Shown here: piece after piece, positions 1-64,000 of the stretch | Layout: each line of letters starts with the position of its first letter | How positions within the stretch are numbered: position 1 is the stretch's first letter | Sequence record: OR780565.1 | Direction: 5' to 3' (one strand) | Length of the DNA stretch: 64,000 bases | Source: Escherichia phage DCP2 | Notes under the pieces: model-generated | Told to the model about the DNA's origin: nothing | What the model saw: the letters and a program-made list of their open reading frames with translations, nothing else | The model's database searches: none | Program-made: the position numbers and the translations under genes

Positions 1-50
1 TTAGCGTCAGAGAACTTTTATTGATTAACGAACTTGAGGAAATAAAATAG
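1..50 (+). CDS. 3' end of an upstream ORF truncated by the window edge
   Basis: Frame 3 is open from the window edge to TAG at 48-50; no start visible. Confidence 0.25.
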   Translation, partial: SVRELLLINELEEIK

Positions 51-79
51 TTTACTTTTGTTGGAAATTGAGATACTAT
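50..79 (+). promoter_or_regulatory. T4-type early promoter (GTTTAC -35, TACTAT -10, ~18-bp spacer)
   Basis: GTTTAC at 50-55 and TACTAT at 74-79 upstream of the ORF starting at 108. Confidence 0.4.
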
Positions 80-107
80 ATAAACATAAACTACTGAGGA
101 GATTATC

Positions 108-401
108 ATGAAAAAATTTGTTTTTGCTGCAATTTTTGCTTTAGCTTCTTGTGCTGCTCAGCCTGCTATGGCAGGTTATGATAAAGATTTGTGCGAATGG
201 TCTATGACTGCAGATCAGACTGAGGTTGAAACTCAGATTGAAGCAGATATTATGAACATCGTTGAGCGTGATCGCCCTGAAATGAAAGCTGAAGTACAAA
301 AACAGCTTAAGTCTGGTGGTGTAATGCAGTATAATTACGTTCTGTATTGTGATAAAAACTTCAATAATAAAAATATCATCGCTGAAGTGGTAGGTGAATA
401 A
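108..401 (+). CDS. sp: Spackle-like secreted protein (97 aa, N-terminal signal peptide with LASC lipobox-like motif)
   Basis: ATG start, hydrophobic N-terminus MKKFVFAAIFALASCAAQPAMA, size and position upstream of primase match T4 sp; from memory. Confidence 0.6.
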   Translation: MKKFVFAAIFALASCAAQPAMAGYDKDLCEWSMTADQTEVETQIEADIMNIVERDRPEMKAEVQKQLKSGGVMQYNYVLYCDKNFNNKNIIAEVVGE

Positions 402-413
402 TTAGAGGCTAAT

Positions 414-578
414 ATGAAAACGTTTAAAGAATTTATTAAAGAAGATATGGTAGCTGGAGATTCAGGTGGTAATCCTGAAAATATCTCTACTGGAACAACG
501 TCAGGCGCTGTAGTAAATAAAGGTCCTGAACAGATTCCTAAAAAGAAAAAAGAGGAATCTAAAGAAAAAGAAGAGTAA
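414..578 (+). CDS. small Lys/Glu-rich hypothetical protein (54 aa, T4 61.1 position)
   Basis: ATG at 414, stop 576-578, immediately precedes gene 61; no motif recognised. Confidence 0.5.
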   Translation: MKTFKEFIKEDMVAGDSGGNPENISTGTTSGAVVNKGPEQIPKKKKEESKEKEE

Positions 579-581
579 AAA

Positions 582-1610
582 ATGTCATCAATACCTTGGA
601 TTGATAATGAGTTTGCATATCGTGCGCTAGCTCATTTACCTAAATTCACACAAGTAAATAATAGTTCAACTTTTAAATTACGGTTTAGATGCCCTGTTTG
701 TGGAGATTCAAAAACCGACCAAAATAAAGCTCGTGGATGGTATTATGGCGATAATAATGAAGGAAATATTCATTGCTATAACTGTAACTATCATGCACCA
801 ATCGGAATATATTTAAAGGAGTTTGAACCTGATTTATATCGTGAGTATATCTTTGAAATAAGAAAAGAAAAAGGTAAAAGTCGTCCAGTAGAAAAACCTA
901 AAGAACTTCCTAAACAACCCGAGAAGAAAATAATTAAATCTCTTCCGTCATGCATTAGATTAGATAAACTGACGGAAGACCATCCAATTATAAAATACGT
1001 AAAAGCTCGTTGTATTCCAAAGGATAAATGGAAATATCTTTGGTTTACAACCGAATGGCCTAAATTAGTTAATAGTATAGCACCAGGAACATATAAAAAG
1101 GAAATACCTGAGCCTCGTCTTGTTATTCCAATTTATAATGCTAATGGAAAAGCTGAGTCTTTTCAAGGACGTGCATTAAAGAAAGATGCTCCTCAAAAAT
1201 ATATCACCATCAAAGCTTATCCTGAGGCAACAAAAATCTATGGTGTTGAACGAGTTAAAGATGGTGATGTATATGTTCTAGAAGGACCTATAGATTCACT
1301 TTTTATTGAAAATGGTATAGCTATTACGGGTGGTCAATTAGACCTAGAAATTGTTCCATTTAAAGATAGACGTGTATGGGTTTTAGATAATGAACCTCGT
1401 CACCCTGATACTATTAAACGAATGACTAAATTAGTTGATGCAGGAGAAAGGGTTATGTTTTGGGATAAATCTCCCTGGAAATCAAAAGATGTTAATGATA
1501 TGATTAGAAAGGAAGGTGCAACCCCTGAACAAATTATGGAATATATGAAAAATAATATTGCCCAAGGGTTGATGGCTAAAATGCGGCTATCTAAATATGC
1601 TAAGATTTAA
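582..1610 (+). CDS. 61: DNA primase gp61 (342 aa, N-terminal Cys4 zinc ribbon)
   Basis: 342 aa as in T4 gp61; CPVCGDS...CYNCNYH zinc-binding motif; synteny. Confidence 0.93.
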   Translation: MSSIPWIDNEFAYRALAHLPKFTQVNNSSTFKLRFRCPVCGDSKTDQNKARGWYYGDNNEGNIHCYNCNYHAPIGIYLKEFEPDLYREYIFEIRKEKGKSRPVEKPKELPKQPEKKIIKSLPSCIRLDKLTEDHPIIKYVKARCIPKDKWKYLWFTTEWPKLVNSIAPGTYKKEIPEPRLVIPIYNANGKAESFQGRALKKDAPQKYITIKAYPEATKIYGVERVKDGDVYVLEGPIDSLFIENGIAITGGQLDLEIVPFKDRRVWVLDNEPRHPDTIKRMTKLVDAGERVMFWDKSPWKSKDVNDMIRKEGATPEQIMEYMKNNIAQGLMAKMRLSKYAKI

Positions 1611-1807
1611 ATTAATCCAACTAAAGCAAATGCTAAATCTACGAATGTATCGAGAGTAATTACTGGAATACTAACGCCATGAGCAATAGCAATTGGCGAT
1701 AAAATAAAGTTCCATAGTAAAATTCCTATCATAGCAGAAATAGTAAAAGCTATACGTTTTTTATTACCTTTTATGGCATTAACAAGTGCCATTAATTTTT
1801 GTACCAT
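1607..1807 (-). CDS. small hydrophobic protein, two predicted TM helices (66 aa)
   Basis: ATG (rc of 1805-1807) preceded by strong SD AGGAGG (rc of 1815-1820) at 7-nt spacing; convergent with gene 61; possible ATAAATA late-promoter-like box upstream. Confidence 0.4.
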   Translation of the reverse strand: MVQKLMALVNAIKGNKKRIAFTISAMIGILLWNFILSPIAIAHGVSIPVITLDTFVDLAFALVGLI

Positions 1808-1856
1808 GCGTCGTCCTCCTTTAAATTAAATATTTATCGCAAATTTTACAAAATTT

Positions 1857-1886
1857 GTTTACTTTCTCAGCTTGCTGTGGTATTAT
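1857..1886 (+). promoter_or_regulatory. T4-type early promoter
   Basis: GTTTAC 1857-1862, TATTAT 1881-1886, 18-bp spacer, upstream of ORF at 1912. Confidence 0.5.
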
Positions 1887-1911
1887 AAAATAAACTGCTG
1901 AGGATAATATA

Positions 1912-3251
<1,340 letters not shown>

Positions 3252-3311
3252 TTGCTTATATATTCAAATGATATAATTATTTAACTTATTAATGAATTGA
3301 AAGGAAAAATA

Positions 3312-3830
3312 ATGGCATACTTTAATGAATGTTCACAACTGATTGAAGGCGCTGATAAAGCTCAAAACGAATACTGGGATATTCTCGGTGATGAAAAAGA
3401 CCCGCTGCAAGTTATGCTTGATATGCAGAAATCTCTGCAGGTTCGTTTAGCTAAAGATAAACCTGAATATAACCGTCATCCTGATGATTTGGCTACTGCG
3501 GGTGAAGTTGTTGATTGGCTGCGTAATCAGAAAGATTATATTGATGATGAATTCCGCGAACTATTGACTTCTCTTGGTGGTATGAGCAATGGTGAAAAAG
3601 ATGCATCTGCTGTATGGAAGCCTTGGAAAGCTCAACATGGTGAACGACGTGAAACTCTGATTACTGATTTGTCTCCACAAGACCAGTTGGAAATTAAATT
3701 CGAAATGATTGATATTCTTCATTTCGTTCTGAACATGTTCCAAGGTCTCGGTCTTACGGCTGAAGAAATCTTTAAACTTTATTATCTGAAAAATGCTGAA
3801 AACTTCGCTCGTCAAGACCGAGGTTATTAA
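3312..3830 (+). CDS. 56: dCTPase/dUTPase gp56 (172 aa)
   Basis: Start moved to ATG 3312 (SD AAGGA); MAYFNEC...YYLKNAENFARQDRGY matches recalled T4 gp56. Confidence 0.9.
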   Translation: MAYFNECSQLIEGADKAQNEYWDILGDEKDPLQVMLDMQKSLQVRLAKDKPEYNRHPDDLATAGEVVDWLRNQKDYIDDEFRELLTSLGGMSNGEKDASAVWKPWKAQHGERRETLITDLSPQDQLEIKFEMIDILHFVLNMFQGLGLTAEEIFKLYYLKNAENFARQDRGY

Positions 3831-4030
3831 TGGCTCGTTTAAATAAACGTCAACTTAAGAAAGCCCACAAGAAACGTATTGACCAGCTATTTAAAAATTA
3901 TGACAAGGAGCTCACATACGAGCTCCTATCTAATCAGCTCCACAAAGCTTACACAATTAAAACTGGACATATACAATTAGGTAAGGTGCATGAAGAAGCC
4001 TTAAAATTAATTATAGAGCATTCAAAATGA
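3830..4030 (+). CDS. small basic hypothetical protein (66 aa)
   Basis: ORF track; ATGA overlap with gene 56 stop; contains 8-bp perfect palindrome at 3906-3927. Confidence 0.45.
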   Translation: MARLNKRQLKKAHKKRIDQLFKNYDKELTYELLSNQLHKAYTIKTGHIQLGKVHEEALKLIIEHSK

Positions 4031-4236
4031 AATTTGATTTTTATGCATGGCAAAAAGCCGGGAGACCGGCTAGTTGAGCATTTGGTTCTGATGGATATAA
4101 TATTAGAGCTCATTGGAAGTTTAATGCTCCAGCCGATTATTCTCCGGTAATTATTAACGGTGATGTTGTTATATTAACTAAAATTGGGTATTTTAACGTT
4201 CCGCAAGAATTTATTATAAATAGTCATGTAATTTAA
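4027..4236 (+). pseudogene. 69-codon reading frame interrupted by an in-frame TGA at 4075-4077
   Basis: ATG 4027 (overlaps preceding stop), TGA at codon 17, then 52 further open codons to TAA 4234-4236; lies where T4 carries segF. Confidence 0.3.
4215..4222 (+). promoter_or_regulatory. late promoter TATAAATA
   Basis: Exact TATAAATA ~30 nt upstream of soc start. Confidence 0.65.
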
Positions 4237-4251
4237 ATAAAGGAGAATTAC

Positions 4252-4497
4252 ATGGCTAGTACTCGCGGTTATGTTAATATTAAAACATTTGAGCAAAAAT
4301 TAGATGGAAATAAGAAAATTGAAGGAAAGGAAATTTCTGTAGCTTTCCCTCTTTATTCTGACGTTCACAAAATTTCTGGCGCTCATTATCAGATATTCCC
4401 TTCAGAAAAAGCAGCATATTCTACAGTATATGAAGAAAATCAACGTACTGAATGGATTACTGCAAACGAAGATTTGTGGAAAGTAACTGGTGAATAA
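4252..4497 (+). CDS. soc: small outer capsid protein Soc (81 aa)
   Basis: MASTRGYVNIKTFEQKLDGNKKIEGKEISVAFPLYSDVHKISGAHYQ matches recalled T4 Soc; late promoter upstream. Confidence 0.9.
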   Translation: MASTRGYVNIKTFEQKLDGNKKIEGKEISVAFPLYSDVHKISGAHYQIFPSEKAAYSTVYEENQRTEWITANEDLWKVTGE

Positions 4498-4502
4498 ATT
4501 CA

Positions 4503-4528
4503 AGGACTCCTTCGGGAGTCCTTTTTTC
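4503..4528 (+). terminator. intrinsic terminator AGGACTCC-TTCG-GGAGTCCT + T6
   Basis: Perfect 8-bp GC-rich stem, TTCG loop, T-run; directly after soc. Confidence 0.8.
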
Positions 4529-4537
4529 ATTTTACCG

Positions 4538-4567
4538 GTTTACTTTCCAAAATGAGTATGGTATAAT
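4538..4567 (+). promoter_or_regulatory. T4-type early promoter
   Basis: GTTTAC 4538-4543, TATAAT 4562-4567, 18-bp spacer. Confidence 0.5.
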
Positions 4568-4593
4568 AAAATTATCTTATAGAGGAGAGCACT

Positions 4594-4806
4594 ATGTTAA
4601 ATCGCTGGATTAAACCAAATGAAGACCTCCAGAAGGTTCTTGATAAAGCTATCTCTGATAAATGGGGTATGAAAAGCTGGGATTGTGATATCGTCACGCA
4701 TTCATTCATGATGCATGCAGATGGTTCAGTCGAGTTCAATGCTGAAATGCGATACACTGATTGGGGTGGATTTCAAAGAGTCGAATTTCAAAGAGGCTTT
4801 TTGTAA
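4594..4806 (+). CDS. hypothetical protein (70 aa)
   Basis: ATG with SD GAGGAGAG upstream; no motif recognised. Confidence 0.45.
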   Translation: MLNRWIKPNEDLQKVLDKAISDKWGMKSWDCDIVTHSFMMHADGSVEFNAEMRYTDWGGFQRVEFQRGFL

Positions 4807-5144
4807 TGTTTATCTTTAATTGGTTTAAAAGTTTCTTTACGGATTTTTTCTCTACAACTCCCGGAGAAGGTGTAGTTCCTATTTCAAATGACTACCTTCC
4901 TTTAACTGTAGTTGAATATGTTTATATGGGAGATGGAACAGTAGAAGCAGTTACTATGACTTATGAAGAAGCCCAGGAATATTATAAAAATCCTTGGCGT
5001 TGGTCAACACCTACATCATCTAATACGCAGAATACACAGTCTAGTTCTGATTCATATGATACTAATGTTCCTGTTCATGTGTGGACGGGCGATTCATGTG
5101 GAAGTTCTTGTGATTCTAGTTGTTCATCTACATCTTGTGATTGA
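4806..5144 (+). CDS. hypothetical protein with Ser/Cys-rich C-terminal tail (112 aa)
   Basis: ATG 4806 overlaps preceding stop (TAATG); C-terminus [16 protein letters not shown]. Confidence 0.45.
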
Positions 5145-5152
5145 GGAAAATT

Positions 5153-5638
5153 ATGGAAGCGATTTTGTTTGAAATGTATATTAGCAGTAATAGTATGTCG
5201 TTTGCTAAAGACGTTCCAATTACCGTAGCAGTAATGATTGATAAGGGTTATTGTGACCCAATGTATCTCGTAGAAAATTTCGTTTCAATGCCAGTTCCAG
5301 AAGATGCTGAAATAAAACTTAAAAAGATTGGTATCATTGAAACTGTACCAAATATTCCATTTAGAGCAATTGAAGCATTTACTAAATCCGAATACATTAA
5401 TGTTAGCGCAGAACAATATAATGATAAACCTTTATCTTTCTATTCGTACGATTCATTATATAGTTGGAAAATAGATAAAGGAAATAAATTTATAATTGCG
5501 AGTGAAGACGCTTTATCATATTTTATTTCTTCTGTATGGAATAGTTTACATCCAAATTTGCTAAAAATTCATGAATTTGACGATGCTTCTACTGTCGTTT
5601 TAGGTAAAACAAATGAAAGTTCTGAAGAAAATGTTTGA
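5153..5638 (+). CDS. hypothetical protein (161 aa)
   Basis: ATG 5153 with SD GAGGA 5 nt upstream (ORF-track start 5141 is TTG); no motif recognised. Confidence 0.5.
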
Positions 5639-5816
5639 ATGGTTCAATAGACCAAACTCAATGTACATTGATGATGGTTGGGTTGAACAAGCAAATAAAG
5701 AAATGCAGAACGAATCGGAAGAATGGATGAAATCAATGATTAGTGCTGAGAAAGAAAAGAAATTAGAACGCTCAGCGCTTAAATTGATGAGAGATATCTA
5801 TGGGGATAAATCATGA
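5613..5816 (+). CDS. hypothetical protein (67 aa; start may be ATG 5631)
   Basis: ORF track; overlaps previous ORF; Lys/Glu-rich. Confidence 0.4.
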
Positions 5817-5977
5817 ACAGAGATATGACGCTAGAAGAGGCCAAGGCTAAAGCAAATGAAGCACTGGATTTGCTTCTTAAAATTGGCAGTAAAATGATGG
5901 AAGAAAATGAGAAATATATCCAGGAAAACAAAATTCCTGACGGCCCATTAGTAGGCAAAAGGAAATCACATGATTGA
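5813..5977 (+). CDS. hypothetical protein (54 aa)
   Basis: ATGA overlap with preceding stop; below ORF-track size cutoff. Confidence 0.4.
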
Positions 5978-6440
5978 AGTAGCAAAACATTATTCAATAG
6001 AATTTATGTCTAAAGAAGGTAAATCAGTAAATGCACTTGATAAAAAATGCTCATTAATTATTCCTTTAGCAGAAAATCCGGATCTTTTAATTAAAGATAT
6101 AAAAGAAAGAAAATATCCAGAAAATGTTATTCTAATTATAAAGCATACTGAAGATATTTTACAGAATACTGATTCACCGTTTTCTTCTTCTGAAGCTTTA
6201 ACTATTAAAGGCTATAAAAGAGCTCATGAATATGGTCTTTTTGACCTGTTTGAAGATGATAAAGTTAAATTAGCGAGTCAACCTTTTAAAAGTAAAACAT
6301 TCATTATTGAAGATATTAAAGATATAAATGCATTTGTTAAGATGGTCTGGGCTCATTTTGATGTTGGACTACGCTGGAGAATGTCTGAAGAAGAAAGAAA
6401 GATTATTGAAGCTAATCGTCAATTTGGTTTTTATCGCTAG
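5970..6440 (+). CDS. hypothetical protein (156 aa)
   Basis: ORF track, ATG start, coupled to neighbours. Confidence 0.5.
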
Positions 6441-6448
6441 GAATTAGT

Positions 6449-6631
6449 ATGGATTTATTTGAGATGTTAGAAGATAATCATTCTACGAATATCCAGAATG
6501 ATTCTAGTGATTATAAGAAAGAATACCGTATAGTATTACAGAATTATGGAATTGAAGCCCCAGATGCTCTTCTAGAAGAACTAGCTTCATACCATCTTGA
6601 CCCTCCGCCCTGGGCTCCCTGGGCAAAATAA
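6449..6631 (+). CDS. hypothetical acidic protein (60 aa)
   Basis: ORF track, ATG start. Confidence 0.4.
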   Translation: MDLFEMLEDNHSTNIQNDSSDYKKEYRIVLQNYGIEAPDALLEELASYHLDPPPWAPWAK

Positions 6632-6642
6632 TTCAAAAAGTT

Positions 6643-6672
6643 GTTTACTTTCCTTCCTAACAATGATATGAT
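6643..6672 (+). promoter_or_regulatory. T4-type early promoter
   Basis: GTTTAC 6643-6648, TATGAT 6667-6672. Confidence 0.5.
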
Positions 6673-6698
6673 AGCTTCTGAAGTATATGGAGGCTATC

Positions 6699-7322
6699 AT
6701 GATTATTAATCTTGCAGATGTTGAACAGTTATCTATAAAAGCTGAAAGTGTCGATTTTCAATATGATATGTATAAAAAAGTCTGTGAAAAATTTACTGAC
6801 TTTGAACAATCAGTTCTTTGGCAATGTATGGAAGCCAAAAAGAATGAAGCTCTTCATCGGCAGTTGAATAAAATCGTTAAAAAGCATTTAACTAAATCAC
6901 CTTATCAGCTATATCGTGGTATATCAAAATCGACAAAAGAGCTCATTAAAGATTTACAAGTTGGAGAAGTGTTTTCAACGAATAGAGTAGATTCATTTAC
7001 TACTAGTTTGCACACAGCGTGCGGTTTTTCTTATGTTGAGTATTTCACTGAAATAATATTTCGCTTAAAAACTGATAAAGCTTTTAATTACTCTGACCAT
7101 ATCAGCGATATTATACTTTCTTCTCCTAATACTGAGTTTAAGTATACATATGAAGATACTGATGGATTAGATTCAGAACGTACTGATAACTTAATGATGA
7201 TTGTGCGTGAACAAGAATGGATGATTCCAATTGGAAAGTATAGAATAACTTCTATTTCAAAAGAAAAATTACACGATTCATTTGGAACATTTAAAGTGTA
7301 TGATATTGAGGTAGTTGAATGA
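6699..7322 (+). CDS. modB: ADP-ribosyltransferase ModB (207 aa)
   Basis: R-S-E ART motifs (LYRGIS, FSTNRV, REQEWMIP); ATG 6699 with GGAGG SD gives 207 aa as in T4 ModB. Confidence 0.75.
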   Translation: MIINLADVEQLSIKAESVDFQYDMYKKVCEKFTDFEQSVLWQCMEAKKNEALHRQLNKIVKKHLTKSPYQLYRGISKSTKELIKDLQVGEVFSTNRVDSFTTSLHTACGFSYVEYFTEIIFRLKTDKAFNYSDHISDIILSSPNTEFKYTYEDTDGLDSERTDNLMMIVREQEWMIPIGKYRITSISKEKLHDSFGTFKVYDIEVVE

Positions 7323-7921
7323 AATATTCAGCAATGCAATTAAAAGATTTTAAAATCAAATCAATGGATGCATCGGTGCGTGCTTCTATTCGTGAAGAAT
7401 TACTTTCTGAAGGATTTAATTTATCTGAAATTGAACTTTTAATTCATTGTATTACTAATAAGCCAGACGACCACTCTTGGTTAAATGAAATAATCAAATC
7501 TCGTTTGGTTCCAAACGATAAACCTCTTTGGAGAGGTGTTCCAGTTGAGACTAAGCAGGTGTTAAATCAAGGAATTGATATTATTACATTTGATAAAGTA
7601 GTATCAGCTTCATATGATAAAAATATAGCTCTACATTTTGCTTCTGGATTAGAATACAATACACAAGTTATTTTTGAATTCAAAGCTCCTATGGTATTTA
7701 ATTTTCAGGAGTATGCTATAAAAGCTCTACGTTGTAAAGAATATAGTCCGAGTTTTAAATTTCCAGATAGCCATCGCTATCGTAATATGGAATTAGTTTC
7801 AGATGAACAAGAAGTAATGATACCAGCTGGAAGTGTATTTAGAATTGCGGATAGATATGAGTATAAAAAGTATTCAACATACACTATCTATACTCTTGAT
7901 TTTGAAGGATTTAATCTATAA
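7319..7921 (+). CDS. modA: ADP-ribosyltransferase ModA (200 aa)
   Basis: R-S-E ART motifs (PLWRGVP, VSASYD, EQEVMIPAG); 200 aa as in T4 ModA. Confidence 0.75.
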   Translation: MKYSAMQLKDFKIKSMDASVRASIREELLSEGFNLSEIELLIHCITNKPDDHSWLNEIIKSRLVPNDKPLWRGVPVETKQVLNQGIDIITFDKVVSASYDKNIALHFASGLEYNTQVIFEFKAPMVFNFQEYAIKALRCKEYSPSFKFPDSHRYRNMELVSDEQEVMIPAGSVFRIADRYEYKKYSTYTIYTLDFEGFNL

Positions 7922-7977
7922 TGGAAGGACTTAGATTCATTATACCATGAAAGTTTTAAAGCATTTTTCATAAAGTT

Positions 7978-8008
7978 GTTTACAAGCTGAAGTAAAAATG
8001 ATATAGTA
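7978..8008 (+). promoter_or_regulatory. T4-type early promoter
   Basis: GTTTAC 7978-7983, TATAGT near 8003-8008. Confidence 0.45.
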
Positions 8009-8036
8009 TAAGTAGTTAACCGTCCGTGAGAAAAAT

Positions 8037-8783
8037 ATGAAACTGTCTAAAAATCAAATTCGTAAAATTACACGTCGTTTAGAGCATACTCAGGCATCAG
8101 CTAAAAGACGTTCTAAAGATTTTAACTTAGACTTCAATTACATTAAGAACATTTTAGATCAGAAAGTTTGCGCTTACTCAGGAGAACCTTTTGATAATCG
8201 TATTGAAGGAGAGAAATTATCGTTAGAACGTTTTGATAATAACGTTGGATACATTAAAGGGAATGTTATTGCAGTAAAGAAAAAGTATAATACATTTCGT
8301 TCTGATTATACTTTAGAAGAGTTGATTGAAAAGCGTGATTTATTTGCTTTGCGAATTGGTCGTTCATCTGCGAAAAAAGTTCATAAACTAAATTTAGATG
8401 AAAAGAAATGGGCTAAAATCAAAAAGACTTATAATCAAATTAAAGCTATACAGAAAAAACGCGAAAACCGAATTGAGCACATTTCTCAGCTTTCTAAATC
8501 AAAACAAACTTCTGACGTTAAGCTAACGATTATAGCACTTAAAGCTCGTATTGATGGTTCTCGTATAGCAGAAGGCGCTGAAGTTGTTAAATTGAACGTT
8601 CTTCTTAAAGGCTCGGATTGGAAAACTGTGAAAAAGTTGTCAGAAGCAGAAATGCAATATGATATGTGTGATAAAATTATTCAAGGTGTAGAGCGGTATC
8701 AAAACTTGTCTTTTATTGATAAACTTAAACTGAAAAGAGGATACCCGCTAAATTGTTCAATTTTTAAACTTATCCGAGGATAA
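8037..8783 (+). CDS. srd: Srd-like basic protein (248 aa)
   Basis: Size and position (between modA and dda.1) match T4 srd; assignment positional. Confidence 0.55.
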   Translation: MKLSKNQIRKITRRLEHTQASAKRRSKDFNLDFNYIKNILDQKVCAYSGEPFDNRIEGEKLSLERFDNNVGYIKGNVIAVKKKYNTFRSDYTLEELIEKRDLFALRIGRSSAKKVHKLNLDEKKWAKIKKTYNQIKAIQKKRENRIEHISQLSKSKQTSDVKLTIIALKARIDGSRIAEGAEVVKLNVLLKGSDWKTVKKLSEAEMQYDMCDKIIQGVERYQNLSFIDKLKLKRGYPLNCSIFKLIRG

Positions 8784-8784
8784 T

Positions 8785-9096
8785 ATGTTTTATGTATATG
8801 CGATAGTGTATAGAGATAAAGATGGATTTGCGGTGCCTGTTCCTCTTGATGAACATCGTCCTGCTATATTTTTTGAAAGGGAGATTGCTGATAAAGTATT
8901 TACAACTCTTAAAGAGCAGTATCAACTAGCTTTAGGTATGGGAATTCCGAGATTAGTCGAGACTCCACGCAAGTTTTGGTTTAATAAAATAGAAGTTAAA
9001 CATGTTAAGCCTGATGTAGACACACAAAGATTATATCGGCGAATTTTAGATACTGGGCGTATTGTTAGTATACCAATTGCAGGGAATTTACGATGA
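8785..9096 (+). CDS. hypothetical protein (103 aa, dda.1 position)
   Basis: ORF track; coupled to dda. Confidence 0.5.
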   Translation: MFYVYAIVYRDKDGFAVPVPLDEHRPAIFFEREIADKVFTTLKEQYQLALGMGIPRLVETPRKFWFNKIEVKHVKPDVDTQRLYRRILDTGRIVSIPIAGNLR

Positions 9097-10412
9097 CATT
9101 TGATGATTTGACCGAAGGCCAGAAAAATGCCTTTAACATTGTTATGAGGGCTATTAAAGAAAAGAAACATCATGTAACTATTAATGGACCTGCTGGTACT
9201 GGTAAGACTACTCTTACTAAGTTCATCATTGAAGCTTTAATATCTACGGGCGAAACTGGCATTATTTTAGCAGCTCCTACTCATGCAGCTAAAAAGATTC
9301 TTTCAAAACTATCAGGGAAAGAAGCGAGTACTATTCACAGTATTCTTAAAATTAACCCTGTAACATATGAAGAAAACGTTCTTTTTGAACAAAAAGAAGT
9401 ACCGGATTTGGCTAAATGCAGAGTATTAATCTGTGACGAAGTGTCAATGTATGATAGAAAGCTATTTAAAATTCTGCTTTCAACTATCCCGCCATGGTGT
9501 ACTATAATTGGAATAGGCGATAATAAGCAAATTAGACCTGTTGACCCAGGAGAAAATACTGCTTATATCAGTCCATTTTTTACGCACAAAGATTTTTATC
9601 AGTGTGAACTCACTGAAGTTAAACGCAGTAATGCTCCTATTATTGATGTAGCTACTGATGTTCGTAACGGTAAGTGGATTTATGATAAAATTATTGATGG
9701 GCATGGAGTACGTGGATTTACCGGTGATACCGCTTTACGCGATTTTATGGTAAATTATTTTTCAATCGTAAAATCACTAGATGATTTGTTTGAAAATCGT
9801 GTGATGGCATTTACGAATAAATCTGTTGATAAGTTAAATAGCATTATTCGTAAAAAGATTTTTGAAACTGATAAAGATTTTATTGTCGGTGAAATTATTG
9901 TAATGCAGGAACCATTAATTAAAACATATAAAATTGATGGAAAGCCTGTGTCAGAAATTATTTTTAATAACGGACAATTAGTTCGTATTATAGAAGCAGA
10001 GTATACATCAACATTTGTTAAAGCTCGTGGTGTTCCTGGAGAATATCTAATTCGTCATTGGGATTTAACAGTAGAAACTTACGGCGATGATGAATATTAT
10101 CGTGAAAAGATTAAAATAATTTCATCTGATGAAGAGCTGTATAAGTTTAACCTATTTTTAGGTAAAACTGCAGAAACTTACAAAAATTGGAATAAAGGCG
10201 GAAAGGCTCCATGGAGTGATTTTTGGGATGCTAAATCACAGTTTAGTAAAGTGAAAGCACTTCCTGCATCAACATTCCATAAAGCTCAGGGTATGTCTGT
10301 AGATCGTGCTTTCATCTATACACCTTGTATTCATTATGCAGATGCTGAACTAGCACAGCAGCTTCTTTATGTTGGTGTCACTCGTGGTCGTTATGATGTG
10401 TTTTACGTATGA
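9093..10412 (+). CDS. dda: Dda DNA helicase (SF1B, 439 aa)
   Basis: MTFDDLTEGQKNAFNIVMRAI... Walker A GPAGTGKT; 439 aa as in T4 Dda. Confidence 0.95.
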   Translation: MTFDDLTEGQKNAFNIVMRAIKEKKHHVTINGPAGTGKTTLTKFIIEALISTGETGIILAAPTHAAKKILSKLSGKEASTIHSILKINPVTYEENVLFEQKEVPDLAKCRVLICDEVSMYDRKLFKILLSTIPPWCTIIGIGDNKQIRPVDPGENTAYISPFFTHKDFYQCELTEVKRSNAPIIDVATDVRNGKWIYDKIIDGHGVRGFTGDTALRDFMVNYFSIVKSLDDLFENRVMAFTNKSVDKLNSIIRKKIFETDKDFIVGEIIVMQEPLIKTYKIDGKPVSEIIFNNGQLVRIIEAEYTSTFVKARGVPGEYLIRHWDLTVETYGDDEYYREKIKIISSDEELYKFNLFLGKTAETYKNWNKGGKAPWSDFWDAKSQFSKVKALPASTFHKAQGMSVDRAFIYTPCIHYADAELAQQLLYVGVTRGRYDVFYV

Positions 10413-10433
10413 TTAAATTTGAGGAAGCTATTC

Positions 10434-10679
10434 GTGGAAATAACTAAAGACCAGTTTTATCTACTTCAAGATAAAGTGAGCGAAATTTATGAAATAGCTT
10501 ATAGTAAAAATTGTACAAATGTAAAAATTAAATCAGGCAAGTTAATGCTTCAACTAGAAGAAATTGAACGAGATTTGATTGCGTTAGAATTCTTTTGTGG
10601 TGAAGTGAAAACTGTTACAATCAGTGATTACGTTTTAGGTGAAATTAGCCATCTTTATAAGGCGGTTATTAATGATTGA
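10434..10679 (+). CDS. hypothetical protein (probable GTG start; ORF track starts at TTG 10419)
   Basis: SD GAGGAAG at 10421-10427 then GTG 10434; no in-frame ATG near the 5' end. Confidence 0.4.
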   Translation: MEITKDQFYLLQDKVSEIYEIAYSKNCTNVKIKSGKLMLQLEEIERDLIALEFFCGEVKTVTISDYVLGEISHLYKAVIND

Positions 10680-10914
10680 ATTAAGTTTGCATCAGTTTAA
10701 ATCTCTTATGACAAATGTTAAAGCTGTCATTCAAGAAAATTCAGGACCTGATAATGTTACTATTCGCGAAAAAGCTTTAAAGATAGTATACAGTCTTGAA
10801 GAGATACAAAAAGATATTGAATCTATGGCAAAATTTATTGATGAGCCCATTAATAAAGTTTATATCCAAGATTATACTGTAGGTCAAATTCGCGATTTAG
10901 CGAGGAAAATTTAA
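10672..10914 (+). CDS. hypothetical protein (80 aa)
   Basis: ATG 10672 with SD AAGGCGG, overlapping preceding stop. Confidence 0.45.
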   Translation: MIELSLHQFKSLMTNVKAVIQENSGPDNVTIREKALKIVYSLEEIQKDIESMAKFIDEPINKVYIQDYTVGQIRDLARKI

Positions 10915-11597
10915 TGTTTGATTTTATTATAGATTTTGAAACAATGGGAAGCGGTGAAAAAGCAGCTGTTATTGATTTGGCTGTTATTGCCTTTGACCCT
11001 AACCCAGAAGTAGTTGAAACATTTGATGAATTAGTTTCACGCGGCATTAAAATCAAATTTGATTTAAAAAGCCAAAAAGGACAACGTCTTTTTACTAAAA
11101 GCACCATCGAATGGTGGAAAAATCAGTCTCCTGAAGCTCGAAAAAATATTGCACCGTCAGATGAAGATGTAAGCACTATCGATGGTATTGTAAAATTTAA
11201 TGATTATATCAATGCGCATAATATCGATCCTTGGAAATCTCAAGGCTGGTGTCGTGGAATGTCGTTTGATTTTCCAATTTTAGTCGATCTCATTCGCGAT
11301 ATTCAACGTCTTAATGGCGTTTCTGAGAATGAACTTGACACATTTAAGTTAGAACCATGTAAATTCTGGAATCAGCGTGATATTCGTACCAGAATTGAAG
11401 CACTTCTCCTTGTTCGTGATATGACCACGTGTCCTCTTCCAAAGGGAACTTTAGATGGATTCGTTGCACATGATTCTATTCATGACTGTGCGAAAGACAT
11501 CCTGATGATGAAGTATGCTTTGCGCTATGCTATGGGTCTTGAAGATGCTCCATCAGAGGAAGAATGCGATCCTCTGTCTCTTCCAACAAAACGATAA
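10914..11597 (+). CDS. dexA: exonuclease A DexA (227 aa)
   Basis: 227 aa as in T4 DexA; N-terminal DEDD-like FIIDFETMG; synteny next to dda. Confidence 0.85.
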   Translation: MFDFIIDFETMGSGEKAAVIDLAVIAFDPNPEVVETFDELVSRGIKIKFDLKSQKGQRLFTKSTIEWWKNQSPEARKNIAPSDEDVSTIDGIVKFNDYINAHNIDPWKSQGWCRGMSFDFPILVDLIRDIQRLNGVSENELDTFKLEPCKFWNQRDIRTRIEALLLVRDMTTCPLPKGTLDGFVAHDSIHDCAKDILMMKYALRYAMGLEDAPSEEECDPLSLPTKR

Positions 11598-11603
11598 AAA
11601 GTT

Positions 11604-11633
11604 GTTTACTTCCTCAGTTAGTTGTGGTATTAT
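11604..11633 (+). promoter_or_regulatory. T4-type early promoter embedded in an SD-sequestering inverted repeat
   Basis: GTTTAC 11604-11609, TATTAT 11628-11633; TCCTCAGT 11611-11618 pairs with ACTGAGGA 11646-11653. Confidence 0.55.
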
Positions 11634-11660
11634 AACACCATAGCTACTGAGGATAATAAA

Positions 11661-12161
11661 ATGAAAATTTATCGTGTTGAATCATCGTTTAGTATTCTTG
11701 ATTATGAAGATGCTATAACAATACGTCGAAATCTTTGTGTTCAAATAACGCCGTACAGGAGTATAATAGATTCATGGAGCGAAGAGTGGCTATTACACGT
11801 AGGTTATGACAGACCTAATTTTATGCATCATAGCGATAATAATAAAAGAATTCCTTTACCACACGAAGATAAACTATTAGTTAAAAACGCTAATATAGTA
11901 ATTAATACTAAGTTCAAGAAAGATTATGTTGGATTAGAATATCATATTCCAGGATGGTTTATAGCTCTTTATCATTTTGCTTTCGCTAGTGAATATGATA
12001 TGATGAGATGGTTCACACGAGAAGAGCGGGAAGAATTATCTTCTAAAGGATTTTATCTCGCTGTATACGAAGTTCCAGATGATCAAGTTATCATTGGCGG
12101 GCACCAAGTAATGTTCCGCAAATCGCATGCTGAACTCATAGATTTTATTGAAATGAGATAA
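11661..12161 (+). CDS. hypothetical protein (166 aa)
   Basis: ATG 11661 with SD GAGGA at 7 nt. Confidence 0.55.
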   Translation: MKIYRVESSFSILDYEDAITIRRNLCVQITPYRSIIDSWSEEWLLHVGYDRPNFMHHSDNNKRIPLPHEDKLLVKNANIVINTKFKKDYVGLEYHIPGWFIALYHFAFASEYDMMRWFTREEREELSSKGFYLAVYEVPDDQVIIGGHQVMFRKSHAELIDFIEMR

Positions 12162-12163
12162 TT

Positions 12164-12709
12164 ATGAAATTTAATTATAATCCTGAATACACACCAAATC
12201 CGGTAGCTAAACTGATTGATTTTGATGTTGTAAGCACTTATGTATGCCCTGTTAAACCACTGGAAATTAAGGAACCTACTATGACTACCACTATTGAAAT
12301 CGGCAAAACCTACAAACTGGTTGAACCTAAAATTAAAACTAATGCCTTGATTTCTGGTCATAAAACTCTGACTGATGTTTTTGGCGAAGGCGAATTTATT
12401 GTTGAAGAATTTGCCAAAAGTGAGTGGTTTGACAAATCTTACGTCATCCACAGTCGCCGGTTAGATAATAACAAAATAAAGAAAAACCTGGTTTATGAAG
12501 ATGAGTTCATCCTGTTCCAAGAAGTTGAAGAACAAGACCCTACAGACCTGTTGTGTGCTGCTGTGTCTATCCGTCGTCCTTTTGATAATCCTATCTGTGG
12601 TTGGGTAACAGACCAGTGGGTTGAAGACGGTGTTGAGCTTCTGAACGTTGTCCATGCAGGAGATTTTAGTGTAGTACCTCGTAGTGCGGTGGTAGCTATT
12701 TTAAATTAA
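12164..12709 (+). CDS. hypothetical protein (181 aa), paralog of the next ORF
   Basis: Shares C-terminal motif TDQWVEDGV-L-NVV...VP-S with ORF 12786-13274. Confidence 0.55.
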   Translation: MKFNYNPEYTPNPVAKLIDFDVVSTYVCPVKPLEIKEPTMTTTIEIGKTYKLVEPKIKTNALISGHKTLTDVFGEGEFIVEEFAKSEWFDKSYVIHSRRLDNNKIKKNLVYEDEFILFQEVEEQDPTDLLCAAVSIRRPFDNPICGWVTDQWVEDGVELLNVVHAGDFSVVPRSAVVAILN

Positions 12710-12785
12710 TAGTTTACAAACTCTTGGGACCAGAGTATAATGGTCCTGTGGAGTATAAAATCTTTTTAACAAGTGAGAGATAACT

Positions 12786-13274
12786 ATGATTATTAATATT
12801 GGTGAAATTGCTCGTGTATCTGATAAATCCCGTTCTAAAGCAGCAGGAAAATTGGTCGAAATTGCAAGCATTCAGCTTAAACATGGCGTTAAAGATGAAG
12901 ATTCTGAAGTAAAAGTGCGTATCATTCCTAAAGATGGAAAGTCTAAACCTCAGTTTGGCTATGTTCGTGCGAAATTTCTTGAATCTGCGTTTTTGAAAGC
13001 TGTTCCTGCTAAAGGAATTGAAACGATTGATACTTCACATGTAGGTGTAGACTTTAAGTGGAAACTCGGTCAGGCTATTAAGTTCATTGCTCCTCATGAA
13101 TTTAAATTTATCAAAGATGGTGGTGCGGCTGTTTATACTCGTGCTATGTGCGCATACATTACTGATCAGTGGGTAGAAGATGGTGTTAAGCTGTACAACG
13201 TGGTATTTTTAGGAACATACAAAGTCATTCCTGAAAGCTGGATTAAACACTATAGCAAAGCTCTCTATGCATAA
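12786..13274 (+). CDS. motB: hypothetical protein (162 aa; size and position of T4 MotB)
   Basis: 162 aa at the T4 motB position; symbol positional only. Confidence 0.45.
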   Translation: MIINIGEIARVSDKSRSKAAGKLVEIASIQLKHGVKDEDSEVKVRIIPKDGKSKPQFGYVRAKFLESAFLKAVPAKGIETIDTSHVGVDFKWKLGQAIKFIAPHEFKFIKDGGAAVYTRAMCAYITDQWVEDGVKLYNVVFLGTYKVIPESWIKHYSKALYA

Positions 13275-13304
13275 AGTTTAAAATTTTTTCATAAAACTAT
13301 ATAC

Positions 13305-13347
13305 ATCAGTAGTTGATTATGGTACTATATCAATATCAACTACTGAT
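13305..13347. repeat. 13-bp perfect inverted repeat ATCAGTAGTTGAT / ATCAACTACTGAT with 17-nt loop
   Basis: Arms at 13305-13317 and 13335-13347; loop holds a TGGTACTAT -10-like element. Confidence 0.85.
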
Positions 13348-13446
13348 ACAGAAAACAACTTAGAGAATAAAATGGAAAATTTGCCAAAGGTGCTGCTACT
13401 CTTCTGAAACGCATCACTCCAATGTTCAATTAATGAGGAAATTGTA

Positions 13447-13662
13447 ATGAAACGTAAAATTGTTCAGAACTGCACTAATGACGAATTTGAAGATGTATTA
13501 TTTGATCCAGATTTGGTAGTGGTTCAAAAAGAACATACCGTTAAGTTTACTCACTTGACTTCGGTTTATGTGTATGAAAAGGTTGGTGATAAACAACCAA
13601 TTTATGGCGTATTTCGTGAAATTACTGAAGATGGCACAACTTACTGGAAGGAAATTTATTAA
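13447..13662 (+). CDS. hypothetical protein (71 aa; size and position of T4 Cef)
   Basis: ORF track; ATG with SD GAGGAAA. Confidence 0.5.
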
Positions 13663-14081
13663 TGGCTATTAGATTTGAAGTTAATAAATGGTATCAATTT
13701 AAAAATAAACAAGCTCAAGAAAATTTTATTAAAGACCATACTGATAACAGAATCTATGCACGACGTTTAGGTATGGAACCTTTTAAAATTTTAGATGTTG
13801 ACTATTACGGGCGTCCTACTAAAATTGTGACATCTACTGGCATAATTGGATATTCAACATATGGTACAGTCATTGACGAAAACTTTATCTGGCTCTCTAC
13901 TAACGAAGCTGGGTTCTTTGATGAAGTGGAAAATCCATATCAGGTTGCTGAAGAACAAGAGCAGGAAGAGCAAGAACAAATAGAAGATTTCACAGAATTC
14001 CCGGTAATGAAAGTTACTATTGAAAATAATGAACAGGCATGGTCCTTGTATCAGATGTTGAAAGCACACTTTAAGGAATAA
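13662..14081 (+). CDS. hypothetical protein with acidic [10 protein letters not shown] stretch (139 aa; T4 goF position)
   Basis: ORF track; ATGA-type coupling to the preceding ORF. Confidence 0.5.
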
Positions 14082-14083
14082 TT

Positions 14084-14260
14084 ATGCCAATGTATGATTA
14101 TAAATGCCAATCCGAAGATTGTGGGCATGAATATGAAAAAATTAAAAAGATTTCTGAACGAGAAAATGATGTTTGCCCTAAATGTCATCGTTTGTCTACT
14201 CGTCGGCCTTCTGCTCCTAAGCATGTGAATGGTGGATTTTACGACTTACTTAAAGGGTAA
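14084..14260 (+). CDS. FmdB-like zinc-ribbon protein (58 aa)
   Basis: MPMYDYKCQSEDCGHEYE...CPKCH: two CxxC pairs with the MPxYxYxC N-terminus typical of FmdB-family zinc ribbons; SD AAGGAA. Confidence 0.55.
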   Translation: MPMYDYKCQSEDCGHEYEKIKKISERENDVCPKCHRLSTRRPSAPKHVNGGFYDLLKG

Positions 14261-14262
14261 TT

Positions 14263-14634
14263 ATGTTTAAAATTGGTAAGAAATATCGTGTTCGCGAAGG
14301 TGAAGAAAAGAAATATCTACTTTCTTCTATTTATAGGAATGGTTCTATTAATGCCGTAATATCTACAAGCGAATTTATCGTTGAAGATATGAAAGGCCAT
14401 AATGTTACAATGATTAGTACAGCATCTGGAAATGATGGAAAAATTCTTCACAGTTTTCAGAGTAATGTTCTAATTTATGATGAAGAATTTGACTTCTTCG
14501 AAGAAGTTCCTGAAGATTTTGATTTTGAATGCACTATCACTATGAAATCTGGTGACCCTCTTTCTTTTACAGTTAAAGATGAAAGAAGTCGCTTGAGAAT
14601 TATTAGTCTCCTTCAAGCCATTAAATTTGAGTGA
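14263..14634 (+). CDS. hypothetical protein (123 aa)
   Basis: ORF track, ATG start. Confidence 0.5.
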   Translation: MFKIGKKYRVREGEEKKYLLSSIYRNGSINAVISTSEFIVEDMKGHNVTMISTASGNDGKILHSFQSNVLIYDEEFDFFEEVPEDFDFECTITMKSGDPLSFTVKDERSRLRIISLLQAIKFE

Positions 14635-14899
14635 AATTATGAAATATGTTAATCGTTCTATCGCGGCATTAGTATTAGCAGTATCTTTAGTAGGATGTAC
14701 TGATGCTGATAATGCAACCAAAGTTTTGTCTTCAAGCGGTTTTACTAATATTGAAATCACTGGATATAATTGGTTCGGTTGCTCTGAAAATGATTTCCAA
14801 CATACTGGATTTCGTGCTATTGGACCTACCGGGCAGAAAGTAGAAGGAACAGTATGTTCTGGTCTATTCTTCAAGGATTCGACTATCCGTTTTAAATAA
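14627..14899 (+). CDS. putative lipoprotein (90 aa, lipobox LVGC)
   Basis: Signal peptide IAALVLAVSLVGCTDA. Confidence 0.5.
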   Translation: MSEIMKYVNRSIAALVLAVSLVGCTDADNATKVLSSSGFTNIEITGYNWFGCSENDFQHTGFRAIGPTGQKVEGTVCSGLFFKDSTIRFK

Positions 14900-14916
14900 A
14901 AGGCCTTCGGGCCTTT
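14899..14916 (+). terminator. terminator-like hairpin AAAGGCC-TTCG-GGCCTTT
   Basis: GC stem with TTCG loop after ORF stop; T-run interrupted. Confidence 0.4.
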
Positions 14917-14965
14917 AGCTTTATGATTACTGGAGTATAATATTCCCGAAACCAAACGAGGATAA

Positions 14966-16786
14966 GTGATGATTAAGAATGAAATTAAAATTCTGAGCGA
15001 TATTGAACATATCAAAAAGCGTAGCGGCATGTACATTGGTTCTTCTGCTAATGAAATGCATGAGCGCTTTCTGTTTGGTAAATGGGAAAGTGTTCAGTAT
15101 GTACCTGGTCTTGTTAAGCTTATTGATGAAATTATCGATAACTCAGTAGATGAAGGTATTCGTACTAAGTTTAAATTCGCAAATAAAATTAATGTTACCA
15201 TTAAAAATAATCAGGTAACAGTTGAAGATAACGGTCGTGGTATTCCACAGGCGATGGTTAAAACACCTACCGGTGAAGAAATTCCTGGTCCTGTTGCTGC
15301 CTGGACTATTCCAAAAGCAGGTGGTAACTTTGGTGATGATAAAGAACGCGTCACCGGCGGTATGAACGGTGTTGGTTCTAGTTTAACTAACATTTTTTCT
15401 GTGATGTTTGTCGGTGAAACTGGCGACGGTCAAAATAATATTGTGGTTCGCTGCTCGAATGGCATGGAAAATAAATCATGGGAAGATATTCCTGGAAAAT
15501 GGAAAGGAACTCGCGTTACTTTCATTCCTGATTTTATGTCATTTGAAACTAATGAGCTATCTCAAGTTTATCTTGACATTACACTAGATCGTCTCCAGAC
15601 ACTTGCGGTAGTTTATCCTGATATTCAATTTACCTTTAATGGTAAAAAGGTTCAGGGTAATTTTAAGAAATATGCACGCCAATATGATGAACATGCTATT
15701 GTTCAAGAACAAGAAAATTGTTCTATTGCGGTTGGTCGTTCACCGGATGGTTTTCGTCAATTAACATACGTCAATAACATTCATACTAAGAATGGTGGCC
15801 ATCACATTGACTGTGTTATGGATGATATTTGTGAAGACCTTATTCCACAAATCAAACGTAAATTCAAAATTGATGTAACTAAAGCACGTGTTAAAGAATG
15901 TTTGACTATCGTTATGTTTGTCCGTGATATGAAAAACATGCGATTTGATTCTCAAACTAAAGAGCGTTTGACTTCTCCATTTGGTGAAATTCGTAGTCAT
16001 ATTCAGCTTGATGCTAAAAAGATTTCACGTGCTATTTTGAATAATGAAGCAATTTTAATGCCAATCATTGAAGCTGCTTTGGCTCGTAAATTGGCGGCAG
16101 AAAAAGCAGCAGAAACTAAAGCAGCTAAAAAGGCTTCTAAAGCTAAGGTTCATAAACATATTAAAGCGAATCTTTGTGGTAAAGATGCTGACACTACTCT
16201 TTTCTTGACTGAGGGTGATTCTGCTATTGGATATCTTATTGATGTTCGTGATAAAGAACTTCATGGTGGTTATCCATTGCGTGGTAAAGTTCTTAACAGT
16301 TGGGGTATGTCATATGCTGATATGCTTAAAAACAAAGAACTATTTGATATTTGCGCAATCACTGGATTAGTTCTTGGTGAAAAAGCTGAAAACTTGAATT
16401 ATCATAATATTGCAATTATGACCGATGCTGACCATGATGGTCTAGGAAGCATTTATCCTTCTCTGCTCGGATTTTTTAGTAATTGGCCAGAATTGTTTGA
16501 ACAAGGAAGAATTCGCTTTGTCAAAACTCCTGTAATCATCGCTCAGGTAGGTAAAAAACAAGAATGGTTTTATACAGTCGCTGAATATGAGAGTGCTAAA
16601 GATGCTCTACCTAAACATAGCATCCGTTATATTAAGGGACTTGGCTCTTTGGAAAAATCTGAATATCGCGAGATGATTCAAAACCCAGTATATGATGTTG
16701 TTAAACTTCCTGAGAACTGGAAAGAGCTTTTTGAAATGCTCATGGGAGATAATGCTGACCTTCGTAAAGAATGGATGAGCCAGTAG
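14966..16786 (+). CDS. 39: DNA topoisomerase II large subunit gp39, contiguous (606 aa)
   Basis: GyrB-like ATPase N-terminus (MIKNEIKILSDIEHIKKRSGMYIGS), TOPRIM C-terminal part; single ORF, no gene 60 split. Confidence 0.93.
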   Translation: MMIKNEIKILSDIEHIKKRSGMYIGSSANEMHERFLFGKWESVQYVPGLVKLIDEIIDNSVDEGIRTKFKFANKINVTIKNNQVTVEDNGRGIPQAMVKTPTGEEIPGPVAAWTIPKAGGNFGDDKERVTGGMNGVGSSLTNIFSVMFVGETGDGQNNIVVRCSNGMENKSWEDIPGKWKGTRVTFIPDFMSFETNELSQVYLDITLDRLQTLAVVYPDIQFTFNGKKVQGNFKKYARQYDEHAIVQEQENCSIAVGRSPDGFRQLTYVNNIHTKNGGHHIDCVMDDICEDLIPQIKRKFKIDVTKARVKECLTIVMFVRDMKNMRFDSQTKERLTSPFGEIRSHIQLDAKKISRAILNNEAILMPIIEAALARKLAAEKAAETKAAKKASKAKVHKHIKANLCGKDADTTLFLTEGDSAIGYLIDVRDKELHGGYPLRGKVLNSWGMSYADMLKNKELFDICAITGLVLGEKAENLNYHNIAIMTDADHDGLGSIYPSLLGFFSNWPELFEQGRIRFVKTPVIIAQVGKKQEWFYTVAEYESAKDALPKHSIRYIKGLGSLEKSEYREMIQNPVYDVVKLPENWKELFEMLMGDNADLRKEWMSQ

Positions 16787-16815
16787 TTTACTTTACCACA
16801 AGGATGTGGTATAAT
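16786..16815 (+). promoter_or_regulatory. T4-type early promoter
   Basis: GTTTAC 16786-16791 overlapping gene 39 stop, TATAAT 16810-16815. Confidence 0.45.
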
Positions 16816-16840
16816 TAATTGGGCAAATGAGGATATTGAA

Positions 16841-17044
16841 ATGAAATCATATAAAGTAAATTTAGAACTTTTTGATAAAGCAGTTCACCGAGAATATAGA
16901 ATCATTCAACGCTTTTTCGATATGGGAGAAGCCGAAGAGTTTAAAAACCGCTTTAAGGATATTAGAGATAAAATTCAATCCGACACCGCAACCAAAGATG
17001 AATTACTAGAAGTTGCTGAAGTTATTAAACGCAATATGAATTAA
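16841..17044 (+). CDS. hypothetical protein (67 aa, rIIA.1 position)
   Basis: ORF track, ATG with SD GAGGA. Confidence 0.5.
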
Positions 17045-17054
17045 TGAGGAAATT

Positions 17055-19232
17055 ATGATTATCACCACTGAAAAAGAAACAATTCTTGGTAATGGTTCTA
17101 AATCAAAAGCATTTAGCATCACAGCATCTCCTAAAGTATTTAAAATTCTATCATCTGATTTGTATACAAACAAGATTCGCGCAGTAGTTCGTGAATTGAT
17201 TACCAACATGATTGATGCCCATGCTCTCAATGGAAATCCTGAAAAATTTATCATTCAAGTTCCAGGACGATTAGATCCGCGATTTGTTTGCCGAGATTTT
17301 GGTCCGGGTATGAGCGATTTTGATATTCAGGGTGATGATAATTCTCCTGGGTTGTATAATTCATACTTCAGTTCATCTAAGGCTGAATCTAACGATTTCA
17401 TTGGTGGATTTGGTTTAGGTTCTAAATCTCCGTTTAGTTATACTGATACGTTTAGTATTACTTCGTACCATAAAGGTGAAATTCGCGGTTATGTAGCTTA
17501 TATGGATGGTGACGGTCCGCAGATTAAACCTACATTCGTAAAAGAAATGGGTCCAGACGATAAAACTGGTATTGAAATCGTAGTTCCAGTTGAAGAAAAA
17601 GACTTTAGAAACTTTGCTTATGAAGTTTCTTATATCATGCGACCATTCAAAGATTTGGCTATCATTAATGGTCTTGACCGTGAAATTGATTATTTTCCGG
17701 ATTTTGATGACTATTACGGCGTAAATCCAGAAAGATACTGGCCAGATCGTGGTGGATTGTATGCTATCTATGGTGGTATTGTTTATCCTATTGATGGTGT
17801 TATTAGAGACCGTAACTGGTTAAGCATTCGCAATGAAGTGAATTATATTAAGTTTCCAATGGGTTCACTTGATATTGCTCCATCACGTGAGGCTCTTTCA
17901 CTAGATGATCGTACTCGTAAAAATATTATTGAGCGTGTTAAAGAGCTCAGTGAGAAGGCATTTAATGAAGATGTAAAACGATTTAAAGAATCTACATCTC
18001 CTCGTCATACATACCGTGAATTGATGAAGATGGGGTATTCTGCTCGAGATTATATGATTAGTAATTCGGTCAAATTCACGACTAAAAATCTGTCATATAA
18101 AAAGATGCAGAGCATGTTTGAACCTGACAGTAAGTTATGCAATGCAGGGGTTGTGTATGAAGTAAATCTTGACCCTCGACTGAAACGCATTAAGCAAAGT
18201 CATGAAACTTCAGCCGTTGCATCAAGTTATCGTCTGTTTGGTATTAACACAACAAAAATTAATATCGTTATTGATAATATTAAAAATCGTGTTAATATTG
18301 TCCGTGGATTAGCACGTGCGTTAGATGATAATGAATTTAATAACACCTTAAATATTCATCACAATGAACGCCTTTTGTTTATTAATCCGGAAGTAGAATC
18401 ACAGATTGATTTGCTTCCTGATATTATGGCAATGTTTGAAAGTGATGAAGTTAACATTCATTATTTGTCAGAAATTGAAGCTTTAGTTAAAAGTTATATT
18501 CCAAAGGCAGTAAAAAGTACAGCTCCTCGTCCTAAAGCTGCCACTGCATTTAAGTTTGAAATTAAAGACGGGCGCTGGGAAAAAGAGGAGTTGTTTACAC
18601 TTACGTCAGAAGCAGATGAAATTACTGGTTATGTAGCATACATGCATCGTTCTGATATTTTCTCTATGGATGGTACTACATCGCTTTGTCATCCATCTAC
18701 GAATATTTTGATTCGTATGGCTAATCTTATTGGCATTAATGAATTTTATGTTATTCGTCCGCTTTTGCAGAAAAAGGTAAAAGAACTTGGTCAGTGCCAA
18801 TGTATTTTTGAAACTTTGCGTGATTTATATGTAGATGCTTTTGATGATGTAGATTATGATAAGTATGTAGGTTATTCAAGTTCAGCTAAACGATATATTG
18901 ATAAAATTATCAAGTATCCTGAGTTAGATTTTATGATGAAGTACTTCAGTGTAGATGAAGTTTCCGAAGAATATACACGACTCGCTAATATGGTTAGTTC
19001 ATTACAGGGTGTATATTTTAATGGTGGAAAAGATACCATCGGTCATGACATCTGGACGGTAACTAATCTTTTTGATGTATTATCAAATAATGCTTCAAAA
19101 AACAGTGATAAAATGGTTGCTGAGTTTACCAAGAAATTCCGTATTGTTTCCGACTTCATCGGTTATCGCAACTCTTTAAGTGATGATGAAGTTTCCCAAA
19201 TCGCTAAAACTATGAAGGCCCTTGCGGCCTAA
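17055..19232 (+). CDS. rIIA: rIIA protein (725 aa)
   Basis: 725 aa as in T4 rIIA; N-terminus [20 protein letters not shown]; synteny with rIIB. Confidence 0.95.
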
Positions 19233-19243
19233 TAAGGAAAATT

Positions 19244-20182
19244 ATGTACAATATTAAATGCCTGACCAAAAACGAACAAGCTGAAATTGTCAAACTGTAT
19301 TCAAGCGGTAATTATACCCAACAGGAATTGGCTGATTGGCAAGGTGTATCGGTTGACACAATCCGTCGTGTTTTGAAAAATGCTGAAGAAGCTGAGCGTT
19401 CCAAAGTTACCATTAGCGGTGACATTACAGTTGAAGTTAAGAGTGATGTAGCTATTGCTCCAGTTGCTAAATCTGACATTATTTGGAATGCATCTAAAAA
19501 ATTCATTTCAATTACTGTTGATGGCGTAACTTATAACGCAACTCCTAATACTCATTCAAACTTTCAGGAAATTCTTAACCTGCTTGTTGCAGATAAATTG
19601 GAAGAAGCGGCACAAAAAATTAATGTTCGTCGCGCCGTTGAAAAATATATTTCCGGTGATGTTCGAATTGAAGGTGGAAGCCTGTTCTATCAAAATATTG
19701 AATTGCGGTCTGGTTTAGTTGATCGTATTCTCGATTCGATGGAAAAAGGTGAAAACTTTGAATTTTATTTTCCGTTCTTGGAAAATCTGCTGGAAAACCC
19801 AAGCCAAAAAGCAGTATCTCGACTCTTTGATTTCTTGGTAGCAAACGATATTGAAATTACAGAAGACGGTTACTTCTATGCTTGGAAAGTAGTTCGCAGC
19901 AATTACTTTGACTGTCATTCAAATACTTTTGATAACAGCCCTGGTAAAGTAGTTAAAATGCCACGTACTCGTGTGAATGACGATGATACACAAACTTGTT
20001 CTCGCGGTCTGCATGTGTGTTCTAAATCTTATATTCGTCACTTTGGCAGTTCAACCAGCCGAGTTGTAAAAGTTAAAGTACATCCTCGCGATGTAGTATC
20101 AATTCCGATTGATTACAACGATGCTAAAATGCGTACCTGCCAATACGAAGTAATTGAAGACGTTACTGAACAATTTAAATAA
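19244..20182 (+). CDS. rIIB: rIIB protein (312 aa)
   Basis: 312 aa as in T4 rIIB; N-terminus MYNIKCLTKNEQAEIVKLY. Confidence 0.95.
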   Translation: MYNIKCLTKNEQAEIVKLYSSGNYTQQELADWQGVSVDTIRRVLKNAEEAERSKVTISGDITVEVKSDVAIAPVAKSDIIWNASKKFISITVDGVTYNATPNTHSNFQEILNLLVADKLEEAAQKINVRRAVEKYISGDVRIEGGSLFYQNIELRSGLVDRILDSMEKGENFEFYFPFLENLLENPSQKAVSRLFDFLVANDIEITEDGYFYAWKVVRSNYFDCHSNTFDNSPGKVVKMPRTRVNDDDTQTCSRGLHVCSKSYIRHFGSSTSRVVKVKVHPRDVVSIPIDYNDAKMRTCQYEVIEDVTEQFK

Positions 20183-20196
20183 GGGCTTCGGCCCTT
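20181..20196 (+). other. hairpin AAGGGC-TTCG-GCCCTT without T-run
   Basis: Overlaps rIIB stop; possible weak terminator or processing site. Confidence 0.4.
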
Positions 20197-20210
20197 AACT
20201 GAGGAAAATT

Positions 20211-20405
20211 ATGTTAGGTTATCAAGCACGAGTAAAAGAAGAATACGATCAATTAATGCTCAAAATTAATGCACTGAGCAAATTTTTAGAAAGCACAAAG
20301 TTTCTAACGATTAATGAAGTTGAGCAAGAACTGCTGCTTTCACAGTTTATCTCAATGAAATCTTACGCAGATTGTTTAGAGAAAAGAATTGCACAATTCA
20401 AATAA
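20211..20405 (+). CDS. hypothetical protein (64 aa) flanked by twin hairpins
   Basis: ATG with SD GAGGAAAA; bounded by near-identical GGGC-TTCG-GCCC hairpins. Confidence 0.5.
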   Translation: MLGYQARVKEEYDQLMLKINALSKFLESTKFLTINEVEQELLLSQFISMKSYADCLEKRIAQFK

Positions 20406-20408
20406 AAT

Positions 20409-20431
20409 AAGGGCTTCGGCCCTTTTGTTTT
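20409..20431 (+). terminator. intrinsic terminator AAGGGC-TTCG-GCCCTT + T-rich tail
   Basis: GC stem, TTCG loop, TTTTGTTTT. Confidence 0.7.
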
Positions 20432-20491
20432 AAGAGAAATTATGATTTATTATATGAATACCAGTGATTCAGACATAAAAGGAAAGTCTAA

Positions 20492-21049
20492 ATGCAGAAA
20501 ACGAATCCGGGTTTACAGAGACTATTTCAGATTCCGACATTTACCCTATCGAACAATGATTTGACTAGTGAAATGAAGGTCAAAATTGCTGATACAGCAA
20601 GATACTCTTTAAAACAAAATCCTAATCAGGATAAAGCAGAAGTTATTGAAAGATGTCGTATCGCTGTGTACGCAGAATTTTTTGTAGCAGATTGGCTAAG
20701 CGGGTACGTTAACAAAGGCCAAGAGGATGTTAATGACCCGTATACATATGCATGGGATGTATTAGCGCATCCAAAATACTGTGGGCTTCGTGTAGAAGTT
20801 AAGACACATCAAACTGACTCACGTTGGATTTCTGTAACAACAGGATGCAGCGGAGAGTATCCATATGGTTCTGGAATAAATCTAGGGCCTATTCTAAATC
20901 ATCAAGTCGCTGACTGTATAATTATATTCAACACTAAAGAAATTCATCCAGGTGTCATCCAGTACACTCCGAAGTTCATCGGTGATAGAGAAGACCTTCG
21001 TAAGGTTGTAAGAAAAAGCAACTACAGCGGATGGTATCTTTCCATTTAA
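20492..21049 (+). CDS. denB: endonuclease IV DenB (185 aa)
   Basis: 185 aa and position between rIIB and ndd as in T4; assignment by size and synteny. Confidence 0.8.
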   Translation: MQKTNPGLQRLFQIPTFTLSNNDLTSEMKVKIADTARYSLKQNPNQDKAEVIERCRIAVYAEFFVADWLSGYVNKGQEDVNDPYTYAWDVLAHPKYCGLRVEVKTHQTDSRWISVTTGCSGEYPYGSGINLGPILNHQVADCIIIFNTKEIHPGVIQYTPKFIGDREDLRKVVRKSNYSGWYLSI

Positions 21050-21065
21050 AAAATTTCACAAAATG

Positions 21066-21095
21066 GTTTACATACCACAAGGACCGTGGTACTAT
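21066..21095 (+). promoter_or_regulatory. T4-type early promoter
   Basis: GTTTAC 21066-21071, TACTAT 21090-21095. Confidence 0.5.
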
Positions 21096-21122
21096 ACAAC
21101 TATCAACTACAGAGGAACAAAA

Positions 21123-21386
21123 ATGAAATTTAAATTCTTTTATGTTAAACATAAAATCACAGGTGAATTTGTTCATGTACAATATTCTGAAATTGACGAT
21201 GCAACATCATTTATTTCATTGGGATTGTCTAAATATGAATCAGACCAACCATATCTTACTGATAAATTGCAACAAGAGCGTTTGTTGAATGGTGATTTAA
21301 ACAATTCTTGGGAAGTTCTTATTTACGATGATTTAAAGAAAGCTATTAAAGAAAATAATCTTGAAATCATTGAGATTGAACTATGA
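21123..21386 (+). CDS. hypothetical protein (87 aa)
   Basis: ATG 21123 with SD AGAGGAA, downstream of the promoter. Confidence 0.5.
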   Translation: MKFKFFYVKHKITGEFVHVQYSEIDDATSFISLGLSKYESDQPYLTDKLQQERLLNGDLNNSWEVLIYDDLKKAIKENNLEIIEIEL

Positions 21387-21571
21387 GTTCACTATGGTGG
21401 TGTTTTGTTTGGTTAATTAGTATTCCAGTAATTTGTTTAATATTTACTTTTGTGATGAGGTTATTATGAAAATTTTGAATTCTGTACTTATTGCTTGTGC
21501 GTGGTGGGTTGCACAGGTTTCAGCGGTAGTAGTTGGTATTCACATTTATTACGAATATTTTTAAAAAAGTT

Positions 21572-21601
21572 GTTTACAAGACTGTTCTTCCGTGGTACTA
21601 T
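21572..21601 (+). promoter_or_regulatory. T4-type early promoter with SD-sequestering inverted repeat
   Basis: GTTTAC 21572-21577, TACTAT 21596-21601; GTTCTTCC 21584-21591 pairs with GGAGGAAC 21617-21624 (one G-U). Confidence 0.5.
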
Positions 21602-21629
21602 TACCCTATCAACTACGGAGGAACAGAAA

Positions 21630-21743
21630 ATGAAAAAGATTGTTAAAGCTATATGGAATGTAGTTATAATACTAGTAGTTTTGAGTATATTCCTAATCGT
21701 TTTAATGATTGATGTATTAAACGCTTACTTTGGATTTATGTGA
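21630..21743 (+). CDS. small hydrophobic peptide (37 aa)
   Basis: ATG 21630 with SD GGAGG at 8 nt; single TM segment. Confidence 0.4.
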   Translation: MKKIVKAIWNVVIILVVLSIFLIVLMIDVLNAYFGFM

Positions 21744-21750
21744 GGAAAAT

Positions 21751-21948
21751 ATGAAGCGTAAACGCAGTGCTTTTACATTTATTGAATGGTTTTTCGATAA
21801 TATTTTTCCGGCTTTATTCATTTTCATGCTGATTTTTGCCTTAGGTTCAGTTGTAGTTGGAATCTATTTGATGACAGTAGTCGGAATTGATATTCATCAA
21901 AATGGTTTAAAATCCGTGGTTGAAACAATTTGGAATGGTGTAAAATGA
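21751..21948 (+). CDS. small membrane protein (65 aa)
   Basis: ATG 21751 with SD GAGGA; two hydrophobic segments. Confidence 0.45.
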   Translation: MKRKRSAFTFIEWFFDNIFPALFIFMLIFALGSVVVGIYLMTVVGIDIHQNGLKSVVETIWNGVK

Positions 21949-22063
21949 TGAATTTGCTGAGCGGTTGGTTTTATATTCTTATGTTTTACATTGGTGCAAA
22001 TTTTCCATATTGGATGGGATGGTCAACAACTGCGTTTGGATTTTATACTCCTTGAGGTGAATT

Positions 22064-22279
22064 ATGAAAAGTTTTAAAGATGTAAAAGTTGGTGAAATTT
22101 TTTGTTTAGATAACGGTGATCAGTTAATTCGTATTTCACCTCTTAAGAGCACTAGCGAAAAAATGACAGTTAATGCTACTTTAGCAAATAACAGTAATGA
22201 ACGTTTCTGTATTGAAAATGATACTGAAACTTATACCGTAGAAGAGTTTTGGGAATTGAGCGTCGACTGCGACGATTAA
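22064..22279 (+). CDS. hypothetical protein (71 aa)
   Basis: ORF track; SD GAGG upstream. Confidence 0.45.
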   Translation: MKSFKDVKVGEIFCLDNGDQLIRISPLKSTSEKMTVNATLANNSNERFCIENDTETYTVEEFWELSVDCDD

Positions 22280-22338
22280 TTTAATGGCCGTGTGTATTCA
22301 TGCGGCCTTGGAGTAGAAAATAATTAGAGGAAAATAAC

Positions 22339-22797
22339 ATGAAATATATGACTGTTACTGATTTGAATAATGCAGGCGCAACTGTTATTGGTACAATCAA
22401 GGGTGGTGAATGGGTTTTTGGAACTCCGCATAAAGACATTTTGTCTAACCCTGGATTTTACTTTTTAGTAAGTAAATTAGATGGTCGTCCATTTAGTAAT
22501 CCATGTGTGTCTGCACGATTTTATGTAGGTAATCAGCGTTCTAAGCAAGGATTCAGTGCAGTTCTAAGTCATATTCGCCAGCGTCGATCTCAGCTTGCGC
22601 GTACTATTGCAAATAACAATGTTCCATACACGGTATTTTATCTACCTGCTTCTAAGATGAAACCTCTGACGACGGGATTTGGAAAAGGTCAGTTAGCTTT
22701 AGCGTTTACTCGTAATCATCATTCTGAGTATCAAACGCTTGAAGAAATGAATCGTATGTTGGCTGATAACTTTAAATTTGTTTTGCAGGCATATTAA
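22339..22797 (+). CDS. ndd: nucleoid disruption protein Ndd (152 aa)
   Basis: Size and position; followed directly by stp as in T4. Confidence 0.8.
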
Positions 22798-22877
22798 TGA
22801 GTAATTTCCACAACGAACACGTGATGCAGTTCTATCGTAATAATCTTAAAACTAAAGGCGTCTTCGGACGCCAGTGA
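22797..22877 (+). CDS. stp: Stp peptide (26 aa)
   Basis: [26 protein letters not shown] matches recalled T4 Stp; TAATG overlap with ndd stop. Confidence 0.85.
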
Positions 22878-22884
22878 GGAAAAT

Positions 22885-23043
22885 ATGAATATCGCAAAAT
22901 TATTAGGAGTTATTTCATTTATTTGTTGGATAGTAGCATGTGTTTTAACTATCTGTATTGATGCCAGCAGTGTGTTTTCGCAAGCTTTAGCTCAGGGTAT
23001 GTGTGCATATTTAACATTTGTGTTGTTATCTACTAATGATTAA
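22885..23043 (+). CDS. small membrane protein (52 aa; T4 ac position)
   Basis: ATG 22885 with SD GAGGAAAA; hydrophobic. Confidence 0.45.
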   Translation: MNIAKLLGVISFICWIVACVLTICIDASSVFSQALAQGMCAYLTFVLLSTND

Positions 23044-23176
23044 GAAAATCTTGGGCTACTCAGTAGCCCTTGCTGCTTTATTGGTAGCACTATATTATGG
23101 AGTAATGTTCGGATTAATTCAAGTCGTGCTTTTCATTTCTGATGTTATTATGGCACTACATTCACTAGTATGGTAA
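23036..23176 (+). CDS. small membrane protein (46 aa)
   Basis: ATG 23036; hydrophobic; coupled to gene 52. Confidence 0.4.
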   Translation: MIKKILGYSVALAALLVALYYGVMFGLIQVVLFISDVIMALHSLVW

Positions 23177-23180
23177 ATTT

Positions 23181-24509
23181 ATGCAACTGAATAATCGCGA
23201 TTTAAAAAGTATCATTGATAATGAAGCATTGGCTTATGCTATGTACACGGTTGAAAATCGTGCTATTCCAAATATGATTGATGGATTTAAGCCAGTTCAA
23301 CGATTTGTTATTGCTCGAGCTCTTGATTTGGCACGGGGAAATAAAGATAAGTTTCACAAACTTGCTTCTATTGCAGGTGGTGTAGCAGACCTTGGATATC
23401 ATCATGGTGAAAACTCTGCACAAGACGCAGGTGCTTTGATGGCTAACACATGGAATAATAACTTTCCTTTGTTAGACGGCCAAGGAAACTTTGGTTCTCG
23501 TACTGTTCAAAAGGCAGCGGCAAGTCGTTATATTTTTGCTCGTGTAAGTAAAAATTTCTATAACGTATATAAAGATACTGAATATGCTCCAGTACATCAA
23601 GATAAAGAACACATTCCGCCTGCTTTCTATTTGCCTATTATTCCTACTGTTCTTCTTAATGGCGTTTCCGGTATTGCAACTGGTTATGCAACTTACATTC
23701 TTCCTCATAGTGTTTCTTCTGTCAAGAAAGCTGTACTGCAAGCTCTTCAAGGAAAGAAAGTAACTAAACCGAAGGTAGAATTCCCAGAATTTCGTGGTGA
23801 AGTCGTTGAAATTGATGGGCAATATGAAATTCGTGGAACATATAAGTTTACTTCACGAACTCAAATGCATATCACTGAGATTCCATATAAGTATGATCGT
23901 GAAACTTATGTGAGTAAAATCTTAGACCCGCTTGAAGATAAAGGCTTCATTACATGGGATGATGCTTGCGGTGAGCATGGTTTTGGCTTTAAAGTTAAAT
24001 TCCGAAAAGAATACTCTTTGAGCGATAATGAAGAAGAACGCCATGCAAAAATTATGAAAGACTTCGGGTTGATTGAGCGTCGTTCCCAGAATATTACCGT
24101 CATTAATGAGAAAGGAAAGCTGCAAGTTTACGATAATGTAGTTGATTTAATCAAAGACTTCGTTGAAGTTCGTAAAACTTATGTCCAAAAACGAATTGAT
24201 AACAAAATCAAAGAAACTGAATCAGCATTTCGTTTAGCTTTTGCCAAGGCACATTTCATTAAGAAAGTAATTTCAGGTGAAATTGTTGTACAAGGTAAAA
24301 CTCGCAAAGAACTGACCGAAGAACTTTCTAAAATTGATATGTATTCTTCTTATGTTGATAAACTAGTTGGAATGAACATTTTTCATATGACTTCCGACGA
24401 AGCAAAGAAACTTGCTGAAGAAGCTAAAGCCAAAAAAGAAGAAAACGAATATTGGAAAACTACTGATGTAGTTACAGAATACACCAAAGATTTAGAGGAA
24501 ATCAAATGA
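23181..24509 (+). CDS. 52: DNA topoisomerase II medium subunit gp52 (442 aa)
   Basis: GyrA-like N-terminus (AYAMYTVENRAIPNMIDGFKPVQRF); 442 aa as in T4 gp52. Confidence 0.95.
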   Translation: MQLNNRDLKSIIDNEALAYAMYTVENRAIPNMIDGFKPVQRFVIARALDLARGNKDKFHKLASIAGGVADLGYHHGENSAQDAGALMANTWNNNFPLLDGQGNFGSRTVQKAAASRYIFARVSKNFYNVYKDTEYAPVHQDKEHIPPAFYLPIIPTVLLNGVSGIATGYATYILPHSVSSVKKAVLQALQGKKVTKPKVEFPEFRGEVVEIDGQYEIRGTYKFTSRTQMHITEIPYKYDRETYVSKILDPLEDKGFITWDDACGEHGFGFKVKFRKEYSLSDNEEERHAKIMKDFGLIERRSQNITVINEKGKLQVYDNVVDLIKDFVEVRKTYVQKRIDNKIKETESAFRLAFAKAHFIKKVISGEIVVQGKTRKELTEELSKIDMYSSYVDKLVGMNIFHMTSDEAKKLAEEAKAKKEENEYWKTTDVVTEYTKDLEEIK

Positions 24510-24655
24510 GTCCATTCATTGGTATCACAAGCGCTGCATTAGTATCTGGTGGCATTTTACTGGCGGGTTTAGGTGTTGTTCCTGCCGTAGCAGGAGGTCT
24601 TCTTGCGTTCGGAATTCAACGTGTTATCATGACAGTTATCACAGTCATGCAGTAA
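24506..24655 (+). CDS. small Gly-rich membrane peptide (49 aa)
   Basis: ATGA overlap with gene 52 stop. Confidence 0.4.
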   Translation: MSPFIGITSAALVSGGILLAGLGVVPAVAGGLLAFGIQRVIMTVITVMQ

Positions 24656-24660
24656 TTTTA

Positions 24661-24686
24661 GGGAGAGCCTCGGCTCTCCCTTTTTT
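24661..24686 (+). terminator. intrinsic terminator GGGAGAGC-CTCG-GCTCTCCC + T6
   Basis: Perfect GC-rich stem followed by TTTTTT. Confidence 0.85.
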
Positions 24687-24741
24687 ATTTCAAAAATTTT
24701 TTCACAAAACGGTTTACAACCAAAGCATACTGTGGTACTAT
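24687..24741 (+). promoter_or_regulatory. T4-type early promoter with A/T-rich UP element
   Basis: UP ATTTCAAAAATTTTTTCACAAAAC, GTTTAC 24712-24717, TACTAT 24736-24741. Confidence 0.6.
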
Positions 24742-24790
24742 ACAACTATCAAATAAATGAACTGAAACAAACAACCCGGAGATACAAAAA

Positions 24791-25018
24791 ATGAAATTTA
24801 AAATCGAAAACGAAATCGTTAAAGCTAAAAATGCTCTGACTGCTAACAAACTGGTTGTAGATGGTATTGAATATGATATCTGTGGAGTTCGTGAAGAAAA
24901 ACCTGGTGTTCTGACTTTCTTCACAATGATTTTTAAATTTAAAGGTGACACAGAATTCAAACAGTTTGATTTTGCCCATGAAGACGAAATCGAAGTTCGT
25001 AATCTGAACATTAAGTAA
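24791..25018 (+). CDS. hypothetical protein (75 aa)
   Basis: ORF track; SD GGAG. Confidence 0.5.
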   Translation: MKFKIENEIVKAKNALTANKLVVDGIEYDICGVREEKPGVLTFFTMIFKFKGDTEFKQFDFAHEDEIEVRNLNIK

Positions 25019-25057
25019 GTACTTTATTAGAGCTCTTGAAAAAGAGTGCAAAAAAGT

Positions 25058-25086
25058 GTTTACTTCTGCTTTAAACATGATACTAT
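25058..25086 (+). promoter_or_regulatory. T4-type early promoter
   Basis: GTTTAC 25058-25063, TACTAT 25081-25086; leader duplicates the one at 24745-24770. Confidence 0.5.
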
Positions 25087-25123
25087 AGACCTATCAAATA
25101 AATGAACTGAAACGGAGATTAAA

Positions 25124-25759
25124 ATGTCTAAAGTAACTTACATCATCAAAGCTTCTAACGATGTTCTGAATGAAAAAACTGCTGCGATTTTAATTACCAT
25201 TGCTAAGAAAGATTTCATTACAGCCGCAGAAGTTCGTGAGGTGCATCCAGATTTAGGTAACGCAGTAGTTAATAGTAATATTGGGGTATTGATTAAAAAA
25301 GGCCTGGTGGAGAAATCTGGTGATGGATTAATCATTACTGGTGAAGCTCAGGATATTATTTCAAATGCAGCAACTTTATACGCACAGGAAAACGCTCCGG
25401 AACTGCTGAAAAAACGAGCAACTCGTAAAGCTCGCGAAATTACTTCTGATATGGAAGAAGATAAAGACCTTATGCTAAAACTTTTAGATGAAAATGGATT
25501 TGTTCTTAAAAAGGTTGAAACTTACCGCAGTAACTATCTTGCTATTTTAGAAAAACGCACTCACGGAATTCGTAATTTTGAAATTAATAACAATGGAAAT
25601 ATGCGAATTTTTGGATACAAAATGATGGAACATCATATTCAGAAATTTACTGATATCGGAATGTCATGTAAAATCGCTAAAAACGGTAATGTGTATCTTG
25701 ACATTAAACGCTCGGCAGAAAACATTGAAGCTGTAATCACTGTAGCATCTGAACTGTGA
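25124..25759 (+). CDS. motA: middle-transcription activator MotA (211 aa)
   Basis: MSKVTYIIKASNDVLNEKTAAILITIAKKDF matches recalled T4 MotA; 211 aa. Confidence 0.9.
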   Translation: MSKVTYIIKASNDVLNEKTAAILITIAKKDFITAAEVREVHPDLGNAVVNSNIGVLIKKGLVEKSGDGLIITGEAQDIISNAATLYAQENAPELLKKRATRKAREITSDMEEDKDLMLKLLDENGFVLKKVETYRSNYLAILEKRTHGIRNFEINNNGNMRIFGYKMMEHHIQKFTDIGMSCKIAKNGNVYLDIKRSAENIEAVITVASEL

Positions 25760-25769
25760 GGAATAAATA

Positions 25770-26099
25770 ATGAACAAGTTAGAAATTGTCAATGAACTTC
25801 GTCGTTGTGTAGAACCTACTCAAGAGGGTTGGGACATCTGGTACCATGGAGCTTATCTTGGAACTATCGTAAAGATTAAGACTGGTAAATACATGATTAT
25901 TCGTGAAAGTAAAGATGCTCCAGTAGGTATTCGCAATAATTTTATGGCAGCGATAAGTTCATTTACGGATGCAGCTTACGAAATTTACCTTGCTGATTAT
26001 AAAGAATTTCAGGAATCTCAACCAGTTATTCGTTCAATTGGTGTTAACAAAGCTCAACAGAAAACTTTATGGCAACGTATTAAAGGATGGTTTAAATGA
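25770..26099 (+). CDS. hypothetical protein (109 aa)
   Basis: ORF track. Confidence 0.5.
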   Translation: MNKLEIVNELRRCVEPTQEGWDIWYHGAYLGTIVKIKTGKYMIIRESKDAPVGIRNNFMAAISSFTDAAYEIYLADYKEFQESQPVIRSIGVNKAQQKTLWQRIKGWFK

Positions 26100-26251
26100 A
26101 AACATTTAAAATTGTCGTAGAATTTTATAACGGCGAAGGTGTAGTCCATCTTAAAGCGGCCAACCAGTTTGATGCGGTAAGAGTATATTGTCAATGCTTT
26201 GAAAGTTCTAAACAAGCTATAAAAATTAAAAGTGTTGAGGAAACCAAATGA
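26096..26251 (+). CDS. hypothetical protein (51 aa)
   Basis: ATGA overlap both ends. Confidence 0.4.
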
Positions 26252-26715
26252 AAACCTTCAAAGAGCGTCTTGAATTATTAGACCTGGCTTTATTACGTGA
26301 AACTCCAGAAAGTCTAGCAGCTAAATTACAGGCCTATGGCGACTACACCGAATATACGGAAGAGGATGTTTTAGAAGAGGTTCCTGAAATCTGTTGGCAA
26401 GTAGCTCATTGGAACAATAATGAAAAATATCAACGTCGAATTGTGTGTGCAGCCAACCGCTTTAAGTTAAAAGATGGTGGGACTCTGGTTATTCCTGGTG
26501 CTCGTCATTATTCTAAAGATATGGCTGAAGTTCTTGACCAGGTAAGTGATAAACTTGTATCAGACCATGTTTGTGGTGAAGACCAAGGATTTATTGACCA
26601 GTATAGCAATTACTGGACACGTGAAGAAGCAATGATTATTGCAACTTACGCTGGACAAGTGCGTATTGAACGTGGTGGTAGTGAAAAAGAACTTTACTCT
26701 GAGGACCTTTACTAA
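26248..26715 (+). CDS. hypothetical protein (155 aa)
   Basis: ORF track. Confidence 0.5.
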
Positions 26716-27011
26716 TGAATATTAAAAAGTTTCAAATTGATGGAATTACTAATCAAATCCAGGCGTTGGAATATGCCAATAAAATGATGTCAACCAATTG
26801 GGGAATTTATGCTAATGAACCTGCATTTCAGTTTTGTGATATGGAATTCACTAAAAAGCTCGTAGGAAAAGATTATGTATGCCCATTTAGTTATCCAGTA
26901 AATGGAATGCTAAAACTTGCTTTACGCGATCTTTATATTGCGATGAACGAAGAGATGATAAAAGAGCTAAAACGCCAACTGAAGGTGATTCAATTTGGCC
27001 AGGGAAATTAA
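26715..27011 (+). CDS. hypothetical protein (98 aa)
   Basis: ORF track. Confidence 0.5.
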   Translation: MNIKKFQIDGITNQIQALEYANKMMSTNWGIYANEPAFQFCDMEFTKKLVGKDYVCPFSYPVNGMLKLALRDLYIAMNEEMIKELKRQLKVIQFGQGN

Positions 27012-27213
27012 TTCAAAATCCGATTATTTTAATTCTCTCAACGATAAAGATAAAAATCTAATACGGCATTTTATTGTTGAGATGGGATATACCGATACAC
27101 GCGATTTAAGAGAACATATATTTGAATGTGGTGTAGCTAAAAAGTTTTCATTCACATGCAAATGTTTAAGAGAGGTAATTCAGCACTATGAACAATTTAG
27201 TCGCAAAGCATAA
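26995..27213 (+). CDS. hypothetical protein (TTG start with SD AAGGTG, or internal ATG 27079)
   Basis: ORF track start is TTG; start uncertain. Confidence 0.35.
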   Translation: MAREINSKSDYFNSLNDKDKNLIRHFIVEMGYTDTRDLREHIFECGVAKKFSFTCKCLREVIQHYEQFSRKA

Positions 27214-27296
27214 TTTTAATAAAGCTTCTGTTCATAAGGATAAGAAGAAAGCGTTTAAAGAATCTAATCGCAAACAGAAACATAAGGGGAAGGTCT

Positions 27297-27575
27297 ATGA
27301 TTATTGATTCTCAGTCCGTGGTTCAATACACAATCAAAATTGATATTCTAGAAAAGCTATATAAGTTTCTACCAAACCTATACCATTCAATTGTCAATGA
27401 ATTAGTTGAAGAGTTACATCTTGAGAATAATGATTTCTTGATTGGAACTTATAAAGACCTCTCAAAAGCAGGATATTTTTACGTAATTCCAGCTCCAGGA
27501 AAAAGTATTGATGATGTATTAGAAACTATAATGATTTATGTCCATGATTACGAAATTGAAGATTATTTCGAATGA
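27297..27575 (+). CDS. arn: anti-restriction nuclease Arn (92 aa)
   Basis: MIIDSQSVVQYT...YVHDYEIEDYFE matches recalled T4 Arn; 92 aa; adjacent to asiA. Confidence 0.75.
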   Translation: MIIDSQSVVQYTIKIDILEKLYKFLPNLYHSIVNELVEELHLENNDFLIGTYKDLSKAGYFYVIPAPGKSIDDVLETIMIYVHDYEIEDYFE

Positions 27576-27724
27576 GTCATAATCTTGAAAAGGTAATCGA
27601 GCATAATGTAGCTCAGGAACGTGAGTCGTTCAAGGAATTCGTAGAAAAAATTTTTGAAGAAAATAACACAGACCGATTTACAAATCAAGTGTCTGATGAT
27701 ATTATAATAAAGTCAACTAATTGA
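27572..27724 (+). CDS. hypothetical protein (50 aa)
   Basis: ATGA overlap with arn stop. Confidence 0.4.
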   Translation: MSHNLEKVIEHNVAQERESFKEFVEKIFEENNTDRFTNQVSDDIIIKSTN

Positions 27725-27736
27725 GTGGTATAGTTA

Positions 27737-28009
27737 ATGAATAAAAACATTGATACAGTTCGTGAAATTATTACTGTTGCGTCTATTTTGATTAAATTTT
27801 CCAGAGAAGATATTGTTGAGAATCGTGCTAATTTTATTGCATTTCTGAATGAGATTGGAGTAACGCATGAAGGTAGAAAGTTAAATCAGAATTCATTCCG
27901 TAAAATTGTTTCTGAATTAACTCAAGAAGATAAGAAAACCCTCATCGACGAATTCAACGAGGGTTTTGAGGGTGTATATCGATATCTAGAGATGTATACA
28001 AACAAATAA
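27737..28009 (+). CDS. asiA: anti-sigma-70 factor AsiA (90 aa)
   Basis: MNKNIDTVREIITVASILIKFSREDIVENRANFIAFLNEIG matches recalled T4 AsiA. Confidence 0.85.
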   Translation: MNKNIDTVREIITVASILIKFSREDIVENRANFIAFLNEIGVTHEGRKLNQNSFRKIVSELTQEDKKTLIDEFNEGFEGVYRYLEMYTNK

Positions 28010-28666
28010 TTATTTAGCCCTTCCTAATATTCTGGCCGCCTGAGAACATATTGATTCAAGGCGGTCATTACTTATATGATCATTTCTATACCAGTACATG
28101 GTTATTGTTCCAGCATAGATATTATCCAAATTGAAATATGGACAACTGTACATGTAATTTATTTCGGGAGTAGGCTTTTTAGTTGGTAAAAAAGCAAATT
28201 TTGAGTCGGAATAATAATGACGTCCATTTAAATGAACTGCATATTCATCCATAGTTTTATCAACAGGATATCCTCCAAGTGATTTTTCACTTATTGTTGA
28301 AGGTAATTTTCCTTCATATGCTATAATATCAACAAAATAGTTTAAGTTTTTAGGGCGGAAAGAATACACCGCACTAAAGTCTGCCTCAGATGATATATGA
28401 ACTATCTGGAGTTGTTCCAGGGCGACAGATTCAAAGCGTGCATTTCTTTCCTTTTCAATAATTTCACTGTATGTTTCATACTTTGATTGCTTATAGTACT
28501 CAAAGAAACTATCTCCCCTATACCAAACAATCGCCATTATAAACAAAAGAATTACGACAGCTACCCGGGAAGCAAGAACTTTCCCGGTAGCATTATCTTT
28601 GAACAAGCGATCTAGAACACCAAACAGAATATCAGAGGGCGAAAATGATATTCTAGGTGCTGCCAT
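28010..28666 (-). CDS. t: holin T (218 aa)
   Basis: MAAPRISFSPSDILFGVLDRLF..., single N-terminal TM, 218 aa as in T4 T. Confidence 0.9.
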   Translation of the reverse strand: MAAPRISFSPSDILFGVLDRLFKDNATGKVLASRVAVVILLFIMAIVWYRGDSFFEYYKQSKYETYSEIIEKERNARFESVALEQLQIVHISSEADFSAVYSFRPKNLNYFVDIIAYEGKLPSTISEKSLGGYPVDKTMDEYAVHLNGRHYYSDSKFAFLPTKKPTPEINYMYSCPYFNLDNIYAGTITMYWYRNDHISNDRLESICSQAARILGRAK

Positions 28667-28696
28667 AGACCCTCCTTTTAAGGGTATTTATTCACA

Positions 28697-29479
28697 TTAT
28701 ACTCTTGGACCATATATTGCTCCAACATTTTGCCATGTCGGTGTAGACCCTATGACGGCATAACCAGCAGCTCCGCCATCGTATTCATATCCTTGACCAC
28801 GAATATTACATCTACCTCCTGCGGAGCCAACTTCACCACCAGACCCGCCGTTGTAGATACCGTTCACAGACCCTGCGCCTGGCGAAGAAATAGTACCAGC
28901 AGTTGCTCCTGATTGCATATCAATAGATCCGCCCGGTGCGCCAAACGGACGACCGCCGCCACCGCCAAAGGTCAATCTCATTCGTGAAAAAGGAGAATAA
29001 TACCCGCCGCCGCCACCGCCGCCGCCGCCAGCAATAGCTCCGCCATTATTAATTCTTAGTCTCCCACCAATATCATTTTGAATACAATGACCCCCAGCTG
29101 AGCCAGGACTATTGCTACCGCCATTCCCGCCACGGCCATACATCGTTACACCATGTATGTTCAACTGAACATATTCATTCGGTGTATCTCCGTACATGAA
29201 GAATAAAGGAACATCTTTAGAATATGATACTAAATCTCCAGTGATATTAAACACTATAGGTGCACTACCTGCCTCAAAACATCTATCTCGGAACCATTGA
29301 CCATTGAAGTTATGGTCTGCTCCAAGCGTGTGAATAATTTCTCTTGAGCGACCTGCAAATTGACTCATCCAGCAAGGAACACCCAATCTTAATTGACCAG
29401 CCGCTTGACTCATCCATCGTTGTCCTGTTTCATTTACAGATGAACTTCCAATCCAACCGGGAACACCAACTACTGCCAT
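28697..29479 (-). CDS. 38: tail-fibre adhesin gp38, glycine-rich T2/T6 type
   Basis: ATG at 29479 (rc) with SD GGAG; poly-Gly motifs (GGGGGGGGG, GGGGG) separated by variable segments; ORF-track start 29491 is TTG. Confidence 0.8.
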
Positions 29480-29511
29480 AATTTTCTCCAAAGGGGCAAA
29501 GCCCCTTGTTG

Positions 29512-32460
29512 TTAGAATTTAAAATAATTACTAATTTTGCGAGCAATTTTAGTGAAGAAAGGCGTTTTCAATTCTTTAATTTCTTCACTCATTTCCTGAA
29601 TAGCCTTAATTAAAAGAGCATTCACAGCAGAGTTAGAAATTGTCAGAACATCAGATCCATCAACTTCAACTTTAGATACAGCTTCCGGTAATTCCTTTTC
29701 AAGGTCCTGAGCAATAATACCAACTTCACGTTTAATAACACTACGGTCTTTAATAGACTTAACTTTATCGTAAATATAAACTTTCAGTCGGCAAACTTTT
29801 TCGACCGCTCCATATTCTAATTCTTCTTTATTAATCTTGAGACGGGAGTCAGAACGAATATACACATCGCTAAAGCTACCATTTCCTGGTGTATAAAAGA
29901 ATCCATCATGATGGAATTCAAACACAGCTTGTGGGTGTCCAGCATCAGGAGAAGCCTCCGTGGATCCGACACGAATGATTGCTTGCCCCCACTGTGATGG
30001 AATACGACGCATACCAAAGTCAACAGCGGTGCTATATCCTTGATTGGTTATAACGCTTCTTGCTTTAAGAATAGGATAATAACAATCCTGTGAAACATAA
30101 CCATGATCAACGAATAATGGAGCTTCTACTCGCCATTGGTTGCCCCAATCACCCGGTTGTCTAGCAATCCATCCAGAACCGTTAATGTGTACACGATCGC
30201 GGTTAACGTTAACCATTGCGATATTTTGTGGATTTAGCGAAATCTCACCATTGTTTGTGATATGTACTGCCGCCTGAGTAGCATAGCTATAAAATGCTAG
30301 CGAATTATCAGCACCACCCTTACCAATATACCAGTTACCAGTCCCGTCTATATCACCGCGAATATGCAAAGAATTACTAGCAGTTGTTGATAATACAATA
30401 GCATCATTAGGTGTATTGATTGTTAACCGACCTGTCATCGTATCACCGCTTTTACCTACGCGAGTATTCAAAGCAGCGTCTAAGTTGGTTGCATTGTTGT
30501 ATTTCTTCCAGATTGAACCAGCAATGTTACCATCAGTGTTCAAGAATGCTGCGCCAGCATAAACTCGGCTTTGTGACATGAATCGGCCAGACGGCAAGAA
30601 ACGCCATGTAGCTAATTCATTAGCTGTAGTTCCAGTAGCGGATAAATCACCTTGAGCAATGATACGATATTCTGAACTAGCAATATCCATACCAGAAGCC
30701 ATAGTAATATTTGTTACAGTGTTTTTCTGTTTTACAATAGGAGCAAACTGGTTTTTATTTGAATCGTCAATGGCCTGATATAATGGCGCAATAGTAGTAT
30801 TCTGATTTGCGTAAGTATTTGAACCAGAACCGCTAGCAGGGCCTTGAATATATGCTCCAGGAGCAATTGAAATTTTCTTATTAGCACCAAGATTAATATC
30901 AGCGGTGATATTTAGCAATCCCCTAAAGTTTTGTTGAGCAGTCCAAGTATGTGATCCGTCTTCAAGAACAACACGGCGACAAGTGTTAGTCCTGTTTCCT
31001 GGATTTCCAGCTATACGCACAACAAAATAACGGTAGTTTGTCTGGGATACAGTACCACGCCAAACCTGAACAGTACGTCCTGTGCCAGTATGTTCGCTAG
31101 GACCAACAGAAAACATAATTAAGTTTCCGTCAATCGTACCCCAATTCATATTTGCTGGCATGTTCTTTATTTTGTTCAAAGGAACGCTAAACATACTACC
31201 AGGGACAAAATCAAAGGTTTGCCAATCTAACTCCGCTAATTGAGCTTTAATACCACCCATACCCAAAGTAATTGGCAGAGAATAAGATGTATATACTTCG
31301 TTCCATGCACCCCACGCACCACCAGTATATGCACGCTCAAAAATACGATCGCGAGTAGTTGCACCCGTTCCTGCGGTAGTGAAACGTTGGAAAATAGCAC
31401 CGCCAGAAGCACGCTGTTTAACTTCCAGCAAACCAACAATAACAGTCGGCAAACCTTCACCTGTAGGACAGTTAATAACGGCATCAGTGCCTAAAATATT
31501 ATATAACCCGGGAGTTTTAAAATCATTCAGATCTCCATCATAGAAAGTCGCTGGTGTGCCATGACCAACCTGCTTCCATTCCTCCCACTTAGGTGCACTA
31601 GCATCCCATGCAGCAGCGAGACAACGAGTATAAACCATACCCATGCGGGTAGTATAACGCTGAGTTCTCGCGTATAAACCACCTTCAAATATTTCTAAAA
31701 ATCCTTGTGCGGCTGATCCTTCTTCTGGATAATGGCGATCAAATGATGCGATTGCGCTTGAACTGTTTCGCCATAAGCCACAATGTTCTAACTCTCCCAA
31801 GCTATCAAGGTCAATCGTTTGTGAAAGTGGACGAGTTGACGCTTGAACATTACGCCACACACCCCATGGACCATCGACGCCATTCCATTTAGCAGATAAG
31901 GAACGAATATAGACGTTACCAGATCTTACAGTATAACGCTGAGTGCCAGCAAATTGGCCGGCCACAAACACTTCTAGTACACCTACGGCATTTTCTTCTG
32001 GGAATTTATTTGCTGGTTGCGCATTTGTTGAAGTAGATTTCGACCAAACACCAAGATATTCTTCAATGGGCCCATACGTATCTAAATTAGCATCAGTAGG
32101 TAATTCGCCATTATTTTTTATAAATGTTGTGCTATTGACATTTATGTCAGATGGAGTTAAGGTAATGTCCTTTGACCCATCAAAAGATATACCATTAATT
32201 TTCCTAGGTGTTTGCAATTTAGTAGCTGTGCTAGAATTTCCAATTAAAGTTCCAGTTATATTTTCTGTAACCTCTAAAGACCCATTTATAGTTCCTCCAT
32301 ATTTTAAACCTAATTCTATAACACTACCTGAGTCATCTTTTGTGAAAATTGTTTTATCTTTTAAGTTTATAGCCAATTCACCTTCGGCTAATACTGAAGC
32401 AGCAGGACGTTGACCTGCAGTTTTGCTTCTTTTAAATTGTATTTGTTTTAAAGTAGCCAT
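29512..32460 (-). CDS. 37: long tail fibre distal subunit gp37 (982 aa)
   Basis: N-terminus [35 protein letters not shown] as in T-even gp37; synteny 36-37-38. Confidence 0.9.
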
Positions 32461-32468
32461 AAGTCCTC

Positions 32469-33119
32469 TTAATAATAGCCGAAATCTTGAACAGAATCCT
32501 TAATTACGATTTGGTCAAATCGTGGAACGTGTGAAGGTTGAGATGCAGGATTCTGTGAAAAAAGGTTTGGCGCAGTTAAATTTCCTGTCATAGTGTCTCC
32601 AGAGCGTAATACCCTAGAGTTTGCATTTGCTGTAACAGTATTTATTGCTCCATCAACATAATCTTTGCGAGTAACATCAGATGCTGCGGAAGGAGTAGAT
32701 GTAACAGTTACAGATGGAGCCTTTACAGCTTTGGTGAATGTTGTCAAACCTTCTGGCGTAATAGTAATTTGTCCAGTAGTGATTTCACTACCTGCAGGTC
32801 TAAAACTAATACCGCCAGAAGAGCCACCAACTACAAGAGTATTGCCGGTACCGCCACCAGAACGAATTCGGATAGGGGTTTCATTATTACTTAATTGAAG
32901 ATAACTATTTACCCCGTAATTAATAGTAATTGGACCGGTGTAAGTACCACCATTAGCTTTAGAAACGAAATCGTTATCAGCTGCCTGCGGTTTATTATAT
33001 TCTGAATATATTTTAAATGATTTGTAGAGTACATCGTCACCGGCTGAATTCAATGGAAAATTTCCTTGATGCCAAATGACAGATCCACCCACAGTTGAAC
33101 CTACTTTTAAATCAGCCAT
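32469..33119 (-). CDS. 36: long tail fibre distal connector gp36 (216 aa)
   Basis: N-terminus [21 protein letters not shown]; synteny. Confidence 0.85.
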
Positions 33120-33143
33120 TATATGCCCCTTTATTTTAATATT

Positions 33144-33151
33144 ATTTATAA
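33144..33151 (-). promoter_or_regulatory. late promoter TATAAATA (minus strand) for genes 36-38
   Basis: + strand TATTTATA at 33144-33151, ~25 nt upstream of gene 36 start. Confidence 0.6.
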
Positions 33152-33178
33152 AGAAAAAGGGAACCCAAAGGCTCCCTC
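33150..33178 (-). terminator. intrinsic terminator after gene 35
   Basis: Minus-strand RNA AGGGAGCC-UUUG-GGUUCCCU (one G-U) followed by UUUUUCUUU. Confidence 0.5.
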
Positions 33179-33181
33179 AGT

Positions 33182-34297
33182 TTAAACTTCTCTAAATTCT
33201 TGCCCAAACACTTTGCCAGTTTTAGAAGAGGCTTGTGTAGGAAGTACCATTATATCTGGAGGTGAAGCCGATTCACAGACATAATTAACGCGAATACCGT
33301 TGACGCCAAATTCGGCAGGTTTTGAAATGCCGCCATTTCTTGATACTTCAGAAAAACTTAAATTTCTCATGCCGCCTTGACCTGCTTGAGCAGTTCTTTG
33401 TGCATATATCGTAAATCCTACGGCGTTTTCTGGAACAACTACATAGTCTTCTTTTAATTCCCAAGACCCAGCTTGCCCAGTAAACTCAGCTTGGGTCGAG
33501 GAAATATATCCATTTGATGCATCATAAAAACGAATAGATATATTTGTAGTTCCAAGATCAAGTAAATCAGCATCAGCATATAACTGTGCTTTAAGATAAA
33601 GAACATCACCAGGAATTAAATTATAATCAGATAGTTTACTTATAGCAGCTGAAGTTGGTAATCGCGCAATTTCGTTATTAGTTCCACCAACCGCTGACAT
33701 AAATTGCTCGACACTTTCATATGTTCTTTTAGGAAATCCCGTAGCTCCGACGTCTTCTAAACTATCAAATACAACATCTAAAATAGTTTGATAATCATCT
33801 GTGCTTTTTCTATTACTTAGTTTAACATGCTCTAATGCAATAGCTCTTTTAGAAGAAGTATAAAAAGCAGCATATGATACGTCAAATCTTGACAATACGG
33901 AATCTGATGGAAAAACTGAAGTTCCTGCTCCTTTTAACCAAGATACCACTTCAGGAGGAAAATTAACCTTTCCACTAGTTAATATAGCAACAAGTCTATT
34001 GTTTGACAAAGAATTCATGAAACTAACAAAAGCAGCTGATGTAGTATTATTTGAAGTAGAAAAAGCATATGACTTACTATCAACTAATGCTCCCGTAGAA
34101 GGGTCAAAAACTCTTAAATGAAGACCTGCACTAAATGTTTGATTTCCAACGGGATTATCCTGAAATTTAACATATGGCCCCGCAGTAGAAAGCGGGCAAG
34201 AACCCGCTATGCTTATTTTATATCTTACTGAATTGCTTTCCGATAAAAATGGCGTTTGGACATATCCTTGTCCAAACTCTGCCATAAATTTTTCCAT
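33182..34297 (-). CDS. 35: long tail fibre hinge protein gp35 (371 aa)
   Basis: Size and synteny between 34 and 36. Confidence 0.85.
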   Translation of the reverse strand: MEKFMAEFGQGYVQTPFLSESNSVRYKISIAGSCPLSTAGPYVKFQDNPVGNQTFSAGLHLRVFDPSTGALVDSKSYAFSTSNNTTSAAFVSFMNSLSNNRLVAILTSGKVNFPPEVVSWLKGAGTSVFPSDSVLSRFDVSYAAFYTSSKRAIALEHVKLSNRKSTDDYQTILDVVFDSLEDVGATGFPKRTYESVEQFMSAVGGTNNEIARLPTSAAISKLSDYNLIPGDVLYLKAQLYADADLLDLGTTNISIRFYDASNGYISSTQAEFTGQAGSWELKEDYVVVPENAVGFTIYAQRTAQAGQGGMRNLSFSEVSRNGGISKPAEFGVNGIRVNYVCESASPPDIMVLPTQASSKTGKVFGQEFREV

Positions 34298-34305
34298 AAT
34301 ACCTC

Positions 34306-37300
34306 TTATTCAACCCATTCAAATTTAACAGTTTTATTCACTGGGTCAGGAATAATGCGAACATTACCAATTCGTAAGAAATCGCGAATAGTAAGATTAC
34401 CTATTATTCCATTATCAGATGGGATCGCTCCTATATCTGAAGGTTGAGGAGGGTTACCTCCGTCAAATACCTGAACAAAACTTGACCAAGAGTTTTTGGT
34501 TTTCTGCCATGTACGTGTCCAGCGAGTGGTACGTGCTTCTGGGGTCGTTGGATAAGTAATCCAATCTTGGTAAAGTGAATCAAGTGTGTTACCAAACTGA
34601 GTCAATGTACCAGGAGATTTAACTTCTTCACCACGTTCTAAGTATGGAAGTCCAGTAACTTCATTAGTTTTTTCAACCATTTTAAAATAACCCGGGAACT
34701 GGTTATAAGTGGCTGAATCATTAATATCGATTGACCAGAATCCTACAGTATCAGATGTCGGCGCACGGGTATATAAATCAGATGTTTTAACACCTTGAGA
34801 ACGAATTCTCGAGTTAACAGTTAAACCACCTGAATTTATAGTAGCACCTTTAGCAATGATCAAGCTTTCACCAATTGTGACCTGCCCAGATTGATTATTA
34901 ATGGACAATGGACGTAATCCATTAAATCCACCAGTTTGATTGCCTGATGCAGTAAGCATAAAATTCGTTACTGACCCGTCATTACGAATAATGAAACCAT
35001 AATTTCCATTAATAGCACGGAAAGCATTTGCGCTTCGAGAAATAATTTCACCAGTTGCAGTGACTGAATTACCAAATGTAGCAACGCCATTCGCATTCAA
35101 TGTTCCTGAAGCATTAACATTTATCGGTGTTACTGTACCATTGATATTAAATGTTATATTTCCAGCTTTATTACGCTGAGAATAAAAATGACTAGAAGTT
35201 TCATCACTAACTTCAAATACAGTAGAACGTGTTGTGTCCGATTCACCGCTGAATTGATTTCCCCACACTCTGACTGTCATCGTCTGTACCGGGTTAGTTC
35301 CAGTTTGAGGTCCTTTCTCAAAAATCAGACGAGTTGCCGTTCCAGTATTAGAAATAGTTAATGCACTATTTGCCGAAACTGATCCACCAAACGTAGCAGT
35401 ACTAGATGATACAAGAGGGGCACTCAGATTCGTTTGTTGTGTTAAGGTTAGTGAACCATTAACCGTCTGCGCAATATCCCTACGAATGAACTGGAGTGAA
35501 TCTAGACCATCTAATAAATTACTATCTACGGCTTTTGCTTTTAATGGCAAATAATTTGCTAATACGCGATTTAATTCATATGGTGATACTGCATAACCAT
35601 TTTTCTCATATGATTCTAATGGCTGTGTTGAACCAGCTGTATCATTACCAACGAATGTAATTGAACCAGACGAAGTTTTAACAAAACCTCTTATCGCAGT
35701 AGTCGCTGCCCAAGTAGGTTCACTCTGCACAATCCATTTTAAATTTTTTGGAGATACAGCAGTATTTGCTGACGTTCCAGCTACAGTTTCAGACCGAGTT
35801 GCAACTTTAATAACGCCTTCCTGTGCTTCAGTAGATTTAGTACCTAAAAGCTTTTTAGGAGTTATTAGAACATTATCCAATGTTCCTGCAGCAGCTTCAA
35901 CTTGTGTAGCTACACGAAGTGTACCACGCTGTGTCTCATTTGCTTCAAGAATATTAAGGGTATAATGGTCCCAGAGAGTTCCTGATTCAACTAATCCAGA
36001 TAGAGCAACAACAGAAGTACGATCAGTACTATTAAATCTGGTTTTAATTTTTAATGGTGTAGAGATACGAGTATCGTCGACGCCTGCGTCGAATTCAACT
36101 TGTGTAGCAATTTCAGCTATACCACTTAAACTTTCAGTTGCTATACGGTCATTTAAAGTTTTCGGAGTGACTGCACGAGTATAATCAGTTCCTGTATTAA
36201 CTTCACTTTGCGTAGCAATTTCAATTAAACCAATTCTTGCATCAGTTGATGTCTTTTTATGTAACGTTTCTGGCGTTACAACCGCATTTGCCCATCCTTC
36301 TTGGCTTTGTCCAGCAATTACTTCACTTTCAACTGCTAAAATTACTGCGCCTTGTTGCGTTGGAGTAGCTTTATACTGATCCAAAGCTTTAGGTGAAACA
36401 ACTAAATTATTAGTGTTTTTATTATAAACATTTGTACCATTTAATTCACGACTAGAGGCTGGAGTAGCTCCTGCGGTAGATACAAAAGTTACAATACCCG
36501 ATAATGTTTCAGAACCTTGACGAGCTTGAAGCTTTTTAGGAGTGATGATTGTAGTATCATCGATACCTGTATTAGTTTCCTGCTGCGTAGCAATTTCAGC
36601 AACACCTCTGCGAGTTTCTGTAGCAGTTCTTTCATTCAGCTTTTTAGGAGTGATGATAAGGTCATCAGCAAAAGAGAATGTAGTGTTCTGATTTACTTGA
36701 GCAGTAGTTGCTATTCTTGCGATACCTCTGCGAGTTTCTGTAGCAGTACGATTAGCTAACGTTTCTGGAGTAATTGCCAATTCTTTTTGTGGAGAATTTT
36801 CTAAATCAGCATTTGCTTGAGCTTGTGTAGCTAAAGCAATTACGCCTAATCTTGCTCTAGTAGAATTATTTAAAGAATCGACTCTTTCAACTGTTGGAAC
36901 GTTTTGTTGTACAACCCAGTATTTTCCATCAGAATCTTCTATATAAGCAAGTTGTAAAACTGGAACATAATTAGTTTCACCGTTAAAAACTAATTCCTGT
37001 ACAGTCACCCATTCAGCTTCAGGTGGATATTCTGAACGTTTTGGGAATTGCAGCAATTGAACTGAAGAAGCAATTTTATCTTCACCGGCGGCTTTGATTT
37101 TAACTGTTTGTCCTTTTCTCATGTAATTCATGGAAATTTTAACAGTATCACCAACAGAAATATCAGTCGGAAGCTGAAGTTCAATTGTTTGGGCTGTTCC
37201 GTTATTCGCACCAAATACCATAACTTCTTCATTTGGACGAATGTTAGAATTAGTTGTTATAATGCGTAAACGTGCTTTACTATCCCCGTCAAACAATCTC

Positions 37301-38175
37301 CACAATTTTTCATTATCATCAAACATCAAGAAACCATCAATCGATGTACGACCTTCAATAGAATGAGTTCCAACTTCTTGTACTGAAGTTGTTTCATCAT
37401 ATGTCGTGACAATTGTATGATAAAGTGGATTTAATTTATCTAAATCAACGAAATTAATAATATCGCCATGATTAGCAAATCTCGGAAGTTTAATATTAAT
37501 CGGCGCAGCGGAAGTAAATCTACGCACGATAAAATCATTAGATTGTGCTTGATATGCAGTCGATGGAGTAACAATCGCAGCTTCTCTGCTATAATCAGCA
37601 ACATACATTTGCCACAAACGATTATTAAAAATGAATATCATTTGTGACTTTGGATGAGTCATTAGAACTGAACGTACTTGTTCACCTCTAAAATTAACAA
37701 TACTCTGATTTGAAGAATTTATTTTAACCTGATTTATACCAGGTTTTCCACCGATATCTTGAATTATTACGGTTTCTCCATCAAGCGGAGAAGGTGGTAA
37801 AGTAAACTCAATGTCATTGCCAACTGATGTATCTACTGAAATTGCTTCTCCGGATTTTAATTGATATGGTCCAGATGATACAGTTGTATATACGGCATCA
37901 GTACGTAATGCTTTCCAACGAATTCTATTAAAATTTCCAGCAGGTTTTGGAATATTATCCGTTGCTGCCCAAAAACGATTATTATAAATGATTACAAAAT
38001 CTTTTAAATATCCACGAGTTGGATCATATTGCTGAACTGTGTTTTCTTGAATTAAGTAATCAACGTTAACACCGTCAGTTCCTACAGTACGATCAGCTAA
38101 AGCTACATTGATTATTTTATCGCCACCTGCGTCCAGACCGTCTTCTGCTCTGAACTTTCTTTTAATCTCGGCCAT
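34306..38175 (-). CDS. 34: long tail fibre proximal subunit gp34 (1289 aa)
   Basis: 1289 aa as in T4 gp34; N-terminus MAEIKRKFRAEDGLDAGGDKIINVALADR. Confidence 0.9.
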   Translation of the reverse strand: MAEIKRKFRAEDGLDAGGDKIINVALADRTVGTDGVNVDYLIQENTVQQYDPTRGYLKDFVIIYNNRFWAATDNIPKPAGNFNRIRWKALRTDAVYTTVSSGPYQLKSGEAISVDTSVGNDIEFTLPPSPLDGETVIIQDIGGKPGINQVKINSSNQSIVNFRGEQVRSVLMTHPKSQMIFIFNNRLWQMYVADYSREAAIVTPSTAYQAQSNDFIVRRFTSAAPINIKLPRFANHGDIINFVDLDKLNPLYHTIVTTYDETTSVQEVGTHSIEGRTSIDGFLMFDDNEKLWRLFDGDSKARLRIITTNSNIRPNEEVMVFGANNGTAQTIELQLPTDISVGDTVKISMNYMRKGQTVKIKAAGEDKIASSVQLLQFPKRSEYPPEAEWVTVQELVFNGETNYVPVLQLAYIEDSDGKYWVVQQNVPTVERVDSLNNSTRARLGVIALATQAQANADLENSPQKELAITPETLANRTATETRRGIARIATTAQVNQNTTFSFADDLIITPKKLNERTATETRRGVAEIATQQETNTGIDDTTIITPKKLQARQGSETLSGIVTFVSTAGATPASSRELNGTNVYNKNTNNLVVSPKALDQYKATPTQQGAVILAVESEVIAGQSQEGWANAVVTPETLHKKTSTDARIGLIEIATQSEVNTGTDYTRAVTPKTLNDRIATESLSGIAEIATQVEFDAGVDDTRISTPLKIKTRFNSTDRTSVVALSGLVESGTLWDHYTLNILEANETQRGTLRVATQVEAAAGTLDNVLITPKKLLGTKSTEAQEGVIKVATRSETVAGTSANTAVSPKNLKWIVQSEPTWAATTAIRGFVKTSSGSITFVGNDTAGSTQPLESYEKNGYAVSPYELNRVLANYLPLKAKAVDSNLLDGLDSLQFIRRDIAQTVNGSLTLTQQTNLSAPLVSSSTATFGGSVSANSALTISNTGTATRLIFEKGPQTGTNPVQTMTVRVWGNQFSGESDTTRSTVFEVSDETSSHFYSQRNKAGNITFNINGTVTPINVNASGTLNANGVATFGNSVTATGEIISRSANAFRAINGNYGFIIRNDGSVTNFMLTASGNQTGGFNGLRPLSINNQSGQVTIGESLIIAKGATINSGGLTVNSRIRSQGVKTSDLYTRAPTSDTVGFWSIDINDSATYNQFPGYFKMVEKTNEVTGLPYLERGEEVKSPGTLTQFGNTLDSLYQDWITYPTTPEARTTRWTRTWQKTKNSWSSFVQVFDGGNPPQPSDIGAIPSDNGIIGNLTIRDFLRIGNVRIIPDPVNKTVKFEWVE
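35800..36900 (-). repeat. tandem ~40-residue sequence repeats inside gene 34 (approximate span)
   Basis: Protein repeats of the form (I/V)TP(K/E)(K/T)L...T(E/D)...G(I/V)..IAT seen about 8 times. Confidence 0.5.
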
Positions 38176-38209
38176 TCTCCCGGGCTCCTATTGTGTTTTC
38201 AATAATAAG

Positions 38210-38217
38210 TATTTATA
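38210..38217 (-). promoter_or_regulatory. late promoter TATAAATA (minus strand) for gene 34
   Basis: + strand TATTTATA 38210-38217, ~35 nt upstream of gene 34 ATG. Confidence 0.65.
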
Positions 38218-38220
38218 CTT

Positions 38221-38250
38221 GTTTACTTTAAGATTTGGATAGTATATAAT
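38221..38250 (+). promoter_or_regulatory. T4-type early promoter for rnh
   Basis: GTTTAC 38221-38226, TATAAT 38245-38250, 18-bp spacer. Confidence 0.55.
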
Positions 38251-38279
38251 AGAAATCTCACTAATTGAACGAGGTTCAT

Positions 38280-39197
38280 ATGGATTTAGAAATGATGCTG
38301 GATGAAGATTACAAAGAAGGAATTTGCTTAATTGACTTTAGTCAAATTGCGCTTTCAACTGCTTTAGTAAACTTTCCAGATAAAGAAAAAATTAACTTAT
38401 CAATGGTTCGTCATTTGATATTGAACTCAATTAAGTTTAATGTCAAAAAAGCAAAAACTCTTGGATACACTAAAATTGTACTGTGTATTGATAACGCGAA
38501 ATCTGGATACTGGCGTCGTGATTTCGCTTATTATTATAAGAAAAACCGTGGAAAAGCACGAGAAGAATCTACTTGGGACTGGGAAGGTTATTTTGAATCC
38601 AGCCATAAAGTTATAGATGAATTGAAAGCTTATATGCCATACATTGTTATGGATATTGATAAGTATGAAGCAGATGACCACATTGCTGTTCTTGTTAAAA
38701 AGTTCTCTTTAGAAGGACATAAGATTTTAATCATTTCATCGGATGGTGACTTTACACAGCTTCACAAATATCCAAATGTTAAGCAATGGTCACCGATGCA
38801 TAAGAAATGGGTTAAAATTAAAAGCGGTTCTGCTGAAATTGATTGTATGACTAAAATTCTTAAGGGTGACAAAAAGGATAATGTTGCTTCAGTTAAAGTA
38901 CGTTCTGACTTTTGGTTTACCAGAGTTGAAGGTGAACGAACTCCTTCAATGAAAACTTCAATCGTTGAAGCTATTGCTAATGACCGTGAGCAAGCTAAGG
39001 TGCTTCTCACAGAATCTGAATATAATCGTTATAAAGAAAATTTAGTTCTAATTGATTTTGATTATATTCCTGATAATATTGCTTCAAACATTGTGAATTA
39101 CTATAATTCATATAAATTACCACCGCGTGGCAAAATTTATTCATATTTTGTAAAAGCGGGTCTTTCTAAATTAACTAATAGCATTAATGAATTTTGA
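38280..39197 (+). CDS. rnh: RNase H / 5'-3' exonuclease (305 aa)
   Basis: MDLEMMLDEDYKEGICLIDFSQIA... matches recalled T4 RNase H; ATG 38280 with SD GAGG. Confidence 0.9.
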   Translation: MDLEMMLDEDYKEGICLIDFSQIALSTALVNFPDKEKINLSMVRHLILNSIKFNVKKAKTLGYTKIVLCIDNAKSGYWRRDFAYYYKKNRGKAREESTWDWEGYFESSHKVIDELKAYMPYIVMDIDKYEADDHIAVLVKKFSLEGHKILIISSDGDFTQLHKYPNVKQWSPMHKKWVKIKSGSAEIDCMTKILKGDKKDNVASVKVRSDFWFTRVEGERTPSMKTSIVEAIANDREQAKVLLTESEYNRYKENLVLIDFDYIPDNIASNIVNYYNSYKLPPRGKIYSYFVKAGLSKLTNSINEF

Positions 39198-39205
39198 GGT
39201 GAATA

Positions 39206-39475
39206 ATGGCTAAAAAAGAAATGGTTGAATTTGATGAAGCTATCCATGGCGAAGACTTGGCTAAATTTATTAAAGAAGCATCTGATCATAAACTGAAAAT
39301 TTCCGGTTATAATGAACTGATTAAAGATATTCGAATTCGTGCCAAAGATGAACTTGGCGTTGATGGTAAGATGTTTAATCGTCTATTAGCTTTGTATCAT
39401 AAAGATAACCGTGATGTGTTTGAAGCTGAAACTGAAGAGGTAGTTGAACTTTATGACACAGTTTTCTCTAAATGA
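39206..39475 (+). CDS. dsbA: dsDNA-binding late transcription enhancer DsbA (89 aa)
   Basis: 89 aa, position between rnh and 33. Confidence 0.8.
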   Translation: MAKKEMVEFDEAIHGEDLAKFIKEASDHKLKISGYNELIKDIRIRAKDELGVDGKMFNRLLALYHKDNRDVFEAETEEVVELYDTVFSK

Positions 39476-39791
39476 TATTCGTCCGGTCGATGAGACCGGT
39501 CTTTCAGAAAAAGAACTTTCAATCAAGAAAGAAAAGGATGAAATAGCAAAGCTTCTTGATCGTCAAGAAAATGGATTTATTATTGAAAAAATGGTAGAAG
39601 AATTTGGAATGAGTTATCTTGAAGCTACAACAGCATTTTTGGAAGAAAACTCTATTCCTGAAACTCAATTTGCTAAATTTATTCCTTCGGGTATAATTGA
39701 AAAAATTCAGTCAGAAGCCATTGACGAAAATCTTTTACGTCCTTCTGTTGTTCGTTGCGAAAAAACTAATACATTAGATTTTCTACTATGA
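39453..39791 (+). CDS. 33: late transcription co-activator gp33 (112 aa)
   Basis: MTQFSLNDIRPVDETGLSEKELSIKKEKDEIAKLLDRQ matches recalled T4 gp33. Confidence 0.8.
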   Translation: MTQFSLNDIRPVDETGLSEKELSIKKEKDEIAKLLDRQENGFIIEKMVEEFGMSYLEATTAFLEENSIPETQFAKFIPSGIIEKIQSEAIDENLLRPSVVRCEKTNTLDFLL

Positions 39792-40441
39792 TTAAACTCC
39801 GCATGCCTGCTGGTGGTGAAAGATACATTGATGGTAAATCAGTTTATAAATTATACTTAATGATAAAACAACATATGAATGGAAAGTATGATGTAATTAA
39901 GTATAATTGGTGCATGCGGGTGTCTGATGCCGCTTATCAAAAGCGAAGGGATAAGTATTTTTTCCAGAAGTTATCAGAAAAATATAAATTAAAGGAACTT
40001 GCTTTAATCTTTATAAGCAATCTGGTTGCTAACCAGGATGCTTGGATTGGTGACATCTCTGACGCTGATGCACTTGTGTTTTATCGTGAATATATCGGAC
40101 GCTTAAAGCAAATTAAATTTAAGTTTGAAGAAGATATTCGCAACATTTATTATTTTAGTAAAAAAGTTGAAGTTTCTGCTTTTAAAGAAATCTTTGAGTA
40201 TAATCCAAAAGTTCAATCAAGTTATATTTTTAAACTACTTCAATCGAATATAATTTCGTTTGAGACGTTTATCTTGCTTGATTCGTTTTTAAATATAATC
40301 GATAAACATGATGAACAGACTGATAATTTAGTCTGGAATAATTATTCTATAAAGTTAAAAGCTTATAGAAAAATTTTAAATATTGATTCACAGAAAGCTA
40401 AAAGTGTTTTCATTGAAACTGTGAAATCTTGCAAGTATTAA
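39788..40441 (+). CDS. 59: helicase loader gp59 (217 aa)
   Basis: 217 aa as in T4 gp59; synteny 33-59-32. Confidence 0.9.
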   Translation: MIKLRMPAGGERYIDGKSVYKLYLMIKQHMNGKYDVIKYNWCMRVSDAAYQKRRDKYFFQKLSEKYKLKELALIFISNLVANQDAWIGDISDADALVFYREYIGRLKQIKFKFEEDIRNIYYFSKKVEVSAFKEIFEYNPKVQSSYIFKLLQSNIISFETFILLDSFLNIIDKHDEQTDNLVWNNYSIKLKAYRKILNIDSQKAKSVFIETVKSCKY

Positions 40442-40442
40442 T

Positions 40443-41075
40443 ATGAATATAGTATATTGGTTTACATTTGAAGACCGTGTCAAAAATAAGACTCCGCCGT
40501 ACTACTATATCGGCAGTAAATTAAATTGCTCATTTGAAAATGGAATAATATATGACTCTTCCGGAAAGGAATACTGGAGTTCATGTAAACAAAAGAGATT
40601 TTTAAATGCGGTAATGCTTCAAAAACCGAGCGTTAAAATAATTCAAATTGATGATGATTTGGATGTTATTGAAGCAGAGCGAAAATACCAACTTGAAGTA
40701 AATGCCAGAGATAATCCAGACTATTTTAATCTGGTATATGCTGGCGGCGGATTTGGTGTGAGTGGTGAAACTCATCCAGCCAAAGACCCGGAAGTTAGAG
40801 AGCATATGAGATTGGCTAATTATATGAACCGTGACGATTTTAGACCTTGGAAAACATCACGAGCTAATATAGAGTCTTGGAAATTATCTCATATTGCTTA
40901 CGAGAATTATGTGTTATTATTATCCTCTAATCTGTACGGTAAAACTCCTGGATGGCGAAGAGTTAAAGGTAATATAAATATAACTGATGCAACTGCTAAA
41001 TCAATGGTAAAGTATTTCAACTCAGGTTGGATACCTCTCGAAGACCCAGAGTATTGCGAATTATGCCAGCTATGA
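40443..41075 (+). mobile_element. segG: free-standing GIY-YIG homing endonuclease, SegG-like (210 aa)
   Basis: N-terminal GIY-YIG variant (NIVYWFTF ... YYYIGSK); inserted between 59 and 32 as T4 segG. Confidence 0.7.
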
Positions 41076-41125
41076 GGTAAAGTGTCATAGCACCAACTGT
41101 TAATTAAATTAAAAAGGAAATAAAA
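41069..41125 (+). promoter_or_regulatory. gene 32 translational operator (stem-loop/pseudoknot plus A/U-rich gp32-binding leader)
   Basis: GCTATGA 41069-41075 pairs with TCATAGC 41085-41091; unstructured AACTGTTAATTAAATTAAAAAGGAAATAAAA before ATG. Confidence 0.5.
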
Positions 41126-42034
41126 ATGTTTAAACGTAAATCTACTGCTGAACTCGCTGCACAAATGGCTAAACTGGCTGGAAATAAAGGTGGTTTTTCT
41201 TCTGAAGATAAAGGCGAGTGGAAACTGAAACTCGATAATGCGGGTAACGGTCAAGCAGTAATTCGTTTTCTTCCGTCTAAAAATGATGAACAAGCACCAT
41301 TTGCACTTCTTGTAAATCACGGTTTCAAGAAAAATGGTAAATGGTATATCGAAACATGCTCATCTACCTACGGTGATTACGATTCTTGTCCAGTATGTCA
41401 GTACATCAGTAAAAATGATTTGTACAACACTGACAATAAAGAGTATGGTCTTGTTAAACGCAAAACTTCTTACTGGGCTAACATTCTTGTTGTAAAAGAC
41501 CCAGCTGCTCCAGAAAATGAAGGTAAAGTATTTAAATATCGTTTCGGTAAGAAAATCTGGGATAAAATCAATGCAATGATTGCAGTTGATGTTGAAATGG
41601 GTGAAACTCCGGTTGATGTAACTTGCCCGTGGGAAGGTGCTAACTTTGTACTGAAAGTTAAACAAGTTTCTGGTTTTAGTAACTACGACGAATCTAAATT
41701 CCTGAATCAATCTGCGATTCCAAACATTGACGATGAATCTTTCCAGAAAGAACTGTTCGAACAAATGGTTGACCTTTCTGAAATGACTTCTAAAGATAAA
41801 TTCAAATCATTTGAAGAACTGAGCACTAAGTTCAGTCAAGTTATGGGAACTGCTGCTATGGGCGGTGCCGCAGCAACTGCCGCTAAGAAAGCTGATAAAG
41901 TTGCTGATGATTTGGATGCATTCAATGTTGATGACTTCAAAACAAAAACTGAAGATGATTTTATGAGCTCAAGCTCTGGCAGTTCATCTAGTGCTGATGA
42001 CACGGACCTGGATGACCTTTTGAATGACCTTTAA
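41126..42034 (+). CDS. 32: ssDNA-binding protein gp32 (302 aa)
   Basis: [50 protein letters not shown] matches recalled T4 gp32; acidic C-terminus. Confidence 0.95.
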
Positions 42035-42056
42035 TAGATTATATTACTAATTAATT

Positions 42057-42081
42057 GGGGACCCTAGAGGTCCCCTTTTTT
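42057..42081 (+). terminator. intrinsic terminator GGGGACC-CTAGA-GGTCCCC + T6
   Basis: Perfect 7-bp stem then TTTTTT, after gene 32. Confidence 0.85.
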
Positions 42082-42136
42082 ATTTCAAAAATTTTTTCAC
42101 AAAACTGTTTACACCTCTGTTCTTCTATGGTACTAT
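42082..42136 (+). promoter_or_regulatory. T4-type early promoter with UP element (duplicate of the one at 24687)
   Basis: Identical 31-nt CTTTTTTATTTCAAAAATTTTTTCACAAAAC, GTTTAC 42107-42112, TACTAT 42131-42136. Confidence 0.6.
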
Positions 42137-42179
42137 ACAACTATCGGCAATACTGCTGACGATTAAAGAGGAAAATAAT

Positions 42180-42407
42180 ATGGCTAAAGTTGATATTGAC
42201 ATCGTTGATTTTGAATATATTGAAGAAATTATTCGTAATCGTTATCCTGAACTTAGTATCACAAGCGTACAAGATTCTAAGTTTTGGAGTATTCAAATCG
42301 TTATTGAAGGTCCTCTTGAAGACCTCACCCGCTTTATGGCTAATGAATATTGCGATGGCATGGATGCTGAAGACGCAGAATTTTATATGGGACTGATTGA
42401 ACAATAA
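42180..42407 (+). CDS. acidic hypothetical protein (75 aa)
   Basis: ORF track; SD AAAGAGGAAAA. Confidence 0.5.
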
Positions 42408-42452
42408 TTATCAAGGGGCTATTACAGTCCCGTTAAAATGAGGAAAATCAAA

Positions 42453-42839
42453 ATGGAAATCGGCAAAAAATATGAGTTAAATCCACACCGTATTAAATCT
42501 TTCATTGATATTAGTTCATCAAATGCTAATATGGTCAGCATCATTCAAGAAAATGGCGGTTGGTTTGAAGTTAAATCAATATCAAGTTTAGATGGCTTTG
42601 ATTATGTAACCGAAATCATTTGTGCTAATGGCGAAATCTATAATGATGATGGCATAGGTGATGATTATTTTGAACTTAGTGAAGAAGAGTTTTATTGTTT
42701 CCGCGAGTATAAAGAACCGACTTCTGAAGAAGATGAAGTCGAAGACAAGGTTTCTGGCGTAACAAAAATTCACTGCATTGTAGACGAAAACAATGTAGAT
42801 GAAATCATTGAACTTTTGCGAAAAACTTTTAAGGCCTAA
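42453..42839 (+). CDS. acidic hypothetical protein (128 aa)
   Basis: ATG 42453 with SD GAGGA. Confidence 0.5.
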   Translation: MEIGKKYELNPHRIKSFIDISSSNANMVSIIQENGGWFEVKSISSLDGFDYVTEIICANGEIYNDDGIGDDYFELSEEEFYCFREYKEPTSEEDEVEDKVSGVTKIHCIVDENNVDEIIELLRKTFKA

Positions 42840-42840
42840 T

Positions 42841-43101
42841 ATGACTAAAGATGATTTCCTGGATGCGGTAGAAAAAGCTAGTGAGAAATTTGAAGTGATG
42901 GGTGTACGGGTCCATAAAGACAGAAATTACGGACTCGATATTCAAACGTATTCGTTATGGCTTGTGGGTGAACACAGTCTTGTAACCAGTTTAGTTATGG
43001 GTGTCGATACCTATCCTCTATTGGTTAAGTTCAGAAGTATGGAAAAGGCTACTAAAGAAATGATTAAGCTTGGTAAGTGGCTCGATAAAATTCAAAAATA
43101 A
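42841..43101 (+). CDS. hypothetical protein (86 aa)
   Basis: ATG 42841 with SD AAGG; ORF-track start is upstream non-ATG. Confidence 0.5.
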   Translation: MTKDDFLDAVEKASEKFEVMGVRVHKDRNYGLDIQTYSLWLVGEHSLVTSLVMGVDTYPLLVKFRSMEKATKEMIKLGKWLDKIQK

Positions 43102-43103
43102 TT

Positions 43104-43133
43104 GTTTACAACGGGCTATGGTAGTGATACTAT
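43104..43133 (+). promoter_or_regulatory. T4-type early promoter
   Basis: GTTTAC 43104-43109, TACTAT 43128-43133; GGCTAT/ATAGCC inverted repeat flanks the -10. Confidence 0.5.
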
Positions 43134-43158
43134 AGCCTTATCAACTAAGGAGAATAAA

Positions 43159-43401
43159 ATGAGATTACAACGCCAGAGCATTAAAGATTCAGAAGTTAGA
43201 GGTAAATGGTATTTTAATATCATCGGTAAAGATTCTGATCTCGTTGAAAAAGCCGAACATCTTTTACGTGATATGGGATGGGAAGATGAATGCGATGGAT
43301 GCCCTCTTTATGAGGATGGAGAAAGCGCAGGATTCTGGATTTATCATTCTGACGTTGAACAGTTTAAAGCTGATTGGAAAATTGTGAAAAAGTCTGTTTG
43401 A
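43159..43401 (+). CDS. hypothetical protein (80 aa)
   Basis: ATG 43159 with SD AAGGAG. Confidence 0.5.
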   Translation: MRLQRQSIKDSEVRGKWYFNIIGKDSDLVEKAEHLLRDMGWEDECDGCPLYEDGESAGFWIYHSDVEQFKADWKIVKKSV

Positions 43402-43992
<591 letters not shown>

Positions 43993-44000
43993 AATAACAC

Positions 44001-44360
44001 GTGGCGGAAAATATGAGCTTTAATTATTACCCTATTCTATTAGAAAAAGACGCGAAACAGCCAAAATGGCAGGGTCCTCAGTTTATTAAAGGCGTCTATC
44101 AATTAGTAGTTCCTAAAGACAAGATTTATAGTAGTTGTTTCACTGAATCCGCTTGCAGTATTTTCGGTAATAGTTCTCCGTATTGGAATTTTGATATAAA
44201 GCTTGACAGAAATATCGATATTTGGTTGAAAGCTATGGATATTGGCAATATCACGTTTGATGAGAATAATTATCATATTATTGGTCGCTTTTCCAAGCGT
44301 GGTAAAGAATTATATTTCACGCCTGAAATTGAAAGAAAATTTGACGCTAAACCGTATTGA
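44001..44360 (+). CDS. hypothetical protein on an insertion between frd and td (119 aa from GTG 44001, or 115 aa from ATG 44013)
   Basis: Open frame with its own stop; no motif recognised. Confidence 0.5.
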   Translation: MAENMSFNYYPILLEKDAKQPKWQGPQFIKGVYQLVVPKDKIYSSCFTESACSIFGNSSPYWNFDIKLDRNIDIWLKAMDIGNITFDENNYHIIGRFSKRGKELYFTPEIERKFDAKPY

Positions 44361-44405
44361 TTATTTAGCTTCATAAAATGTATTATAATTTATATAAGGT
44401 ACTAA

Positions 44406-45266
44406 ATGAAACAATACCAAGATTTAATTAAAGACATTTTTGAAAATGGCTATGAAACTGATGACCGAACAGGCACAGGAACAATTGCTTTGTTCGGTAC
44501 TAAATTACGCTGGGATTTAAGTAAAGGTTTTCCTGCAGTAACGACTAAGAAGCTCGCCTGGAAAGCTTGCATTGCTGAGCTAATATGGTTTTTATCGGGA
44601 AGCACAAATGTCAATGATTTGCGATTAATTCAACATGATTCATTAATTCAAGGCAAAACAGTCTGGGATGAAAATTACGAAAATCAAGCAAAAGATTTAG
44701 GATACCATAGCGGTGAACTTGGTCCAATTTATGGAAAACAATGGCGTGATTTTGGCGGTGTAGACCAAATTGTAGAAGTTGTTGATCGTATTAAAAAACT
44801 GCCGAATGATAGGCGTCAAATTGTTTCTGCGTGGAATCCAGCTGAACTTAAATATATGTCATTACCGCCTTGTCATATGTTTTATCAGTTTAATGTGCGT
44901 AATGGATATTTGGATTTGCAGTGGTATCAACGTTCGGTAGATGTTTTTCTTGGTCTTCCATTTAATATTGCATCATATGCTGCGTTAGTTCATATTGTAG
45001 CTAAGATGTGTAATCTTATTCCAGGAGATTTGATATTTTCTGGTGGTAATACTCATATCTATATGAATCACGTAGAACAATGTAAAGAAATTTTGCGTCG
45101 TGAACCTAAAGAGCTCTGTGAACTGGTAATAGGCGGATTGCCTTATAAATTCCGCTATCTTTCTACTAAAGAACAATTGGAATACATTCTTAAACTCAGG
45201 CCTAAAGATTTCGTTCTCAAAGATTATCAGTCCCATGGTGTCTTGAAAGGAAAAATGGCGGTGTAA
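44406..45266 (+). CDS. td: thymidylate synthase, uninterrupted (286 aa)
   Basis: MKQYQDLIKDIFENGYETDDRTGTGT..., catalytic PPCH; contiguous 286-codon ORF. Confidence 0.95.
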   Translation: MKQYQDLIKDIFENGYETDDRTGTGTIALFGTKLRWDLSKGFPAVTTKKLAWKACIAELIWFLSGSTNVNDLRLIQHDSLIQGKTVWDENYENQAKDLGYHSGELGPIYGKQWRDFGGVDQIVEVVDRIKKLPNDRRQIVSAWNPAELKYMSLPPCHMFYQFNVRNGYLDLQWYQRSVDVFLGLPFNIASYAALVHIVAKMCNLIPGDLIFSGGNTHIYMNHVEQCKEILRREPKELCELVIGGLPYKFRYLSTKEQLEYILKLRPKDFVLKDYQSHGVLKGKMAV

Positions 45267-45289
45267 TTAATTATTAATTGTGAGGATAT

Positions 45290-45553
45290 ATGATTTTACG
45301 ATTTAAAGATACTTCTGGTGTAGTTCTTTTTACACTTCCTAATCCAAGTGAGCTAGAAGTTCCAGGACCAAATCAGCCTATTATCATTTATGGCAAAAAA
45401 TATTATACTCATAAAATGACTCGTGAGTATTTTGATAATAAAATTTCCACAGTTAAAACTTCTTCTGACTGTTACTACGATATTACTGTTTTAACGGAAA
45501 AACAATATGCCGAATTATCACCGCGCGGGCCGTCTATGTCGGGTAGTGAATAA
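45290..45553 (+). CDS. hypothetical protein (87 aa)
   Basis: ORF track. Confidence 0.45.
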
Positions 45554-45836
45554 ATACAAATCCGACTTTGATGTTAATATTCACCGTGGTACATTTTGGG
45601 GAAATTACGTCGGTAAAGATGCTGGCAGCCGGGAGGTTGCCATTGAATTATTCAAAAAAGATTTTATACGTCGAATTAAATCCGGAGAAATAACTAAAGC
45701 ACATTTAGAGCCTTTACGTGGAATGAGGCTAGGATGCACATGTAAACCAAAGCCGTGTCATGGTGATATAATAGCTCATATAGTTACCGATTGTTTAAAG
45801 ACGATTTTCAAGTTGAGGACTTATGCAATTAATTAA
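45507..45836 (+). CDS. hypothetical protein with C-terminal CxC...PCH motif (start uncertain)
   Basis: ORF track; [12 protein letters not shown] near C-terminus; overlaps neighbours. Confidence 0.45.
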
Positions 45837-48087
45837 TGTTATCAAAAGTAGTGGTGTTTCTCAGAGCTTTGACCCGCAAAAAATTATTAAAGTTTTATCT
45901 TGGGCAGCTGAGGGAACATCAGTAGATCCTTATGAATTATATGAAAATATTAAATCTTATCTCCGTGATGGAATGACAACTGATGATATTCAGACTATTG
46001 TCATTAAGGCTGCTGCGAATTCTATTTCGGTTGAAGAGCCTGATTATCAATATGTAGCTGCACGTTGTCTAATGTTCGCTCTTCGTAAGCATGTTTATGG
46101 GCAGTATGAACCGCGTTCATTTATTGACCATATTTCTTACTGTGTAAATGAAGGTAAATATGACCCTGAATTATTGTCAAAATATTCAGCAGAAGAAATT
46201 ACATTTTTAGAATCAAAAATTAAGCACGAGCGGGATATGGAATTTACTTATTCCGGGGCGATGCAATTAAAAGAAAAATATTTAGTTAAAGATAAAACCA
46301 CTGGTCAAATTTATGAAACTCCTCAGTTTGCATTTATGACTATTGGAATGGCATTGCATCAAGATGAACCTGTTGATAGATTAAAACATGTTATTCGTTT
46401 TTATGAAGCAGTATCTACTCGACAGATTTCATTACCAACTCCTATTATGGCTGGTTGCCGTACTCCAACTCGGCAGTTTAGTTCATGCGTTGTTATTGAG
46501 GCAGGTGATTCATTAAAGTCTATTAATAAGGCTTCTGCTTCAATTGTTGAATATATCTCCAAACGTGCTGGAATTGGTATTAACGTTGGTATGATTCGTG
46601 CCGAAGGTTCTAAGATTGGCATGGGTGAAGTGCGTCATACTGGTGTTATTCCTTTTTGGAAACATTTTCAGACTGCTGTTAAATCATGCTCACAGGGCGG
46701 AATTCGTGGCGGCGCTGCTACTGCTTATTATCCTATTTGGCATTTGGAAGTTGAAAATCTTCTCGTTTTGAAAAATAACAAAGGCGTAGAAGAAAACCGC
46801 ATTCGTCATATGGATTATGGTGTTCAACTGAATGATTTGATGATGGAACGATTCGGAAAGAACGATTACATTACTTTGTTCAGTCCACATGAAATGGGTG
46901 GCGAGCTTTATTATTCTTATTTTAAAGACCAAAACCGTTTCCGTGAATTATACGAAGCAGCAGAAAAAGACCCTAATATTCGTAAAAAGCGTATTAAAGC
47001 CCGTGAACTATTTGAATTGCTCATGACTGAACGTTCAGGAACCGCAAGGATTTATGTGCAGTTCATTGATAATACGAATAACTATACTCCGTTTATTCGT
47101 GAAAAGGCGCCTATTCGTCAGAGTAACTTGTGTTGTGAAATTGCTATTCCAACAAATGATGTGAATAGTCCTGATGCTGAAATTGGATTGTGTACTCTCT
47201 CTGCATTCGTACTAGATAATTTTGACTGGCAAGACCAAGATAAAATTAATGAATTGGCAGAAGTTCAAGTTCGTGCTCTTGATAATCTTTTGGATTACCA
47301 AGGATATCCAGTTCCTGAAGCAGAAAAAGCTAAAAAGCGTCGTAACCTCGGTGTAGGTGTTACTAACTATGCAGCTTGGCTGGCAAGTAACTTTGCTTCT
47401 TATGAAGATGCTAACGATTTAACACATGAACTATTTGAGAGATTACAGTATGGACTCATTAAAGCATCCATTAAACTCGCCAAAGAAAAAGGACCTTGCG
47501 AATATTATTCAGACACTCGTTGGTCTCGAGGCGAATTACCTATTGACTGGTACAATAAAAAGATTGACCAAATCGCAGCTCCAAAATACGTTTGTGACTG
47601 GTCGTCGCTGCGGGAAGACCTTAAGCTCTTTGGCATCCGTAATAGCACATTATCAGCACTTATGCCATGTGAGTCATCTTCCCAAGTTTCTAACAGTACA
47701 AATGGTATCGAGCCTCCACGTGGACCAGTCTCTGTTAAAGAATCAAAAGAGGGTTCCTTCAATCAAGTCGTGCCCAATATTGAACATAACATAGACCTCT
47801 ATGATTATACATGGAAATTAGCTAAGAAAGGTAATAAACCTTATCTTACGCAGGTAGCTATTATGCTGAAATGGGTATGTCAATCAGCTTCAGCGAATAC
47901 ATATTATGACCCACAGATTTTTCCAAAAGGAAAGGTTCCAATGTCAATAATGATTGATGACCTTTTGTATTTTTGGTATTTTGGCGGAAAAAATTTCTAT
48001 TATCATAATACCCGTGATGGTTCTGGTACTGATGATTATGAAATAGAAACTCCAAAAGCTGAAGATTGTTCATCCTGTAAATTATGA
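45823..48087 (+). CDS. nrdA: ribonucleotide reductase large subunit NrdA (754 aa)
   Basis: 754 aa as in T4 NrdA; ATP-cone N-terminus, class Ia RNR motifs. Confidence 0.95.
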   Translation: MQLINVIKSSGVSQSFDPQKIIKVLSWAAEGTSVDPYELYENIKSYLRDGMTTDDIQTIVIKAAANSISVEEPDYQYVAARCLMFALRKHVYGQYEPRSFIDHISYCVNEGKYDPELLSKYSAEEITFLESKIKHERDMEFTYSGAMQLKEKYLVKDKTTGQIYETPQFAFMTIGMALHQDEPVDRLKHVIRFYEAVSTRQISLPTPIMAGCRTPTRQFSSCVVIEAGDSLKSINKASASIVEYISKRAGIGINVGMIRAEGSKIGMGEVRHTGVIPFWKHFQTAVKSCSQGGIRGGAATAYYPIWHLEVENLLVLKNNKGVEENRIRHMDYGVQLNDLMMERFGKNDYITLFSPHEMGGELYYSYFKDQNRFRELYEAAEKDPNIRKKRIKARELFELLMTERSGTARIYVQFIDNTNNYTPFIREKAPIRQSNLCCEIAIPTNDVNSPDAEIGLCTLSAFVLDNFDWQDQDKINELAEVQVRALDNLLDYQGYPVPEAEKAKKRRNLGVGVTNYAAWLASNFASYEDANDLTHELFERLQYGLIKASIKLAKEKGPCEYYSDTRWSRGELPIDWYNKKIDQIAAPKYVCDWSSLREDLKLFGIRNSTLSALMPCESSSQVSNSTNGIEPPRGPVSVKESKEGSFNQVVPNIEHNIDLYDYTWKLAKKGNKPYLTQVAIMLKWVCQSASANTYYDPQIFPKGKVPMSIMIDDLLYFWYFGGKNFYYHNTRDGSGTDDYEIETPKAEDCSSCKL

Positions 48088-48138
48088 TATAATTTGACTC
48101 ATGGACGAGTCACTATCTATTAACTAAGTGGAAAATTT

Positions 48139-49317
48139 ATGAGCACAGTTTTTAATACAAATCCAGTTGATGTTTTAAAAGAACCTATGTTTTTTGGTTC
48201 AGGTCTTGGTATTGCGCGTTATGATATTCAACGTCATAAAGTTTTTGAAGATTTAACCGAAAAGCAGTTGTCATTTTTCTGGCGTCCTGAAGAAGTAAAC
48301 TTAATGATGGATGCTGCGCAATTTAATAAGCTTCCTCAGTATCAGCAAAATATTTTTACTAATAACCTGAAGTATCAATCACTTTTGGATAGCATTCAGG
48401 GTCGTGCGCCGTCTGCTGTACTTATGTCATTAATTTCAGACCCAAGCCTTGATACATGGGTTGCTACGTGGACTTTTAGTGAAACTATTCACAGCCGTTC
48501 ATATACACATATCATGCGAAATCTTTATACTGATCCATCGAAAGTATTTGATGAAATTGTATTAGATGAAGCTATTATGAAACGTGCTGAATCCATTGGA
48601 CGTTATTATGATGATGTTCTTAAGAAAACCCGTGAATGGGAAAATGCTAAAGAATTTGTAGAACTAGCTAAAGAATCTCCTGATGCTGATTTTCGTTTAA
48701 ATCGAGCTATTAAACAAGAAGCCGAAGCTAAACGAGCACTAATGAAATCTCTTTATCTTTGCCTTCATGTAATCAATGCATTGGAAGCTATTCGTTTTTA
48801 TGTATCTTTCGCATGTACCTTTAACTTCCATAAGAACATGGAAATCATGGAAGGTAATGCCAAGATTATGAAGTTCATTGCGCGTGATGAGCAGCTTCAC
48901 CTTAAAGGCACTCAATATATTATTCGTCAACTTCAACTTGGCACTGATGGTGATGAATGGGTTAAAATTGCTCAAGAGTGTGAACAAGAAGCAGTTGATA
49001 TTTTCATGGAAGTTAACCGCCAAGAAAAAGACTGGGCAGTTCATTTATTTAAAGATGGTGATGTTCCTGGATTAAATACAAATAGCATGTGGAGCTTTAT
49101 TGATTACTTAACTGTATCTCGTATGAAACAGTGCGGTCTTCCATGCCCAATTACTGATGCTCCGGTTAAACATCCGTATCCTTGGATTCGTGAATACCTT
49201 AATTCTGATAATGTTCAATCCGCGCCGCAAGAAGTAGAACTGTCATCTTACCTTGTAGCACAGATTGATAATGATGTTGATGATAAAGTTATGATGAGTT
49301 TTAAAAAATATTTTTAA
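48139..49317 (+). CDS. nrdB: ribonucleotide reductase small subunit NrdB, uninterrupted (392 aa)
   Basis: Di-iron ligands (E..H motifs), C-terminal Tyr; contiguous ORF. Confidence 0.95.
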   Translation: MSTVFNTNPVDVLKEPMFFGSGLGIARYDIQRHKVFEDLTEKQLSFFWRPEEVNLMMDAAQFNKLPQYQQNIFTNNLKYQSLLDSIQGRAPSAVLMSLISDPSLDTWVATWTFSETIHSRSYTHIMRNLYTDPSKVFDEIVLDEAIMKRAESIGRYYDDVLKKTREWENAKEFVELAKESPDADFRLNRAIKQEAEAKRALMKSLYLCLHVINALEAIRFYVSFACTFNFHKNMEIMEGNAKIMKFIARDEQLHLKGTQYIIRQLQLGTDGDEWVKIAQECEQEAVDIFMEVNRQEKDWAVHLFKDGDVPGLNTNSMWSFIDYLTVSRMKQCGLPCPITDAPVKHPYPWIREYLNSDNVQSAPQEVELSSYLVAQIDNDVDDKVMMSFKKYF

Positions 49318-49322
49318 GGAGT

Positions 49323-49336
49323 GGGCCGCAAGGCCC
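49323..49336 (+). promoter_or_regulatory. hairpin GGGCC-GCAA-GGCCC between the SD and the denA start codon
   Basis: SD AAGGAG 49316-49321, hairpin, then ATTTTATT and ATG 49345. Confidence 0.45.
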
Positions 49337-49344
49337 ATTTTATT

Positions 49345-50932
<1,588 letters not shown>

Positions 50933-50935
50933 GCT

Positions 50936-50965
50936 GTTTACAAGTCCCTCGTGTTGTGTTATAGT
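50936..50965 (+). promoter_or_regulatory. T4-type early promoter with SD-sequestering inverted repeat
   Basis: GTTTAC 50936-50941, TATAGT 50960-50965; AAGTCCCTC 50942-50950 pairs with GAGGACTT 50985-50992. Confidence 0.5.
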
Positions 50966-50996
50966 AGTCTTACTGACATAACATGAGGACTTTATG

Positions 50997-51500
50997 ATGG
51001 ATTTACAGCTTATTACTACTGAAATGGTCGTTGAAGCATACGGTGATACTACAGATGGGATTTCTGTATTTAAAGGAAATCGTCGAGTTGGATATATCAC
51101 CGATCTTAAGAAAGATTTAGCTAAGCAAGTCAAGCGGAAAACGACTATTAAAGAATATCGAAATCGTCGTCTTGAGCAAGCCCGTGATATGCTTCCTGAT
51201 GCGGTTGAGGAGATGAAAGTCTTTTTAGAAAATCAGCTTGCGAAATATGATTGTGATGTGTTCATTAATCAGACTCAACCTAATGTTCATATCAATAACT
51301 GTAAATGCTACATCATCGTTAATCCTTTGACGGGAAAACATCGTCTTGGAATTAGTAATCCAAATCGTAGTGCATCAGATATGGCAGAAGATGTTGAGGC
51401 ATGCTTTAAAATTTCTAAATCTCCGGCTGAACATCATATTTTAATTAACGGTCTTTCTCAAGACGATATTGTAGAGGTTATTAAAACTTTATGCATGTAA
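50997..51500 (+). CDS. alc: Alc-like protein (167 aa; alternative start 50994)
   Basis: Size and position between 63 and the spanin pair as in T4; positional. Confidence 0.55.
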   Translation: MDLQLITTEMVVEAYGDTTDGISVFKGNRRVGYITDLKKDLAKQVKRKTTIKEYRNRRLEQARDMLPDAVEEMKVFLENQLAKYDCDVFINQTQPNVHINNCKCYIIVNPLTGKHRLGISNPNRSASDMAEDVEACFKISKSPAEHHILINGLSQDDIVEVIKTLCM

Positions 51501-51844
51501 GTAATTTTACAGCTGGATTGCTATTACTTGTGATAGCATTTGGCGGAACATCTATTATTTTAAAAAATAAGGTAGAAAGATTAGAAACATCGGTTACTGA
51601 AATTACAAAAACAGCCAATGAAAACGCTTTAGCATTAGATAATTTGCGAATTCAGTATAATTATATTGATGCGATGAATAATAAAAATCGTGAGGCAATT
51701 GCTGCTATTGAGCGTGAAAATGAAAAACTGCGCAAAGATGCAAAGAAGGCGGATGTGGTGGCTCATAAGCCAGGATTGGTTGAAAAACAAATCAACAACT
51801 CCTTCAACAAGTTCGCAGAAGACATCCAGGACCTTTCTAAATGA
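51491..51844 (+). CDS. i-spanin (N-terminal TM, coiled coil; T4 pseT.3 equivalent)
   Basis: TM FTAGLLLLVIAFGGTSIIL then helical charged periplasmic domain. Confidence 0.65.
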   Translation: MHVSNFTAGLLLLVIAFGGTSIILKNKVERLETSVTEITKTANENALALDNLRIQYNYIDAMNNKNREAIAAIERENEKLRKDAKKADVVAHKPGLVEKQINNSFNKFAEDIQDLSK

Positions 51845-52140
51845 TTAAACTATCGGCAGTAATATTATCTATTGGTCTTCTAGTTGGTTGTTCGACAAAG
51901 CCTCTAGAAGTAAAGAAAGAAACAGTTCATCCTAATTGGCCTGTGCAAATAAAGTCATACGATGAAGCTAAACTATCTTGGCAAGTTAAAGTTATTGATG
52001 GTAAAGCTTGGGTCGGTATGCCATTTGAAGATTCCCAGGAATTTCGTATTTGGCTTAATGATGTAAAACGATATGTACATGACCAAAAAACTATGATATG
52101 TTATTATCGTCAAGAGCTAAAAGAGGATAAATGTAAATGA
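51841..52140 (+). CDS. o-spanin lipoprotein (T4 pseT.2 equivalent)
   Basis: Lipobox LLVGCS after signal peptide; overlaps i-spanin stop. Confidence 0.65.
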   Translation: MIKLSAVILSIGLLVGCSTKPLEVKKETVHPNWPVQIKSYDEAKLSWQVKVIDGKAWVGMPFEDSQEFRIWLNDVKRYVHDQKTMICYYRQELKEDKCK

Positions 52141-52363
52141 TTTCATGGCATCAATTTGAACATCTCAAAGGATTGATTTATGAATCCGAGATGGCTGCAA
52201 TGATTTATGGACGTCAGATTCAACGATTAGAATCTTTACCTCCAACTAATGATGTTTTATTAGCTCAATCTCGGGCTAATCTTAAAAATGAATACCAAAA
52301 TAAGTGGGGTAAAGCATCTAAAGACCTGCATGATTATATTCAATCATTAGTTGAGAAAAATAA

Positions 52364-52367
<4 letters not shown>
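52137..52367 (+). CDS. hypothetical protein (76 aa)
   Basis: ORF track; ATGA coupling. Confidence 0.45.
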
Positions 52368-53570
<1,203 letters not shown>

Positions 53571-53571
<1 letters not shown>

Positions 53572-53768
53572 TGGCTTGGCATCATGAAACTTGGGCTATT
53601 GTTATTGTAAATAGTGGTTTAGTTGGTACTAGTAATGGGCAATTTTGTATATTCACTAGTGAAATCAGAGCTTGGGAGGAATGCCTTAAATTAAGAGAAA
53701 AGAATCCTGATGTTGAACTAACAGTAAAGAAAACTAAACTGCCTTTACCATGGAAAACTTATGAATAA
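53571..53768 (+). CDS. hypothetical protein (65 aa)
   Basis: ORF track. Confidence 0.4.
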
Positions 53769-53961
53769 TCTAGAAAAGATTTATCGTCTTTGTGATAAAA
53801 TTGAAAAAGAAAAGAAATATCTATTTTGTCTATGGCCTATTGTTGACGGAAGAGTAGGCTTAGATGTTCTTGATTATGAAACAGAAGACAAAGTAGATGG
53901 TTCAATTTTTGATAACGCTTTGGATGTTATTGATTGGCTTGAAGAAAATTATGTGAGGTAA
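53761..53961 (+). CDS. hypothetical protein (66 aa)
   Basis: ORF track. Confidence 0.4.
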   Translation: MNNLEKIYRLCDKIEKEKKYLFCLWPIVDGRVGLDVLDYETEDKVDGSIFDNALDVIDWLEENYVR

Positions 53962-53963
53962 AT

Positions 53964-54239
53964 ATGTTTCCGACTTACTCTAAAATCGTAGAAGTAGTGT
54001 TTAGCCAAATTATCGCTAATAACATGTTTGAAAAGCTTGATAATGCAGCTGAGCTTCGAATCCACGCTCAAGTGACTCATGTATTGAACGCTTTGCTTCC
54101 AGACCAAGTGGATTCTATTGCAATTACGCTGTATCCAGGTTCCGCGCATATCATTGTCGTATTCGGTCTTGATGCTGAGCTAGTCATCAAAGGCGATATT
54201 CGTTTTGAATCACAGACATCAGAATTCAAAGCAATTTAA
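53964..54239 (+). CDS. hypothetical protein (91 aa)
   Basis: ORF track. Confidence 0.45.
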   Translation: MFPTYSKIVEVVFSQIIANNMFEKLDNAAELRIHAQVTHVLNALLPDQVDSIAITLYPGSAHIIVVFGLDAELVIKGDIRFESQTSEFKAI

Positions 54240-54241
54240 TA

Positions 54242-54271
54242 GTTTACTTTACGGTAGAGTTGTGATATTAT
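54242..54271 (+). promoter_or_regulatory. T4-type early promoter; GGTAGAG/CTCTACC inverted repeat encloses the -10
   Basis: GTTTAC 54242-54247, TATTAT 54266-54271; arms 54253-54259 and 54274-54280. Confidence 0.5.
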
Positions 54272-54300
54272 AGCTCTACCAAACAAATGAGGAAATTGAA

Positions 54301-54537
54301 ATGCTAAGTGAAAAACCAATTACTGTTAAAGAATTCCAAGAAAAAGTTAAACTATTTGCTCAGGAATTGGTAAATAAGGTTTCTGAACGATTTCCTGAAA
54401 CATCGGTTCGTGTTATTACCGAAACTCCTCGTTCAGTATTAGTAATTGTGAATCCAGGTGATGGTGACCAAATAACACATCTCAAATTGGATTTTGATGG
54501 ATTAGTTGAAGCACAAAGGGTGTATGGCGTACTATGA
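54301..54537 (+). CDS. hypothetical protein (78 aa)
   Basis: ORF track; SD GAGGAAA. Confidence 0.45.
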   Translation: MLSEKPITVKEFQEKVKLFAQELVNKVSERFPETSVRVITETPRSVLVIVNPGDGDQITHLKLDFDGLVEAQRVYGVL

Positions 54538-54872
54538 TGAATTTAACTGATATAATTGATAATTGTCTTGAAAATGATACTGGCGATCATAGAGCGCTTG
54601 ACTCTGAAACAGCACAGTTCATTAGAATAACTTTAATGAATGATACTCTAGTGAATAGTATTCATCCTTCTGTGTATGATGCTATTATTGTGACGAAGTA
54701 TCCAGTTGAGCTTCACAAAAAGATGGCTGGTGCAATTTTTATTGATAAGAAAAACCGCTTTAAAGATGGGCAGAATATAATTAGTTCTGTTATTAAAAGT
54801 ATAACTAAACTTCGTCATGAAATTTATCGTGTTGAAACTGCTAAATCTGCTTATCTGGTGATTATGAAATGA
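54534..54872 (+). CDS. hypothetical protein (112 aa)
   Basis: ORF track. Confidence 0.45.
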   Translation: MMNLTDIIDNCLENDTGDHRALDSETAQFIRITLMNDTLVNSIHPSVYDAIIVTKYPVELHKKMAGAIFIDKKNRFKDGQNIISSVIKSITKLRHEIYRVETAKSAYLVIMK

Positions 54873-55450
54873 AAGCGAGTACAGTGCTTCAAATTGCATA
54901 TTTAGTATCACAAGAATCAAAGTGTTGCTCCTGGAAGGTAGGAGCAGTAATTGAAAAGAATGGACGTATTATTTCTACTGGATATAACGGTTCTCCGGCA
55001 GGTGGTGTGAATTGCTGTGATTATGCTGCTGAGCAAGGTTGGTTGTTGAATAAGCCTAAACATACTATCATTCAAGGTCATAAGCCTGAATGCATATCGT
55101 TTGGTTCAACTGATCGTTTTGTTTTGGCGAAAGAACACCGTAGCGCTCACTCTGAATGGTCGTCTAAAAATGAAATTCATGCTGAACTAAATGCAATTTT
55201 GTTTGCTGCACGAAATGGTTCTTCAATTGAAGGTGCTACTATGTATGTAACACTTTCTCCTTGCCCAGATTGTGCAAAAGCAATAGCTCAATCTGGAATT
55301 AAAAAGCTGGTTTATTGTGAAACATACGATAAAAATAAACCTGGCTGGGATGATATTCTGCGAAATGCAGGTATTGAAGTGTTTAATGTTCCTAAGAAAA
55401 ACTTGAATAAGTTAAACTGGGAAAATATCAACGAATTCTGTGGTGAATAA
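54869..55450 (+). CDS. cd: dCMP deaminase (193 aa)
   Basis: Zinc-binding HAE...PCxxC deaminase motifs (HAELNA, SPCPDCAKAI); 193 aa as in T4 Cd. Confidence 0.9.
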   Translation: MKASTVLQIAYLVSQESKCCSWKVGAVIEKNGRIISTGYNGSPAGGVNCCDYAAEQGWLLNKPKHTIIQGHKPECISFGSTDRFVLAKEHRSAHSEWSSKNEIHAELNAILFAARNGSSIEGATMYVTLSPCPDCAKAIAQSGIKKLVYCETYDKNKPGWDDILRNAGIEVFNVPKKNLNKLNWENINEFCGE

Positions 55451-55686
55451 TGAAATTTCGTTTGGTACAACTCACAGCAATTAGTTCTTATTCTAACGAG
55501 AACATCTCATTTGCCGTAGAGTATAAGAAATATTTTTTCTCTAAATGGAAGCAGTATTATAAGTCAGAATGGGTTTGTATTGATAGACCGTATAGCTGGA
55601 AATCTGATTTAGAAAAATGCCAAAAATTGCTTTCCACTCTTAAAGAACGTGGAACAACCCATATTAAAACTGTAATAGGTAAATAA
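55450..55686 (+). CDS. hypothetical protein (78 aa)
   Basis: ORF track. Confidence 0.45.
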   Translation: MKFRLVQLTAISSYSNENISFAVEYKKYFFSKWKQYYKSEWVCIDRPYSWKSDLEKCQKLLSTLKERGTTHIKTVIGK

Positions 55687-55995
55687 ATGAAACTGACAAC
55701 TGAACAAAAAGTAGCAATTCGTGAAATTTTGAAAACTAAATTGTCCATGGGGGTTTCAAACATAGTTTTTGAAAAGTCTGATGGTACTATTCGTACTATG
55801 AAAGGTACTCGTGATGCCGATTTTATGCCAACCATGCAAACCGGTAAATTGACTGAATCTACTCGGAAAGAATCTACTGATATGGTTCCAGTATTTGATG
55901 TTGAGCTTGGTGCATGGCGAGGTTTTTCTATTGACAAATTGATTTCCGTTAATGGTATGAAAGTTGAGCATTTGCTTCAATTTATTGGTAAATAA
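55687..55995 (+). CDS. hypothetical protein (102 aa)
   Basis: ORF track. Confidence 0.45.
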   Translation: MKLTTEQKVAIREILKTKLSMGVSNIVFEKSDGTIRTMKGTRDADFMPTMQTGKLTESTRKESTDMVPVFDVELGAWRGFSIDKLISVNGMKVEHLLQFIGK

Positions 55996-56051
55996 ATGCT
56001 TTAAGAATTATTTGTTATTATTAATTCGTCTGTTAACAAAAAGGAAAAACA

Positions 56052-56387
56052 ATGTCTGAAGTACAACAGCTACCAATTCGTGCTGTCGGTGAATACGTTA
56101 TTTTAGTTTCTGAACCTGCACAAGCCGGTGATGAAGAAGTTACAGAATCAGGACTTATTATCGGTAAACGTGTTCAAGGTGAAGTTCCTGAACTGTGTGT
56201 AGTTCACTCTGTCGGTCCTGATGTTCCTGAAGGTTTCTGTGAAGTTGGTGATTTGACTTCTCTTCCAGTTGGTCAAATTCGAAACGTTCCACACCCTTTT
56301 GTAGCTCTGGGTCTTAAGCAGCCAAAAGAAATTAAACAAAAATTCGTTACCTGTCACTATAAAGCTATTCCGTGTCTTTATAAGTGA
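56052..56387 (+). CDS. 31: co-chaperonin gp31 (GroES-like, 111 aa)
   Basis: [61 protein letters not shown] matches recalled T4 gp31. Confidence 0.9.
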
Positions 56388-56395
56388 TATAAATA
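56388..56395 (+). promoter_or_regulatory. late promoter TATAAATA
   Basis: Exact TATAAATA right after gene 31 stop, ~140 nt upstream of rIII. Confidence 0.55.
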
Positions 56396-56534
56396 ATAAT
56401 ATGAATTGGGTGTCGGAATAATAAGTTAACCGAACAATTCTATGTGGTAGTCTACAACTGAGAGATCTGTCGAAAGAAGATGAAATTCAGAAGAACGTGA
56501 CTACCGAGTTTTAATCTCTAACGAGAATTTTTAA

Positions 56535-56783
56535 ATGATTAAACAATTACAACACGCTCTTGAACTGCAACGAAACGCATGGAATAATGGTCACGAAAAC
56601 TATGGCGCATCTATTGATGTTGAAGCCGAAGCTCTTGAAATCCTGCGTTATTTCAAACATCTGAATCCTGCTCAAACTGCATTAGCTGCTGAGCTTCAGG
56701 AAAAAGATGAACTTAAATATGCTAAGCCTTTGGCTTCTGCCGCACGAAAAGCAGTTCGTCACTTTGTGGTAACACTGAAGTAA
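56535..56783 (+). CDS. rIII: rIII lysis inhibition accessory protein (82 aa)
   Basis: MIKQLQHALELQRNAWNNGHENYGASIDVEAEALEILRYF matches recalled T4 RIII. Confidence 0.9.
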   Translation: MIKQLQHALELQRNAWNNGHENYGASIDVEAEALEILRYFKHLNPAQTALAAELQEKDELKYAKPLASAARKAVRHFVVTLK

Positions 56784-56903
56784 GTATGATGACGGGTTTA
56801 TGGTTATCCTGGTCGTTAAATATTCAAAAACCTATGTTCCCCTTGAGGGCTTGCGCAGGCAATGCCAATAAGTCCTGCATTTTCGTTTAAAAGAGAATTT
56901 ATA

Positions 56904-57080
56904 ATGGCAAAACAAGCTAAAGCAAAGAAAGCAGTTGAAAAGAAAGTTGGTGATTCTAAACGCGCTGGCTACAAGCGTGGGTCGAACTCTCGTATCAATC
57001 AAACTGTTGAGAAGATCATGCGCCGAGCACGTGCGGTTCTTCGAGATGATGCTTCTCGTTTTGGTAAGCAGAAAGCATAA
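56904..57080 (+). CDS. small basic hypothetical protein (58 aa)
   Basis: ATG 56904 (MAKQAKAKKAVEKK...); ORF-track extension upstream is less likely. Confidence 0.45.
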   Translation: MAKQAKAKKAVEKKVGDSKRAGYKRGSNSRINQTVEKIMRRARAVLRDDASRFGKQKA

Positions 57081-57084
57081 GTTG

Positions 57085-57109
57085 AGGACTCCTTCGGGAG
57101 TCCTTTTTT
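57085..57109 (+). terminator. intrinsic terminator AGGACTCC-TTCG-GGAGTCCT + T6 (same sequence as 4503-4528)
   Basis: Perfect stem, TTCG loop, T-run. Confidence 0.85.
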
Positions 57110-57133
57110 ATTTTCCAAAGATTGCATAAAGTT

Positions 57134-57163
57134 GTTTACAGTATGGTTCCTTTGTGATAGTAT
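57134..57163 (+). promoter_or_regulatory. T4-type early promoter with SD-sequestering inverted repeat
   Basis: GTTTAC 57134-57139, TAGTAT 57158-57163; TCCTTTG 57148-57154 pairs with CAAAGGA 57177-57183. Confidence 0.5.
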
Positions 57164-57190
57164 TATCTTACACAAACAAAGGAGAATAAA

Positions 57191-57523
57191 ATGAAAACGA
57201 TTAATCTGAACGCTGCAGTTAAAACTAAATGCTTCAATGGTAAATATGATGAAACTATGTGGTTCTTAATGGCAGTTGAAGGTGATATTATTGAAGTAGA
57301 AACAACAGAAGGTATGGGAACAGATTTCACCTTTACAATTCAAGTTCATAATTTCTTTACTGGTTGGATTTATGAATTGAATACAGTAATCGTTGGAAAA
57401 ATTGAACAAAATGAATTAGGTGAATGGTATTATGTTACAGCTCGCCAACGTGCCGAACGCTTAATTGAGAAGATGAAAAAAGTTGGTAAACTTGACATGC
57501 AGCATTGGAAAGTAGTAAAATAA
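57191..57523 (+). CDS. hypothetical protein (110 aa)
   Basis: ATG with SD AAGGAG. Confidence 0.5.
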   Translation: MKTINLNAAVKTKCFNGKYDETMWFLMAVEGDIIEVETTEGMGTDFTFTIQVHNFFTGWIYELNTVIVGKIEQNELGEWYYVTARQRAERLIEKMKKVGKLDMQHWKVVK

Positions 57524-57525
57524 TT

Positions 57526-57565
57526 GTTTACTTTGGTACAGGATATGATATTATATACCTGTACC
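57526..57565 (+). promoter_or_regulatory. T4-type early promoter; GGTACAGG/CCTGTACC inverted repeat encloses the -10
   Basis: GTTTAC 57526-57531, TATTAT 57549-57554; 8-bp arms 57535-57542 and 57558-57565. Confidence 0.5.
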
Positions 57566-57590
57566 GCAATTAAACATCTTGGAGAATAAA

Positions 57591-57956
57591 ATGAACTACA
57601 TCAACTTTGAACGTAAATATGTTTCTAACGGTATTGCAGGTTCTATTGATACTATTTGCCTTTGGAAACATCAAAATGGATCAGTATGCGAAATTGAGCA
57701 GTATATGACTCCTAATTACGTTTATATGCGATTTGAAAACGGTATCACGGTTTCAATCACGATGGAAGGTTCCAACTTTAAAATCGCTCTGGATGATGAT
57801 TTCCGTGAACGCGATTTAGGGACTCATCCTTGCTGGAATGGCGTTAATCGCAAGCTTTTGGTTAAAACTTGGATTCGTCATATTCTGAGTAACAGAGCTA
57901 AACCTGAGCATCTTGAAGCAATCTTTGATGTAGTTCTTAACGAATTTGATATTTAA
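57591..57956 (+). CDS. hypothetical protein (121 aa)
   Basis: ATG 57591 with SD GGAG; ORF-track start 57579 is TTG. Confidence 0.5.
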   Translation: MNYINFERKYVSNGIAGSIDTICLWKHQNGSVCEIEQYMTPNYVYMRFENGITVSITMEGSNFKIALDDDFRERDLGTHPCWNGVNRKLLVKTWIRHILSNRAKPEHLEAIFDVVLNEFDI

Positions 57957-57964
57957 AATAAATG

Positions 57965-57980
57965 AGGGGCTTTGGCCCCT
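57965..57980 (+). other. hairpin AGGGGC-TTTG-GCCCCT
   Basis: GC stem after ORF stop; no clear T-run. Confidence 0.35.
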
Positions 57981-57996
57981 TACTGAGGAAAATGTT

Positions 57997-58284
57997 ATGT
58001 TTATGACTACTTATTTTGATACCCGTAAAAACTTCTGCGAAGTAGTTTTCTCTAAGGCGCCTAAAGACCTTCCTGCTCATTTGCAGCCTACCAGTGAATC
58101 GATTAAAAACTACGTTAATGTAGTCTGCCCTTTAGAGTTCCGTACTGTAAATGGGCGTGATACTCTAGCTATCACTAAACTCAATCGTGAAATTGACATT
58201 GACCCTTCAATTGCGCGTGAAATTAATATTTCTGACATTGGTGGTGGTAATGTTAAATCGCACGGATTTCAGATGAGGTTCTAA
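57997..58284 (+). CDS. hypothetical protein (95 aa)
   Basis: ATG 57997 with SD GAGGAA. Confidence 0.45.
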   Translation: MFMTTYFDTRKNFCEVVFSKAPKDLPAHLQPTSESIKNYVNVVCPLEFRTVNGRDTLAITKLNREIDIDPSIAREINISDIGGGNVKSHGFQMRF

Positions 58285-58481
58285 TGAAATTCTTTTTGGG
58301 TCAAACTGTTGAATTAAAGGGAGTCGGTATACCTGGATTAATTTCTAAGGTTTTGCCTGCATTTAAATGGAGAGACGTTCAAATAAAAGAAGCTTATATT
58401 GTTTCTTGGGTAGATGGAAATGAAGACCTTCGTATGGGCGATGAATTATCTCCTATCTATGGATTAAAGGAATTAGTATGA
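58284..58481 (+). CDS. hypothetical protein (65 aa)
   Basis: ORF track. Confidence 0.4.
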   Translation: MKFFLGQTVELKGVGIPGLISKVLPAFKWRDVQIKEAYIVSWVDGNEDLRMGDELSPIYGLKELV

Positions 58482-58684
58482 ATATAATTAATAAGATTTT
58501 TGGAATTCAGTACATTAAGGTCACATATAAAGTAACATATAAAGGTCCGTATACCGATGAACATGAAGAACCACAAGTTAAGTCTATTATATTAGAAAAG
58601 GACCCTAACTGGCCAGTTGAATTTCGTCTTCCTTGCTATGGTCATTGGGCTGATGTTGAAATTATAAGTATTGAAAATGTCTGA
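58478..58684 (+). CDS. hypothetical protein (68 aa)
   Basis: ORF track. Confidence 0.4.
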   Translation: MNIINKIFGIQYIKVTYKVTYKGPYTDEHEEPQVKSIILEKDPNWPVEFRLPCYGHWADVEIISIENV

Positions 58685-59135
58685 GCTAGAGATAAGAAGC
58701 AATTTTAGATGGCCATCATGTGCATTAAGCAATTTCGCTCAATGGCCTTTCGTTATGGATGGTATCCAATTTGGAGGTCTCGAAGGATTCCTCCAAGGAT
58801 GTAAGGTGAAAAATGTTGAACAGCAAAGACGTATATTTGGGATGTCCGGGCTTGCCGCCCAACAAGCTGGAAGGTCTTATGCTAGAGCTCAGGACCGTGG
58901 GACCCTCTTTTGGCTTGGAGTTCCATTTTCAAGATACTCTCCAGCATGGAAAGAATTATACACAAATGCATATTTTGAAGCAGCAATCCAAAACAGGGGC
59001 TTTCGTGATGCATTACAAGCCTCGAAAGGAAAAGTTTTGAAGCACAGCATGGCTAGTGGTCTAACAAAAGATGATACAATACTAACCGAAGCTGAATTTA
59101 TTGATGTGTTAAACCTATTAAGAGACTCTCTATGA
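58671..59135 (+). CDS. NADAR / YbiA-like (DUF1768) domain protein (154 aa)
   Basis: N-terminal signature FRWPSCALSNFAQWPFVMDGIQFGGLEGFLQGCK resembles YbiA FSNFAAWP...DG...SEHYFQAQK. Confidence 0.6.
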   Translation: MKMSELEIRSNFRWPSCALSNFAQWPFVMDGIQFGGLEGFLQGCKVKNVEQQRRIFGMSGLAAQQAGRSYARAQDRGTLFWLGVPFSRYSPAWKELYTNAYFEAAIQNRGFRDALQASKGKVLKHSMASGLTKDDTILTEAEFIDVLNLLRDSL

Positions 59136-59971
59136 AGCCAACTATTTTAACTGATATTGATGGAGTATGTTTAAGCTGGCAATCAGGCCTTCCTTATTTT
59201 GCTCAGAAATATAATCTTCCATTAGAACATATTTTAAAAATGATCCAAGATGAGAAATTTATTTCTCCGGGTAAACTCTTTAATTGTGACGAAGAACTTG
59301 GCGTCAAGTTAATTGAAAAATACAATCGTTCAGATTTTATTCGTTACTTGTCTCCGTATAAAGATGCCCTGTGTGTAATTAACAAATTAAAAGAAGATTA
59401 TAATTTTGTAGCTGTTACAGCATTGGGTGATTCTATTGACGCTCTGTTGAATCGTCAATTTAATTTGAATGCTCTTTTTCCTGGTGCTTTCTCGGAAGTA
59501 ATGATGTGTGGTCATGATTCTTCAAAAGAAGAGCTGTTCAAAAAGGCAAAAGAGAAATATAACGTAATTTGTTATATTGACGATCTCGCTCATCACTGCG
59601 ATCATGCGAGTGAAATATTAAATGTTCCTGTTTATTGGATGGCTCGAGGAGAGCGTGACAATATTCCAAAAACTGCGCAGCGAGTTTATACATGGAATGA
59701 TGTAGAAAATAAGCTTTTTTCGCCGAAGGAAAATAAAGAAAGTTTTGATAGTGAAAAAGCTATAAAAGATTTAATTGAGAAGATGGTTAAAAACGATTCT
59801 TTTCCTTGGAACACTACCTGGAGAACGCCTGGATTAAATCCTTATAATCATCTATATCATCCATATCAGACACATCCGTTTCAGACATGGAACTATATTA
59901 AACCTGGTGGCATAGAGTATTTGTATAATAGACCTACTAGTGGTGATAATATTTTTCAAGGAGCATTCTAA
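59132..59971 (+). CDS. HAD-superfamily phosphatase-like protein (279 aa)
   Basis: Motif I ILTDIDGVCL (DxDG), later CYIDDLAHH acidic motif. Confidence 0.55.
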   Translation: MKPTILTDIDGVCLSWQSGLPYFAQKYNLPLEHILKMIQDEKFISPGKLFNCDEELGVKLIEKYNRSDFIRYLSPYKDALCVINKLKEDYNFVAVTALGDSIDALLNRQFNLNALFPGAFSEVMMCGHDSSKEELFKKAKEKYNVICYIDDLAHHCDHASEILNVPVYWMARGERDNIPKTAQRVYTWNDVENKLFSPKENKESFDSEKAIKDLIEKMVKNDSFPWNTTWRTPGLNPYNHLYHPYQTHPFQTWNYIKPGGIEYLYNRPTSGDNIFQGAF

Positions 59972-60240
59972 TGTTTGTTGTTCATACTATTTATGAAAAT
60001 GAAGGTAATACTACACGTGATTACGGTCACGTAAATCAATTTTTTAGATGTAATCCAGAGTTCCGTGCTCAAAAGGATGAACGAATTTTTAAAAAATGTG
60101 TAGAGCAAGGTTTCATTTACGTCAAGCACTGGATGCAAGGAAATAAAGTTAGAACTACATATCATAGGTCTTTGCCTGAGCTTAATGATGAATTGATTTA
60201 TAATAGAGCTGTAAACCAAACCTTGAAGGATGAGCAATGA
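59971..60240 (+). CDS. hypothetical protein (89 aa)
   Basis: ORF track. Confidence 0.45.
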   Translation: MFVVHTIYENEGNTTRDYGHVNQFFRCNPEFRAQKDERIFKKCVEQGFIYVKHWMQGNKVRTTYHRSLPELNDELIYNRAVNQTLKDEQ

Positions 60241-61697
60241 TTCTTGAAATTCTAAATGAAATAGCATCTATTGGTTCAACTAAGCAGAAGCAAGCAATTC
60301 TTGAAAAGAATAAAGATAATGAATTGCTTAAACGAGTATATCGTCTGACTTATTCTCGTGGGTTACAGTATTATATCAAGAAATGGCCTAAACCTGGTAT
60401 TGCTACCCAGAGTTTTGGAATGCTGACTATTACCGATATGCTTGACTTCATTGAATTCACGTTAGCTACTCGGAAATTAACTGGCAATGCAGCAATTGAG
60501 GAATTAACTGGATATATCACCGATGGTAAAAAGGATGATGTTGAAGTTTTGCGTCGAGTTATGATGCGAGACCTTGAATGTGGTGCTTCAGTATCTATTG
60601 CAAACAAAGTTTGGCCAGGTTTAATTCCTGAACAACCTCAAATGCTGGCAAGTTCTTATGATGAAAAAGGCATTAGTAAGAATATCAAGTTTCCAGCTTT
60701 TGCGCAGTTAAAAGCAGATGGAGCTCGGTGTTTTGCTGAAGTCCGAGGCGATGAATTAGATGATGTTCGTCTTTTATCGCGAGCTGGTAATGAATATCTA
60801 GGATTAGATCTTCTTAAGGAAGAGTTAATCAAAATGACTGCTGAAGCCCGCCAGATTCATCCAGAAGGTGTGTTAATTGATGGCGAATTAGTATACCATG
60901 AGCAAGTTGAAAAGGAACCAGAAGGCCTAGATTTTCTTTTTGATGCTCCTGAAATCAGTAAAGCTAAAGAGTTTGCCGAAGTAGCTGAATCTCGTACTGC
61001 TTCTAATGGAATCGCCAATAAATCTTTAAAGGGAACTATTTCAGAAAAAGAAGCCAAATGCATGAAGTTTCAGGTCTGGGATTATGTCCCATTGGTAGAA
61101 ATATACGGTCTTCCGACGTTTCGTTTAAAATATGATGTACGTTTTTCTAAACTAGAACAAATGACATCAGGATATGATAAAGTAATTTTAATTGAAAACC
61201 AGGTAGTAAATAACCTAGATGAAGCTAAGGTAATTTATAAAAAATATATTGACCAAGGTCTTGAAGGTATTATTCTCAAAAATACCGATGGATTGTGGGA
61301 AAATGCTCGTTCAAAAAATCTTTATAAATTTAAAGAAGTAATTGATGTTGATTTAAAAATTGTAGGAATTTATCCTCACCGTAAAGACCCTACTAAAGCG
61401 GGTGGATTTATTCTTGAATCAGAGTGTGGAAAAATTAAAGTAAATGCAGGTTCAGGCTTAAAAGATAAAGCCGGTGTAAAATCACATGAACTTGACCGTA
61501 CTCGCATTATGGAAAACCAAAATTATTATATTGGAAAAATTCTAGAGTGCGAATGCAATGGTTGGTTAAAATCTGATGGCCGCACTGATTACGTTAAATT
61601 ATTTCTTCCAATTGCGATTCGTTTACGTGAAGATAAAACTAAAGCCAATACATTCGAGGATGTATTTGGTGATTTTCATGAGGTAACTGGTCTATGA
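60237..61697 (+). CDS. 30: ATP-dependent DNA ligase gp30 (486 aa)
   Basis: MILEILNEIASIGSTKQKQAILEKNKDNELLKRVYRLTYSRGLQYYIKKWP matches recalled T4 ligase; adenylation motif KADGAR. Confidence 0.95.
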   Translation: MILEILNEIASIGSTKQKQAILEKNKDNELLKRVYRLTYSRGLQYYIKKWPKPGIATQSFGMLTITDMLDFIEFTLATRKLTGNAAIEELTGYITDGKKDDVEVLRRVMMRDLECGASVSIANKVWPGLIPEQPQMLASSYDEKGISKNIKFPAFAQLKADGARCFAEVRGDELDDVRLLSRAGNEYLGLDLLKEELIKMTAEARQIHPEGVLIDGELVYHEQVEKEPEGLDFLFDAPEISKAKEFAEVAESRTASNGIANKSLKGTISEKEAKCMKFQVWDYVPLVEIYGLPTFRLKYDVRFSKLEQMTSGYDKVILIENQVVNNLDEAKVIYKKYIDQGLEGIILKNTDGLWENARSKNLYKFKEVIDVDLKIVGIYPHRKDPTKAGGFILESECGKIKVNAGSGLKDKAGVKSHELDRTRIMENQNYYIGKILECECNGWLKSDGRTDYVKLFLPIAIRLREDKTKANTFEDVFGDFHEVTGL

Positions 61698-61882
61698 AAG
61701 CTTACTTAGAAACAATTGTCGTGGCTCAAAAAGAAGGTGGAGATGTTTCTACTTCTGTATCACAAATCGTTCTCGAATTTGTAGATGCATATGCTTATAA
61801 TAAATTTACAGAAACATTTGATGCCTATGAAAAAGGGCCAAAGTTTGAAATATACCGTACTCTCTTACCATTAGATTATTAA
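61694..61882 (+). CDS. hypothetical protein (62 aa)
   Basis: ATGA overlap with ligase stop. Confidence 0.45.
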   Translation: MKAYLETIVVAQKEGGDVSTSVSQIVLEFVDAYAYNKFTETFDAYEKGPKFEIYRTLLPLDY

Positions 61883-61904
61883 AGGCCTTCGGGCCTTTAA
61901 TTTT
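61881..61904 (+). terminator. intrinsic terminator AAAGGCC-TTCG-GGCCTTT + AATTTT
   Basis: GC stem, TTCG loop, T-rich tail. Confidence 0.75.
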
Positions 61905-61911
61905 ATAAATA
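61904..61911 (+). promoter_or_regulatory. late promoter TATAAATA upstream of alt
   Basis: Exact TATAAATA ~25 nt upstream of the alt ATG. Confidence 0.55.
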
Positions 61912-61934
61912 GAATAAACACTAGAGAGGATATG

Positions 61935-64000
61935 ATGGAACTCATTACAGAATTATTTGACGAAGATACTACTCTTCCGATTACAAACTTAAATCCAAAG
62001 AAGAAAATACCGCAAATTTTTTCAGTTCATGTCGATGACGCAATTGAACAACCAGGCTTTCGTTTATGTACCTATACATCTGGAGGTGATACTAATCGCG
62101 ATTTAAAAATGGGCGATAAAATGATGCATATTGTTCCTTTTACATTAACTGCTAAAGGTTCAATTGCTAAATTAAAAGGTCTCGGTCCAAGCCCAATTAA
62201 TTACATCAATTCAGTTTTTACTGTTGCAATGCAGACGATGCGTCAGTATAAAATTGATGCCTGCATGCTTCGTATTCTTAAGTCTAAAACTGCTGGTCAA
62301 GCTCGACAAATTCAAGTTATTGCTGATAGACTTATCCGTAGTCGCTCAGGCGGCAGATACGTCCTTCTTAAGGAACTTTGGGATTACGATAAAAAGTATG
62401 CATATATTCTTATACATCGCAAAAATGTATCACTAGAAGACATTCCAGGAGTTCCGGAAATTAGTATCGAGCTCTTTACTAAAGTTGAATCGAAGGTCGG
62501 TGATGTTTATATCAATAAAGATACTGGAGCTCAAGTAACTAAAAATGAGGCAATTGCAGCATCTATTGCGCAAGAAAACGATAAACGTTCTGACCAAGCT
62601 GTAATCGTTAAAGTTAAAATTTCCCGTAGAGCAATTGCACAAAGTCAATCATTAGAATCTTCTAGATTTGAAAGTGAATTATTCCAGAAGTATGAATCTA
62701 CCGCAGCTAATTTCAATAAACCTGCTACCGCTCCTTTAATTCCCGAAGCAGAAGAAATGAAACTTGGAATTAATTCATTGGCTTCTAAAACTAAGGCAGC
62801 AAAAATTATTGCTGAAGGAACTGCGGATGAACTTCACTATGACTATAAATTCTTTTCAAAAAGTGAGGTTAATGAAGTTTCTGAAAAAATTAAAGATGTA
62901 ATTCTTAATGCGATTAAAAATGAACCAACTACTTCAATAAAATGTTTAGAGAAATACGCAGCAGCTATTAATCAATTCTTTGAAGAATATAAAGATAATT
63001 GGCTTGATAAACATAATAAAACTCGTAAAGGGCAGCCAGATGAAGTCTGGGAAGAAATAACTAAAAATTCATGGAACGCAGCAAAAACTAAATTCCTCAA
63101 ACGAATGATTTATAGCTTTTCTGGAATTGGTGCAGGTCCAATGATTGATATTACCATTGCACGTGATGGTTCTAAATATACTCCATCGCAAAAGCGCGGC
63201 ATTAGAGAATATTGTGGATCAGGATATACTGACATCAATAATCTTCTTTTAGGCCGCTACAATCCAGAACGATATGATGTAATGAGTGAAAAAGAAATTG
63301 AATCTGCGATAAATAATTTAGATTCAGCTTTTGAAAATGGTGACCGTATACCAGAGGGCATTACAGTTTATCGTGCTCAAAGCATGACTGCTCCTATATA
63401 CGAAGCACTAGTTAAAAATAAAGTGTTCTATTTCAGAAATTTTGTATCTACTTCTTTAACTCCTATCATTTTTGGACGTTTTGGAATTACACATGCTGGT
63501 ATCGGTCTTTTAGAACCAGAAGCTCGCAATGAATTAACAGTTGATAAAAATGAAGAAGGAATAACTATTAATCCAAACGAAATAAGAGCGTATAAAGAAA
63601 ATCCTGAATACGTTAAAGTTCAAATAGGATGGGCAATTGATGGAGCTCATAAAGTTAATGTTGTATATCCAGGAAGTCTCGGAATAGCAACTGAAGCTGA
63701 AGTTATTCTGCCGCGCGGATTGATGGTCAAAGTTAATAAAATAACTGATGCTTCTAATAATGACGGAACAACATCTAATAACACAAAACTCATTCAAGCT
63801 GAAGTTATGACTACGGAAGAACTCACCGAATCAGTAATTTATGACGGTGACCGTCTAATGGAAACCGGCGAAGTAGTTGCAATGACAGGTGATATTGAAA
63901 TAGAAGACAGAGTTGACTTTGCATCATTTGTTTCATCAAATGTTAAACAGAAAGTAGAATCATCTCTTGGAATTATTGCGTCTTGCATAGATATTACAAA
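61935..64000 (+). CDS. alt: ADP-ribosyltransferase Alt, 5' portion (runs off the window end)
   Basis: MELITELFDEDTTLPITNL...; R-S-E ART motifs (VYRAQS, FVSTSL, EAEVILP); no stop before 64000. Confidence 0.85.
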   Translation, partial: MELITELFDEDTTLPITNLNPKKKIPQIFSVHVDDAIEQPGFRLCTYTSGGDTNRDLKMGDKMMHIVPFTLTAKGSIAKLKGLGPSPINYINSVFTVAMQTMRQYKIDACMLRILKSKTAGQARQIQVIADRLIRSRSGGRYVLLKELWDYDKKYAYILIHRKNVSLEDIPGVPEISIELFTKVESKVGDVYINKDTGAQVTKNEAIAASIAQENDKRSDQAVIVKVKISRRAIAQSQSLESSRFESELFQKYESTAANFNKPATAPLIPEAEEMKLGINSLASKTKAAKIIAEGTADELHYDYKFFSKSEVNEVSEKIKDVILNAIKNEPTTSIKCLEKYAAAINQFFEEYKDNWLDKHNKTRKGQPDEVWEEITKNSWNAAKTKFLKRMIYSFSGIGAGPMIDITIARDGSKYTPSQKRGIREYCGSGYTDINNLLLGRYNPERYDVMSEKEIESAINNLDSAFENGDRIPEGITVYRAQSMTAPIYEALVKNKVFYFRNFVSTSLTPIIFGRFGITHAGIGLLEPEARNELTVDKNEEGITINPNEIRAYKENPEYVKVQIGWAIDGAHKVNVVYPGSLGIATEAEVILPRGLMVKVNKITDASNNDGTTSNNTKLIQAEVMTTEELTESVIYDGDRLMETGEVVAMTGDIEIEDRVDFASFVSSNVKQKVESSLGIIASCIDIT

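Follow-up and report, generated by a model that had tools for sequence, protein, structure and literature searches.

The 56-soc interval of T-even phages

Bacteriophage T2 lacks segF and carries soc.1 and soc.2 in its place, as stated in the passage of PMC5931544 that cites Belle et al. 2002. The primary description of T2 soc.1 (Belle, Landthaler & Shub 2002) is cited here as it is quoted in AF374619, PMC5931544, and PMC2988022. In T4, the interval between genes 56 and soc is occupied by segF, which encodes a homing endonuclease of the GIY-YIG family. The SegF endonuclease targets gene 56 of phages that lack segF (PMC2988022, Table 1), and the phage examined here is one of these. Classical opal mutants of T-even phages form another relevant system. 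In these, a single base change creates a UGA codon at which RF2 competes with Trp-tRNA, and read-through is expected to be low (PMC10570021).

We analyzed a stretch of 64,000 nucleotides from Escherichia phage DCP2 (sequence record OR780565.1), referred to below as the window. A reading frame with a single in-frame TGA had been noticed in the 56-soc interval, and three readings had been offered for it: a recently inactivated gene, a sequencing error, or programmed read-through of the TGA. The first of these held up, whereas the other two did not. The gene order in the window, 56 - soc.2 - soc.1 - soc, was of the T2 type and matched that of ime09 and T2. The locus comprises the following features.

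2472-3251, neighboring gene dam
3312..3830, + strand, gene 56 (dCTPase), from the ORF list; annotated as dCTP pyrophosphatase in ime09, ZN18, T2, and T4
3830..4030, + strand, soc.2, intact, 66 aa; full-length match to phrog_5782; annotated as soc.2 in ime09 and T2 AF374619
4027..4074, + strand, soc.1 codons 1-16 (MKFDFYAWQKAGRPAS), the most conserved stretch of the family
4056..4069, + strand, GC-rich hairpin GCCGG-GAGA-CCGGC within soc.1 codons 11-15
4075..4077, + strand, opal nonsense codon TGA; ancestral codon CGA (Arg17), altered by a C->T transition at 4075
4078..4236, + strand, soc.1 codons 18-69 and TAA, an open 3' remnant that has lost normal translation
4215..4222, + strand, T4-type late promoter TATAAATA for soc, inside the 3' end of soc.1
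4252..4497, + strand, soc (small outer capsid protein), intact; Pfam Soc PF16855, E 8.2e-54
4502..4523, + strand, intrinsic terminator-like hairpin after soc, with a 9-pair stem, a UUCG loop, and the T-run tail TTTTTCATTTT

Consecutive genes overlap in this region: the TAA stop of gene 56 overlaps the ATG of soc.2, and the TGA stop of the 66-codon soc.2 ORF (4028-4030) overlaps the ATG of soc.1, forming ATGA at 4027-4030. The Shine-Dalgarno sequence of soc, AAGGAG, is found at 4240-4245, and mrh.2 is a further neighbor gene of the locus. The original prediction had placed the interrupted frame where T4 carries segF and had noted that the soc late promoter overlaps its 3' end. It was right on both counts: the T4 record has segF between 56 and soc, and TATAAATA at 4215-4222 falls at the exact equivalent of the "late promoter" that the T2 record AF374619 lists at 962-969.

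The soc.2-soc.1 pair and T4 segF share the interval, the orientation, and a downstream promoter function for soc (PMC2988022), but they are unrelated in sequence and family. No GIY-YIG ORF was found between 56 and soc in the window, where soc.2 and soc.1 fill the interval, and neither of the two genes matched a GIY-YIG Pfam family. The likeness to T2-type soc.1 (T2 AF374619; DUF7422; phrog_5773) is much closer. It extends to the place in the 56 - soc.2 - soc.1 - soc order, the length (210 nt with the stop codon), the ATGA shared with soc.2, and a 3' end that contains the soc late promoter, and the DNA identity between the window and intact alleles of this type was 93-99.5%. The difference lies in codon 17, where the window has TGA instead of CGA and the ORF is interrupted. 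This single-base UGA resembles those of the classical opal mutants, but it is natural, fixed in a wild lineage, and located in a non-essential gene, with no suppressor involved.

Identity of the interrupted gene

On the positive strand, positions 4027-4236 comprise 16 sense codons beginning with the ATG at 4027-4029, the TGA at codon 17 (4075-4077), 52 further sense codons, and the TAA at 4234-4236. Each of these coordinates had been given beforehand, and we confirmed every one on the sequence. The translation reads MKFDFYAWQKAGRPAS*AFGSDGYNIRAHWKFNAPADYSPVIINGDVVILTKIGYFNVPQEFIINSHVI*. At the base composition of the window (35% G+C), the chance of 52 codons staying open is only ~0.017, and the frame beyond the TGA is therefore unlikely to be open by accident.

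Homology settles that the frame is a gene. When codon 17 of the window frame was set back to Arg and the product was used as the query, it matched Pfam DUF7422 (PF24197) over the full length of the family, positions 1-69 of 69, with an E value of 2.9e-46 and a score of 155.9 bits (the cutoff, which is the Pfam gathering score, is 27). The restored product also matched phrog_5773. On this homology, the interrupted frame is soc.1, a small accessory gene of T2/T4-like phages that T2-type Tequatroviruses carry together with soc.2. Its position is that of soc.1 as well, between soc.2 and soc on the same strand and with a start overlapping the upstream stop. A functional member of the soc.1 family would be an uninterrupted ORF of ~67-74 codons, and the one in the window is broken by the TGA at codon 17. 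What the window holds is a pseudogene or nonsense allele of DUF7422 and no functional member of the family.

Pairwise dN/dS among soc.1 alleles was 0.12-0.23, indicating that soc.1 evolved as a protein-coding gene under purifying selection. Residues 4-15 were invariant in all six of the intact family representatives. A homologue search of 5.8 billion sequences returned only 11 protein clusters, 4 of which were aberrant products. The AlphaFold2 model of Soc.1, built from six sequences, was poor (mean pLDDT of 62.6, pTM of 0.42), and searches with Soc.1 found no meaningful match in the PDB (E >= 0.56) or in NCBIfam. We found no literature on the function of DUF7422 or soc.1 and no data on soc.1 expression in any phage. 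The labels "head protein" and "virion structural protein" used by RefSeq and PHROGs appear to have been taken from the name of the locus rather than from evidence.

Origin and distribution of the TGA allele

Whether codon 17 is a sense codon in relatives had been proposed as a check, and the answer was yes. We compared soc.1 codon by codon in 15 loci. The alignment with ime09 has CGA at the place of the TGA in the window, and codon 17 is CGA (Arg) in ime09, T2, GiZh, fPS-65, PBM-1, EPIMAM01, and LF73P3, as well as in an IMG/VR contig of 81% identity. In diverged relatives, the codon is CGA, AAA, or CCT; across the more distant members of the family, position 17 is R, K, or P, always encoded by a sense codon although the residue is not invariant. 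The soc.1 genes of PBM-1, EPIMAM01, and LF73P3 differ from that of the window by a single base, the C->T change at 4075, and the 3' remnant (4078..4236) is identical to these intact alleles. Read from these alignments, the comparison shows that the ancestral codon 17 was CGA and that TGA was derived from it by one C->T transition at 4075. The reading of the frame as a recently inactivated gene is supported by this one-base distance from intact alleles. A frameshift was also considered as the source of the 801- versus 802-base length difference from ime09 and was rejected, since the extra base is intergenic (A at 4238/4239) and lies outside soc.1.

To count the alleles, we queried a phage collection of 50,697 records by megablast with two 55-mers centered on 4075, one with T and one with C, designed such that every 28-base megablast seed must span the site. 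The T (TGA) version was found in 22 records and the C (CGA) version in 148. Together, these matches account for 170 of the 173 records that covered at least 80% of the 801-base interval query. The T carriers include ZN18 (Yersinia pseudotuberculosis, China), a51, ECO07P4/P5 (E. fergusonii), seven phages of the CHD2BS1 group, ES19/ES21 (Houston sewage), phage 107 (New Haven), HP3 and its derivatives, YUEEL01 (Korea), and TOPO13. TGA also occurs in one contig of an ENA metagenome (L020). ZN18 is 100% identical to the window over 3700-4500. In IMG/VR, exact 25-mers gave one T match, which was ZN18 itself, and zero C matches; this search is uninformative on allele counts. A search for related loci returned only 3 loci.

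A sequencing or assembly error in the window had been among the readings offered, and a single base does make the whole difference. We nevertheless consider such an error hardly conceivable and rejected it: the identical T recurs in independent assemblies, in 22 GenBank/RefSeq records from several laboratories, countries, and hosts and in the metagenome contig, and it always sits on the same linked haplotype. As judged from this recurrence, the TGA is a real, inherited allele of a group of related phages.

The haplotypes were compared in a table of variable sites over 3400-4800. All T carriers compared were identical over 3914-4110, except for a two-base change in codon 16 of HP3 (4072-4073), and all of them share C at 3926, where the nearest C alleles have T. 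Outside this block, the flanks of the T carriers are mosaic and represent at least four backgrounds. In phage 107 and ES19, the haplotype of gene 56 is very different, HP3 changes to another haplotype upstream of 3914 (with PBM-1-type bases at 3850/3853), and YUEEL01 is ime09-like from 4133 onward, a switch that explains its differences A36D, I42V, and S66N. One shared haplotype within mosaic flanks points to a single C->T event followed by spread through recombination. Recurrent independent CGA->TGA changes, which HP3 and YUEEL01 had suggested, were rejected because all carriers compared share the 3914-4110 haplotype.

The sequence is not new to GenBank, where it is present in identical form in several genomes, with the gene either unannotated or replaced by a spurious ORF. 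Among the TGA carriers, the interval is left empty in ZN18, HP3, YUEEL01, and ES19 and is assigned a spurious out-of-frame ORF in phage 107 and CHD2BS1. The 38-codon ORF with a TTG start at 4034-4150 ("putative transmembrane protein" in phage 107) was rejected as a gene-caller artefact lying out of frame inside soc.1, because intact alleles contain it as well and the C->T change leaves its translation unaltered.

Possible recoding and read-through, and decay of soc.1

The TGA could in principle be decoded by a program: as selenocysteine, by a phage-encoded opal suppressor tRNA, or by ribosomal bypassing. T4 gene 60 is the precedent for bypassing in T4-type phages. Besides that precedent, such recoding would be suggested by the in-frame UGA with an open frame beyond it and by the stable hairpin just 5' of the UGA. 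We consider it extremely unlikely on the evidence that follows. At E <= 10, a scan of 3700-4600 against Rfam returned matches at chance level only, without any SECIS element. There are no tRNA genes within the 64-kb window; the tRNA region of the window phage itself lies outside it. Of the 11 tRNAs in the ZN18 cluster (Arg-UCU, His, Asn, Tyr, Met/Ile-CAU, Thr, Ser-UGA, Pro, Gly, Leu, and Gln), not one bears a UCA anticodon, and the Arg tRNA has the wild-type UCU. An entry listed as "tRNA-OTHER" in the ZN18 RefSeq record was rejected as a suppressor tRNA, since ARAGORN reads it as tRNA-Tyr(GTA).

RNA structure gave no better support. Folding of the RNA near the stop is somewhat more favorable than that of shuffled sequences (z = -2.56), but no conserved structure 3' of the stop was found in an alignment of 8 sequences, where the predicted stems are broken in two diverged relatives (L005 and L006). 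The hairpin at 4056..4069, 5' of the stop, has 6 pairs when the flanking A-U pair 4055/4070 is counted. None of these pairs is broken in the 8 sequences, and two are changed on both sides (C-G to U-A in GiZh and fPS-65; A-U to G-C in L006). This hairpin is present in TGA and CGA alleles alike and is therefore unlinked to the stop.

Bypassing of the gene 60 type was rejected because no productive landing site was found downstream of the TGA. The take-off codon would be AGU at 4072-4074, and the next in-frame AGU is codon 66; only two downstream AGC triplets could pair with the Ser tRNA of the take-off site, and from either of them (4077-4079 or 4107-4109) the ribosome would enter a frame that closes within 4-5 codons. 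A downstream restart was rejected as well, since 4078-4236 contains no in-frame ATG, GTG, or TTG after the TGA. In the window, TGA ends 13 of the 50 ATG-initiated ORFs of at least 120 codons, which makes it a normal stop in this genome, and soc.2 directly upstream also ends in TGA. The stop is not conserved across diverged relatives, and T is confined to a single shallow haplotype. Moreover, one TGA carrier (L020) has since gained a frameshift, which further undercuts the programmed read-through that the original prediction had listed.

A different possibility is that read-through is not programmed and that the host Trp-tRNA yields a few per cent of Soc.1(W17), an amount that is sufficient or even preferred, with the downstream frame under selection. 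The coat gene of Qbeta offers a parallel: its UGA is read through by Trp-tRNA at a few per cent to give the A1 protein, the UGA is conserved, and the product is required. What the two would have in common is a UGA of an E. coli phage that Trp-tRNA reads a few per cent of the time; the window differs in that its UGA is a derived minority allele, missing in most relatives, and in that at least one carrier shows decay of the downstream frame. No stop codon of E. coli is leakier than UGA, whose read-through was ~2% at 37 C and ~4% at 25 C in reporters in K-12 BW25113, and this low read-through arises as Trp-tRNA competes with RF2 (PMC10570021). A Trp inserted at position 17 might be tolerated, given the R, K, or P found there across the family, and codons 18-69 are intact in all 22 database carriers. 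The most read-through-prone UGA context reported in E. coli, however, is +4A (PMC5289835), whereas the base following the soc.1 TGA is G, and no conserved stimulatory structure was found downstream of the stop. The intact remnant is equally explained by a young allele one base away from intact ones.

The changes private to the TGA lineage also bear on this possibility. They are S16F in HP3 and, in L020, a +T insertion near 4145 and F56S, neither of which was seen in any other haplotype. All of them are non-synonymous or frameshifting and none is synonymous, although they amount to only three events. At the dN/dS of the family, mostly synonymous changes would be expected under continued selection, and the observed changes weakly favor relaxed constraint, insofar as so few can. 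Overall, we regard a leaky but selected allele as unlikely.

It is very probable, in our judgment, that the TGA marks an ordinary, recent opal pseudogene of the dispensable gene soc.1 and not a recoding signal. In this ordinary pseudogene, soc.1 would be co-transcribed with 56 and soc.2 from a middle promoter upstream of 56. This proposed transcription unit is drawn by analogy with the annotated T2 and T4 records: AF374619 has a Mot-box middle promoter annotated upstream of 56, and the T4 record notes a 56-segF transcript. Translation of soc.1 would start at ATG 4027 by reinitiation coupled to the termination of soc.2 through the ATGA overlap, and RF2 would release the chain at the UGA after 16 residues, leaving codons 1-16 as the only part of soc.1 expected to be translated efficiently. 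At most, background misreading of UGA by Trp-tRNA (~2-4% in E. coli K-12 reporters, PMC10570021) would yield traces of the W17 product, and the TGA allele would be effectively null or a strong hypomorph. Expression of soc should be unaffected, as the gene has its own late promoter and is followed by the strong terminator at 4502-4523.

The allele would be tolerated because soc.1 is dispensable. The downstream 159 bases would remain intact because the lesion is young and because the 3' end contains the soc late promoter, with the ribosome-binding region of soc. No further lesion after the stop was found in any of the 22 database T records, which fits a young pseudogene and is compatible also with continued weak selection on a read-through product. 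Lesions in soc.1 are not limited to the TGA lineage. Two CGA alleles from other assemblies carry independent 1-nt frameshifts: L019 has a +A insertion after codon 26, and L021 has a 1-nt deletion in codon 28. Assembly errors could account for these two lesions and for those of L020, all of which were seen in metagenome or run assemblies. Compared with three later T2 genomes, the T2 entry AF374619 lacks one nucleotide, which is why its "soc.1" is only 40 codons long. T4 lacks soc.1 altogether.

We consider it very unlikely that the C->T change spread through an effect other than on the protein or because the loss of Soc.1 was itself advantageous. In its promoter version, this explanation holds that the conversion of TCGAGC to TTGAGC completes a sigma-70-like promoter, TTGAGC-16 nt-TATAAT (4074-4101), that could drive early transcription into soc. 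A promoter scan lists this element with 10 of 12 matches, and, as read from the sequence, the ancestral C leaves the first hexamer with 3 of 6 matches, failing the scan rule. Such matches are common in AT-rich DNA, however (9 found versus 5.4 +/- 2.5 in shuffled sequences), the -35 match is modest and unlike the T4 early GTTTAC type at 4539-4567, and soc has its own late promoter. In the defense version, inactivation of soc.1 removes a protein sensed by some host defense. Several independent disruptions of soc.1, its replacement by segF in T4, and the presence of the allele in at least four flank backgrounds would agree with a selected change. Against this, we found no evidence of a defense system that senses Soc.1 and no literature on Soc.1 function, and the allele is in the minority, at 22 of 170 records.

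The TGA allele has persisted through several recombination events and in several hosts (E. coli, E. fergusonii, and Yersinia pseudotuberculosis), and it is therefore not strongly counter-selected. That selection actively maintains it is, in our estimate, quite unlikely. Three versions are possible: strong down-tuning or loss of Soc.1 may help on some hosts, for example, by escaping a sensing defense; the 16 N-terminal residues that are retained, which form the best-conserved part of the family, may work alone; or the internal TTGAGC-16-TATAAT (4074-4101) may alter soc expression. Evidence that the allele is selected would suggest a function for DUF7422, but nothing here requires selection.

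The recent opal pseudogene is a real but ordinary finding, of little importance outside annotation. What lies between soc.2 and soc in ZN18, HP3, YUEEL01, ES19, phage 107, and the CHD2BS1 group, as an empty or oddly annotated gap, is a soc.1 pseudogene, and the "transmembrane" or "hypothetical" ORFs of 35-38 codons called in it are artefacts. The TGA allele can also serve as a haplotype marker with which recombination near the SegF target region of T-even phages is easily followed. With at least one nonsense lesion and several frameshifts on record, and no copy of the gene in T4, soc.1 provides evidence from natural variation for its own dispensability, and the gene would appear to be dispensable under laboratory and many natural conditions.

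Broken soc.1 reading frames in assemblies and in the first T2 record

Three metagenome or sequencing-run assemblies carry other broken forms of soc.1, each described here as assembled. Two of them have CGA at codon 17: ENA ERZ13617300 gains an A after codon 26, and Logan ERR4191872 has a 1-nt deletion in codon 28. The third, ENA ERZ16268256, has TGA together with an additional T near window position 4145 and the substitution F56S.

A discrepancy was also found among the T2 records. The original T2 "ORF soc.1" (AF374619.1, 775-897; UniProt Q94MW2) comprises 40 amino acids, whereas later T2 records encode a 69-aa protein. When compared with positions 680-889 of T2 AP018813, the frame in AF374619.1 is shifted by a 1-nt deletion, with GGATATAAT of the later T2 genome sequences reading GGAT-TAAT. 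The deletion reflects either a mistake in the early sequencing or variation in a laboratory stock.

Annotation of soc.2, soc.1 and related phage records

Existing annotations place a different ORF, of 35 to 38 codons, inside soc.1 and out of its frame:

Window 4034-4150, + strand: out-of-frame ORF inside soc.1
Comparison locus L003, 635-751: out-of-frame ORF inside soc.1
Comparison locus L010, 644-751: out-of-frame ORF inside soc.1

The ORF is named "putative transmembrane protein" in phage 107 and "hypothetical protein" in the CHD2BS1 group. As a gene it is probably an artefact, called by gene callers after soc.1 was broken. RefSeq and PHROGs names for soc.2 (3830-4030) and soc.1 (4027-4236) include "virion structural protein" and "head protein." No literature support was found for either label in these two genes, and both seem to have been taken from the names of loci beside soc.

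ZN18, a relative of the window, has 11 tRNAs, among them those for His, Asn and Tyr; ARAGORN assigns its RefSeq "tRNA-OTHER" (NC_054945.1, 124289-124372; 12287-12373 in the fetched locus L018) to tRNA-Tyr (anticodon GTA). The RefSeq record of HP3 (NC_041919.1; locus L007) bears the taxonomy line "Caudoviricetes; Rosemountvirus." This looks like a misassignment, since HP3 is 99.4% identical to the Tequatrovirus-type interval of the window and has the T-even gene order.

An ORF upstream of dam

In T4, genes 61 and dam are separated by a gap of ~310 bp without a gene, whereas the window has an ORF at this place:

Window 1912-2472, + strand: 186-codon ORF, its stop overlapping the dam start (ATGA)

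In Pfam it resembles the restriction endonuclease DpnII at a subthreshold level (E value of 0.0048; 16.7 bits against a cutoff of 23), and its similarity to BanI is likewise subthreshold. Judged by sequence, the ORF is a candidate GATC-type nuclease-like gene coupled to the Dam GATC methylase.

Sequence elements around the nonsense codon

Two further elements lie within soc.1:

Window 4074-4101, + strand: sigma-70-like site, TTGAGC and TATAAT separated by 16 nt, 10 of 12 matches
Window 4055-4070, + strand: GC-rich hairpin AGCCGG-GAGA-CCGGCU, in codons 11-15

The promoter-like site is made by the same C-to-T change that creates the stop, which turns TCGAGC into TTGAGC. It is probably a coincidence because sigma-70-like sites are frequent in this AT-rich region.

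None of the six pairs of the hairpin is broken among the eight aligned relatives, and two of the six show two-sided changes: C-G is replaced by U-A in GiZh and fPS-65, and A-U by G-C in a diverged relative (L006). Most pairs are dictated by the amino acid motif A-G-R-P-A; the free wobble pair covaries. The hairpin may be the reason why codons 1-16 of soc.1 are the best-conserved part of the family.

Follow-up and report, generated by a model that had tools for sequence, protein, structure and literature searches.

Hairpins that pair early-promoter spacers with downstream Shine-Dalgarno sequences in Escherichia phage DCP2: candidate translational insulators

The window analysed here is a stretch of 64,000 nucleotides of Escherichia phage DCP2 (sequence record OR780565.1), which is assigned to Tequatrovirus with about 98% identity to Escherichia phages AV121 and D5505. 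Strict early promoters of the form GTTTAC-N17/18-TAnnnT occur 19 times on the + strand of this window and not once on the - strand, and early transcription follows the + strand. Each of the 19 promoters is followed, 19-43 nt downstream, by a Shine-Dalgarno sequence (SD) and an ATG. Transcription was taken to start 7 nt after the end of the -10 box, a rule that reproduces the promoter name Pe133295 in the T4 record, and the start sites in DCP2 are positions predicted by it. No Rfam family matched at the gathering score on either strand of the whole window.

The early promoter of motB.2 (a gene name taken from the T4 annotation) lies at 11604..11633 on the + strand, with the -35 box GTTTAC at 11604-11609, an 18-nt spacer and the -10 box TATTAT at 11628-11633; transcription is predicted to start near 11640 and the start codon is at 11661. 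Judged by its coordinate, this promoter is probably the orthologue of the T4 promoter P8.1. The spacer contains tcctcagt (11611-11618), a perfect 8-bp complement of actgagga (11646-11653), and the stem extends to 17 pairs with one bulge. Its left arm (11611-11628) lies in the spacer; the SD GAGGA (11649-11653) forms the end of its right arm (11637-11653). The stop codon of dexA forms part of an outer helix. RNA that reads through from upstream has a minimum free energy of -32.4 kcal/mol (z -8.35), and opening the ribosome binding site (RBS) costs 16.0 kcal/mol in this RNA versus 2.3 kcal/mol in RNA that begins at the local promoter.

The same arrangement, always on the + strand, is found at five further promoters. 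In the alc cassette (50936..50996; -35 box 50936-50941, -10 box 50960-50965, ATG 50994) aagtccctc (50942-50950) pairs with gaggactt (50985-50992) with one bulged C, and the stem extends from a left arm of 50942-50960 to a right arm that ends at 50992 and covers the SD GAGGA; the read-through RNA folds at -28.8 kcal/mol (z -3.77) and the gain in RBS opening is 15.1 kcal/mol. Upstream of a small ndd.4-like ORF (21572..21632; -35 box 21572-21577, -10 box 21596-21601, ATG 21630) gttcttcc (21584-21591) and ggaggaac (21617-21624) form the core of a 15-bp stem (21582-21596 / 21612-21626) over the SD GGAGGA, with a read-through RNA of -22.9 kcal/mol (z -3.65) and a gain of 17.4 kcal/mol (spacer-shuffle p=0.002), as compared to 15.3 kcal/mol for the T4 orthologue. 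The gene 30.8 cassette (57134..57193; -35 box 57134-57139, -10 box 57158-57163, ATG 57191) has a perfect 7-bp repeat, tcctttg (57148-57154) and caaagga (57177-57183), extended to 9 bp (57147-57155 / 57176-57184) over the SD AGGAG; here the read-through RNA folds at -18.9 kcal/mol (z -3.05) and the gain is 10.5 kcal/mol (spacer-shuffle p=0.018).

The weakest case is the cassette at 1857..1914 (-35 box 1857-1862, -10 box 1881-1886), which precedes an ORF with its ATG at 1912. Its repeat, ttctcagc (1864-1871) and gctgagga (1897-1904), has 7 Watson-Crick pairs and one G·U pair, the read-through RNA reaches -14.1 kcal/mol (z -1.72; spacer-shuffle p=0.06), and the gain of 8.2 kcal/mol varies between 5.6 and 8.7 kcal/mol depending on context. 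This cassette (cagC/Gctg) and that of motB.2 (cagT/Actg) are paralogues that differ by a compensatory change. A query of IMG/VR with the ORF returned three loci only, i.e. no orthologue series is at hand for this cassette.

[quoted passage not shown] The promoter of modB, absent from that original prediction, is a sixth case with the same logic (6643..6707; -35 box 6643-6648, -10 box TATGAT at 6667-6672, ATG 6699). Its left arm (6662-6679) runs across the -10 box as far as the start site, and its right arm (6689-6707) covers both the SD GGAGG (6689-6693) and the ATG. The gain is 12.2 kcal/mol, as compared to 14.5 kcal/mol for modB of T4, and the fold has a z-score of -3.39.

The two types of RNA differ clearly in their folding. 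At the six loci, opening the RBS in the long RNA costs 8.7-18.3 kcal/mol, and the local RNAs of the five loci predicted beforehand, starting 7 nt after the -10 box, fold at only 0 to -2.6 kcal/mol. The claim that occlusion depends on the transcript thus agrees with the folding results: the RBS is 8-17 kcal/mol costlier to open in the read-through RNA and essentially free in the local RNA. At five of the six loci the gain persists when as much as 300 nt of upstream sequence is included.

Chance complementarity has to be considered, as does a feature of the DNA itself such as a cruciform or a requirement of the promoter spacer, since short runs of pyrimidines are no rarity in AT-rich DNA and the locus at 1857 is not significant when taken alone. 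We regard such readings as extremely improbable. A gain of at least 8 kcal/mol is found at 6 of the 19 early promoters versus 2 of 53 control gene starts (Fisher p=0.003), and the top scorer among the controls is soc, a known T4 case, so the folding method recovers a true positive. When promoters and leaders were swapped, the non-cognate combinations reached 8 kcal/mol in 5% of cases; the observed count has p=2e-4 in the swap permutation and the observed mean was reached in none of 20,000 permutations. Shuffling of the spacer gave p<=0.02 at 7 of the 19 promoters. These tests, together with the strong covariation across genera described below, already contradict chance and a DNA-level origin. 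The observation of SD-sequestering hairpins at early promoters is therefore confirmed. Their use had been called systematic, and this is correct in so far as they recur, at 6 of 19 promoters here and at 11 of 35 in T4 (mrh.2 barely reaching the threshold of 8 kcal/mol), but overstated in that about a third of the promoters, not all of them, are concerned.

The stems also carry the mark of selection on one strand. Their G·U pairs exist in the sense transcript only, and in a test in which stems were selected symmetrically the sense RNA was more stable than the antisense RNA in 21 of 23 strong stems, the reverse being found in none. The mean difference between sense and antisense is -4.2 kcal/mol, as compared to -0.95 kcal/mol for shuffled spacers. 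Since the stems rely on sense-only G·U pairs, selection acts on the RNA, and the strand asymmetry rules out a DNA cruciform as well as an antisense RNA. The loops, 8-15 nt at the four loci where they were measured and about 50 nt in one orthologue, likewise argue against a cruciform.

Covariation of the arms in relatives, whose absence had been named in advance as a refuting observation, was found and is strong in alc of seven lineages. When the sequences were aligned from the -35 box, each with a single fitted offset, pairing was seen in 79 of 87 stem cells and changes on both sides in 9 of 11 columns; the controls with slid partners had 37-49% paired cells and 0-3 such columns. The arms differ and yet remain complementary in Tequatrovirus, the IMG/VR lineage L016/L022, Karamvirus/Moonvirus, Roskildevirus, Klebsiella phage Mexia and JS98-like phages. 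Swap tests, which need no alignment, point in the same direction: arms exchanged between orthologues pair significantly worse than the cognate arms, whose pairing was reached by 0 of 20,000 permutations. In nine alc promoter regions MAFFT with RNAalifold found no consensus stem, the right arms being out of register. Compensatory pairing is also observed in the arms of motB.2 and 30.8, which covary as those of alc do. The motB.2 arms tcctcagt/actgagga of DCP2 correspond to ttctcctcatg/catgaggagaa in JS98-like phages and to ttctcctctggtt/aaccagaggagaa in a Mosigvirus relative, and in the JS98-like 30.8 orthologue tctccggt pairs with actggaga across the loop of about 50 nt. The right arm is kept on the SD even in leaders of 42-50 nt; the SD is the target of this arm. 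The alc hairpin is dispensable, since several orthologues, those of Mosigvirus, Ac42, Acj9 and Nanhuvirus, do without it.

It is useful to compare these cassettes to the PeSL elements of RB49/phi1, PST/T4 and nt-1/KVP40. In both, a strong sigma-70-like early promoter with AT-rich sequence upstream of it is combined with a stem-loop, an SD and an ATG; PeSL cassettes are moreover repeated around the genome, some of them duplicated, and adjoin variable ORFs. PeSL have been assigned the roles of a terminator or attenuator and of a recombination site, and RBS occlusion is not among the published functions (Arbiol 2010; Comeau 2014). The hairpins described here could accordingly be the attenuating or terminating half of a mobile cassette that would stop transcription arriving from upstream, the conserved cassette being a site of recombination by which genes are shuffled; in this case the coverage of the SD would be incidental to short leaders. 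A promoter-embedded stem-loop of RB49/phi1 indeed cut lacZ expression as much as rrnB T1 did (PMC2839356), cassettes are duplicated in T4 (alc/alt.-3 and dmd/mobD.2) as well as in DCP2 (1857/11604, the former flanking an ORF that is not in T4), and with leaders of about 28 nt the right arm will touch the SD with a roughly even chance. There is, in addition, a second class of hairpins in DCP2, at 12712, 54242 and 57526, that straddle the -10 box, the right arm following directly after the box and leaving the SD free. This class equals the SD class in significance and covariation, occurs in T4 too, dominates among the promoters of RB49, and has the stem position of the RB49 PeSL type.

The SD class does not share that position, since the SD itself serves as its 3' arm, 25-50 nt past the 5' arm. 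Published PeSL stems lie upstream of the -35 box, over it, between the boxes, over the -10 box or just after it, and those of PST/T4 are drawn upstream of the promoter; none of these five subclasses places an arm on the SD. Wherever an alc lineage has a hairpin, the right arm is on the SD, and it is kept there also in long leaders where other positions are open. Recombination would need identity between cassettes, whereas the double changes conserve complementarity within cassettes, and no U-tract follows the SD-class stems. Intrinsic termination was rejected on this last ground, the sequence after all stems other than that of modB being A-rich; in a terminator scan of positions 1-20000 the modB stem was the sole one of the SD class to be flagged, under a lenient rule and owing to its ATTATTAATC tail. 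On balance we consider an origin as a PeSL-type element unlikely for the SD class, although it is the least unlikely of the alternatives. The -10 class, since it leaves the SD free, indicates that hairpins in read-through RNA are selected for more than SD occlusion.

The reading that we prefer, with a probability of roughly 0.6, is that the SD-class hairpins work on the RNA as translational insulators built into the promoter, and follow the logic of T4 e and soc at early sigma-70 promoters. [quoted passage not shown] Local initiation about 7 nt after the -10 box would then give a transcript in which the anti-SD arm is absent and the RBS is open, whereas transcripts from upstream early or middle promoters would carry both arms, the hairpin folding once the SD is synthesised and leaving the downstream gene untranslated on read-through RNA. 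Protein synthesis would be confined to the period in which the gene's own early promoter fires, and the genes concerned, i.e. alc, modB, motB.2, 30.8 and small ORFs of the ndd region, would constitute an immediate-early-only set. In T4 the hairpin genes also include regB, denV, nrdC.8, e.8 and alt.-3, which would belong to the same set. The idea that translation is tied to the choice of promoter, as originally put forward, is supported, all of its computational predictions on geometry, folding and covariation having held.

The amount of read-through and its effect on translation are inferred. In T4, middle promoters have been mapped upstream of each hairpin gene (Hinton 2010 Table 1), so read-through RNA is to be expected. 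The intervals from dexA to motB.2 and from rnlA to alc contain no terminator. At 57134 read-through may be limited, since the -35 box there is preceded, at a distance of about 30 nt, by a strong intrinsic terminator, and another terminator is possibly present upstream of 1857. The stop codons of dexA and rnlA are 13 nt and 9 nt, respectively, before the left arms of motB.2 and alc, and ribosomes that terminate this close to the arm might partly open the stem. One could go further and suppose that the hairpins serve translational coupling, so that the downstream gene on a polycistronic RNA needs ribosomes of the upstream ORF to melt the stem, as would suit the inclusion of the dexA stop codon in the outer helix of motB.2. 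A terminating ribosome, however, reaches about 10 nt past the stop codon, too short a distance to open most of the stem, and at 6643, 57134 and 1857 the nearest upstream stop codon on the + strand is at least 33 nt away or absent. Coupling thus appears quite improbable.

The closest relatives of the proposed insulators in terms of mechanism are the T4 genes e, soc, 49 and I-TevI, whose long transcripts are silent and whose proximal transcripts are translated (PMC3014915). In these genes, too, the SD and/or the AUG is paired with sequence further upstream, and transcription from the proximal promoter begins within the 5' arm or past it; a stable helix over the SD is found at all six DCP2 loci, with predicted starts past or within the 5' arm. 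The soc gene is itself present in the window (ATG at 4252), where it scored like the early cases. The inner promoter of the T4 genes is late (TATAAATA) and expression is delayed until late, whereas the inner promoter in DCP2 is of the early sigma-70 type with the anti-SD in its spacer, and the predicted effect is reversed, restricting expression to the first minutes. The scale differs as well, 11 of 35 early promoters in T4 as opposed to four named genes of the e/soc type.

A second parallel is provided by sigma-54 promoters of E. coli such as glnKp, where CT-rich anti-SD insulators have been demonstrated by mutation (Levy et al., bioRxiv 10.1101/086108). There as well, a pyrimidine motif encoded in the promoter pairs with the downstream SD and silences read-through transcripts only. 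These are host promoters whose motifs measure 3-5 nt and lie no more than 25 nt from the SD, and covariation has not been reported for them, while the phage promoters are of the sigma-70 type and have stems of 8-17 bp and loops of 15-50 nt.

The RegB nuclease shares with the hairpins its site, the GGAG/GGAU of early SDs, and its outcome, the end of early protein synthesis, but it acts in trans, whereas the hairpin is a cis structure specific to one type of transcript. This overlap raises the question of whether the hairpin merely shields the SD from RegB, or AU-rich promoter RNA from RNase E, so that polycistronic read-through RNAs would escape cutting at these junctions, with the integrity of the mRNA as the selected trait. 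RNA structure does protect from RegB, and most middle transcripts that carry GGAG are resistant (PMC3014915). Five of the six hairpin SDs described here contain GGAG or GGAU, and regB of T4 itself has one of the strongest hairpins (18 pairs). The SD of alc in Tequatrovirus, GAGGAC, on the other hand, has no RegB motif, and its stem is nevertheless among the strongest and the best covarying; GGAG/U is about equally common at promoters that have no hairpin (7 of 13). A sequestered SD is in any case untranslatable regardless of cleavage, i.e. protection would be an added effect and not an alternative. As the sole explanation we hold it to be rather unlikely, a little more so than the PeSL-type origin.

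We also propose, more tentatively and at somewhat less than even odds, that the promoter-embedded insulators form a genome-wide, individually tuned code in the Tevenvirinae, in which each spacer would be complementary either to the SD of its gene or to the nucleotides directly following the -10 box, so that the protein output of each early gene would be set by its own promoter alone. Synthesis of the SD-class proteins (alc, modB, regB, denV, motB.2 and others), as the immediate-early-only set, would then end when the early promoters are shut off, despite continued transcription in the middle mode, and the hairpins would contribute to shut-off in cis alongside RegB. Although early gene expression in T4 is a textbook system, the waning of early protein synthesis is attributed to a shut-off of early promoters that is described as "not completely understood" (PMC3014915). 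If the proposal is true, a cis structure that silences a third of the early genes on all transcripts except their own would be a testable part of this process, the protein patterns of immediate-early and delayed-early genes would find an explanation at the level of translation, and a part of the PeSL stem-loops would have to be read differently. The covariation of the arms across at least eight genera offers a ready-made series of natural mutants, and anti-SD arms encoded in the spacer could serve synthetic biology as a compact design rule for promoters that are proof against read-through. A full-text search of the literature found no description of SD hairpins at early promoters; older subscription works (Liebig and Rüger 1989; Mosig; the 1994 T4 book) may mention single cases.

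In three relatives the best matches have no cd.2 promoter upstream of them. In RB49, of which 50 kb were analysed, the SD is sequestered at 1 of 14 promoters, and this one is again modB, where GCCTCC and GGAGGC are arranged in a geometry like that of modB in DCP2.

The window belongs to Tequatrovirus (about 98% identity to Escherichia phages AV121 and D5505 with a 2-kb probe) and is oriented in the direction of early transcription; the strict early promoter pattern GTTTAC-N17/18-TAnnnT has 19 matches on the + strand and none on the - strand. Gene names were taken from a comparison with the T4 record, and promoters are named by the position of their -35 box. The five inverted repeats of the original prediction are, on direct reading of the sequence, where it had placed them, and in each the left arm lies within the -35/-10 spacer and the right arm over the Shine-Dalgarno sequence (SD) of the next gene. 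Most of the stems are longer than first described; we find 17 pairs at promoter 11604 upstream of motB.2 (11611-11628/11637-11653), 15 bp at 21572 upstream of a small ndd.4-like ORF (21582-21596/21612-21626), about 18 pairs at 50936 upstream of alc (50942-50992) and 9 bp at 57134 upstream of 30.8 (57147-57155/57176-57184), all on the + strand. The fifth promoter, 1857 (+ strand), precedes a 186-aa ORF (1912-2472), a gene absent from T4.

Read-through RNA, i.e. RNA that comes from an upstream promoter and contains both arms, was folded from 20 nt 5' of the -35 box to 14 nt beyond the A of ATG. The minimum free energies are -14.1, -32.4, -22.9, -28.8 and -18.9 kcal/mol at 1857, 11604, 21572, 50936 and 57134 (z-scores -1.72, -8.35, -3.65, -3.77 and -3.05, respectively), whereas local RNAs starting 7 nt past the -10 box fold with 0 to -2.6 kcal/mol, which is the difference between the two kinds of 5' end that had been proposed. 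The rule for the predicted start (end of the -10 box +7) is not arbitrary, since it gives the coordinate in the T4 promoter name Pe133295. At motB.2 the read-through RNA has in addition an outer 8-bp helix (11591-11598/11668-11675), in which ACGATAAA, containing the dexA stop codon, pairs with TTTATCGT in motB.2 codons 3-6, so that the entire promoter and ribosome-binding site (RBS) are surrounded; in JS98-like phages the outer helix is retained as TCGATAAA/TTTATCGA, with both sides changed.

The cost of opening the RBS (the free energy needed to make positions -14 to +2 single-stranded) was computed in read-through and local RNA for all 19 promoters. The extra cost in read-through RNA, or gain, is at least 8 kcal/mol at six of them, namely 1857 (8.2), 6643 (12.2), 11604 (13.7), 21572 (17.4), 50936 (15.1) and 57134 (10.5); three others gain 3-6 kcal/mol and the remaining ten less than 3 kcal/mol. 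Promoter 6643 (+ strand), upstream of modB, is a case that the original prediction did not list, with a left arm that covers the -10 box and extends to the start site. When promoters and leaders were swapped, 5% of the 342 non-cognate pairs attained 8 kcal/mol, while five of the six cognate pairs placed first of 19 (permutation p=2e-4 for the count; 0 of 20,000 permutations attained the cognate mean). Control gene starts on the + strand attained this level in 2 of 53 cases (Fisher p=0.003). The top control is soc (gain 10.3 kcal/mol; window 4205-4254, ATG 4252), where the late promoter TATAAATA stands just 5' of the hairpin catgtaatt/aattacatg over the start codon. As soc is known from T4 for having its late promoter within an RBS hairpin (PMC3014915), the measure recovers a known positive. 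Shuffling of the 18-nt spacer gave p<=0.02 at 7 of 19 promoters in the window and 14 of 35 in T4. Chance complementarity is ruled out by the swap, control-gene and shuffle tests and by covariation. The gain withstands the addition of up to 300 nt of upstream sequence; the exception is 1857, the sole weak member among the six loci, where the gain falls to 5.6-6.8 kcal/mol. The 1857 and motB.2 cassettes are paralogous, and their stems differ by a compensatory C-G vs T-A; the ORF of the 1857 cassette and an opposite-strand 66-aa ORF (1607-1807) lie in the interval from gene 61 to dam, which in T4 is a gap of only 310 bp. IMG/VR yielded no more than three related loci.

Absence of covariation between the arms in relatives had been named as grounds for refutation, but the alc arms differ between genera and yet remain complementary: aagtccctcgtgtt/aacatgaggactt in Tequatrovirus, atctccgtttRgtt/aaccaaacggagat in two IMG/VR genomes (L016 and L022), tctccatttggtt/aaccaaatggaga in Karamvirus and Moonvirus, tctcctcag/ctgaggaga in Roskildevirus, atcctcatcag/ctgatgaggat in Klebsiella phage Mexia, tctcctcatg/catgaggaga in JS98-like phages and, with modB geometry, tataatgacc/ggtcattatg in Gualtarvirus. 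With the left arm anchored on the -35 box and one fitted offset per sequence, 79 of 87 cells in the first 11 stem positions are paired and both sides have changed in 9 of 11 columns; sliding the partner by 1-3 columns leaves 37-49% paired and 0-3 such columns. When upstream and downstream halves were exchanged among orthologues, the mean gain fell from 9.3 to 4.2 kcal/mol; 0 of 20,000 permutations attained the cognate mean. Among the alc orthologues compared, the hairpin is absent in Mosigvirus, Ac42, Acj9 and Nanhuvirus. The motB.2 arms are ttctcctcatg/catgaggagaa in JS98-like phages and ttctcctctggtt/aaccagaggagaa in a Mosigvirus relative, with a -10-to-start geometry in Kanagawavirus, and the 30.8 arms in JS98-like phages are tctccggt/actggaga with a loop of about 50 nt. 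RB49 modB (9420-9482) has the SD hairpin GCCTCC/GGAGGC with its left arm between the -10 box and the start site, so RBS sequestration at modB is shared by T4 and Krischvirus although their arm sequences are unrelated.

The stems are rich in G·U pairs, each of which would give a C·A mismatch in the opposite strand. Among 23 strong stems, selected symmetrically on the better of sense and antisense energies, 21 are stabler in sense RNA and none in antisense (mean difference -4.2 kcal/mol; -0.95 in shuffled spacers). This bias and the loops of 8-50 nt contradict a cruciform or an antisense transcript and place selection on the sense read-through RNA.

The SD-hairpin design is a property of T4-type phages beyond the window. 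In the complete T4 genome the gain is at least 8 kcal/mol at 11 of the 35 strict early promoters for which a start codon could be recognised (ndd.4, alc, 30.8, alt.-3, e.8, denV, regB with an 18-pair stem, nrdC.8, mrh.2 at exactly 8.0, modB and motB.2). The design is therefore recurrent, but the "systematic" use first proposed extends to only about a third of early promoters (6/19 in the window, 11/35 in T4). The T4 promoters of alc (136336) and alt.-3 (123093) are copies of one cassette with identical spacer and SD arms, and dmd and mobD.2 share another, so promoter, hairpin and SD appear to move as a unit. In three close relatives (L027, L033 and L034) the gene that matches best lacks the cd.2 early promoter (window 54242; T4 Pe133295) on its 5' side, and a different coding sequence abuts that gene; this may mean that a cassette was gained or lost, or that the match is a paralogue.

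There are two discrete classes of spacer complementarity, with no intermediates even among long leaders. Besides the class with the right arm over the SD, there is one in which the right arm begins at the first base past the -10 hexamer, so that the -10 box is looped out and the SD is free. The latter is found on the + strand of the window at 12712-12765 (motB), 54242-54290 (cd.2) and 57526-57575 (30.7), with p 0.002-0.01 against spacer shuffles, and in T4 at ipI, ipII, dmd, mobD.2, 30.7 and motB. This class, which covaries at motB (gggaCc/gGtcc in the window vs gggaGc/gCtcc in a JS98-like genome), matches the "stem-loop overlapping the -10" of the promoter-early stem-loop (PeSL) cassettes of RB49/phi1, which Arbiol et al. 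read as attenuators because one of them cut lacZ expression as far as a strong terminator (PMC2839356). In 50 kb of RB49 the -10 class predominates, and the SD is sequestered at modB only and not at the other 13 promoters examined. The two classes are interchangeable at a single gene, since 30.7 has the -10 class in the window and the SD class in Karamvirus. About 40% of early promoters are thus under selection for a hairpin specific to read-through RNA, and for about half of them SD occlusion is evidently the mechanism; a plausible shared purpose of both classes would be to insulate each gene from upstream transcription. The window cassettes match the PeSL unit (PMC2839356), but reading the SD hairpins as attenuators or recombination elements leaves unexplained why evolution has kept the complementarity and not the sequence of the arms, and why the right arm follows the SD; the stems also lack a U-tract.

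In T4, each hairpin gene has at least one experimentally mapped middle promoter upstream of it: Pdex.2 and Pdda.1 for motB.2, PnrdA, PnrdB and PI-TevIII for alc, P31 for 30.8, P56/69 for modB, Pvs.7 for regB and PipIII for denV (Hinton 2010 Table 1). No terminator was found between dexA and the motB.2 promoter or between rnlA and the alc promoter, and the dexA and rnlA stop codons precede the -35 box by 6 and 3 nt. Translational coupling to the upstream ORF is allowed by geometry at alc and motB.2 only. We infer the abundance of read-through RNA, which may be small at 57134, just 3' of a strong terminator; this hairpin (GGACTCCTTCGGGAGTCC plus T-run) occurs at 4502-4523 and again at 57086-57105, about 15-30 nt 5' of the early promoters of mrh.2 and 30.8, and corresponds to the stem-loop drawn upstream of the promoter in PST/T4 PeSLs.

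Most likely, the hairpin acts as a promoter-embedded translational insulator. The anti-SD arm is encoded in the promoter spacer and, with the predicted start sites, is present only in RNAs begun further upstream, in which the SD is locked in a helix costing 9-18 kcal/mol to open. Given the general relation of RBS stability to translation initiation reportedly described by de Smit and van Duin, translation should then fall by orders of magnitude, while locally initiated RNAs are unstructured and would be fully translatable. The computations show the hairpins, their formation in read-through but not local RNA, and their upkeep in evolution, while the start sites and the drop in translation are predicted; the interpretation first offered is supported as far as computation goes. 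Proteins of the hairpin genes would be made only while early promoters fire, which fits Alc, ModB and T4 RegB as products that may plausibly need tight limits; RegB production "must be tightly regulated" (PMC3014915). Shielding of the SD from RegB is compatible as a side effect, but this fails for alc, whose SD contains no GGAG/U, and hairpin promoters carry the motif no more often than others do.

The logic is the same as in T4 e, soc, 49 and I-TevI (PMC3014915) and in the CT-rich insulators of E. coli sigma-54 promoters (bioRxiv 10.1101/086108). What appears to be new is that the inner promoter is of the early sigma-70 type with the anti-SD in its spacer, that an SD hairpin is present at about a third of the early promoters of T4, and that the arms covary over at least 8 genera. 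No description of early-promoter SD hairpins was found in the full-text literature searched, older T4 papers may mention single cases, and Rfam gave no family matches in the window. The insulator hypothesis is directly testable in T4, the best-studied phage.

The annotated T4 ndd.4 start (166764) reads ACG in the window phage (21612-21632), and the ATG 15 nt 3' of it is conserved and preceded by GGAGGA at good spacing (T4 166749-166764); in both phages translation more likely begins at the downstream ATG.

Follow-up and report, generated by a model that had tools for sequence, protein, structure and literature searches.

The closest known relatives of the locus analyzed here are the products of the motB region of phage T4. 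T4 MotB is produced early and abundantly, and its expression on its own is highly toxic (PMC6070864). [quoted passage not shown] As to T4 MotB.1, its deletion left burst size and latent period unchanged, and its overexpression had no effect on an RNA reporter (PMC12152347). Son et al. (2021) reported that the C-terminal domain is conserved between MotB and MotB.1 and the N-terminal one different, that the pair may stem from a duplication, and that the copy number varies among the relatives, which proteins they distributed into four categories, the MotB.1 group comprising categories 2–4; the KOW-like barrel at the N-terminus of MotB has likewise been published (PMC7827196). Kim et al. (2025) described an LSm-like N-terminal barrel family, GoF/MotB.1/Frd.2, within the Tevenvirinae (PMC12152347).

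The 64-kb window—that is, the whole stretch of 64,000 nucleotides of Escherichia phage DCP2 under analysis—contains two plus-strand ORFs of 181 and 162 aa separated by 76 bp, whose coordinates and lengths (Table 1) are exactly those given in the original prediction. The order of the early region, dda-dexA-motB.2-motB.1-motB-cef-goF-39, is the same as in T4 and its relatives, and the 2.1 kb surrounding both ORFs has 96–97% DNA identity with many Tequatrovirus genomes; these neighbors identify the region as the early segment of a T4-like phage (Tequatrovirus) that is known to be dispensable. We are highly confident that the two ORFs are motB and a 181-aa variant of motB.1, which lie next to each other among the early genes and are old partial paralogs. 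This paralogy is real and had been correctly interpreted in the original prediction, but it was already known because the relationship had been published by Son et al. (2021) and the barrel family by Kim et al. (2025). What we add is minor: the assignment of the shared domain to a predicted SH3/Tudor-like fold rather than an OB fold, its acidic core, a catalogue of architectures, a mobile short motif, and a probable error in the T4 reference.

Table 1. Features of the motB.1–motB region and its neighborhood; positions are those of the window.
Feature	Position	Strand	Remarks
dda helicase	9093-10412		neighborhood
Two small ORFs	10419-10914		between dda and dexA
dexA	10914-11597		neighborhood
motB.2-like gene	end at 12161		directly before the 181-aa ORF
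motB.1-type gene, 181 aa	12164..12709	+	phrog_2333; slot between motB.2 and motB, as T4 motB.1
Conserved short motif in N-terminal extension (aa 17-36, KLIDFDVVSTYVCPVKPLEI)	12212..12271	+	low AF2 confidence
N-terminal domain of 181-aa protein (aa 43-122), predicted "LSm-like" barrel	12290..12529	+	AF2, phrog_622
Shared C-terminal domain of 181-aa protein (aa 125-179)	12536..12700	+	core motif 12581-12685
Sigma-70-type promoter-like site TTTACA-17-TATAAT, 11/12	12713..12741	+	within the 76-bp gap before motB
motB gene, 162 aa	12786..13274	+	Pfam PF17613, phrog_1671
Shared C-terminal domain of MotB (aa 90-156)	13053..13253	+	core motif 13134-13238; first hairpin lengthened by 13-residue insertion
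cef	13447-13662		neighborhood
goF, 139 aa	13662..14081	+	phrog_622 E 6.1e-40; T4-like gene order
Zinc-ribbon ORF, gene 39.2 slot	14084-14260		neighborhood
123-aa ORF, gene 39.1 slot	14263..14634	+	phrog_622 E 2.7e-29; phrog_2333 E 0.0032
Gene 39 (topoisomerase subunit)	from 14966		neighborhood

The 162-aa ORF matched the Pfam motB family (PF17613) over its full length (positions 1–162, 350.7 bits, E 1.2e-105) as well as phrog_1671 (E 1.5e-76). It is the ortholog of T4 MotB, with which protein it shares the length of 162 aa, the genomic slot, the upstream promoter, and a full-length alignment containing few substitutions; by analogy, we assume that the function of T4 MotB carries over to the MotB of this phage. 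Its layout comprises a KOW-like N-terminal barrel (aa 1–67), a flexible linker (68–89), and the shared C-terminal barrel (90–156). The N-terminal domain was not matched at the sequence level by Pfam KOW (PF00467); in the family alignment it displayed an S-x-S-K-x-x-G segment, in which S15, S17, and G21 were invariant and K18 nearly so. Between motB and cef, one public record places a minus-strand 29-aa ORF under the name "Transcription regulatory protein motB"; its translation (LNIGVMRFRRVAAPLANFPFYSLSCFLYQ) had no obvious resemblance to MotB by eye, and we treated that entry as a misannotation.

The promoter-like site listed in Table 1 was the best-scoring one of the region, has a nearly identical sequence in T4, and carries a promoter annotation in phage wV7. 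Since this strong sigma-70-type site lies in the gap before motB, that gene would be read from an early promoter of its own and motB.1 from promoters further upstream. Between positions 11500 and 14300 no structured RNA was matched in Rfam at E up to 1, and the sole terminator candidate, on the minus strand inside cef, was not above the shuffle expectation.

The C-terminal motif upon which the original prediction had been based was indeed present in both proteins, at residues 140–174 of the 181-aa ORF (FDNPICGWVTDQWVEDGVELLNVVHAGDFSVVPRS) and 117–151 of the 162-aa ORF (YTRAMCAYITDQWVEDGVKLYNVVFLGTYKVIPES). A pairwise BLASTP of the two proteins returned a single ungapped match of 35 residues (18/35 identical, 25/35 positive, E 4e-12), and the corresponding DNA contains a 61-nt direct repeat that is 70% identical (12591–12651 and 13144–13204). 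When either protein was searched by tblastn against the whole window, it found the other at E 1–3e-9, the next match having an E of at least 0.04; and in the six-frame translation of the window the C-terminal-domain HMM of each family matched the ORF of the opposite family, with E values of 5e-13 and 3e-14. Neither tblastn nor the HMMs revealed a third copy, and exactly two copies are accordingly counted in the window because nothing besides the two ORFs scored better than E 0.5 with the HMMs. Pfam motB recognized the 181-aa ORF at 35.7 bits—the curated gathering cutoff being 25—but only through residues 140–176, which correspond to model positions 117–153, so that this protein is a member of the family by way of its C-terminal domain alone.

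To delimit the similarity, we collected homologs of both proteins, aligned nonredundant sets of them, removed the hybrid sequences of Klebsiella phages, and split the alignments into N- and C-terminal parts before comparing the profiles with hhalign. The C-terminal profiles aligned with a probability of 99.4% and an E of 5.6e-21 over 51 columns (residues 129–179 of the 181-aa ORF and 93–156 of MotB), with the MotB domain containing a 13-residue insertion between the first two strands relative to the 181-aa protein. The common unit is therefore a complete domain of some 55 residues (some 67 in MotB), and larger than the 30-residue motif that had first been noticed. The joint alignment of both lineages contained nine invariant positions, namely F140, D150, W152, E154, G156, L159, N161, V163, and V170 in the numbering of the 181-aa ORF. 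The N-terminal halves, in turn, did not match each other (hhalign E 0.39–0.84 with the hybrid Klebsiella-phage sequences removed), and are unrelated by sequence; nor did they match either C-terminal domain, and the C- and N-terminal domains within each protein gave only noise-level matches (E 0.06–0.6), with no sign of an internal duplication. A whole-protein hhalign run did produce an alignment of 131 columns that included the N-terminal halves, but we rejected its N-terminal part as an artifact because one of the two sets included proteins of Klebsiella phages in which a KOW domain resembling that of MotB precedes a C-terminal domain of the MotB.1 type. The proposal that a module was duplicated, leaving the two proteins with a common C-terminal domain but distinct N-terminal ones, is therefore sustained by a homology extending over about 55 residues and by N-terminal domains that belong to different families; the latter would be putative specificity domains.

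Two explanations not involving an old homology would have to be considered for these observations. That the resemblance is due to chance or to the AT-rich composition of the phage DNA could be argued solely from the shortness of the visible motif, and such a coincidence is practically negligible in view of the E values of 4e-12 in the pairwise comparison, 1e-13 with the HMMs, and 5.6e-21 between profiles, along with a score that passed the curated cutoff of Pfam. That a recent duplication, or gene conversion between neighbors, rather than long-term selection on the protein, keeps the motif alike would be favored by the tandem arrangement, with the genes 553 nt apart, and by the direct repeat mentioned above; we nevertheless consider that explanation very improbable, since the core had only 59% nucleotide identity between the two genes, 10 of the 17 identical residues with degenerate codons were encoded by different ones, and the two lineages have remained separate across hundreds of genomes and several genera. 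The duplication, by contrast, is old and maintained by selection on the protein, to judge by that low identity in the core, the mere 7 shared codons in 17, and the lineage signatures—VELLNVVH in the MotB.1 type versus VKLYNVVF in the MotB type—that are kept distinct across genera.

A tblastn search with the 59-residue domain located it in 1804 places within 899 phage records. The copy number, whose comparison among T-even genomes had been suggested, was variable: among 60 evenly sampled records, 10 had one copy, 36 had two, and 14 had three, with the one-copy records including T2 and several Klebsiella phages and the three-copy records being mostly of Mosigvirus. In RB69, for example, three such genes stand side by side: motB.1, motB, and another motB-like gene. 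Out of 1.84 billion cluster representatives, a profile search retrieved just 32 clusters with an E of 0.001 or lower, of which a few of the weakest, consisting of repetitive proteins of 361–842 aa, are probably spurious; in the remaining clusters, the domain was located at the C-terminus of proteins of 43–251 aa, the named distant members being from T4-like Klebsiella phages. A search with the C-terminal domain alone gave 40 candidates and was less informative than that exhaustive profile search. The domain was encountered in the following architectures: after a KOW-like barrel and a linker in MotB proper; after a KOW-like barrel, but as the MotB.1-type C-terminal domain, in Klebsiella phages and others; after an LSm-like barrel of the T4 type; after an extension plus an LSm-like barrel, as in this window; in that same form preceded by an extra 82-residue domain (ca. 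250 aa, in the same genomic slot); and in a form with two tandem LSm-like barrels (P0272). Many N-terminal variants, of 143, 166, 181, and ca. 250 aa, plus one double-LSm-like form, occupy the MotB.1 slot.

The 181-aa protein matched phrog_2333 over its full length (E 1.3e-88); 233 homologs were found, with the best 120 of those 233 being 73–93% identical, and ECML134_009 (= P0007), a protein in the table of Son et al. (2021), was 92% identical. It contains the MotB.1 signature, DPTDLLC...GWVTDQW[IV]EDGVELLNVVH...SVVPRS, and belongs to the MotB.1 group; public records label its gene as "MotB domain-containing protein" or "MotB-like transcriptional regulator." Its layout consists of an N-terminal extension, a β-barrel of the GoF/Frd.2 type, and the MotB-type C-terminal barrel. 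Residues 1–41 were effectively unmodeled by AF2 (pLDDT of about 40), and contain the conserved short motif of Table 1. The core of that motif, sought as the regular expression D-x-D-[ILVM]-x-[SCAHDE]-[MTILAH]-[YFR], was present in distant family members at other positions, for example directly before the C-terminal domain of KOW-type proteins; the motif thus changes position within the MotB.1/MotB family.

In the N-terminal domain of the 181-aa protein, AF2 placed strands at 49–52, 77–85, 92–99, 104–111, and 118–121, with a helix at 60–73 (pLDDT 74–83). This domain matched phrog_622, the GoF family, at E 7.6e-4 (residues 43–125), and its closest relative in the window was the 123-aa ORF at 14263–14634, to which residues 46–121 were aligned by BLASTP at E 1e-4 (29% over 83 residues); GoF itself gave no BLASTP match, and the similarity to the T4 MotB.1 N-terminal domain was confined to 19 residues (E 0.004). 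The 123-aa ORF itself matched Pfam FRD2 at E 0.017, a score below the cutoff. From the model and from weak sequence similarity, we assign the domain to the GoF/MotB.1/Frd.2 LSm-like family as a predicted member. It resembles the GoF and Frd.2 proteins of Kim et al. (2025) in its predicted bent five-strand sheet and matches the phrog that contains GoF, phrog_622, but GoF and Frd.2 lack the MotB-type C-terminal barrel; the window thereby holds three members of the GoF-type barrel family, one of them fused to that C-terminal barrel.

T4 MotB.1 occupies the same slot between motB.2 and motB, belongs to the same phrog_2333, and is highly similar to the 181-aa protein in the C-terminal stretch of about 75 residues, whereas its N-terminal barrel has diverged almost beyond recognition from that of the 181-aa protein, which is nearer to the one of ORF 14263–14634, and the 40-residue N-terminal extension with its conserved motif is missing. 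The lengths differ as well: 181 aa here, 143 aa in the resequenced T4 MotB.1, and, according to the annotation of the T4 reference, 119 aa. In that reference (NC_000866), motB.1 contains a probable frameshift error, the 119-aa form being truncated inside the conserved motif.

AlphaFold2 models of both proteins were built with the family alignments. That of the 162-aa MotB (mean pLDDT 80.8, pTM 0.71) consisted of two five-strand barrels: the N-terminal one had strands at 8–11, 23–30, 41–46, 56–61, and 65–67, followed by a linker of low confidence (70–83, pLDDT below 50), and the C-terminal one had strands at 97–109, 115–131, 134–141, and 144–149, a three-residue helical turn, and a last strand at 153–156. 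The model of the 181-aa protein (mean pLDDT 68.8, pTM 0.44) had C-terminal strands at 133–136, 144–154, 157–164, and 167–172, a helical turn, and a last strand at 176–178. The strand order was thus the same in both C-terminal domains, as was the helical turn that separates strands 4 and 5, and neither had a helix between strands 3 and 4; pairwise alignment and structure prediction together extend the similarity beyond the short motif to a common predicted five-strand topology. The nearest solved folds—that is, the top PDB neighbors—were identical for both whole models, the two values for each fold being 8.7 and 8.0 with the PHF19 Tudor (6wau_A), 8.5 and 8.1 with the 53BP1 tandem Tudor (3lgf_A), and 7.6 and 7.3 with Spt5 KOW6-7 (5ohq_A); the ERCC6L2 Tudor, the R67 DHFR, and several PWWP, chromo, and BAH barrels were also common to both neighbor lists, and no cold-shock protein was among the 60 neighbors listed for either model. 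When the 181-aa model was compared with predicted viral structures by Foldseek, MotB.1-type proteins of several lengths were found; a MotB protein, from phage G9062, was at rank 10 (E 1.8e-5), and Serratia phage PS2 was represented by a "KOW domain-containing protein." The likeness to the 53BP1 tandem Tudor, the PHF19 Tudor, the Spt5 KOW repeats, and the KIN17 SH3-like tandem is at the level of the fold and derives from predicted structures, and the Pfam KOW and Tudor models had no match in these proteins at E up to 1.

These models bear upon an alternative already present in the literature, namely that the shared domain is an OB-fold nucleic-acid binder of the cold-shock type, with accessory N-terminal domains, so that both proteins would bind nucleic acid. 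The OB fold was put forward by Son et al. (2021) on the basis of HHpred matches of MotB 69–149 to the OB-fold domain of the archaeal aIF5A (1BKB, 2EIF; PMC7827196), and the C-terminal domain of the MotB in this window is in fact basic (net +4, pI 9.3). Both models, however, lack the helix between strands 3 and 4 that is the hallmark of the OB fold, and no cold-shock protein is among their listed neighbors; instead they contain five strands and, after strand 4, the short helical turn that is the hallmark of the SH3 fold, and have SH3-like neighbors at significant Z; the conserved core is moreover acidic across the family, and the whole 181-aa MotB.1 protein has a net charge of −10 and a pI of 4.8. 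We consequently regard the OB alternative as improbable, and the shared C-terminal domain is predicted to be an SH3/Tudor-like five-strand barrel, which fits better than an OB fold because the helical turn 4–5 is present and the helix 3–4 absent.

The 35-residue core had a net charge of −5 in the 181-aa protein and −1 in this MotB, the family medians being −4 for the MotB.1 type and −2 for the MotB type, with nearly all members being net acidic. A family-wide distinction between a basic C-terminal domain in MotB and an acidic one in MotB.1 failed, since the MotB-type C-terminal domains ranged from −10 to +4. Because almost every member has a net acidic core, the MotB-type domain spans that range, and the 181-aa protein has a charge of −10, we infer that the shared barrel is not a general DNA-binding surface and that the basic KOW-like domain is the better candidate; in this particular lineage, the basic C-terminal domain of MotB may contribute to DNA binding.

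MotB and MotB.1 proteins would then be modular two-barrel host-takeover factors, in which the choice of ligand probably falls to the N-terminal barrel—DNA in the case of the basic KOW-like domain of MotB, possibly RNA or a protein in that of the acidic MotB.1—and the shared C-terminal barrel would serve a common function other than bulk DNA binding, most likely the binding of a shared partner or self-association. A more specific version of this scheme, which we put forward as speculative and hold to be rather unlikely, is that the shared module is an SH3/Tudor-like "reader" that docks MotB and MotB.1 on a common basic partner, with the N-terminal barrels and the mobile motif bringing the cargo. 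D150, W152, and E154 alternate on strand 2, and L159, N161, and V163 likewise on strand 3, and would form an acidic-aromatic surface; the partner could be a nucleoid protein such as H-NS or StpA, or else a phage protein; and the exchangeable parts would be the KOW-like barrel or one or two LSm-like ones, together with the mobile motif D-x-D-V-x-S-x-Y...P-L. Quite unlikely, in our estimation, is that MotB.1 acts through MotB itself, in a hetero-oligomer formed by the C-terminal barrels in which the acidic MotB.1 tempers or redirects a toxic, DNA-coating MotB. The adjacency of the genes and their co-occurrence in most genomes (at about two copies per genome), the high toxicity of MotB on its own (PMC6070864), the opposite net charges of the two proteins, and the monomer and dimer bands of T4 MotB.1 in nonreducing SDS-PAGE (PMC12152347) are all compatible with such an association; but AlphaFold3 gave no confident MotB.1 homomultimer (PMC12152347), the Mosigviruses carry two motB genes plus motB.1, and T2 and many Klebsiella phages are single-copy, which circumstance implies that MotB works without MotB.1.

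Regarding T4 itself, the reference probably misstates MotB.1 as a protein of 119 aa, an error that could affect constructs designed from NC_000866. That frameshifted form, which is without three strands of the C-terminal barrel, may be the one employed in the published experiments on T4 MotB.1; if so, the lack of phenotype of MotB.1 would be uninformative. For the family at large, an SH3/Tudor-type barrel with an acidic core argues against the shared domain as the DNA-binding part of MotB, and because many N-terminal variants occur in the MotB.1 slot, the results obtained with T4 MotB.1 may not transfer to other phages. These considerations would be of practical value for the few groups working on the early "host-takeover" genes of T4.

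The N-terminal extension of ORF181, the product of the motB.1-type gene, carries a short motif, KLIDFDVVSTYVCPVKPLEI, whose core conforms to the pattern D-x-D-[ILVM]-x-[SCAHDE]-[MTILAH]-[YFR], usually with a P-L or a P-I a few residues later. Motifs of this type are kept across the MotB/MotB.1 family, though their location within the protein varies: in the KOW-type proteins the motif lies immediately N-terminal to the C-terminal barrel (e.g., the family member P0274, VVDTDVASMYLTPGLPLVIDPTDLLC), while in the ORF181-type proteins it precedes the LSm-like barrel. The motif in ORF181 was modeled by AF2 with low confidence, and we found no description of it in the papers on MotB and MotB.1 that were consulted.

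Features located in the window and in the RB69 comparison locus
Feature	Position	Remarks
Short motif KLIDFDVVSTYVCPVKPLEI	12212-12271	ORF181 aa 17-36
Possible alternative start, in-frame Met40 of ORF181	ATG at 12281	region 12269-12283
Short hairpin GGACCA...TGGTCC	12721-12745	loop holds the -10 hexamer of the motB promoter
Imperfect 20-nt inverted repeat, 3-nt loop	13305-13347	downstream of motB
123-aa ORF of the GoF/Frd.2 barrel family	14263-14634	gene 39.1 slot; phrog_622, E 2.7e-29
RB69 motB.1 region with the 29-aa ORF after it	L004:3180-3676	NC_004928.1 8376-8872

An AAGGAA lies 7 bases 5' of the in-frame ATG of Met40, from which initiation would give a 142-aa protein beginning at the same point as the T4 MotB.1. 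Two isoforms of ORF181, starting at Met1 and at Met40, are possible; the conservation of residues 1-39 at the protein level speaks for production of the long form. The initiation regions of motB.1 (12155-12175, GAGATAATTATGA) and motB (12777-12797, GAGATAACTATGA) are also similar; both show the ribosome-binding context typical of T4, and the likeness is probably not meaningful.

Published work gives MotB.1 as a protein of 13.8 kDa. When we compared the T4 reference gene (NC_000866.4 7291-7650, L003:892-1251; the same sequence as AF158101.6) with that of MT984581.1 (L002:2312-2743), we found in the former one additional G within the codons of the conserved DQWIEDGV motif, because of which the reference MotB.1 is shortened to 119 aa ("13.8 kDa") and ends in DQWIGRWR. 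In thirteen other records (ten of T4, together with T4T, RB55, and RB59) that G is absent, and the gene product has 143 aa and an intact C-terminal barrel; the extra base is probably a sequencing error of the reference. The 29-aa ORF following the RB69 motB.1, termed "Category 3" by Son et al. (2021; PMC7827196), looks like a frame-shifted tail of motB.1, since tblastn matches the C-terminal domain here in three separate segments spread over both annotated ORFs.

The nearest relative of the ORF181 N-terminal domain within the window is the 123-aa ORF of the gene 39.1 slot (Pfam FRD2, E 0.017), a protein dissimilar to the T4 gp39.1, which has 86 aa. As to the hairpin and the inverted repeat around motB, the former is also kept in T4; neither is followed by a T-run or has a match in Rfam.

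The GenBank records matched (e.g., OK274152.1, MZ189262.1, AP018814.1) disagree on the labels for motB.1 and its neighbours: the motB.1 slot goes by "adenylribosylating enzyme" in some and by "translational regulator" in others, and beneath that match there also stands the name "baseplate wedge subunit and tail pin"; motB.2 is named "exodeoxyribonuclease," and a helicase label stands on a small ORF downstream of dda.

Among the homologous proteins collected, P0160 (phage BYEP01; 43 aa) joins the start of motB.2 to the end of MotB.1; P0126 and P0130 (Klebsiella phages; 125-126 aa) combine a MotB-like KOW domain with a MotB.1-type C-terminal domain; P0272 (251 aa) contains the LSm-like barrel twice; and P0020 and P0111 (ca. 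250 aa) possess an additional 82-residue N-terminal domain, with the genomic slot unchanged (L005:3001-3750). These proteins are natural rearrangements of the module.

Follow-up and report, generated by a model that had tools for sequence, protein, structure and literature searches.

A 13-nt inverted repeat around the −10 element of an early-promoter cassette between motB and cef: a putative boundary element in read-through RNA of a T4-like phage

The interval between motB and cef in Escherichia phage DCP2 poses a simple question: what is a perfect 13-nt inverted repeat doing there, with a promoter −10 sequence in its loop and a tiny open reading frame behind it? Throughout, "the window" refers to the whole stretch of DNA that was analysed (64,000 nt), and all positions are given within it. 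An earlier note, made from the letters alone, had offered three possible roles for the palindrome—a protein-binding operator, an RNase III-type processing site, or an attenuator coupled to translation of the tiny ORF. The reading we prefer, and hold to be reasonably probable as a whole, is that the palindrome belongs to an early-promoter cassette and yields a hairpin marking read-through RNA, where it would serve as a putative boundary element.

The palindrome and the promoter around it

In this Tequatrovirus (T4/T2-like) window, the ORF list and the T4 annotation place the genes in the order dexA, motB.2, motB.1, motB, the flagged interval, cef, goF, 39.2, and gene 39. The 71-aa ORF at 13447, which the earlier note had put in the cef position, is indeed cef. 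Gene 39 (14966-16786) is one continuous ORF of 606 aa here and undivided also in T2 and RB69, but is split into 39 and 60 in T4; the window thus derives from a relative of T4 and not from T4 itself. The flagged interval is 95–99% identical to 448 phage records, T4, T2, and T6 among them, and the same palindrome-bearing sequence is present in T4 itself. Across 12700-13800, no Rfam family matched with E up to 1, and no tRNA or tmRNA was found in the 64-kb window. The T4 RefSeq record has no promoter features at the motB–cef interval. The features on which the argument depends are as follows:

12712..12741, + strand: P_motB, a canonical early promoter (GTTTAC...TATAAT; TTTACA-17-TATAAT, 11/12) and the nearest source of read-through RNA
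12786..13274, + strand: motB, the upstream gene, 162 aa (ORF list, T4 annotation)
13280..13297, + strand: UP element, AAAATTTTTTCATAAAAC, aligned without gaps to promoters 42107 and 24712 and to the e.8 cassettes of Mosigvirus/Dhakavirus
13299..13305, + strand: degenerate −35, reading ATATAC (13299-13304) in the GTTTAC register and TATACA in the sigma-70 register
13305..13317, + strand: left arm of the palindrome, filling the promoter spacer (−30 to −18) and predicted to occur in read-through RNA only
13320..13328, + strand: extended −10, TGG + TACTAT (TGGTACTAT)
13335..13347, + strand: right arm, with A13335 as the predicted +1 and thus the first 13 nt of a locally initiated transcript
13362..13365, + strand: decayed Shine-Dalgarno, AGAG here and GGAG in T4, T2, and other relatives
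13372..13407, + strand: micro-ORF, MENLPKVLLLF, stop at 13405-13407, in which 5′ codons of phrog_3720 are fused out of frame to the 3′ end of that gene
13379..13433, + strand: remnant 3′ coding sequence, up to the original TAA at 13431-13433 (T2 alignment)
13447..13662, + strand: cef, 71 aa, the first intact gene 3′ of the cassette (phrog_1354, E 4.7e-38; T4 annotation)

The arms, ATCAGTAGTTGAT (13305-13317) and ATCAACTACTGAT (13335-13347), are exact reverse complements of each other, separated by 17 nt, just as the earlier note had located them, and neither has a further copy in the window. They are not, as had been claimed, the longest perfect palindrome there, since a second 13-nt inverted repeat at 39849-39861 / 39896-39908 (AATTATACTTAAT / ATTAAGTATAATT), with 34 nt between its arms, equals them in length. 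In the predicted RNA fold, the helix continues beyond the 13 bp through a 2x2 internal loop into a further 5 bp (13320-13324 / 13328-13332) closed by a 3-nt loop, CUA, which falls in the middle of the −10 hexamer. The 101-nt RNA spanning 13285-13385 has a minimum free energy of −21.1 kcal/mol (z = −3.76), and 0/200 shuffles fold as well; taken alone, the hairpin reaches −19.4 kcal/mol as sense RNA and −16.4 as antisense. Of the 13 pairs in its AT-rich stem, 5 are G-C, and the bases directly 3′ of the stem, ACAGAAAACAAC, form no U-tract. When the 64-kb window was shuffled with dinucleotide composition preserved, perfect repeats of 13 nt or more (loop 3-60) occurred on average 0.18 times, against the two observed, and at least one arose in 12% of shuffles, so that length alone does not exclude chance. 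By itself, the palindrome is only modestly unusual; the comparative evidence is stronger.

A self-BLAST of the interval led to two further sites in the window, 42088-42145 and 24693-24755, both of them canonical T4 early promoters, and the segment 13280-13347 aligns with the window's canonical early promoters column by column and without gaps. T4 early promoters consist of an UP element, a −35 GTTTAC, a TGn motif, and a −10 (PMC2988021). The palindrome cassette shares with them the UP element (common form AAAATTTTTTCAyAAAAC), the TGn, the −10 TACTAT, the 17-bp spacing (read off the sequence from TATACA to TACTAT), and the leader motif ATCAACTAC, which also follows promoters 21066 and 21572 and recurs in RB69. 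The extended −10 is identical at promoters 21066, 21572, 24712, and 42107, bearing out the earlier observation that the loop holds the −10 of other early promoters. Where the canonical promoters have GTTTAC, however, the cassette has ATATAC, and its spacer instead reads as the leader's reverse complement. The earlier statement that no GTTTAC lies upstream is therefore literally true but misleading, because ATATAC stands behind the UP element in the exact register; it matches GTTTAC at 4 of 6 positions and is fixed across all 19 unique Tequatrovirus sequences. A sigma-70 promoter scan did not call the site at 13299-13328. By this homology, the palindrome is located inside a T4-type early promoter, whose activity is predicted, as is a +1 at 13335, 7 nt past the −10 hexamer.

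Other assignments for the interval were rejected. Direct reading of 13275-13350 revealed neither a MotA box (TGCTT at −30) nor a late promoter (TATAAATA), which rules out a middle or late promoter, and the table of mapped T4 middle promoters has none at 6.5-6.6 kb (PMC2988021). A second, tandem promoter starting from GTTTAA (13277) would have no usable −10 with a terminal T 15-18 bp away. As for a replication origin, the interval corresponds to ~6.6 kb in T4, whereas oriA is found near soc, and the T4 origins have no motif in common (PMC3016281).

Comparison among relatives, which the earlier note had recommended as a check, showed that the palindrome is retained and that arms and loop are alike invariant: positions 13285-13348 do not vary in 19 unique Tequatrovirus sequences, whereas about 30% of flanking columns do, and 471 of 498 phage records agree at every base of a 55-nt core (13296-13350). 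A single variant, A13308 to G, was seen, and all four variant records examined (three chosen by identity score alone, plus SA21RB) had it. It turns an A-U pair into G·U in sense RNA (−18.7 kcal/mol) and breaks the antisense fold (−11.7), although about half of all transitions in any stem keep pairing in one strand. The change fits a sense-strand RNA helix but probably represents one lineage or event. The SA21RB record, OL960580.1 (6096-6146; L069 339-389), carries this variant and annotates the palindrome as a rho-independent terminator (WebGeSTer). The spacer of P_motB is likewise nearly invariant in the same relatives, so the invariance of the arms is not by itself creditable to the hairpin and cannot be separated from promoter conservation or recombinational homogenisation.

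A deletion scar and the history of the cassette

The coordinates reported earlier for the tiny ORF (ATG 13372, MENLPKVLLLF, stop 13405-13407, before the 71-aa ORF at 13447) are correct, and comparison with relatives explains what it is. In T2, RB5, GiZh, and about half of the sampled relatives, an intact 89-aa gene (phrog_3720; T2_009) starts from the same ATG, whereas the window, T4, and the remaining relatives have a 208-bp deletion relative to T2. The deletion lies between short AAAA(C/T)T repeats, with its junction within AAAA(T/C)T at about 13375-13380. Among relatives the residual stump differs, with 3 additional nt in one (L004) and a 1-nt loss in another (L007), where the frameshift leaves 4 codons. 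On this alignment evidence, the micro-ORF is a deletion scar and not a leader peptide. An attenuator coupled to its translation, as the earlier note had suggested, is contradicted by a stump that varies in both length and frame, and a leader-peptide attenuator was rejected because the ORF is not conserved and is replaced by the 89-aa gene in about half of relatives.

The cassette itself recurs elsewhere: a stretch of about 105 bp, running from the UP element through the second codon, is found 5′ of e.8 in RB69, phiC120, ESCO10, and MC06 (Mosigvirus and Dhakavirus) at 79-87% identity. The two downstream genes, e.8 (phrog_2678) and the Tequatrovirus cassette gene (phrog_3720), encode unrelated proteins, and homology of the deleted gene to e.8 was rejected as a reason for the common cassette (BLASTP E 2.7, different PHROGs). 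Because the same cassette precedes unrelated genes, we regard it as a shared regulatory module. In the e.8 copies the palindrome is absent: the −35 there is GTTTAC and the spacer reads ATCCCTGTTCTTCC. Their difference from the window is confined to one clustered patch, −36 to −15, in which about 10 of 21 positions are changed, the rest being nearly identical; MC06 matches the window base for base from the −10 to the leader. This pattern looks like a single patch replacement, in which the spacer would have received the leader's reverse complement. In RB5 (L024), GiZh (L023), and SA21RB (L069), a motB-like paralogue replaces motB 5′ of the cassette, and since homology to the window restarts exactly at TGCATAAAGTTTAAA in all of them, the cassette edge is a mosaic breakpoint.

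Hairpins in read-through RNA

With the left arm in the promoter spacer and the right arm at the predicted start of transcription, the hairpin would form only in RNA entering from upstream, as from P_motB, and the scan revealed no terminator-like site between P_motB and the palindrome. The absence of the 5′ arm from local transcripts thus follows from geometry, given the predicted +1. The left arm lies 31 nt past the motB stop codon, so a terminating ribosome would not cover it. In read-through RNA, the extra cost of opening the RBS behind the palindrome is +1.6 kcal/mol in the window and +0.6 kcal/mol in T2. Sequestration of the RBS, whether by the palindrome or by an outer helix (13285-13292 / 13372-13379), was accordingly rejected for its small computed effect, and with the RBS left unsequestered by the hairpin, the best-understood function of this architecture does not apply. 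The outer helix in the read-through fold pairs the U-run of the UP element, UUUUUCAU (13285-13292), with the start-codon region of the dead ORF, AUGGAAAA (13372-13379).

P_motB has a repeat of its own flanking the −10 (GGACCA/TGGTCC), and the corresponding extra cost of RBS opening in read-through RNA is +2.0 kcal/mol. In one relative (L006), a C-to-T change in the left arm of this repeat retains a G·U pair. Sequence 5′ of P_motB is swapped in T2, L005, and L006, with homology restarting at the promoter.

From the window and 50 kb of RB69 we collected 32 canonical promoters (GTTTAC-N-TAnnnT) for comparison. A complementary run of at least 8 nt between the spacer and the downstream 45 nt was present at 5/32 promoters, compared to 0.5% of permuted pairs, and at 6/30 the RBS was costlier to open in read-through than in local RNA by at least 10 kcal/mol, compared to 1.6% of chimeras, with the excess of RBS-locking promoters over permuted and chimeric controls being clear at the strong end only. 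Many spacer targets are the Shine-Dalgarno itself, as at 11604 in the window (TCCTCAGT/ACTGAGGA) and at 7429 in RB69 (13 bp, TTCTCCTCTGGTT/AACCAGAGGAGAA). Spacers complementary to the Shine-Dalgarno or start codon occur in the window at 11604, 1857, 6643, 21572, 50936, and 57134 and in RB69 (L021) at 7429 and 20523; the ribosome-binding sites of these promoters are predicted to be locked in read-through RNA (+10 to +19 kcal/mol) and open in their own RNA. The class in which the RBS stays open comprises the palindrome promoter and promoters 57526, 54242, and 43104.

A related arrangement is known from T4 e, soc, 49, and I-TevI, where the promoter falls within the sequence of a hairpin and only longer transcripts can form it (PMC3014915). 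There, as proposed here, local transcripts lack the 5′ arm and RNA initiated upstream folds. Those cases involve late promoters, however, and their 3′ arm holds the Shine-Dalgarno or AUG, whereas the palindrome belongs to a sigma-70-type early promoter, is centred on the −10, and leaves the RBS open. The sister early promoters 11604, 21572, 50936, and 57134 do fit the mechanism of e, soc, 49, and I-TevI.

Beyond Tequatrovirus, we took cef loci from IMG/VR and metagenomes, where scanning with a cef profile turned up just a few lineages not already represented. With the exception of an RB49-like locus, the cef-proximal early promoters of other genera have an inverted repeat around the −10, in lineage-specific sequences: GGTGTAGG/CCTACACC; GGTAGGAGC/GCTCCTACC; AGGGCTAT/ATAGCCCT; GGTCTAT/ATAGACC; TGTCTAT/ATAGACA; and TAGGGTA/TACCCTA. 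These hairpins are 8-13 bp long and show both compensatory and G·U changes. In an ungapped alignment of 17 distinct non-Tequatrovirus sequences, 8 of 14 pairs were changed on both sides, 79% of cells were paired (31-46% with slid partners), and the covariation score was reached by 0/500 shuffles. In 12 of 19 sequences, the sense RNA folded more stably than the antisense. As these cassettes are non-homologous to that of Tequatrovirus and centred about 3 nt farther upstream, they support the architecture, not the Tequatrovirus sequence. The most divergent cef locus (L020/L049, 44% identity) has, about 60 nt 5′ of cef, a terminator-type hairpin (AAAAAGAGGT/ACCTCTTTT) followed by a T-run, with the −35 GTTTAC in its loop—the canonical layout of a PeSL element, unlike all other cef loci—and is presumably RB49-like by this layout.

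PeSL elements combine an AT-rich region, early promoter, stem-loop, Shine-Dalgarno, and ATG; they are found at indels and shuffle ORFs (PMC2839356, PMC4122927). The cassette resembles them as a composite intergenic module placed before unrelated ORFs (phrog_3720 in Tequatrovirus, phrog_2678 in Mosigvirus/Dhakavirus) and in its association with indels and mosaic junctions, namely the 208-bp deletion directly 3′ and the swapped upstream gene in RB5, GiZh, and SA21RB. In PeSL of the T4/PST type, on the other hand, the stem-loop is located immediately 5′ of the promoter and regarded as a terminator (PMC4122927), whereas the stem-loop described here, which surrounds the −10, arises from the spacer together with the initial bases of the transcript and lacks a U-tract. 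The element thus shares traits with both PeSL and promoter-in-hairpin control and is a member of neither; the RBS-open, −10-centred class and its covariation across genera appear to have no account in the literature compared.

A boundary in polycistronic RNA and its rivals

In the reading we prefer, the cassette (UP element, weakened −35, TGn, −10, leader, Shine-Dalgarno, ATG) would once have driven the 89-aa gene and, since the deletion, would face cef. RNA begun at the local promoter would contain the right arm only and stay open, while RNA from P_motB or farther 5′ would contain both arms and fold into a stem-loop of about −19 kcal/mol around the −10 sequence. Our best guess is that this read-through hairpin would act as a boundary in polycistronic RNA, either as an exonuclease block or as a processing site after the AU-rich UP-element RNA, so that the motB message and the one downstream of it would be uncoupled. 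We favour such a role because the stem directly follows AU-rich UP RNA and precedes a GGAG ribosome-binding site, the type cut by RegB (PMC3014915); placed between the two, it could protect either processing product from exonucleases. Of the earlier interpretation, the −10 in the loop stands and an RNA-level role is plausible, with processing as one candidate, but the −35 context of the promoter had been missed and the micro-ORF is a scar.

The most serious rival, although we think it unlikely, is that the palindrome is a neutral by-product: a templated strand-switch or patch conversion would have copied the reverse complement of the leader, and the result would persist through promoter conservation and recombination with no function of its own. 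The single clustered patch (~10/21 positions) in a 105-bp stretch otherwise near-identical to the e.8 cassettes is consistent with such an event, as are cassette edges that are mosaic breakpoints and so fit recombinational spread; yet the sole variant found retains pairing in sense RNA, and the analogous −10-centred, cef-proximal hairpins of other genera covary. Conservation is also accommodated, for Tequatrovirus promoter cores are near-invariant in general, spacers included (P_motB is an example), and the unmasked RBS and a repeat length that is not very rare by chance add to the case. Against this must be set the enrichment of spacer-leader complementarity over permuted pairs across early promoters.

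We consider it improbable that the element is an attenuator or partial terminator insulating the cassette, at which polymerase arriving from motB would pause or stop, leaving downstream genes dependent on the local promoter. Termination of transcription from upstream has been proposed for PeSL stem-loops and was measured for one of them (PMC2839356); a true terminator hairpin surrounds the −35 at the RB49-like cef locus; and one record (OL960580.1) labels the palindrome a rho-independent terminator on a WebGeSTer prediction. The stem is, however, followed by ACAGAAAACAAC and not by a U-tract, it is AT-rich (5/13 G-C pairs), and a consensus scan of 11400-15100 revealed no terminator-like site on the + strand; an intrinsic terminator was rejected on the missing U-tract and the negative scan. 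In T4/PST PeSL, moreover, the −10 falls outside the stem-loop, which stands 5′ of the promoter (PMC4122927).

Cleavage of the read-through RNA at an RNase III-type site, separating the motB and downstream messages, seems to us less probable still. The helix would be exclusive to polycistronic RNA and stacks to about 20 bp (13 bp, 2x2 internal loop, 5 bp); a helix of ~20 bp is within the size range of RNase III substrates, which span about two turns of dsRNA. No Rfam family matches the region, however, and the analogous hairpins elsewhere, at 8-13 bp, are short for RNase III.

Least probable is a protein operator, one of the roles the earlier note had offered; here a dimeric DNA-binding protein on the two 13-bp half-sites flanking the −10 would repress or activate the promoter. 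The perfect dyad does overlap the core promoter, and its sequence is invariant among close relatives, but the half-sites lie 30 bp apart centre to centre, the arms have no second copy in the window, analogues in other genera keep pairing (G·U included) rather than sequence, and MotB, rejected as the binding protein, binds DNA without detectable sequence specificity (PMC6070864).

Returning to the boundary hairpin, we note that the element is assembled from known parts, and that it bears on annotation: the motB–cef interval is a promoter cassette beside a gene-deletion scar, the micro-ORF should not be counted as a gene, and the palindrome should lose the label of rho-independent terminator that one database record gives it.

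For phage gene regulation, T4 is the reference system, and many of its early genes are transcribed both from their own promoter and by polymerase arriving from upstream genes; to our knowledge, differential handling of read-through and local RNA is understood for a few late-promoter cases only. We tentatively suggest, as a possibility we still find doubtful, that the spacers of T4-like early promoters may carry a second code, a 5′ hairpin arm labelling transcripts as read-through or local, in which about a quarter would hide the RBS and the −10-centred, RBS-open class, in which we would place the palindrome together with the covarying cef-proximal hairpins of other genera, would constitute an undescribed processing, stability, or insulation signal for the balance between immediate- and delayed-early expression. 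If spacers do routinely encode a 5′ arm specific to read-through RNA, this would provide a simple, testable rule for uncoupling cistrons in a compact genome and would account for the conservation of promoter spacers that are expected to drift freely.

Follow-up and report, generated by a model that had tools for sequence, protein, structure and literature searches.

Gene 39 of Escherichia phage DCP2, encoding the large subunit of topoisomerase II, is a single uninterrupted reading frame, with neither the gene 60 split, nor the translational bypass, nor the mobA gene that interrupt it in phage T4. The unsplit gene 39 is real, correctly read, already known, common and fully described. It is the textbook contrast to the split 39/60 arrangement of T4, known since the T2/T6 comparisons, and it is T4, not DCP2, that is exceptional, as the cassette is found in 43 of 511 records. 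The window analysed here is a stretch of 64,000 nucleotides from the DCP2 record OR780565.1. To judge from its alignments, it is DNA of a T4-like phage running opposite to the T4 reference record: its synteny with T4 runs from approximately 20.1 kb down to 1 and then from 168.9 kb down to approximately 123.5 kb, and its best 25-kb match is 96.4% identical.

In the list of open reading frames of the window, gene 39 appears as an open frame at 14966..16786 on the plus strand, giving 606 amino acids from a GTG. At the base composition of the window, the chance probability of an open frame of 606 codons is approximately 3e-21, and the remaining two plus-strand frames contain 25 and 106 stops across the gene. 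An ATG at 14969 is the codon after the in-frame GTG at 14966. The annotated T2 gene 39 CDS is 1818 nt, and MIKNEIK is the N-terminus of both the annotated T2 gp39 and the T6 gp39 chain (PDB 8ylu). We take ATG 14969 as the start because of its spacing from the GAGGA motif and the starts of the T2 and T6 homologues; GTG 14966 was considered and rejected, given a Shine-Dalgarno spacing of only 3 nt and the same homologue starts. On sequence grounds, then, the true gene is 14969-16786, with 605 codons followed by TAG. The sequence-only reading had described one uninterrupted ORF of 606 codons, which holds for the continuity of the frame and places the start 3 nt too early. Translation would be conventional, from ATG 14969 to the TAG at 16784-16786 without recoding, and the gene is annotated correctly in the window as one conventional CDS from ATG 14969 that uses no recoding. 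The gene and its translation signal are as follows.

Positions 14969 to 16786, plus strand: gene 39 in unsplit form, for the large subunit of topoisomerase II, 605 aa and a TAG stop (from the ORF, Pfam, PHROG 543 and alignment to PDB 8ylu).

Positions 14958 to 14962, plus strand: GAGGA ribosome-binding site; spacing 6 nt to ATG 14969, 3 nt to GTG 14966 (read from the sequence).

Immediately upstream, the following elements could be read from the sequence.

Positions 14899 to 14940, plus strand: a GC-rich hairpin, AAAAGGCCTTCGGGCCTTT, after gene 39.1, then TAGCTTTAT, then TATAAT at 14935-14940.

The hairpin could be a terminator and, by resemblance to the T4 promoter consensus, the elements after it a possible middle promoter of gene 39 with a MotA-like box. 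A consensus scan of 14600-17100 returned fewer promoter-like sites than shuffled sequences and no terminator, and left this hairpin/MotA-box-like feature uncalled. Further upstream of gene 39, a 371-nt segment between 39.2 and 39.1 that is present in the window and absent from T4 carries a 123-aa ORF (14263-14634, plus strand); it matches PHROG 622, of unknown function, and shows weak similarity to the goF family in its N-terminal part.

The product of gene 39 matched PHROG 543 ('DNA topoisomerase II large subunit') over its full length, and three Pfam domains each scored above the curated cut-off: HATPase_c (PF02518), the GHKL ATP-binding domain, with 38.3 bits (cut-off 26.4); DNA_gyraseB (PF00204), the transducer, with 51.1 bits (cut-off 27); and TOPRIM_C (PF16898), in the Toprim region, with 30.7 bits (cut-off 29). 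The characteristic motifs of these domains were located at the following positions.

Positions 15125 to 15382, plus strand: GHKL ATPase motifs, namely the N-box DEIIDNSVDE (aa 53-62), G1 EDNGRGIP (aa 86-93) and G2/ATP lid GGMNGVGSS (aa 130-138).

Positions 16208 to 16225, plus strand: Toprim catalytic glutamate motif TEGDSA, aa 414-419 (motif search).

Positions 16421 to 16441, plus strand: Toprim acidic motif TDADHDG, aa 485-491 (motif search and codon comparison with T4).

With the QTK loop of the transducer at aa 327-334 (DSQTKERL), gp39 combines GHKL ATPase, transducer and Toprim in one polypeptide, including both the Toprim glutamate motif and the DxDxD metal-binding motif. In T4 the Toprim domain is divided over two polypeptides, with a ribosomal hop needed from GGA over UAG and the gap. 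The domains follow the same order as in bacterial GyrB/ParE and in the N-terminal half of eukaryotic Topo II, and significant structure matches were found to human TOP2A/B, yeast Top2, ParE and GyrB, the last of which is longer than the window gp39, which has neither the GyrB insertion nor the GyrB tail. The phage enzyme relaxes DNA and does not supercoil it (PMC11461880).

One difference from T4 lies directly before the QTK loop. Codons 326-328 of gene 39 read L-I-R in the T4 record NC_000866, and F-D-S in the window (15944-15952), T2 and T6. At the DNA level this amounts to a compensating -1/+1 pair of frameshifts, CGATTGATTCGTCAA in T4 and CGATTTGATTCTCAA in the window, and the T4 version either is genuine to that phage or goes back to an early sequencing mistake in its reference record.

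The partner subunit is also encoded in the window, 6.4 kb downstream of gene 39.

Positions 23181 to 24509, plus strand: gene 52, topoisomerase II medium (DNA-cleavage, GyrA-like) subunit, partner of gp39 (tblastn).

Residues 1-442 of T4 gp52 were covered by this match at 99.8% identity (tblastn). Topoisomerase II consists of two subunits (gp39 and gp52) in T2 and T6 and of three in T4 alone; the T6 enzyme has been purified and is active as a gp39+gp52 enzyme, in a cryo-EM study of T4 and T6 topoisomerase II that includes the solved T6 gp39 (PMC11461880). The window gp39 and gp52 would accordingly be expected to assemble, like their T2 and T6 counterparts, into a two-subunit (gp39)2(gp52)2 enzyme, whose activity and stoichiometry are predicted from how closely it matches the T6 enzyme, which has been both solved and assayed. 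ATP-dependent DNA relaxation by the window gp39 is likewise probable, given its 99.7% identity to T6 gp39.

Alignment with T4 showed where the interruption would be. By blastn against NC_000866, window 14847-16386 corresponds to T4 5450-3911 (96.0% identity), and window 16451-17094 corresponds to T4 2793-2150 (98.0% identity), collinear with the upstream block. Between the two blocks there are 64 nt in the window (16387-16450) and 1117 nt in T4 (3910-2794). The site and the junction within it are as follows.

Positions 16387 to 16450, plus strand: empty site of the MobA/bypass mobile cassette, 64 nt, from the third base of codon 473 through codon 494 (T4 alignments, codon comparison, T2 comparison).

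Positions 16439 to 16444, plus strand: counterpart of the junction between take-off and landing in T4; glycine codon 491 is GGT and leucine codon 492 is CTA (codon comparison).

The 1117-nt block of T4 consists of the C-terminal extension of gp39, mobA/60.1 (mobA being annotated as a pseudogene), the N-terminal extension of gene 60 with homR, the 50-nt bypass and the 9 nt that follow. T4 39 + mobA/60.1 + 60 thus has flanks homologous to the window (96% upstream, 98% downstream) and encodes the same functional domains. At the protein level the alignment is gapless, residues 1-473 of the window protein corresponding to T4 gp39 1-473 and residues 474-605 to gp60 29-160, as expected from the earlier claim that the ORF covers both the ATPase part and the region that T4 encodes as gene 60. 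The 43-aa tail of T4 gp39 and the approximately 30-aa head of gp60 have no counterpart in the window protein, and the left boundary falls at codon 473, which is GCT in the window and GCG in T4. TDADHDG lies inside the segment targeted by MobA, and its end is the exact point of the T4 bypass; the DxDxDG motif of T4 Toprim is at the bypass point, and the motif has the same position in the window. Here the window reads GAT GGT CTA GGA AGC and T4 reads GAT GGA [TAG + 50-nt gap ... GGA] TTA GGT TCT, with T4 homology resuming 9 nt past the landing site.

Searches for remnants of the cassette were negative. At the bypass-equivalent position of the window, the GGA take-off codon, the adjoining stop and the 50-nt gap are all absent. 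Allowing up to 3 mismatches, the T4 bypass sequence was not matched in any part of the window; tblastn with the T4 mobA fragment and with gp60.1 likewise found nothing across the window, and T4 2794-3910 had no blastn match to window 14800-17100 at word size 7. Nor did we find the T4-type layout of two ORFs (approximately 516 aa and 160 aa) around an HNH endonuclease gene, there being one ORF and no intervening sequence, and the alignment to T4 gp39/gp60 revealed no stop, frameshift or gap within gene 39. The absence of a gene 60 split, bypass and mobA, as proposed from the sequence alone, was thereby borne out by blastn, codon comparison, motif search and tblastn, and the realignment to T4 39/60 and T2/T6 gene 39 that had been suggested as a check placed the empty site at 16387-16450 and turned up no frameshift or bypass-like gap.

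The boundaries reproduce a published map of the element. A 2011 PNAS paper by Bonocora and colleagues is reportedly the primary experimental work on the MobA mobile cassette. In the map of Manning & Atkins (bioRxiv 10.1101/2022.08.31.505936), the MobA element is 1097-1106 nt long and deletes 64 nt of the parental Topo2L gene; its 5' end lies at aa 466-473 and its 3' end just past D490/G491 in RB14 numbering, the N-terminal part of the split gene measures 472-473 aa, and the E. coli-phage clade has 9 extra nt of element-derived homR past the bypass. Our comparison recovers both the deletion of 64 nt and the 9 nt by which the element extends past the bypass. According to the same authors, the element-encoded homR has diverged from the parental sequence, the nick site of MobA in T2 lies within homR, T2 is an experimental recipient of MobA, and each cassette-bearing clade has 'parental' genomes, 96-99% identical, that are devoid of the cassette (bioRxiv 10.1101/2022.08.31.505936).

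The window allele is almost certainly an ordinary 'parental' T-even gene 39. Either the MobA/bypass cassette never entered it, or recombination with an uninvaded phage restored it, two histories that would leave the same sequence. Directly seen were the unbroken ORF, its collinear alignment with T2, T6 and T4, its domains, the lack of cassette sequences and the frequency of this state among phage records. The window gp39 is identical to T2 gp39 at 604/605 positions, with the same length and 96.0% nucleotide identity, the single difference being L at residue 70 in T2 and F70 in the window. With T6 gp39 (PDB 8ylu) it shares 603/605 residues over a gapless alignment of 1-605, T6 having T where the window has D and H where the window has Q. 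The T2 and window genes differ by 70 synonymous codons and 1 nonsynonymous codon, a ratio that indicates purifying selection on gene 39. Gene 39 of T2, T6 and the RB14/RB32/RB33 group encodes 605 aa and has an uninterrupted MobA target segment like that of the window, and the gene context 39.1 - 39 - rIIA.1 - rIIA is common to the window and the T2/T6/RB group. The exact 605-aa protein has already been deposited: it was found in 290 contigs, with phage RB33 among the names, and in a UniRef entry spanning 36 Tequatrovirus taxa.

Among sequenced relatives this state prevails. The gene 39 region matched 571 phage records, almost all of them Tequatrovirus, and a 181-nt probe across the site was contiguous in 468 of the 511 records that it matched, while 43 matched with one flank only. 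With the 1117-nt T4 insert as the query, exactly 43 phage records were found. The unsplit site is therefore the majority state (~92% of sequenced relatives) and T4 the exception, so that the earlier description of this phage as a useful empty-site reference is true and at the same time redundant: 468/511 records are unsplit, and the boundaries have already been published.

The 64-nt segment itself speaks to the origin of the allele. It differs from T2 by 2 synonymous changes only (GCA for GCT and ACC for ACT), and its first 54 nt (16388-16441) are identical to the element-encoded homR of T4 at 34/54 positions, which argues that the allele is parental and not a product or scar of cassette excision. 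Since the target segment is nearly identical to that of T2, the window allele is predicted to be susceptible to MobA: 16387-16450 holds the sequence nicked by MobA in T2, and the phage would be expected to acquire the cassette when it shares a host cell with a MobA-positive phage. We also considered that the two synonymous changes might lower nicking by MobA and, together with the occupation of segG only (see below), mark a lineage that is resistant to some homing elements and not merely unexposed to them. Even far larger homR polymorphisms did not stop MobA from nicking (bioRxiv 10.1101/2022.08.31.505936), and we regard such resistance as very unlikely.

Similarly improbable is a secondary origin of the unsplit gene, in which an ancestor had the MobA cassette and a precise deletion ('hit and run') re-fused 39 and 60. 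Loss of endonuclease and bypass after insertion does occur, in clades of Aeromonas and Campylobacter (Manning & Atkins, bioRxiv 10.1101/2022.08.31.505936), and the presence of segG, another T4-type mobile element, implies that the DCP2 lineage has exchanged DNA with element-bearing phages. Against this, post-insertion loss leaves behind the element-derived C- and N-terminal extensions and a homR of the element type, whereas the window has neither extension, its gp39 has exactly the parental length of 605 aa, and its 64 nt are of the parental type; we thus rejected cassette loss as the origin of this allele. That the ORF is only apparently intact, hidden recoding or an assembly or sequencing artefact masking a split, has next to no chance of being correct in view of the gapless alignment to the solved T6 homologue, a length and frame equal to those of T2, the stop-ridden alternative frames, the missing bypass motif and the occurrence of the same contiguous sequence in hundreds of independent genomes.

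We also compared the other mobile-element sites of T4 within the window. Besides mobA, which targets gene 39, T4 has segF (soc/56), segG (32/59), mobE (nrdB/nrdA), I-TevI (td) and I-TevIII (nrdB) (Edgell et al., PMC2988022). The corresponding sites are as follows.

Positions 44406 to 45266, plus strand: td (thymidylate synthase), a single 286-aa ORF, with the empty intron/I-TevI site at 44953-44955 (T4 alignment, full-length ORF).

Positions 48139 to 49317, plus strand: nrdB, a single 392-aa ORF, with the empty intron/I-TevIII site at 48812-48815 (T4 alignment, full-length ORF).

Positions 3794 to 4214, plus strand: empty segF site between gene 56 and soc, 421 nt, compared with 696 nt including segF in T4 (T4 alignment, tblastn).

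Positions 48084 to 48138, plus strand: empty mobE site, an nrdA-nrdB spacer of 55 nt, compared with 700 nt in T4 (T4 alignment, tblastn).

Positions 40443 to 41075, plus strand: segG, lying intact between genes 59 and 32 and coding for a free-standing homing endonuclease of the GIY-YIG type (tblastn, PHROG 7504).

The T4 blocks of approximately 1019 nt (td intron/I-TevI) and approximately 600 nt (nrdB intron/I-TevIII) are missing from the window at 44953/44955 and 48812/48815, respectively, and I-TevI had no tblastn match in the window. The call of intron-less td and nrdB, which agrees with what had been read from the sequence, rests on these alignment gaps and on the full-length single ORFs. 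An Rfam scan at the gathering threshold gave 0 matches in the window and also 0 on T4's own td/nrdB intron region, the positive control, and such a negative scan cannot exclude introns of this kind because the endonuclease-ORF-bearing group I introns of T4 go undetected as well. T4 alignment and tblastn also agreed with the earlier statement that segF is missing from the window, and they showed mobE and nrdB.1 to be absent too, a fifth empty site that the sequence-only reading had left unmentioned. It had correctly seen that segG is still carried: residues 1-210 of T4 SegG aligned at 99% identity (tblastn), and the gene matched PHROG 7504 ('homing endonuclease') over its full length.

In total, 6 of the 15 homing-endonuclease loci of T4 fall inside the window, and among these only segG is occupied. 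The claim that this phage lacks most of the selfish elements of T4 is accordingly sound for five of the six loci in the window, the other 9 loci (segA-E, mobB-D and I-TevII) lying outside it. For each of the five absent T4 mobile elements the exact coordinates of the empty site are now on hand. No non-T4 homing endonuclease was found among the ORFs of every segment that is present in the window and not in T4. These segments are all at most 541 nt, except for a divergent tail-fibre tip, and their ORFs are small, none of them resembling an endonuclease apart from a candidate restriction-endonuclease-fold ORF adjoining dam (see below).

Several smaller differences from T4 were observed along the window. 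The unoccupied segF site harbours a 66-aa ORF (3830-4030, plus strand) that matches PHROG 5782, annotated 'virion structural protein'. Between frd and td, which overlap directly in T4, a 402-nt window-only segment carries an ORF of 115-119 aa (44001-44360, plus strand) matching PHROG 1928, of unknown function. Gene 61.2 of T4 (615 nt) is cleanly absent at window 402/403. Four further small ORFs of 75-107 aa on the plus strand, at 21063-21386, 24791-25018, 42799-43101 and 52364-52666, are absent from T4 and match PHROGs 2390, 10955, 4423 and 2364, respectively, all of unknown function.

The ORF beside dam (1912-2472, plus strand) encodes 186 aa and sits in a window-only segment that separates gene 61 from dam. 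It has its own promoter-like sequence and a GAGGA site, and its stop overlaps the dam start as TAATG. Its Pfam matches, to DpnII and BanI, are all below threshold; D72, E85 and K87 are invariant in its small family. The ORF occurs in approximately 146 phage records, always as a 'hypothetical protein' beside Dam, and T4 keeps just the last ~88 nt of it. It could be a restriction-endonuclease-fold gene whose translation is coupled to that of the phage's Dam methyltransferase, and may merit a separate look.

Lastly, the 3' end of gene 37 together with gene 38, both on the minus strand (28692-32305), has no nucleotide match to T4, spanning 3614 nt, compared with 3500 nt in T4. Such divergence of the tail fibre suggests that DCP2 has a different receptor-binding tip or type of adhesin.
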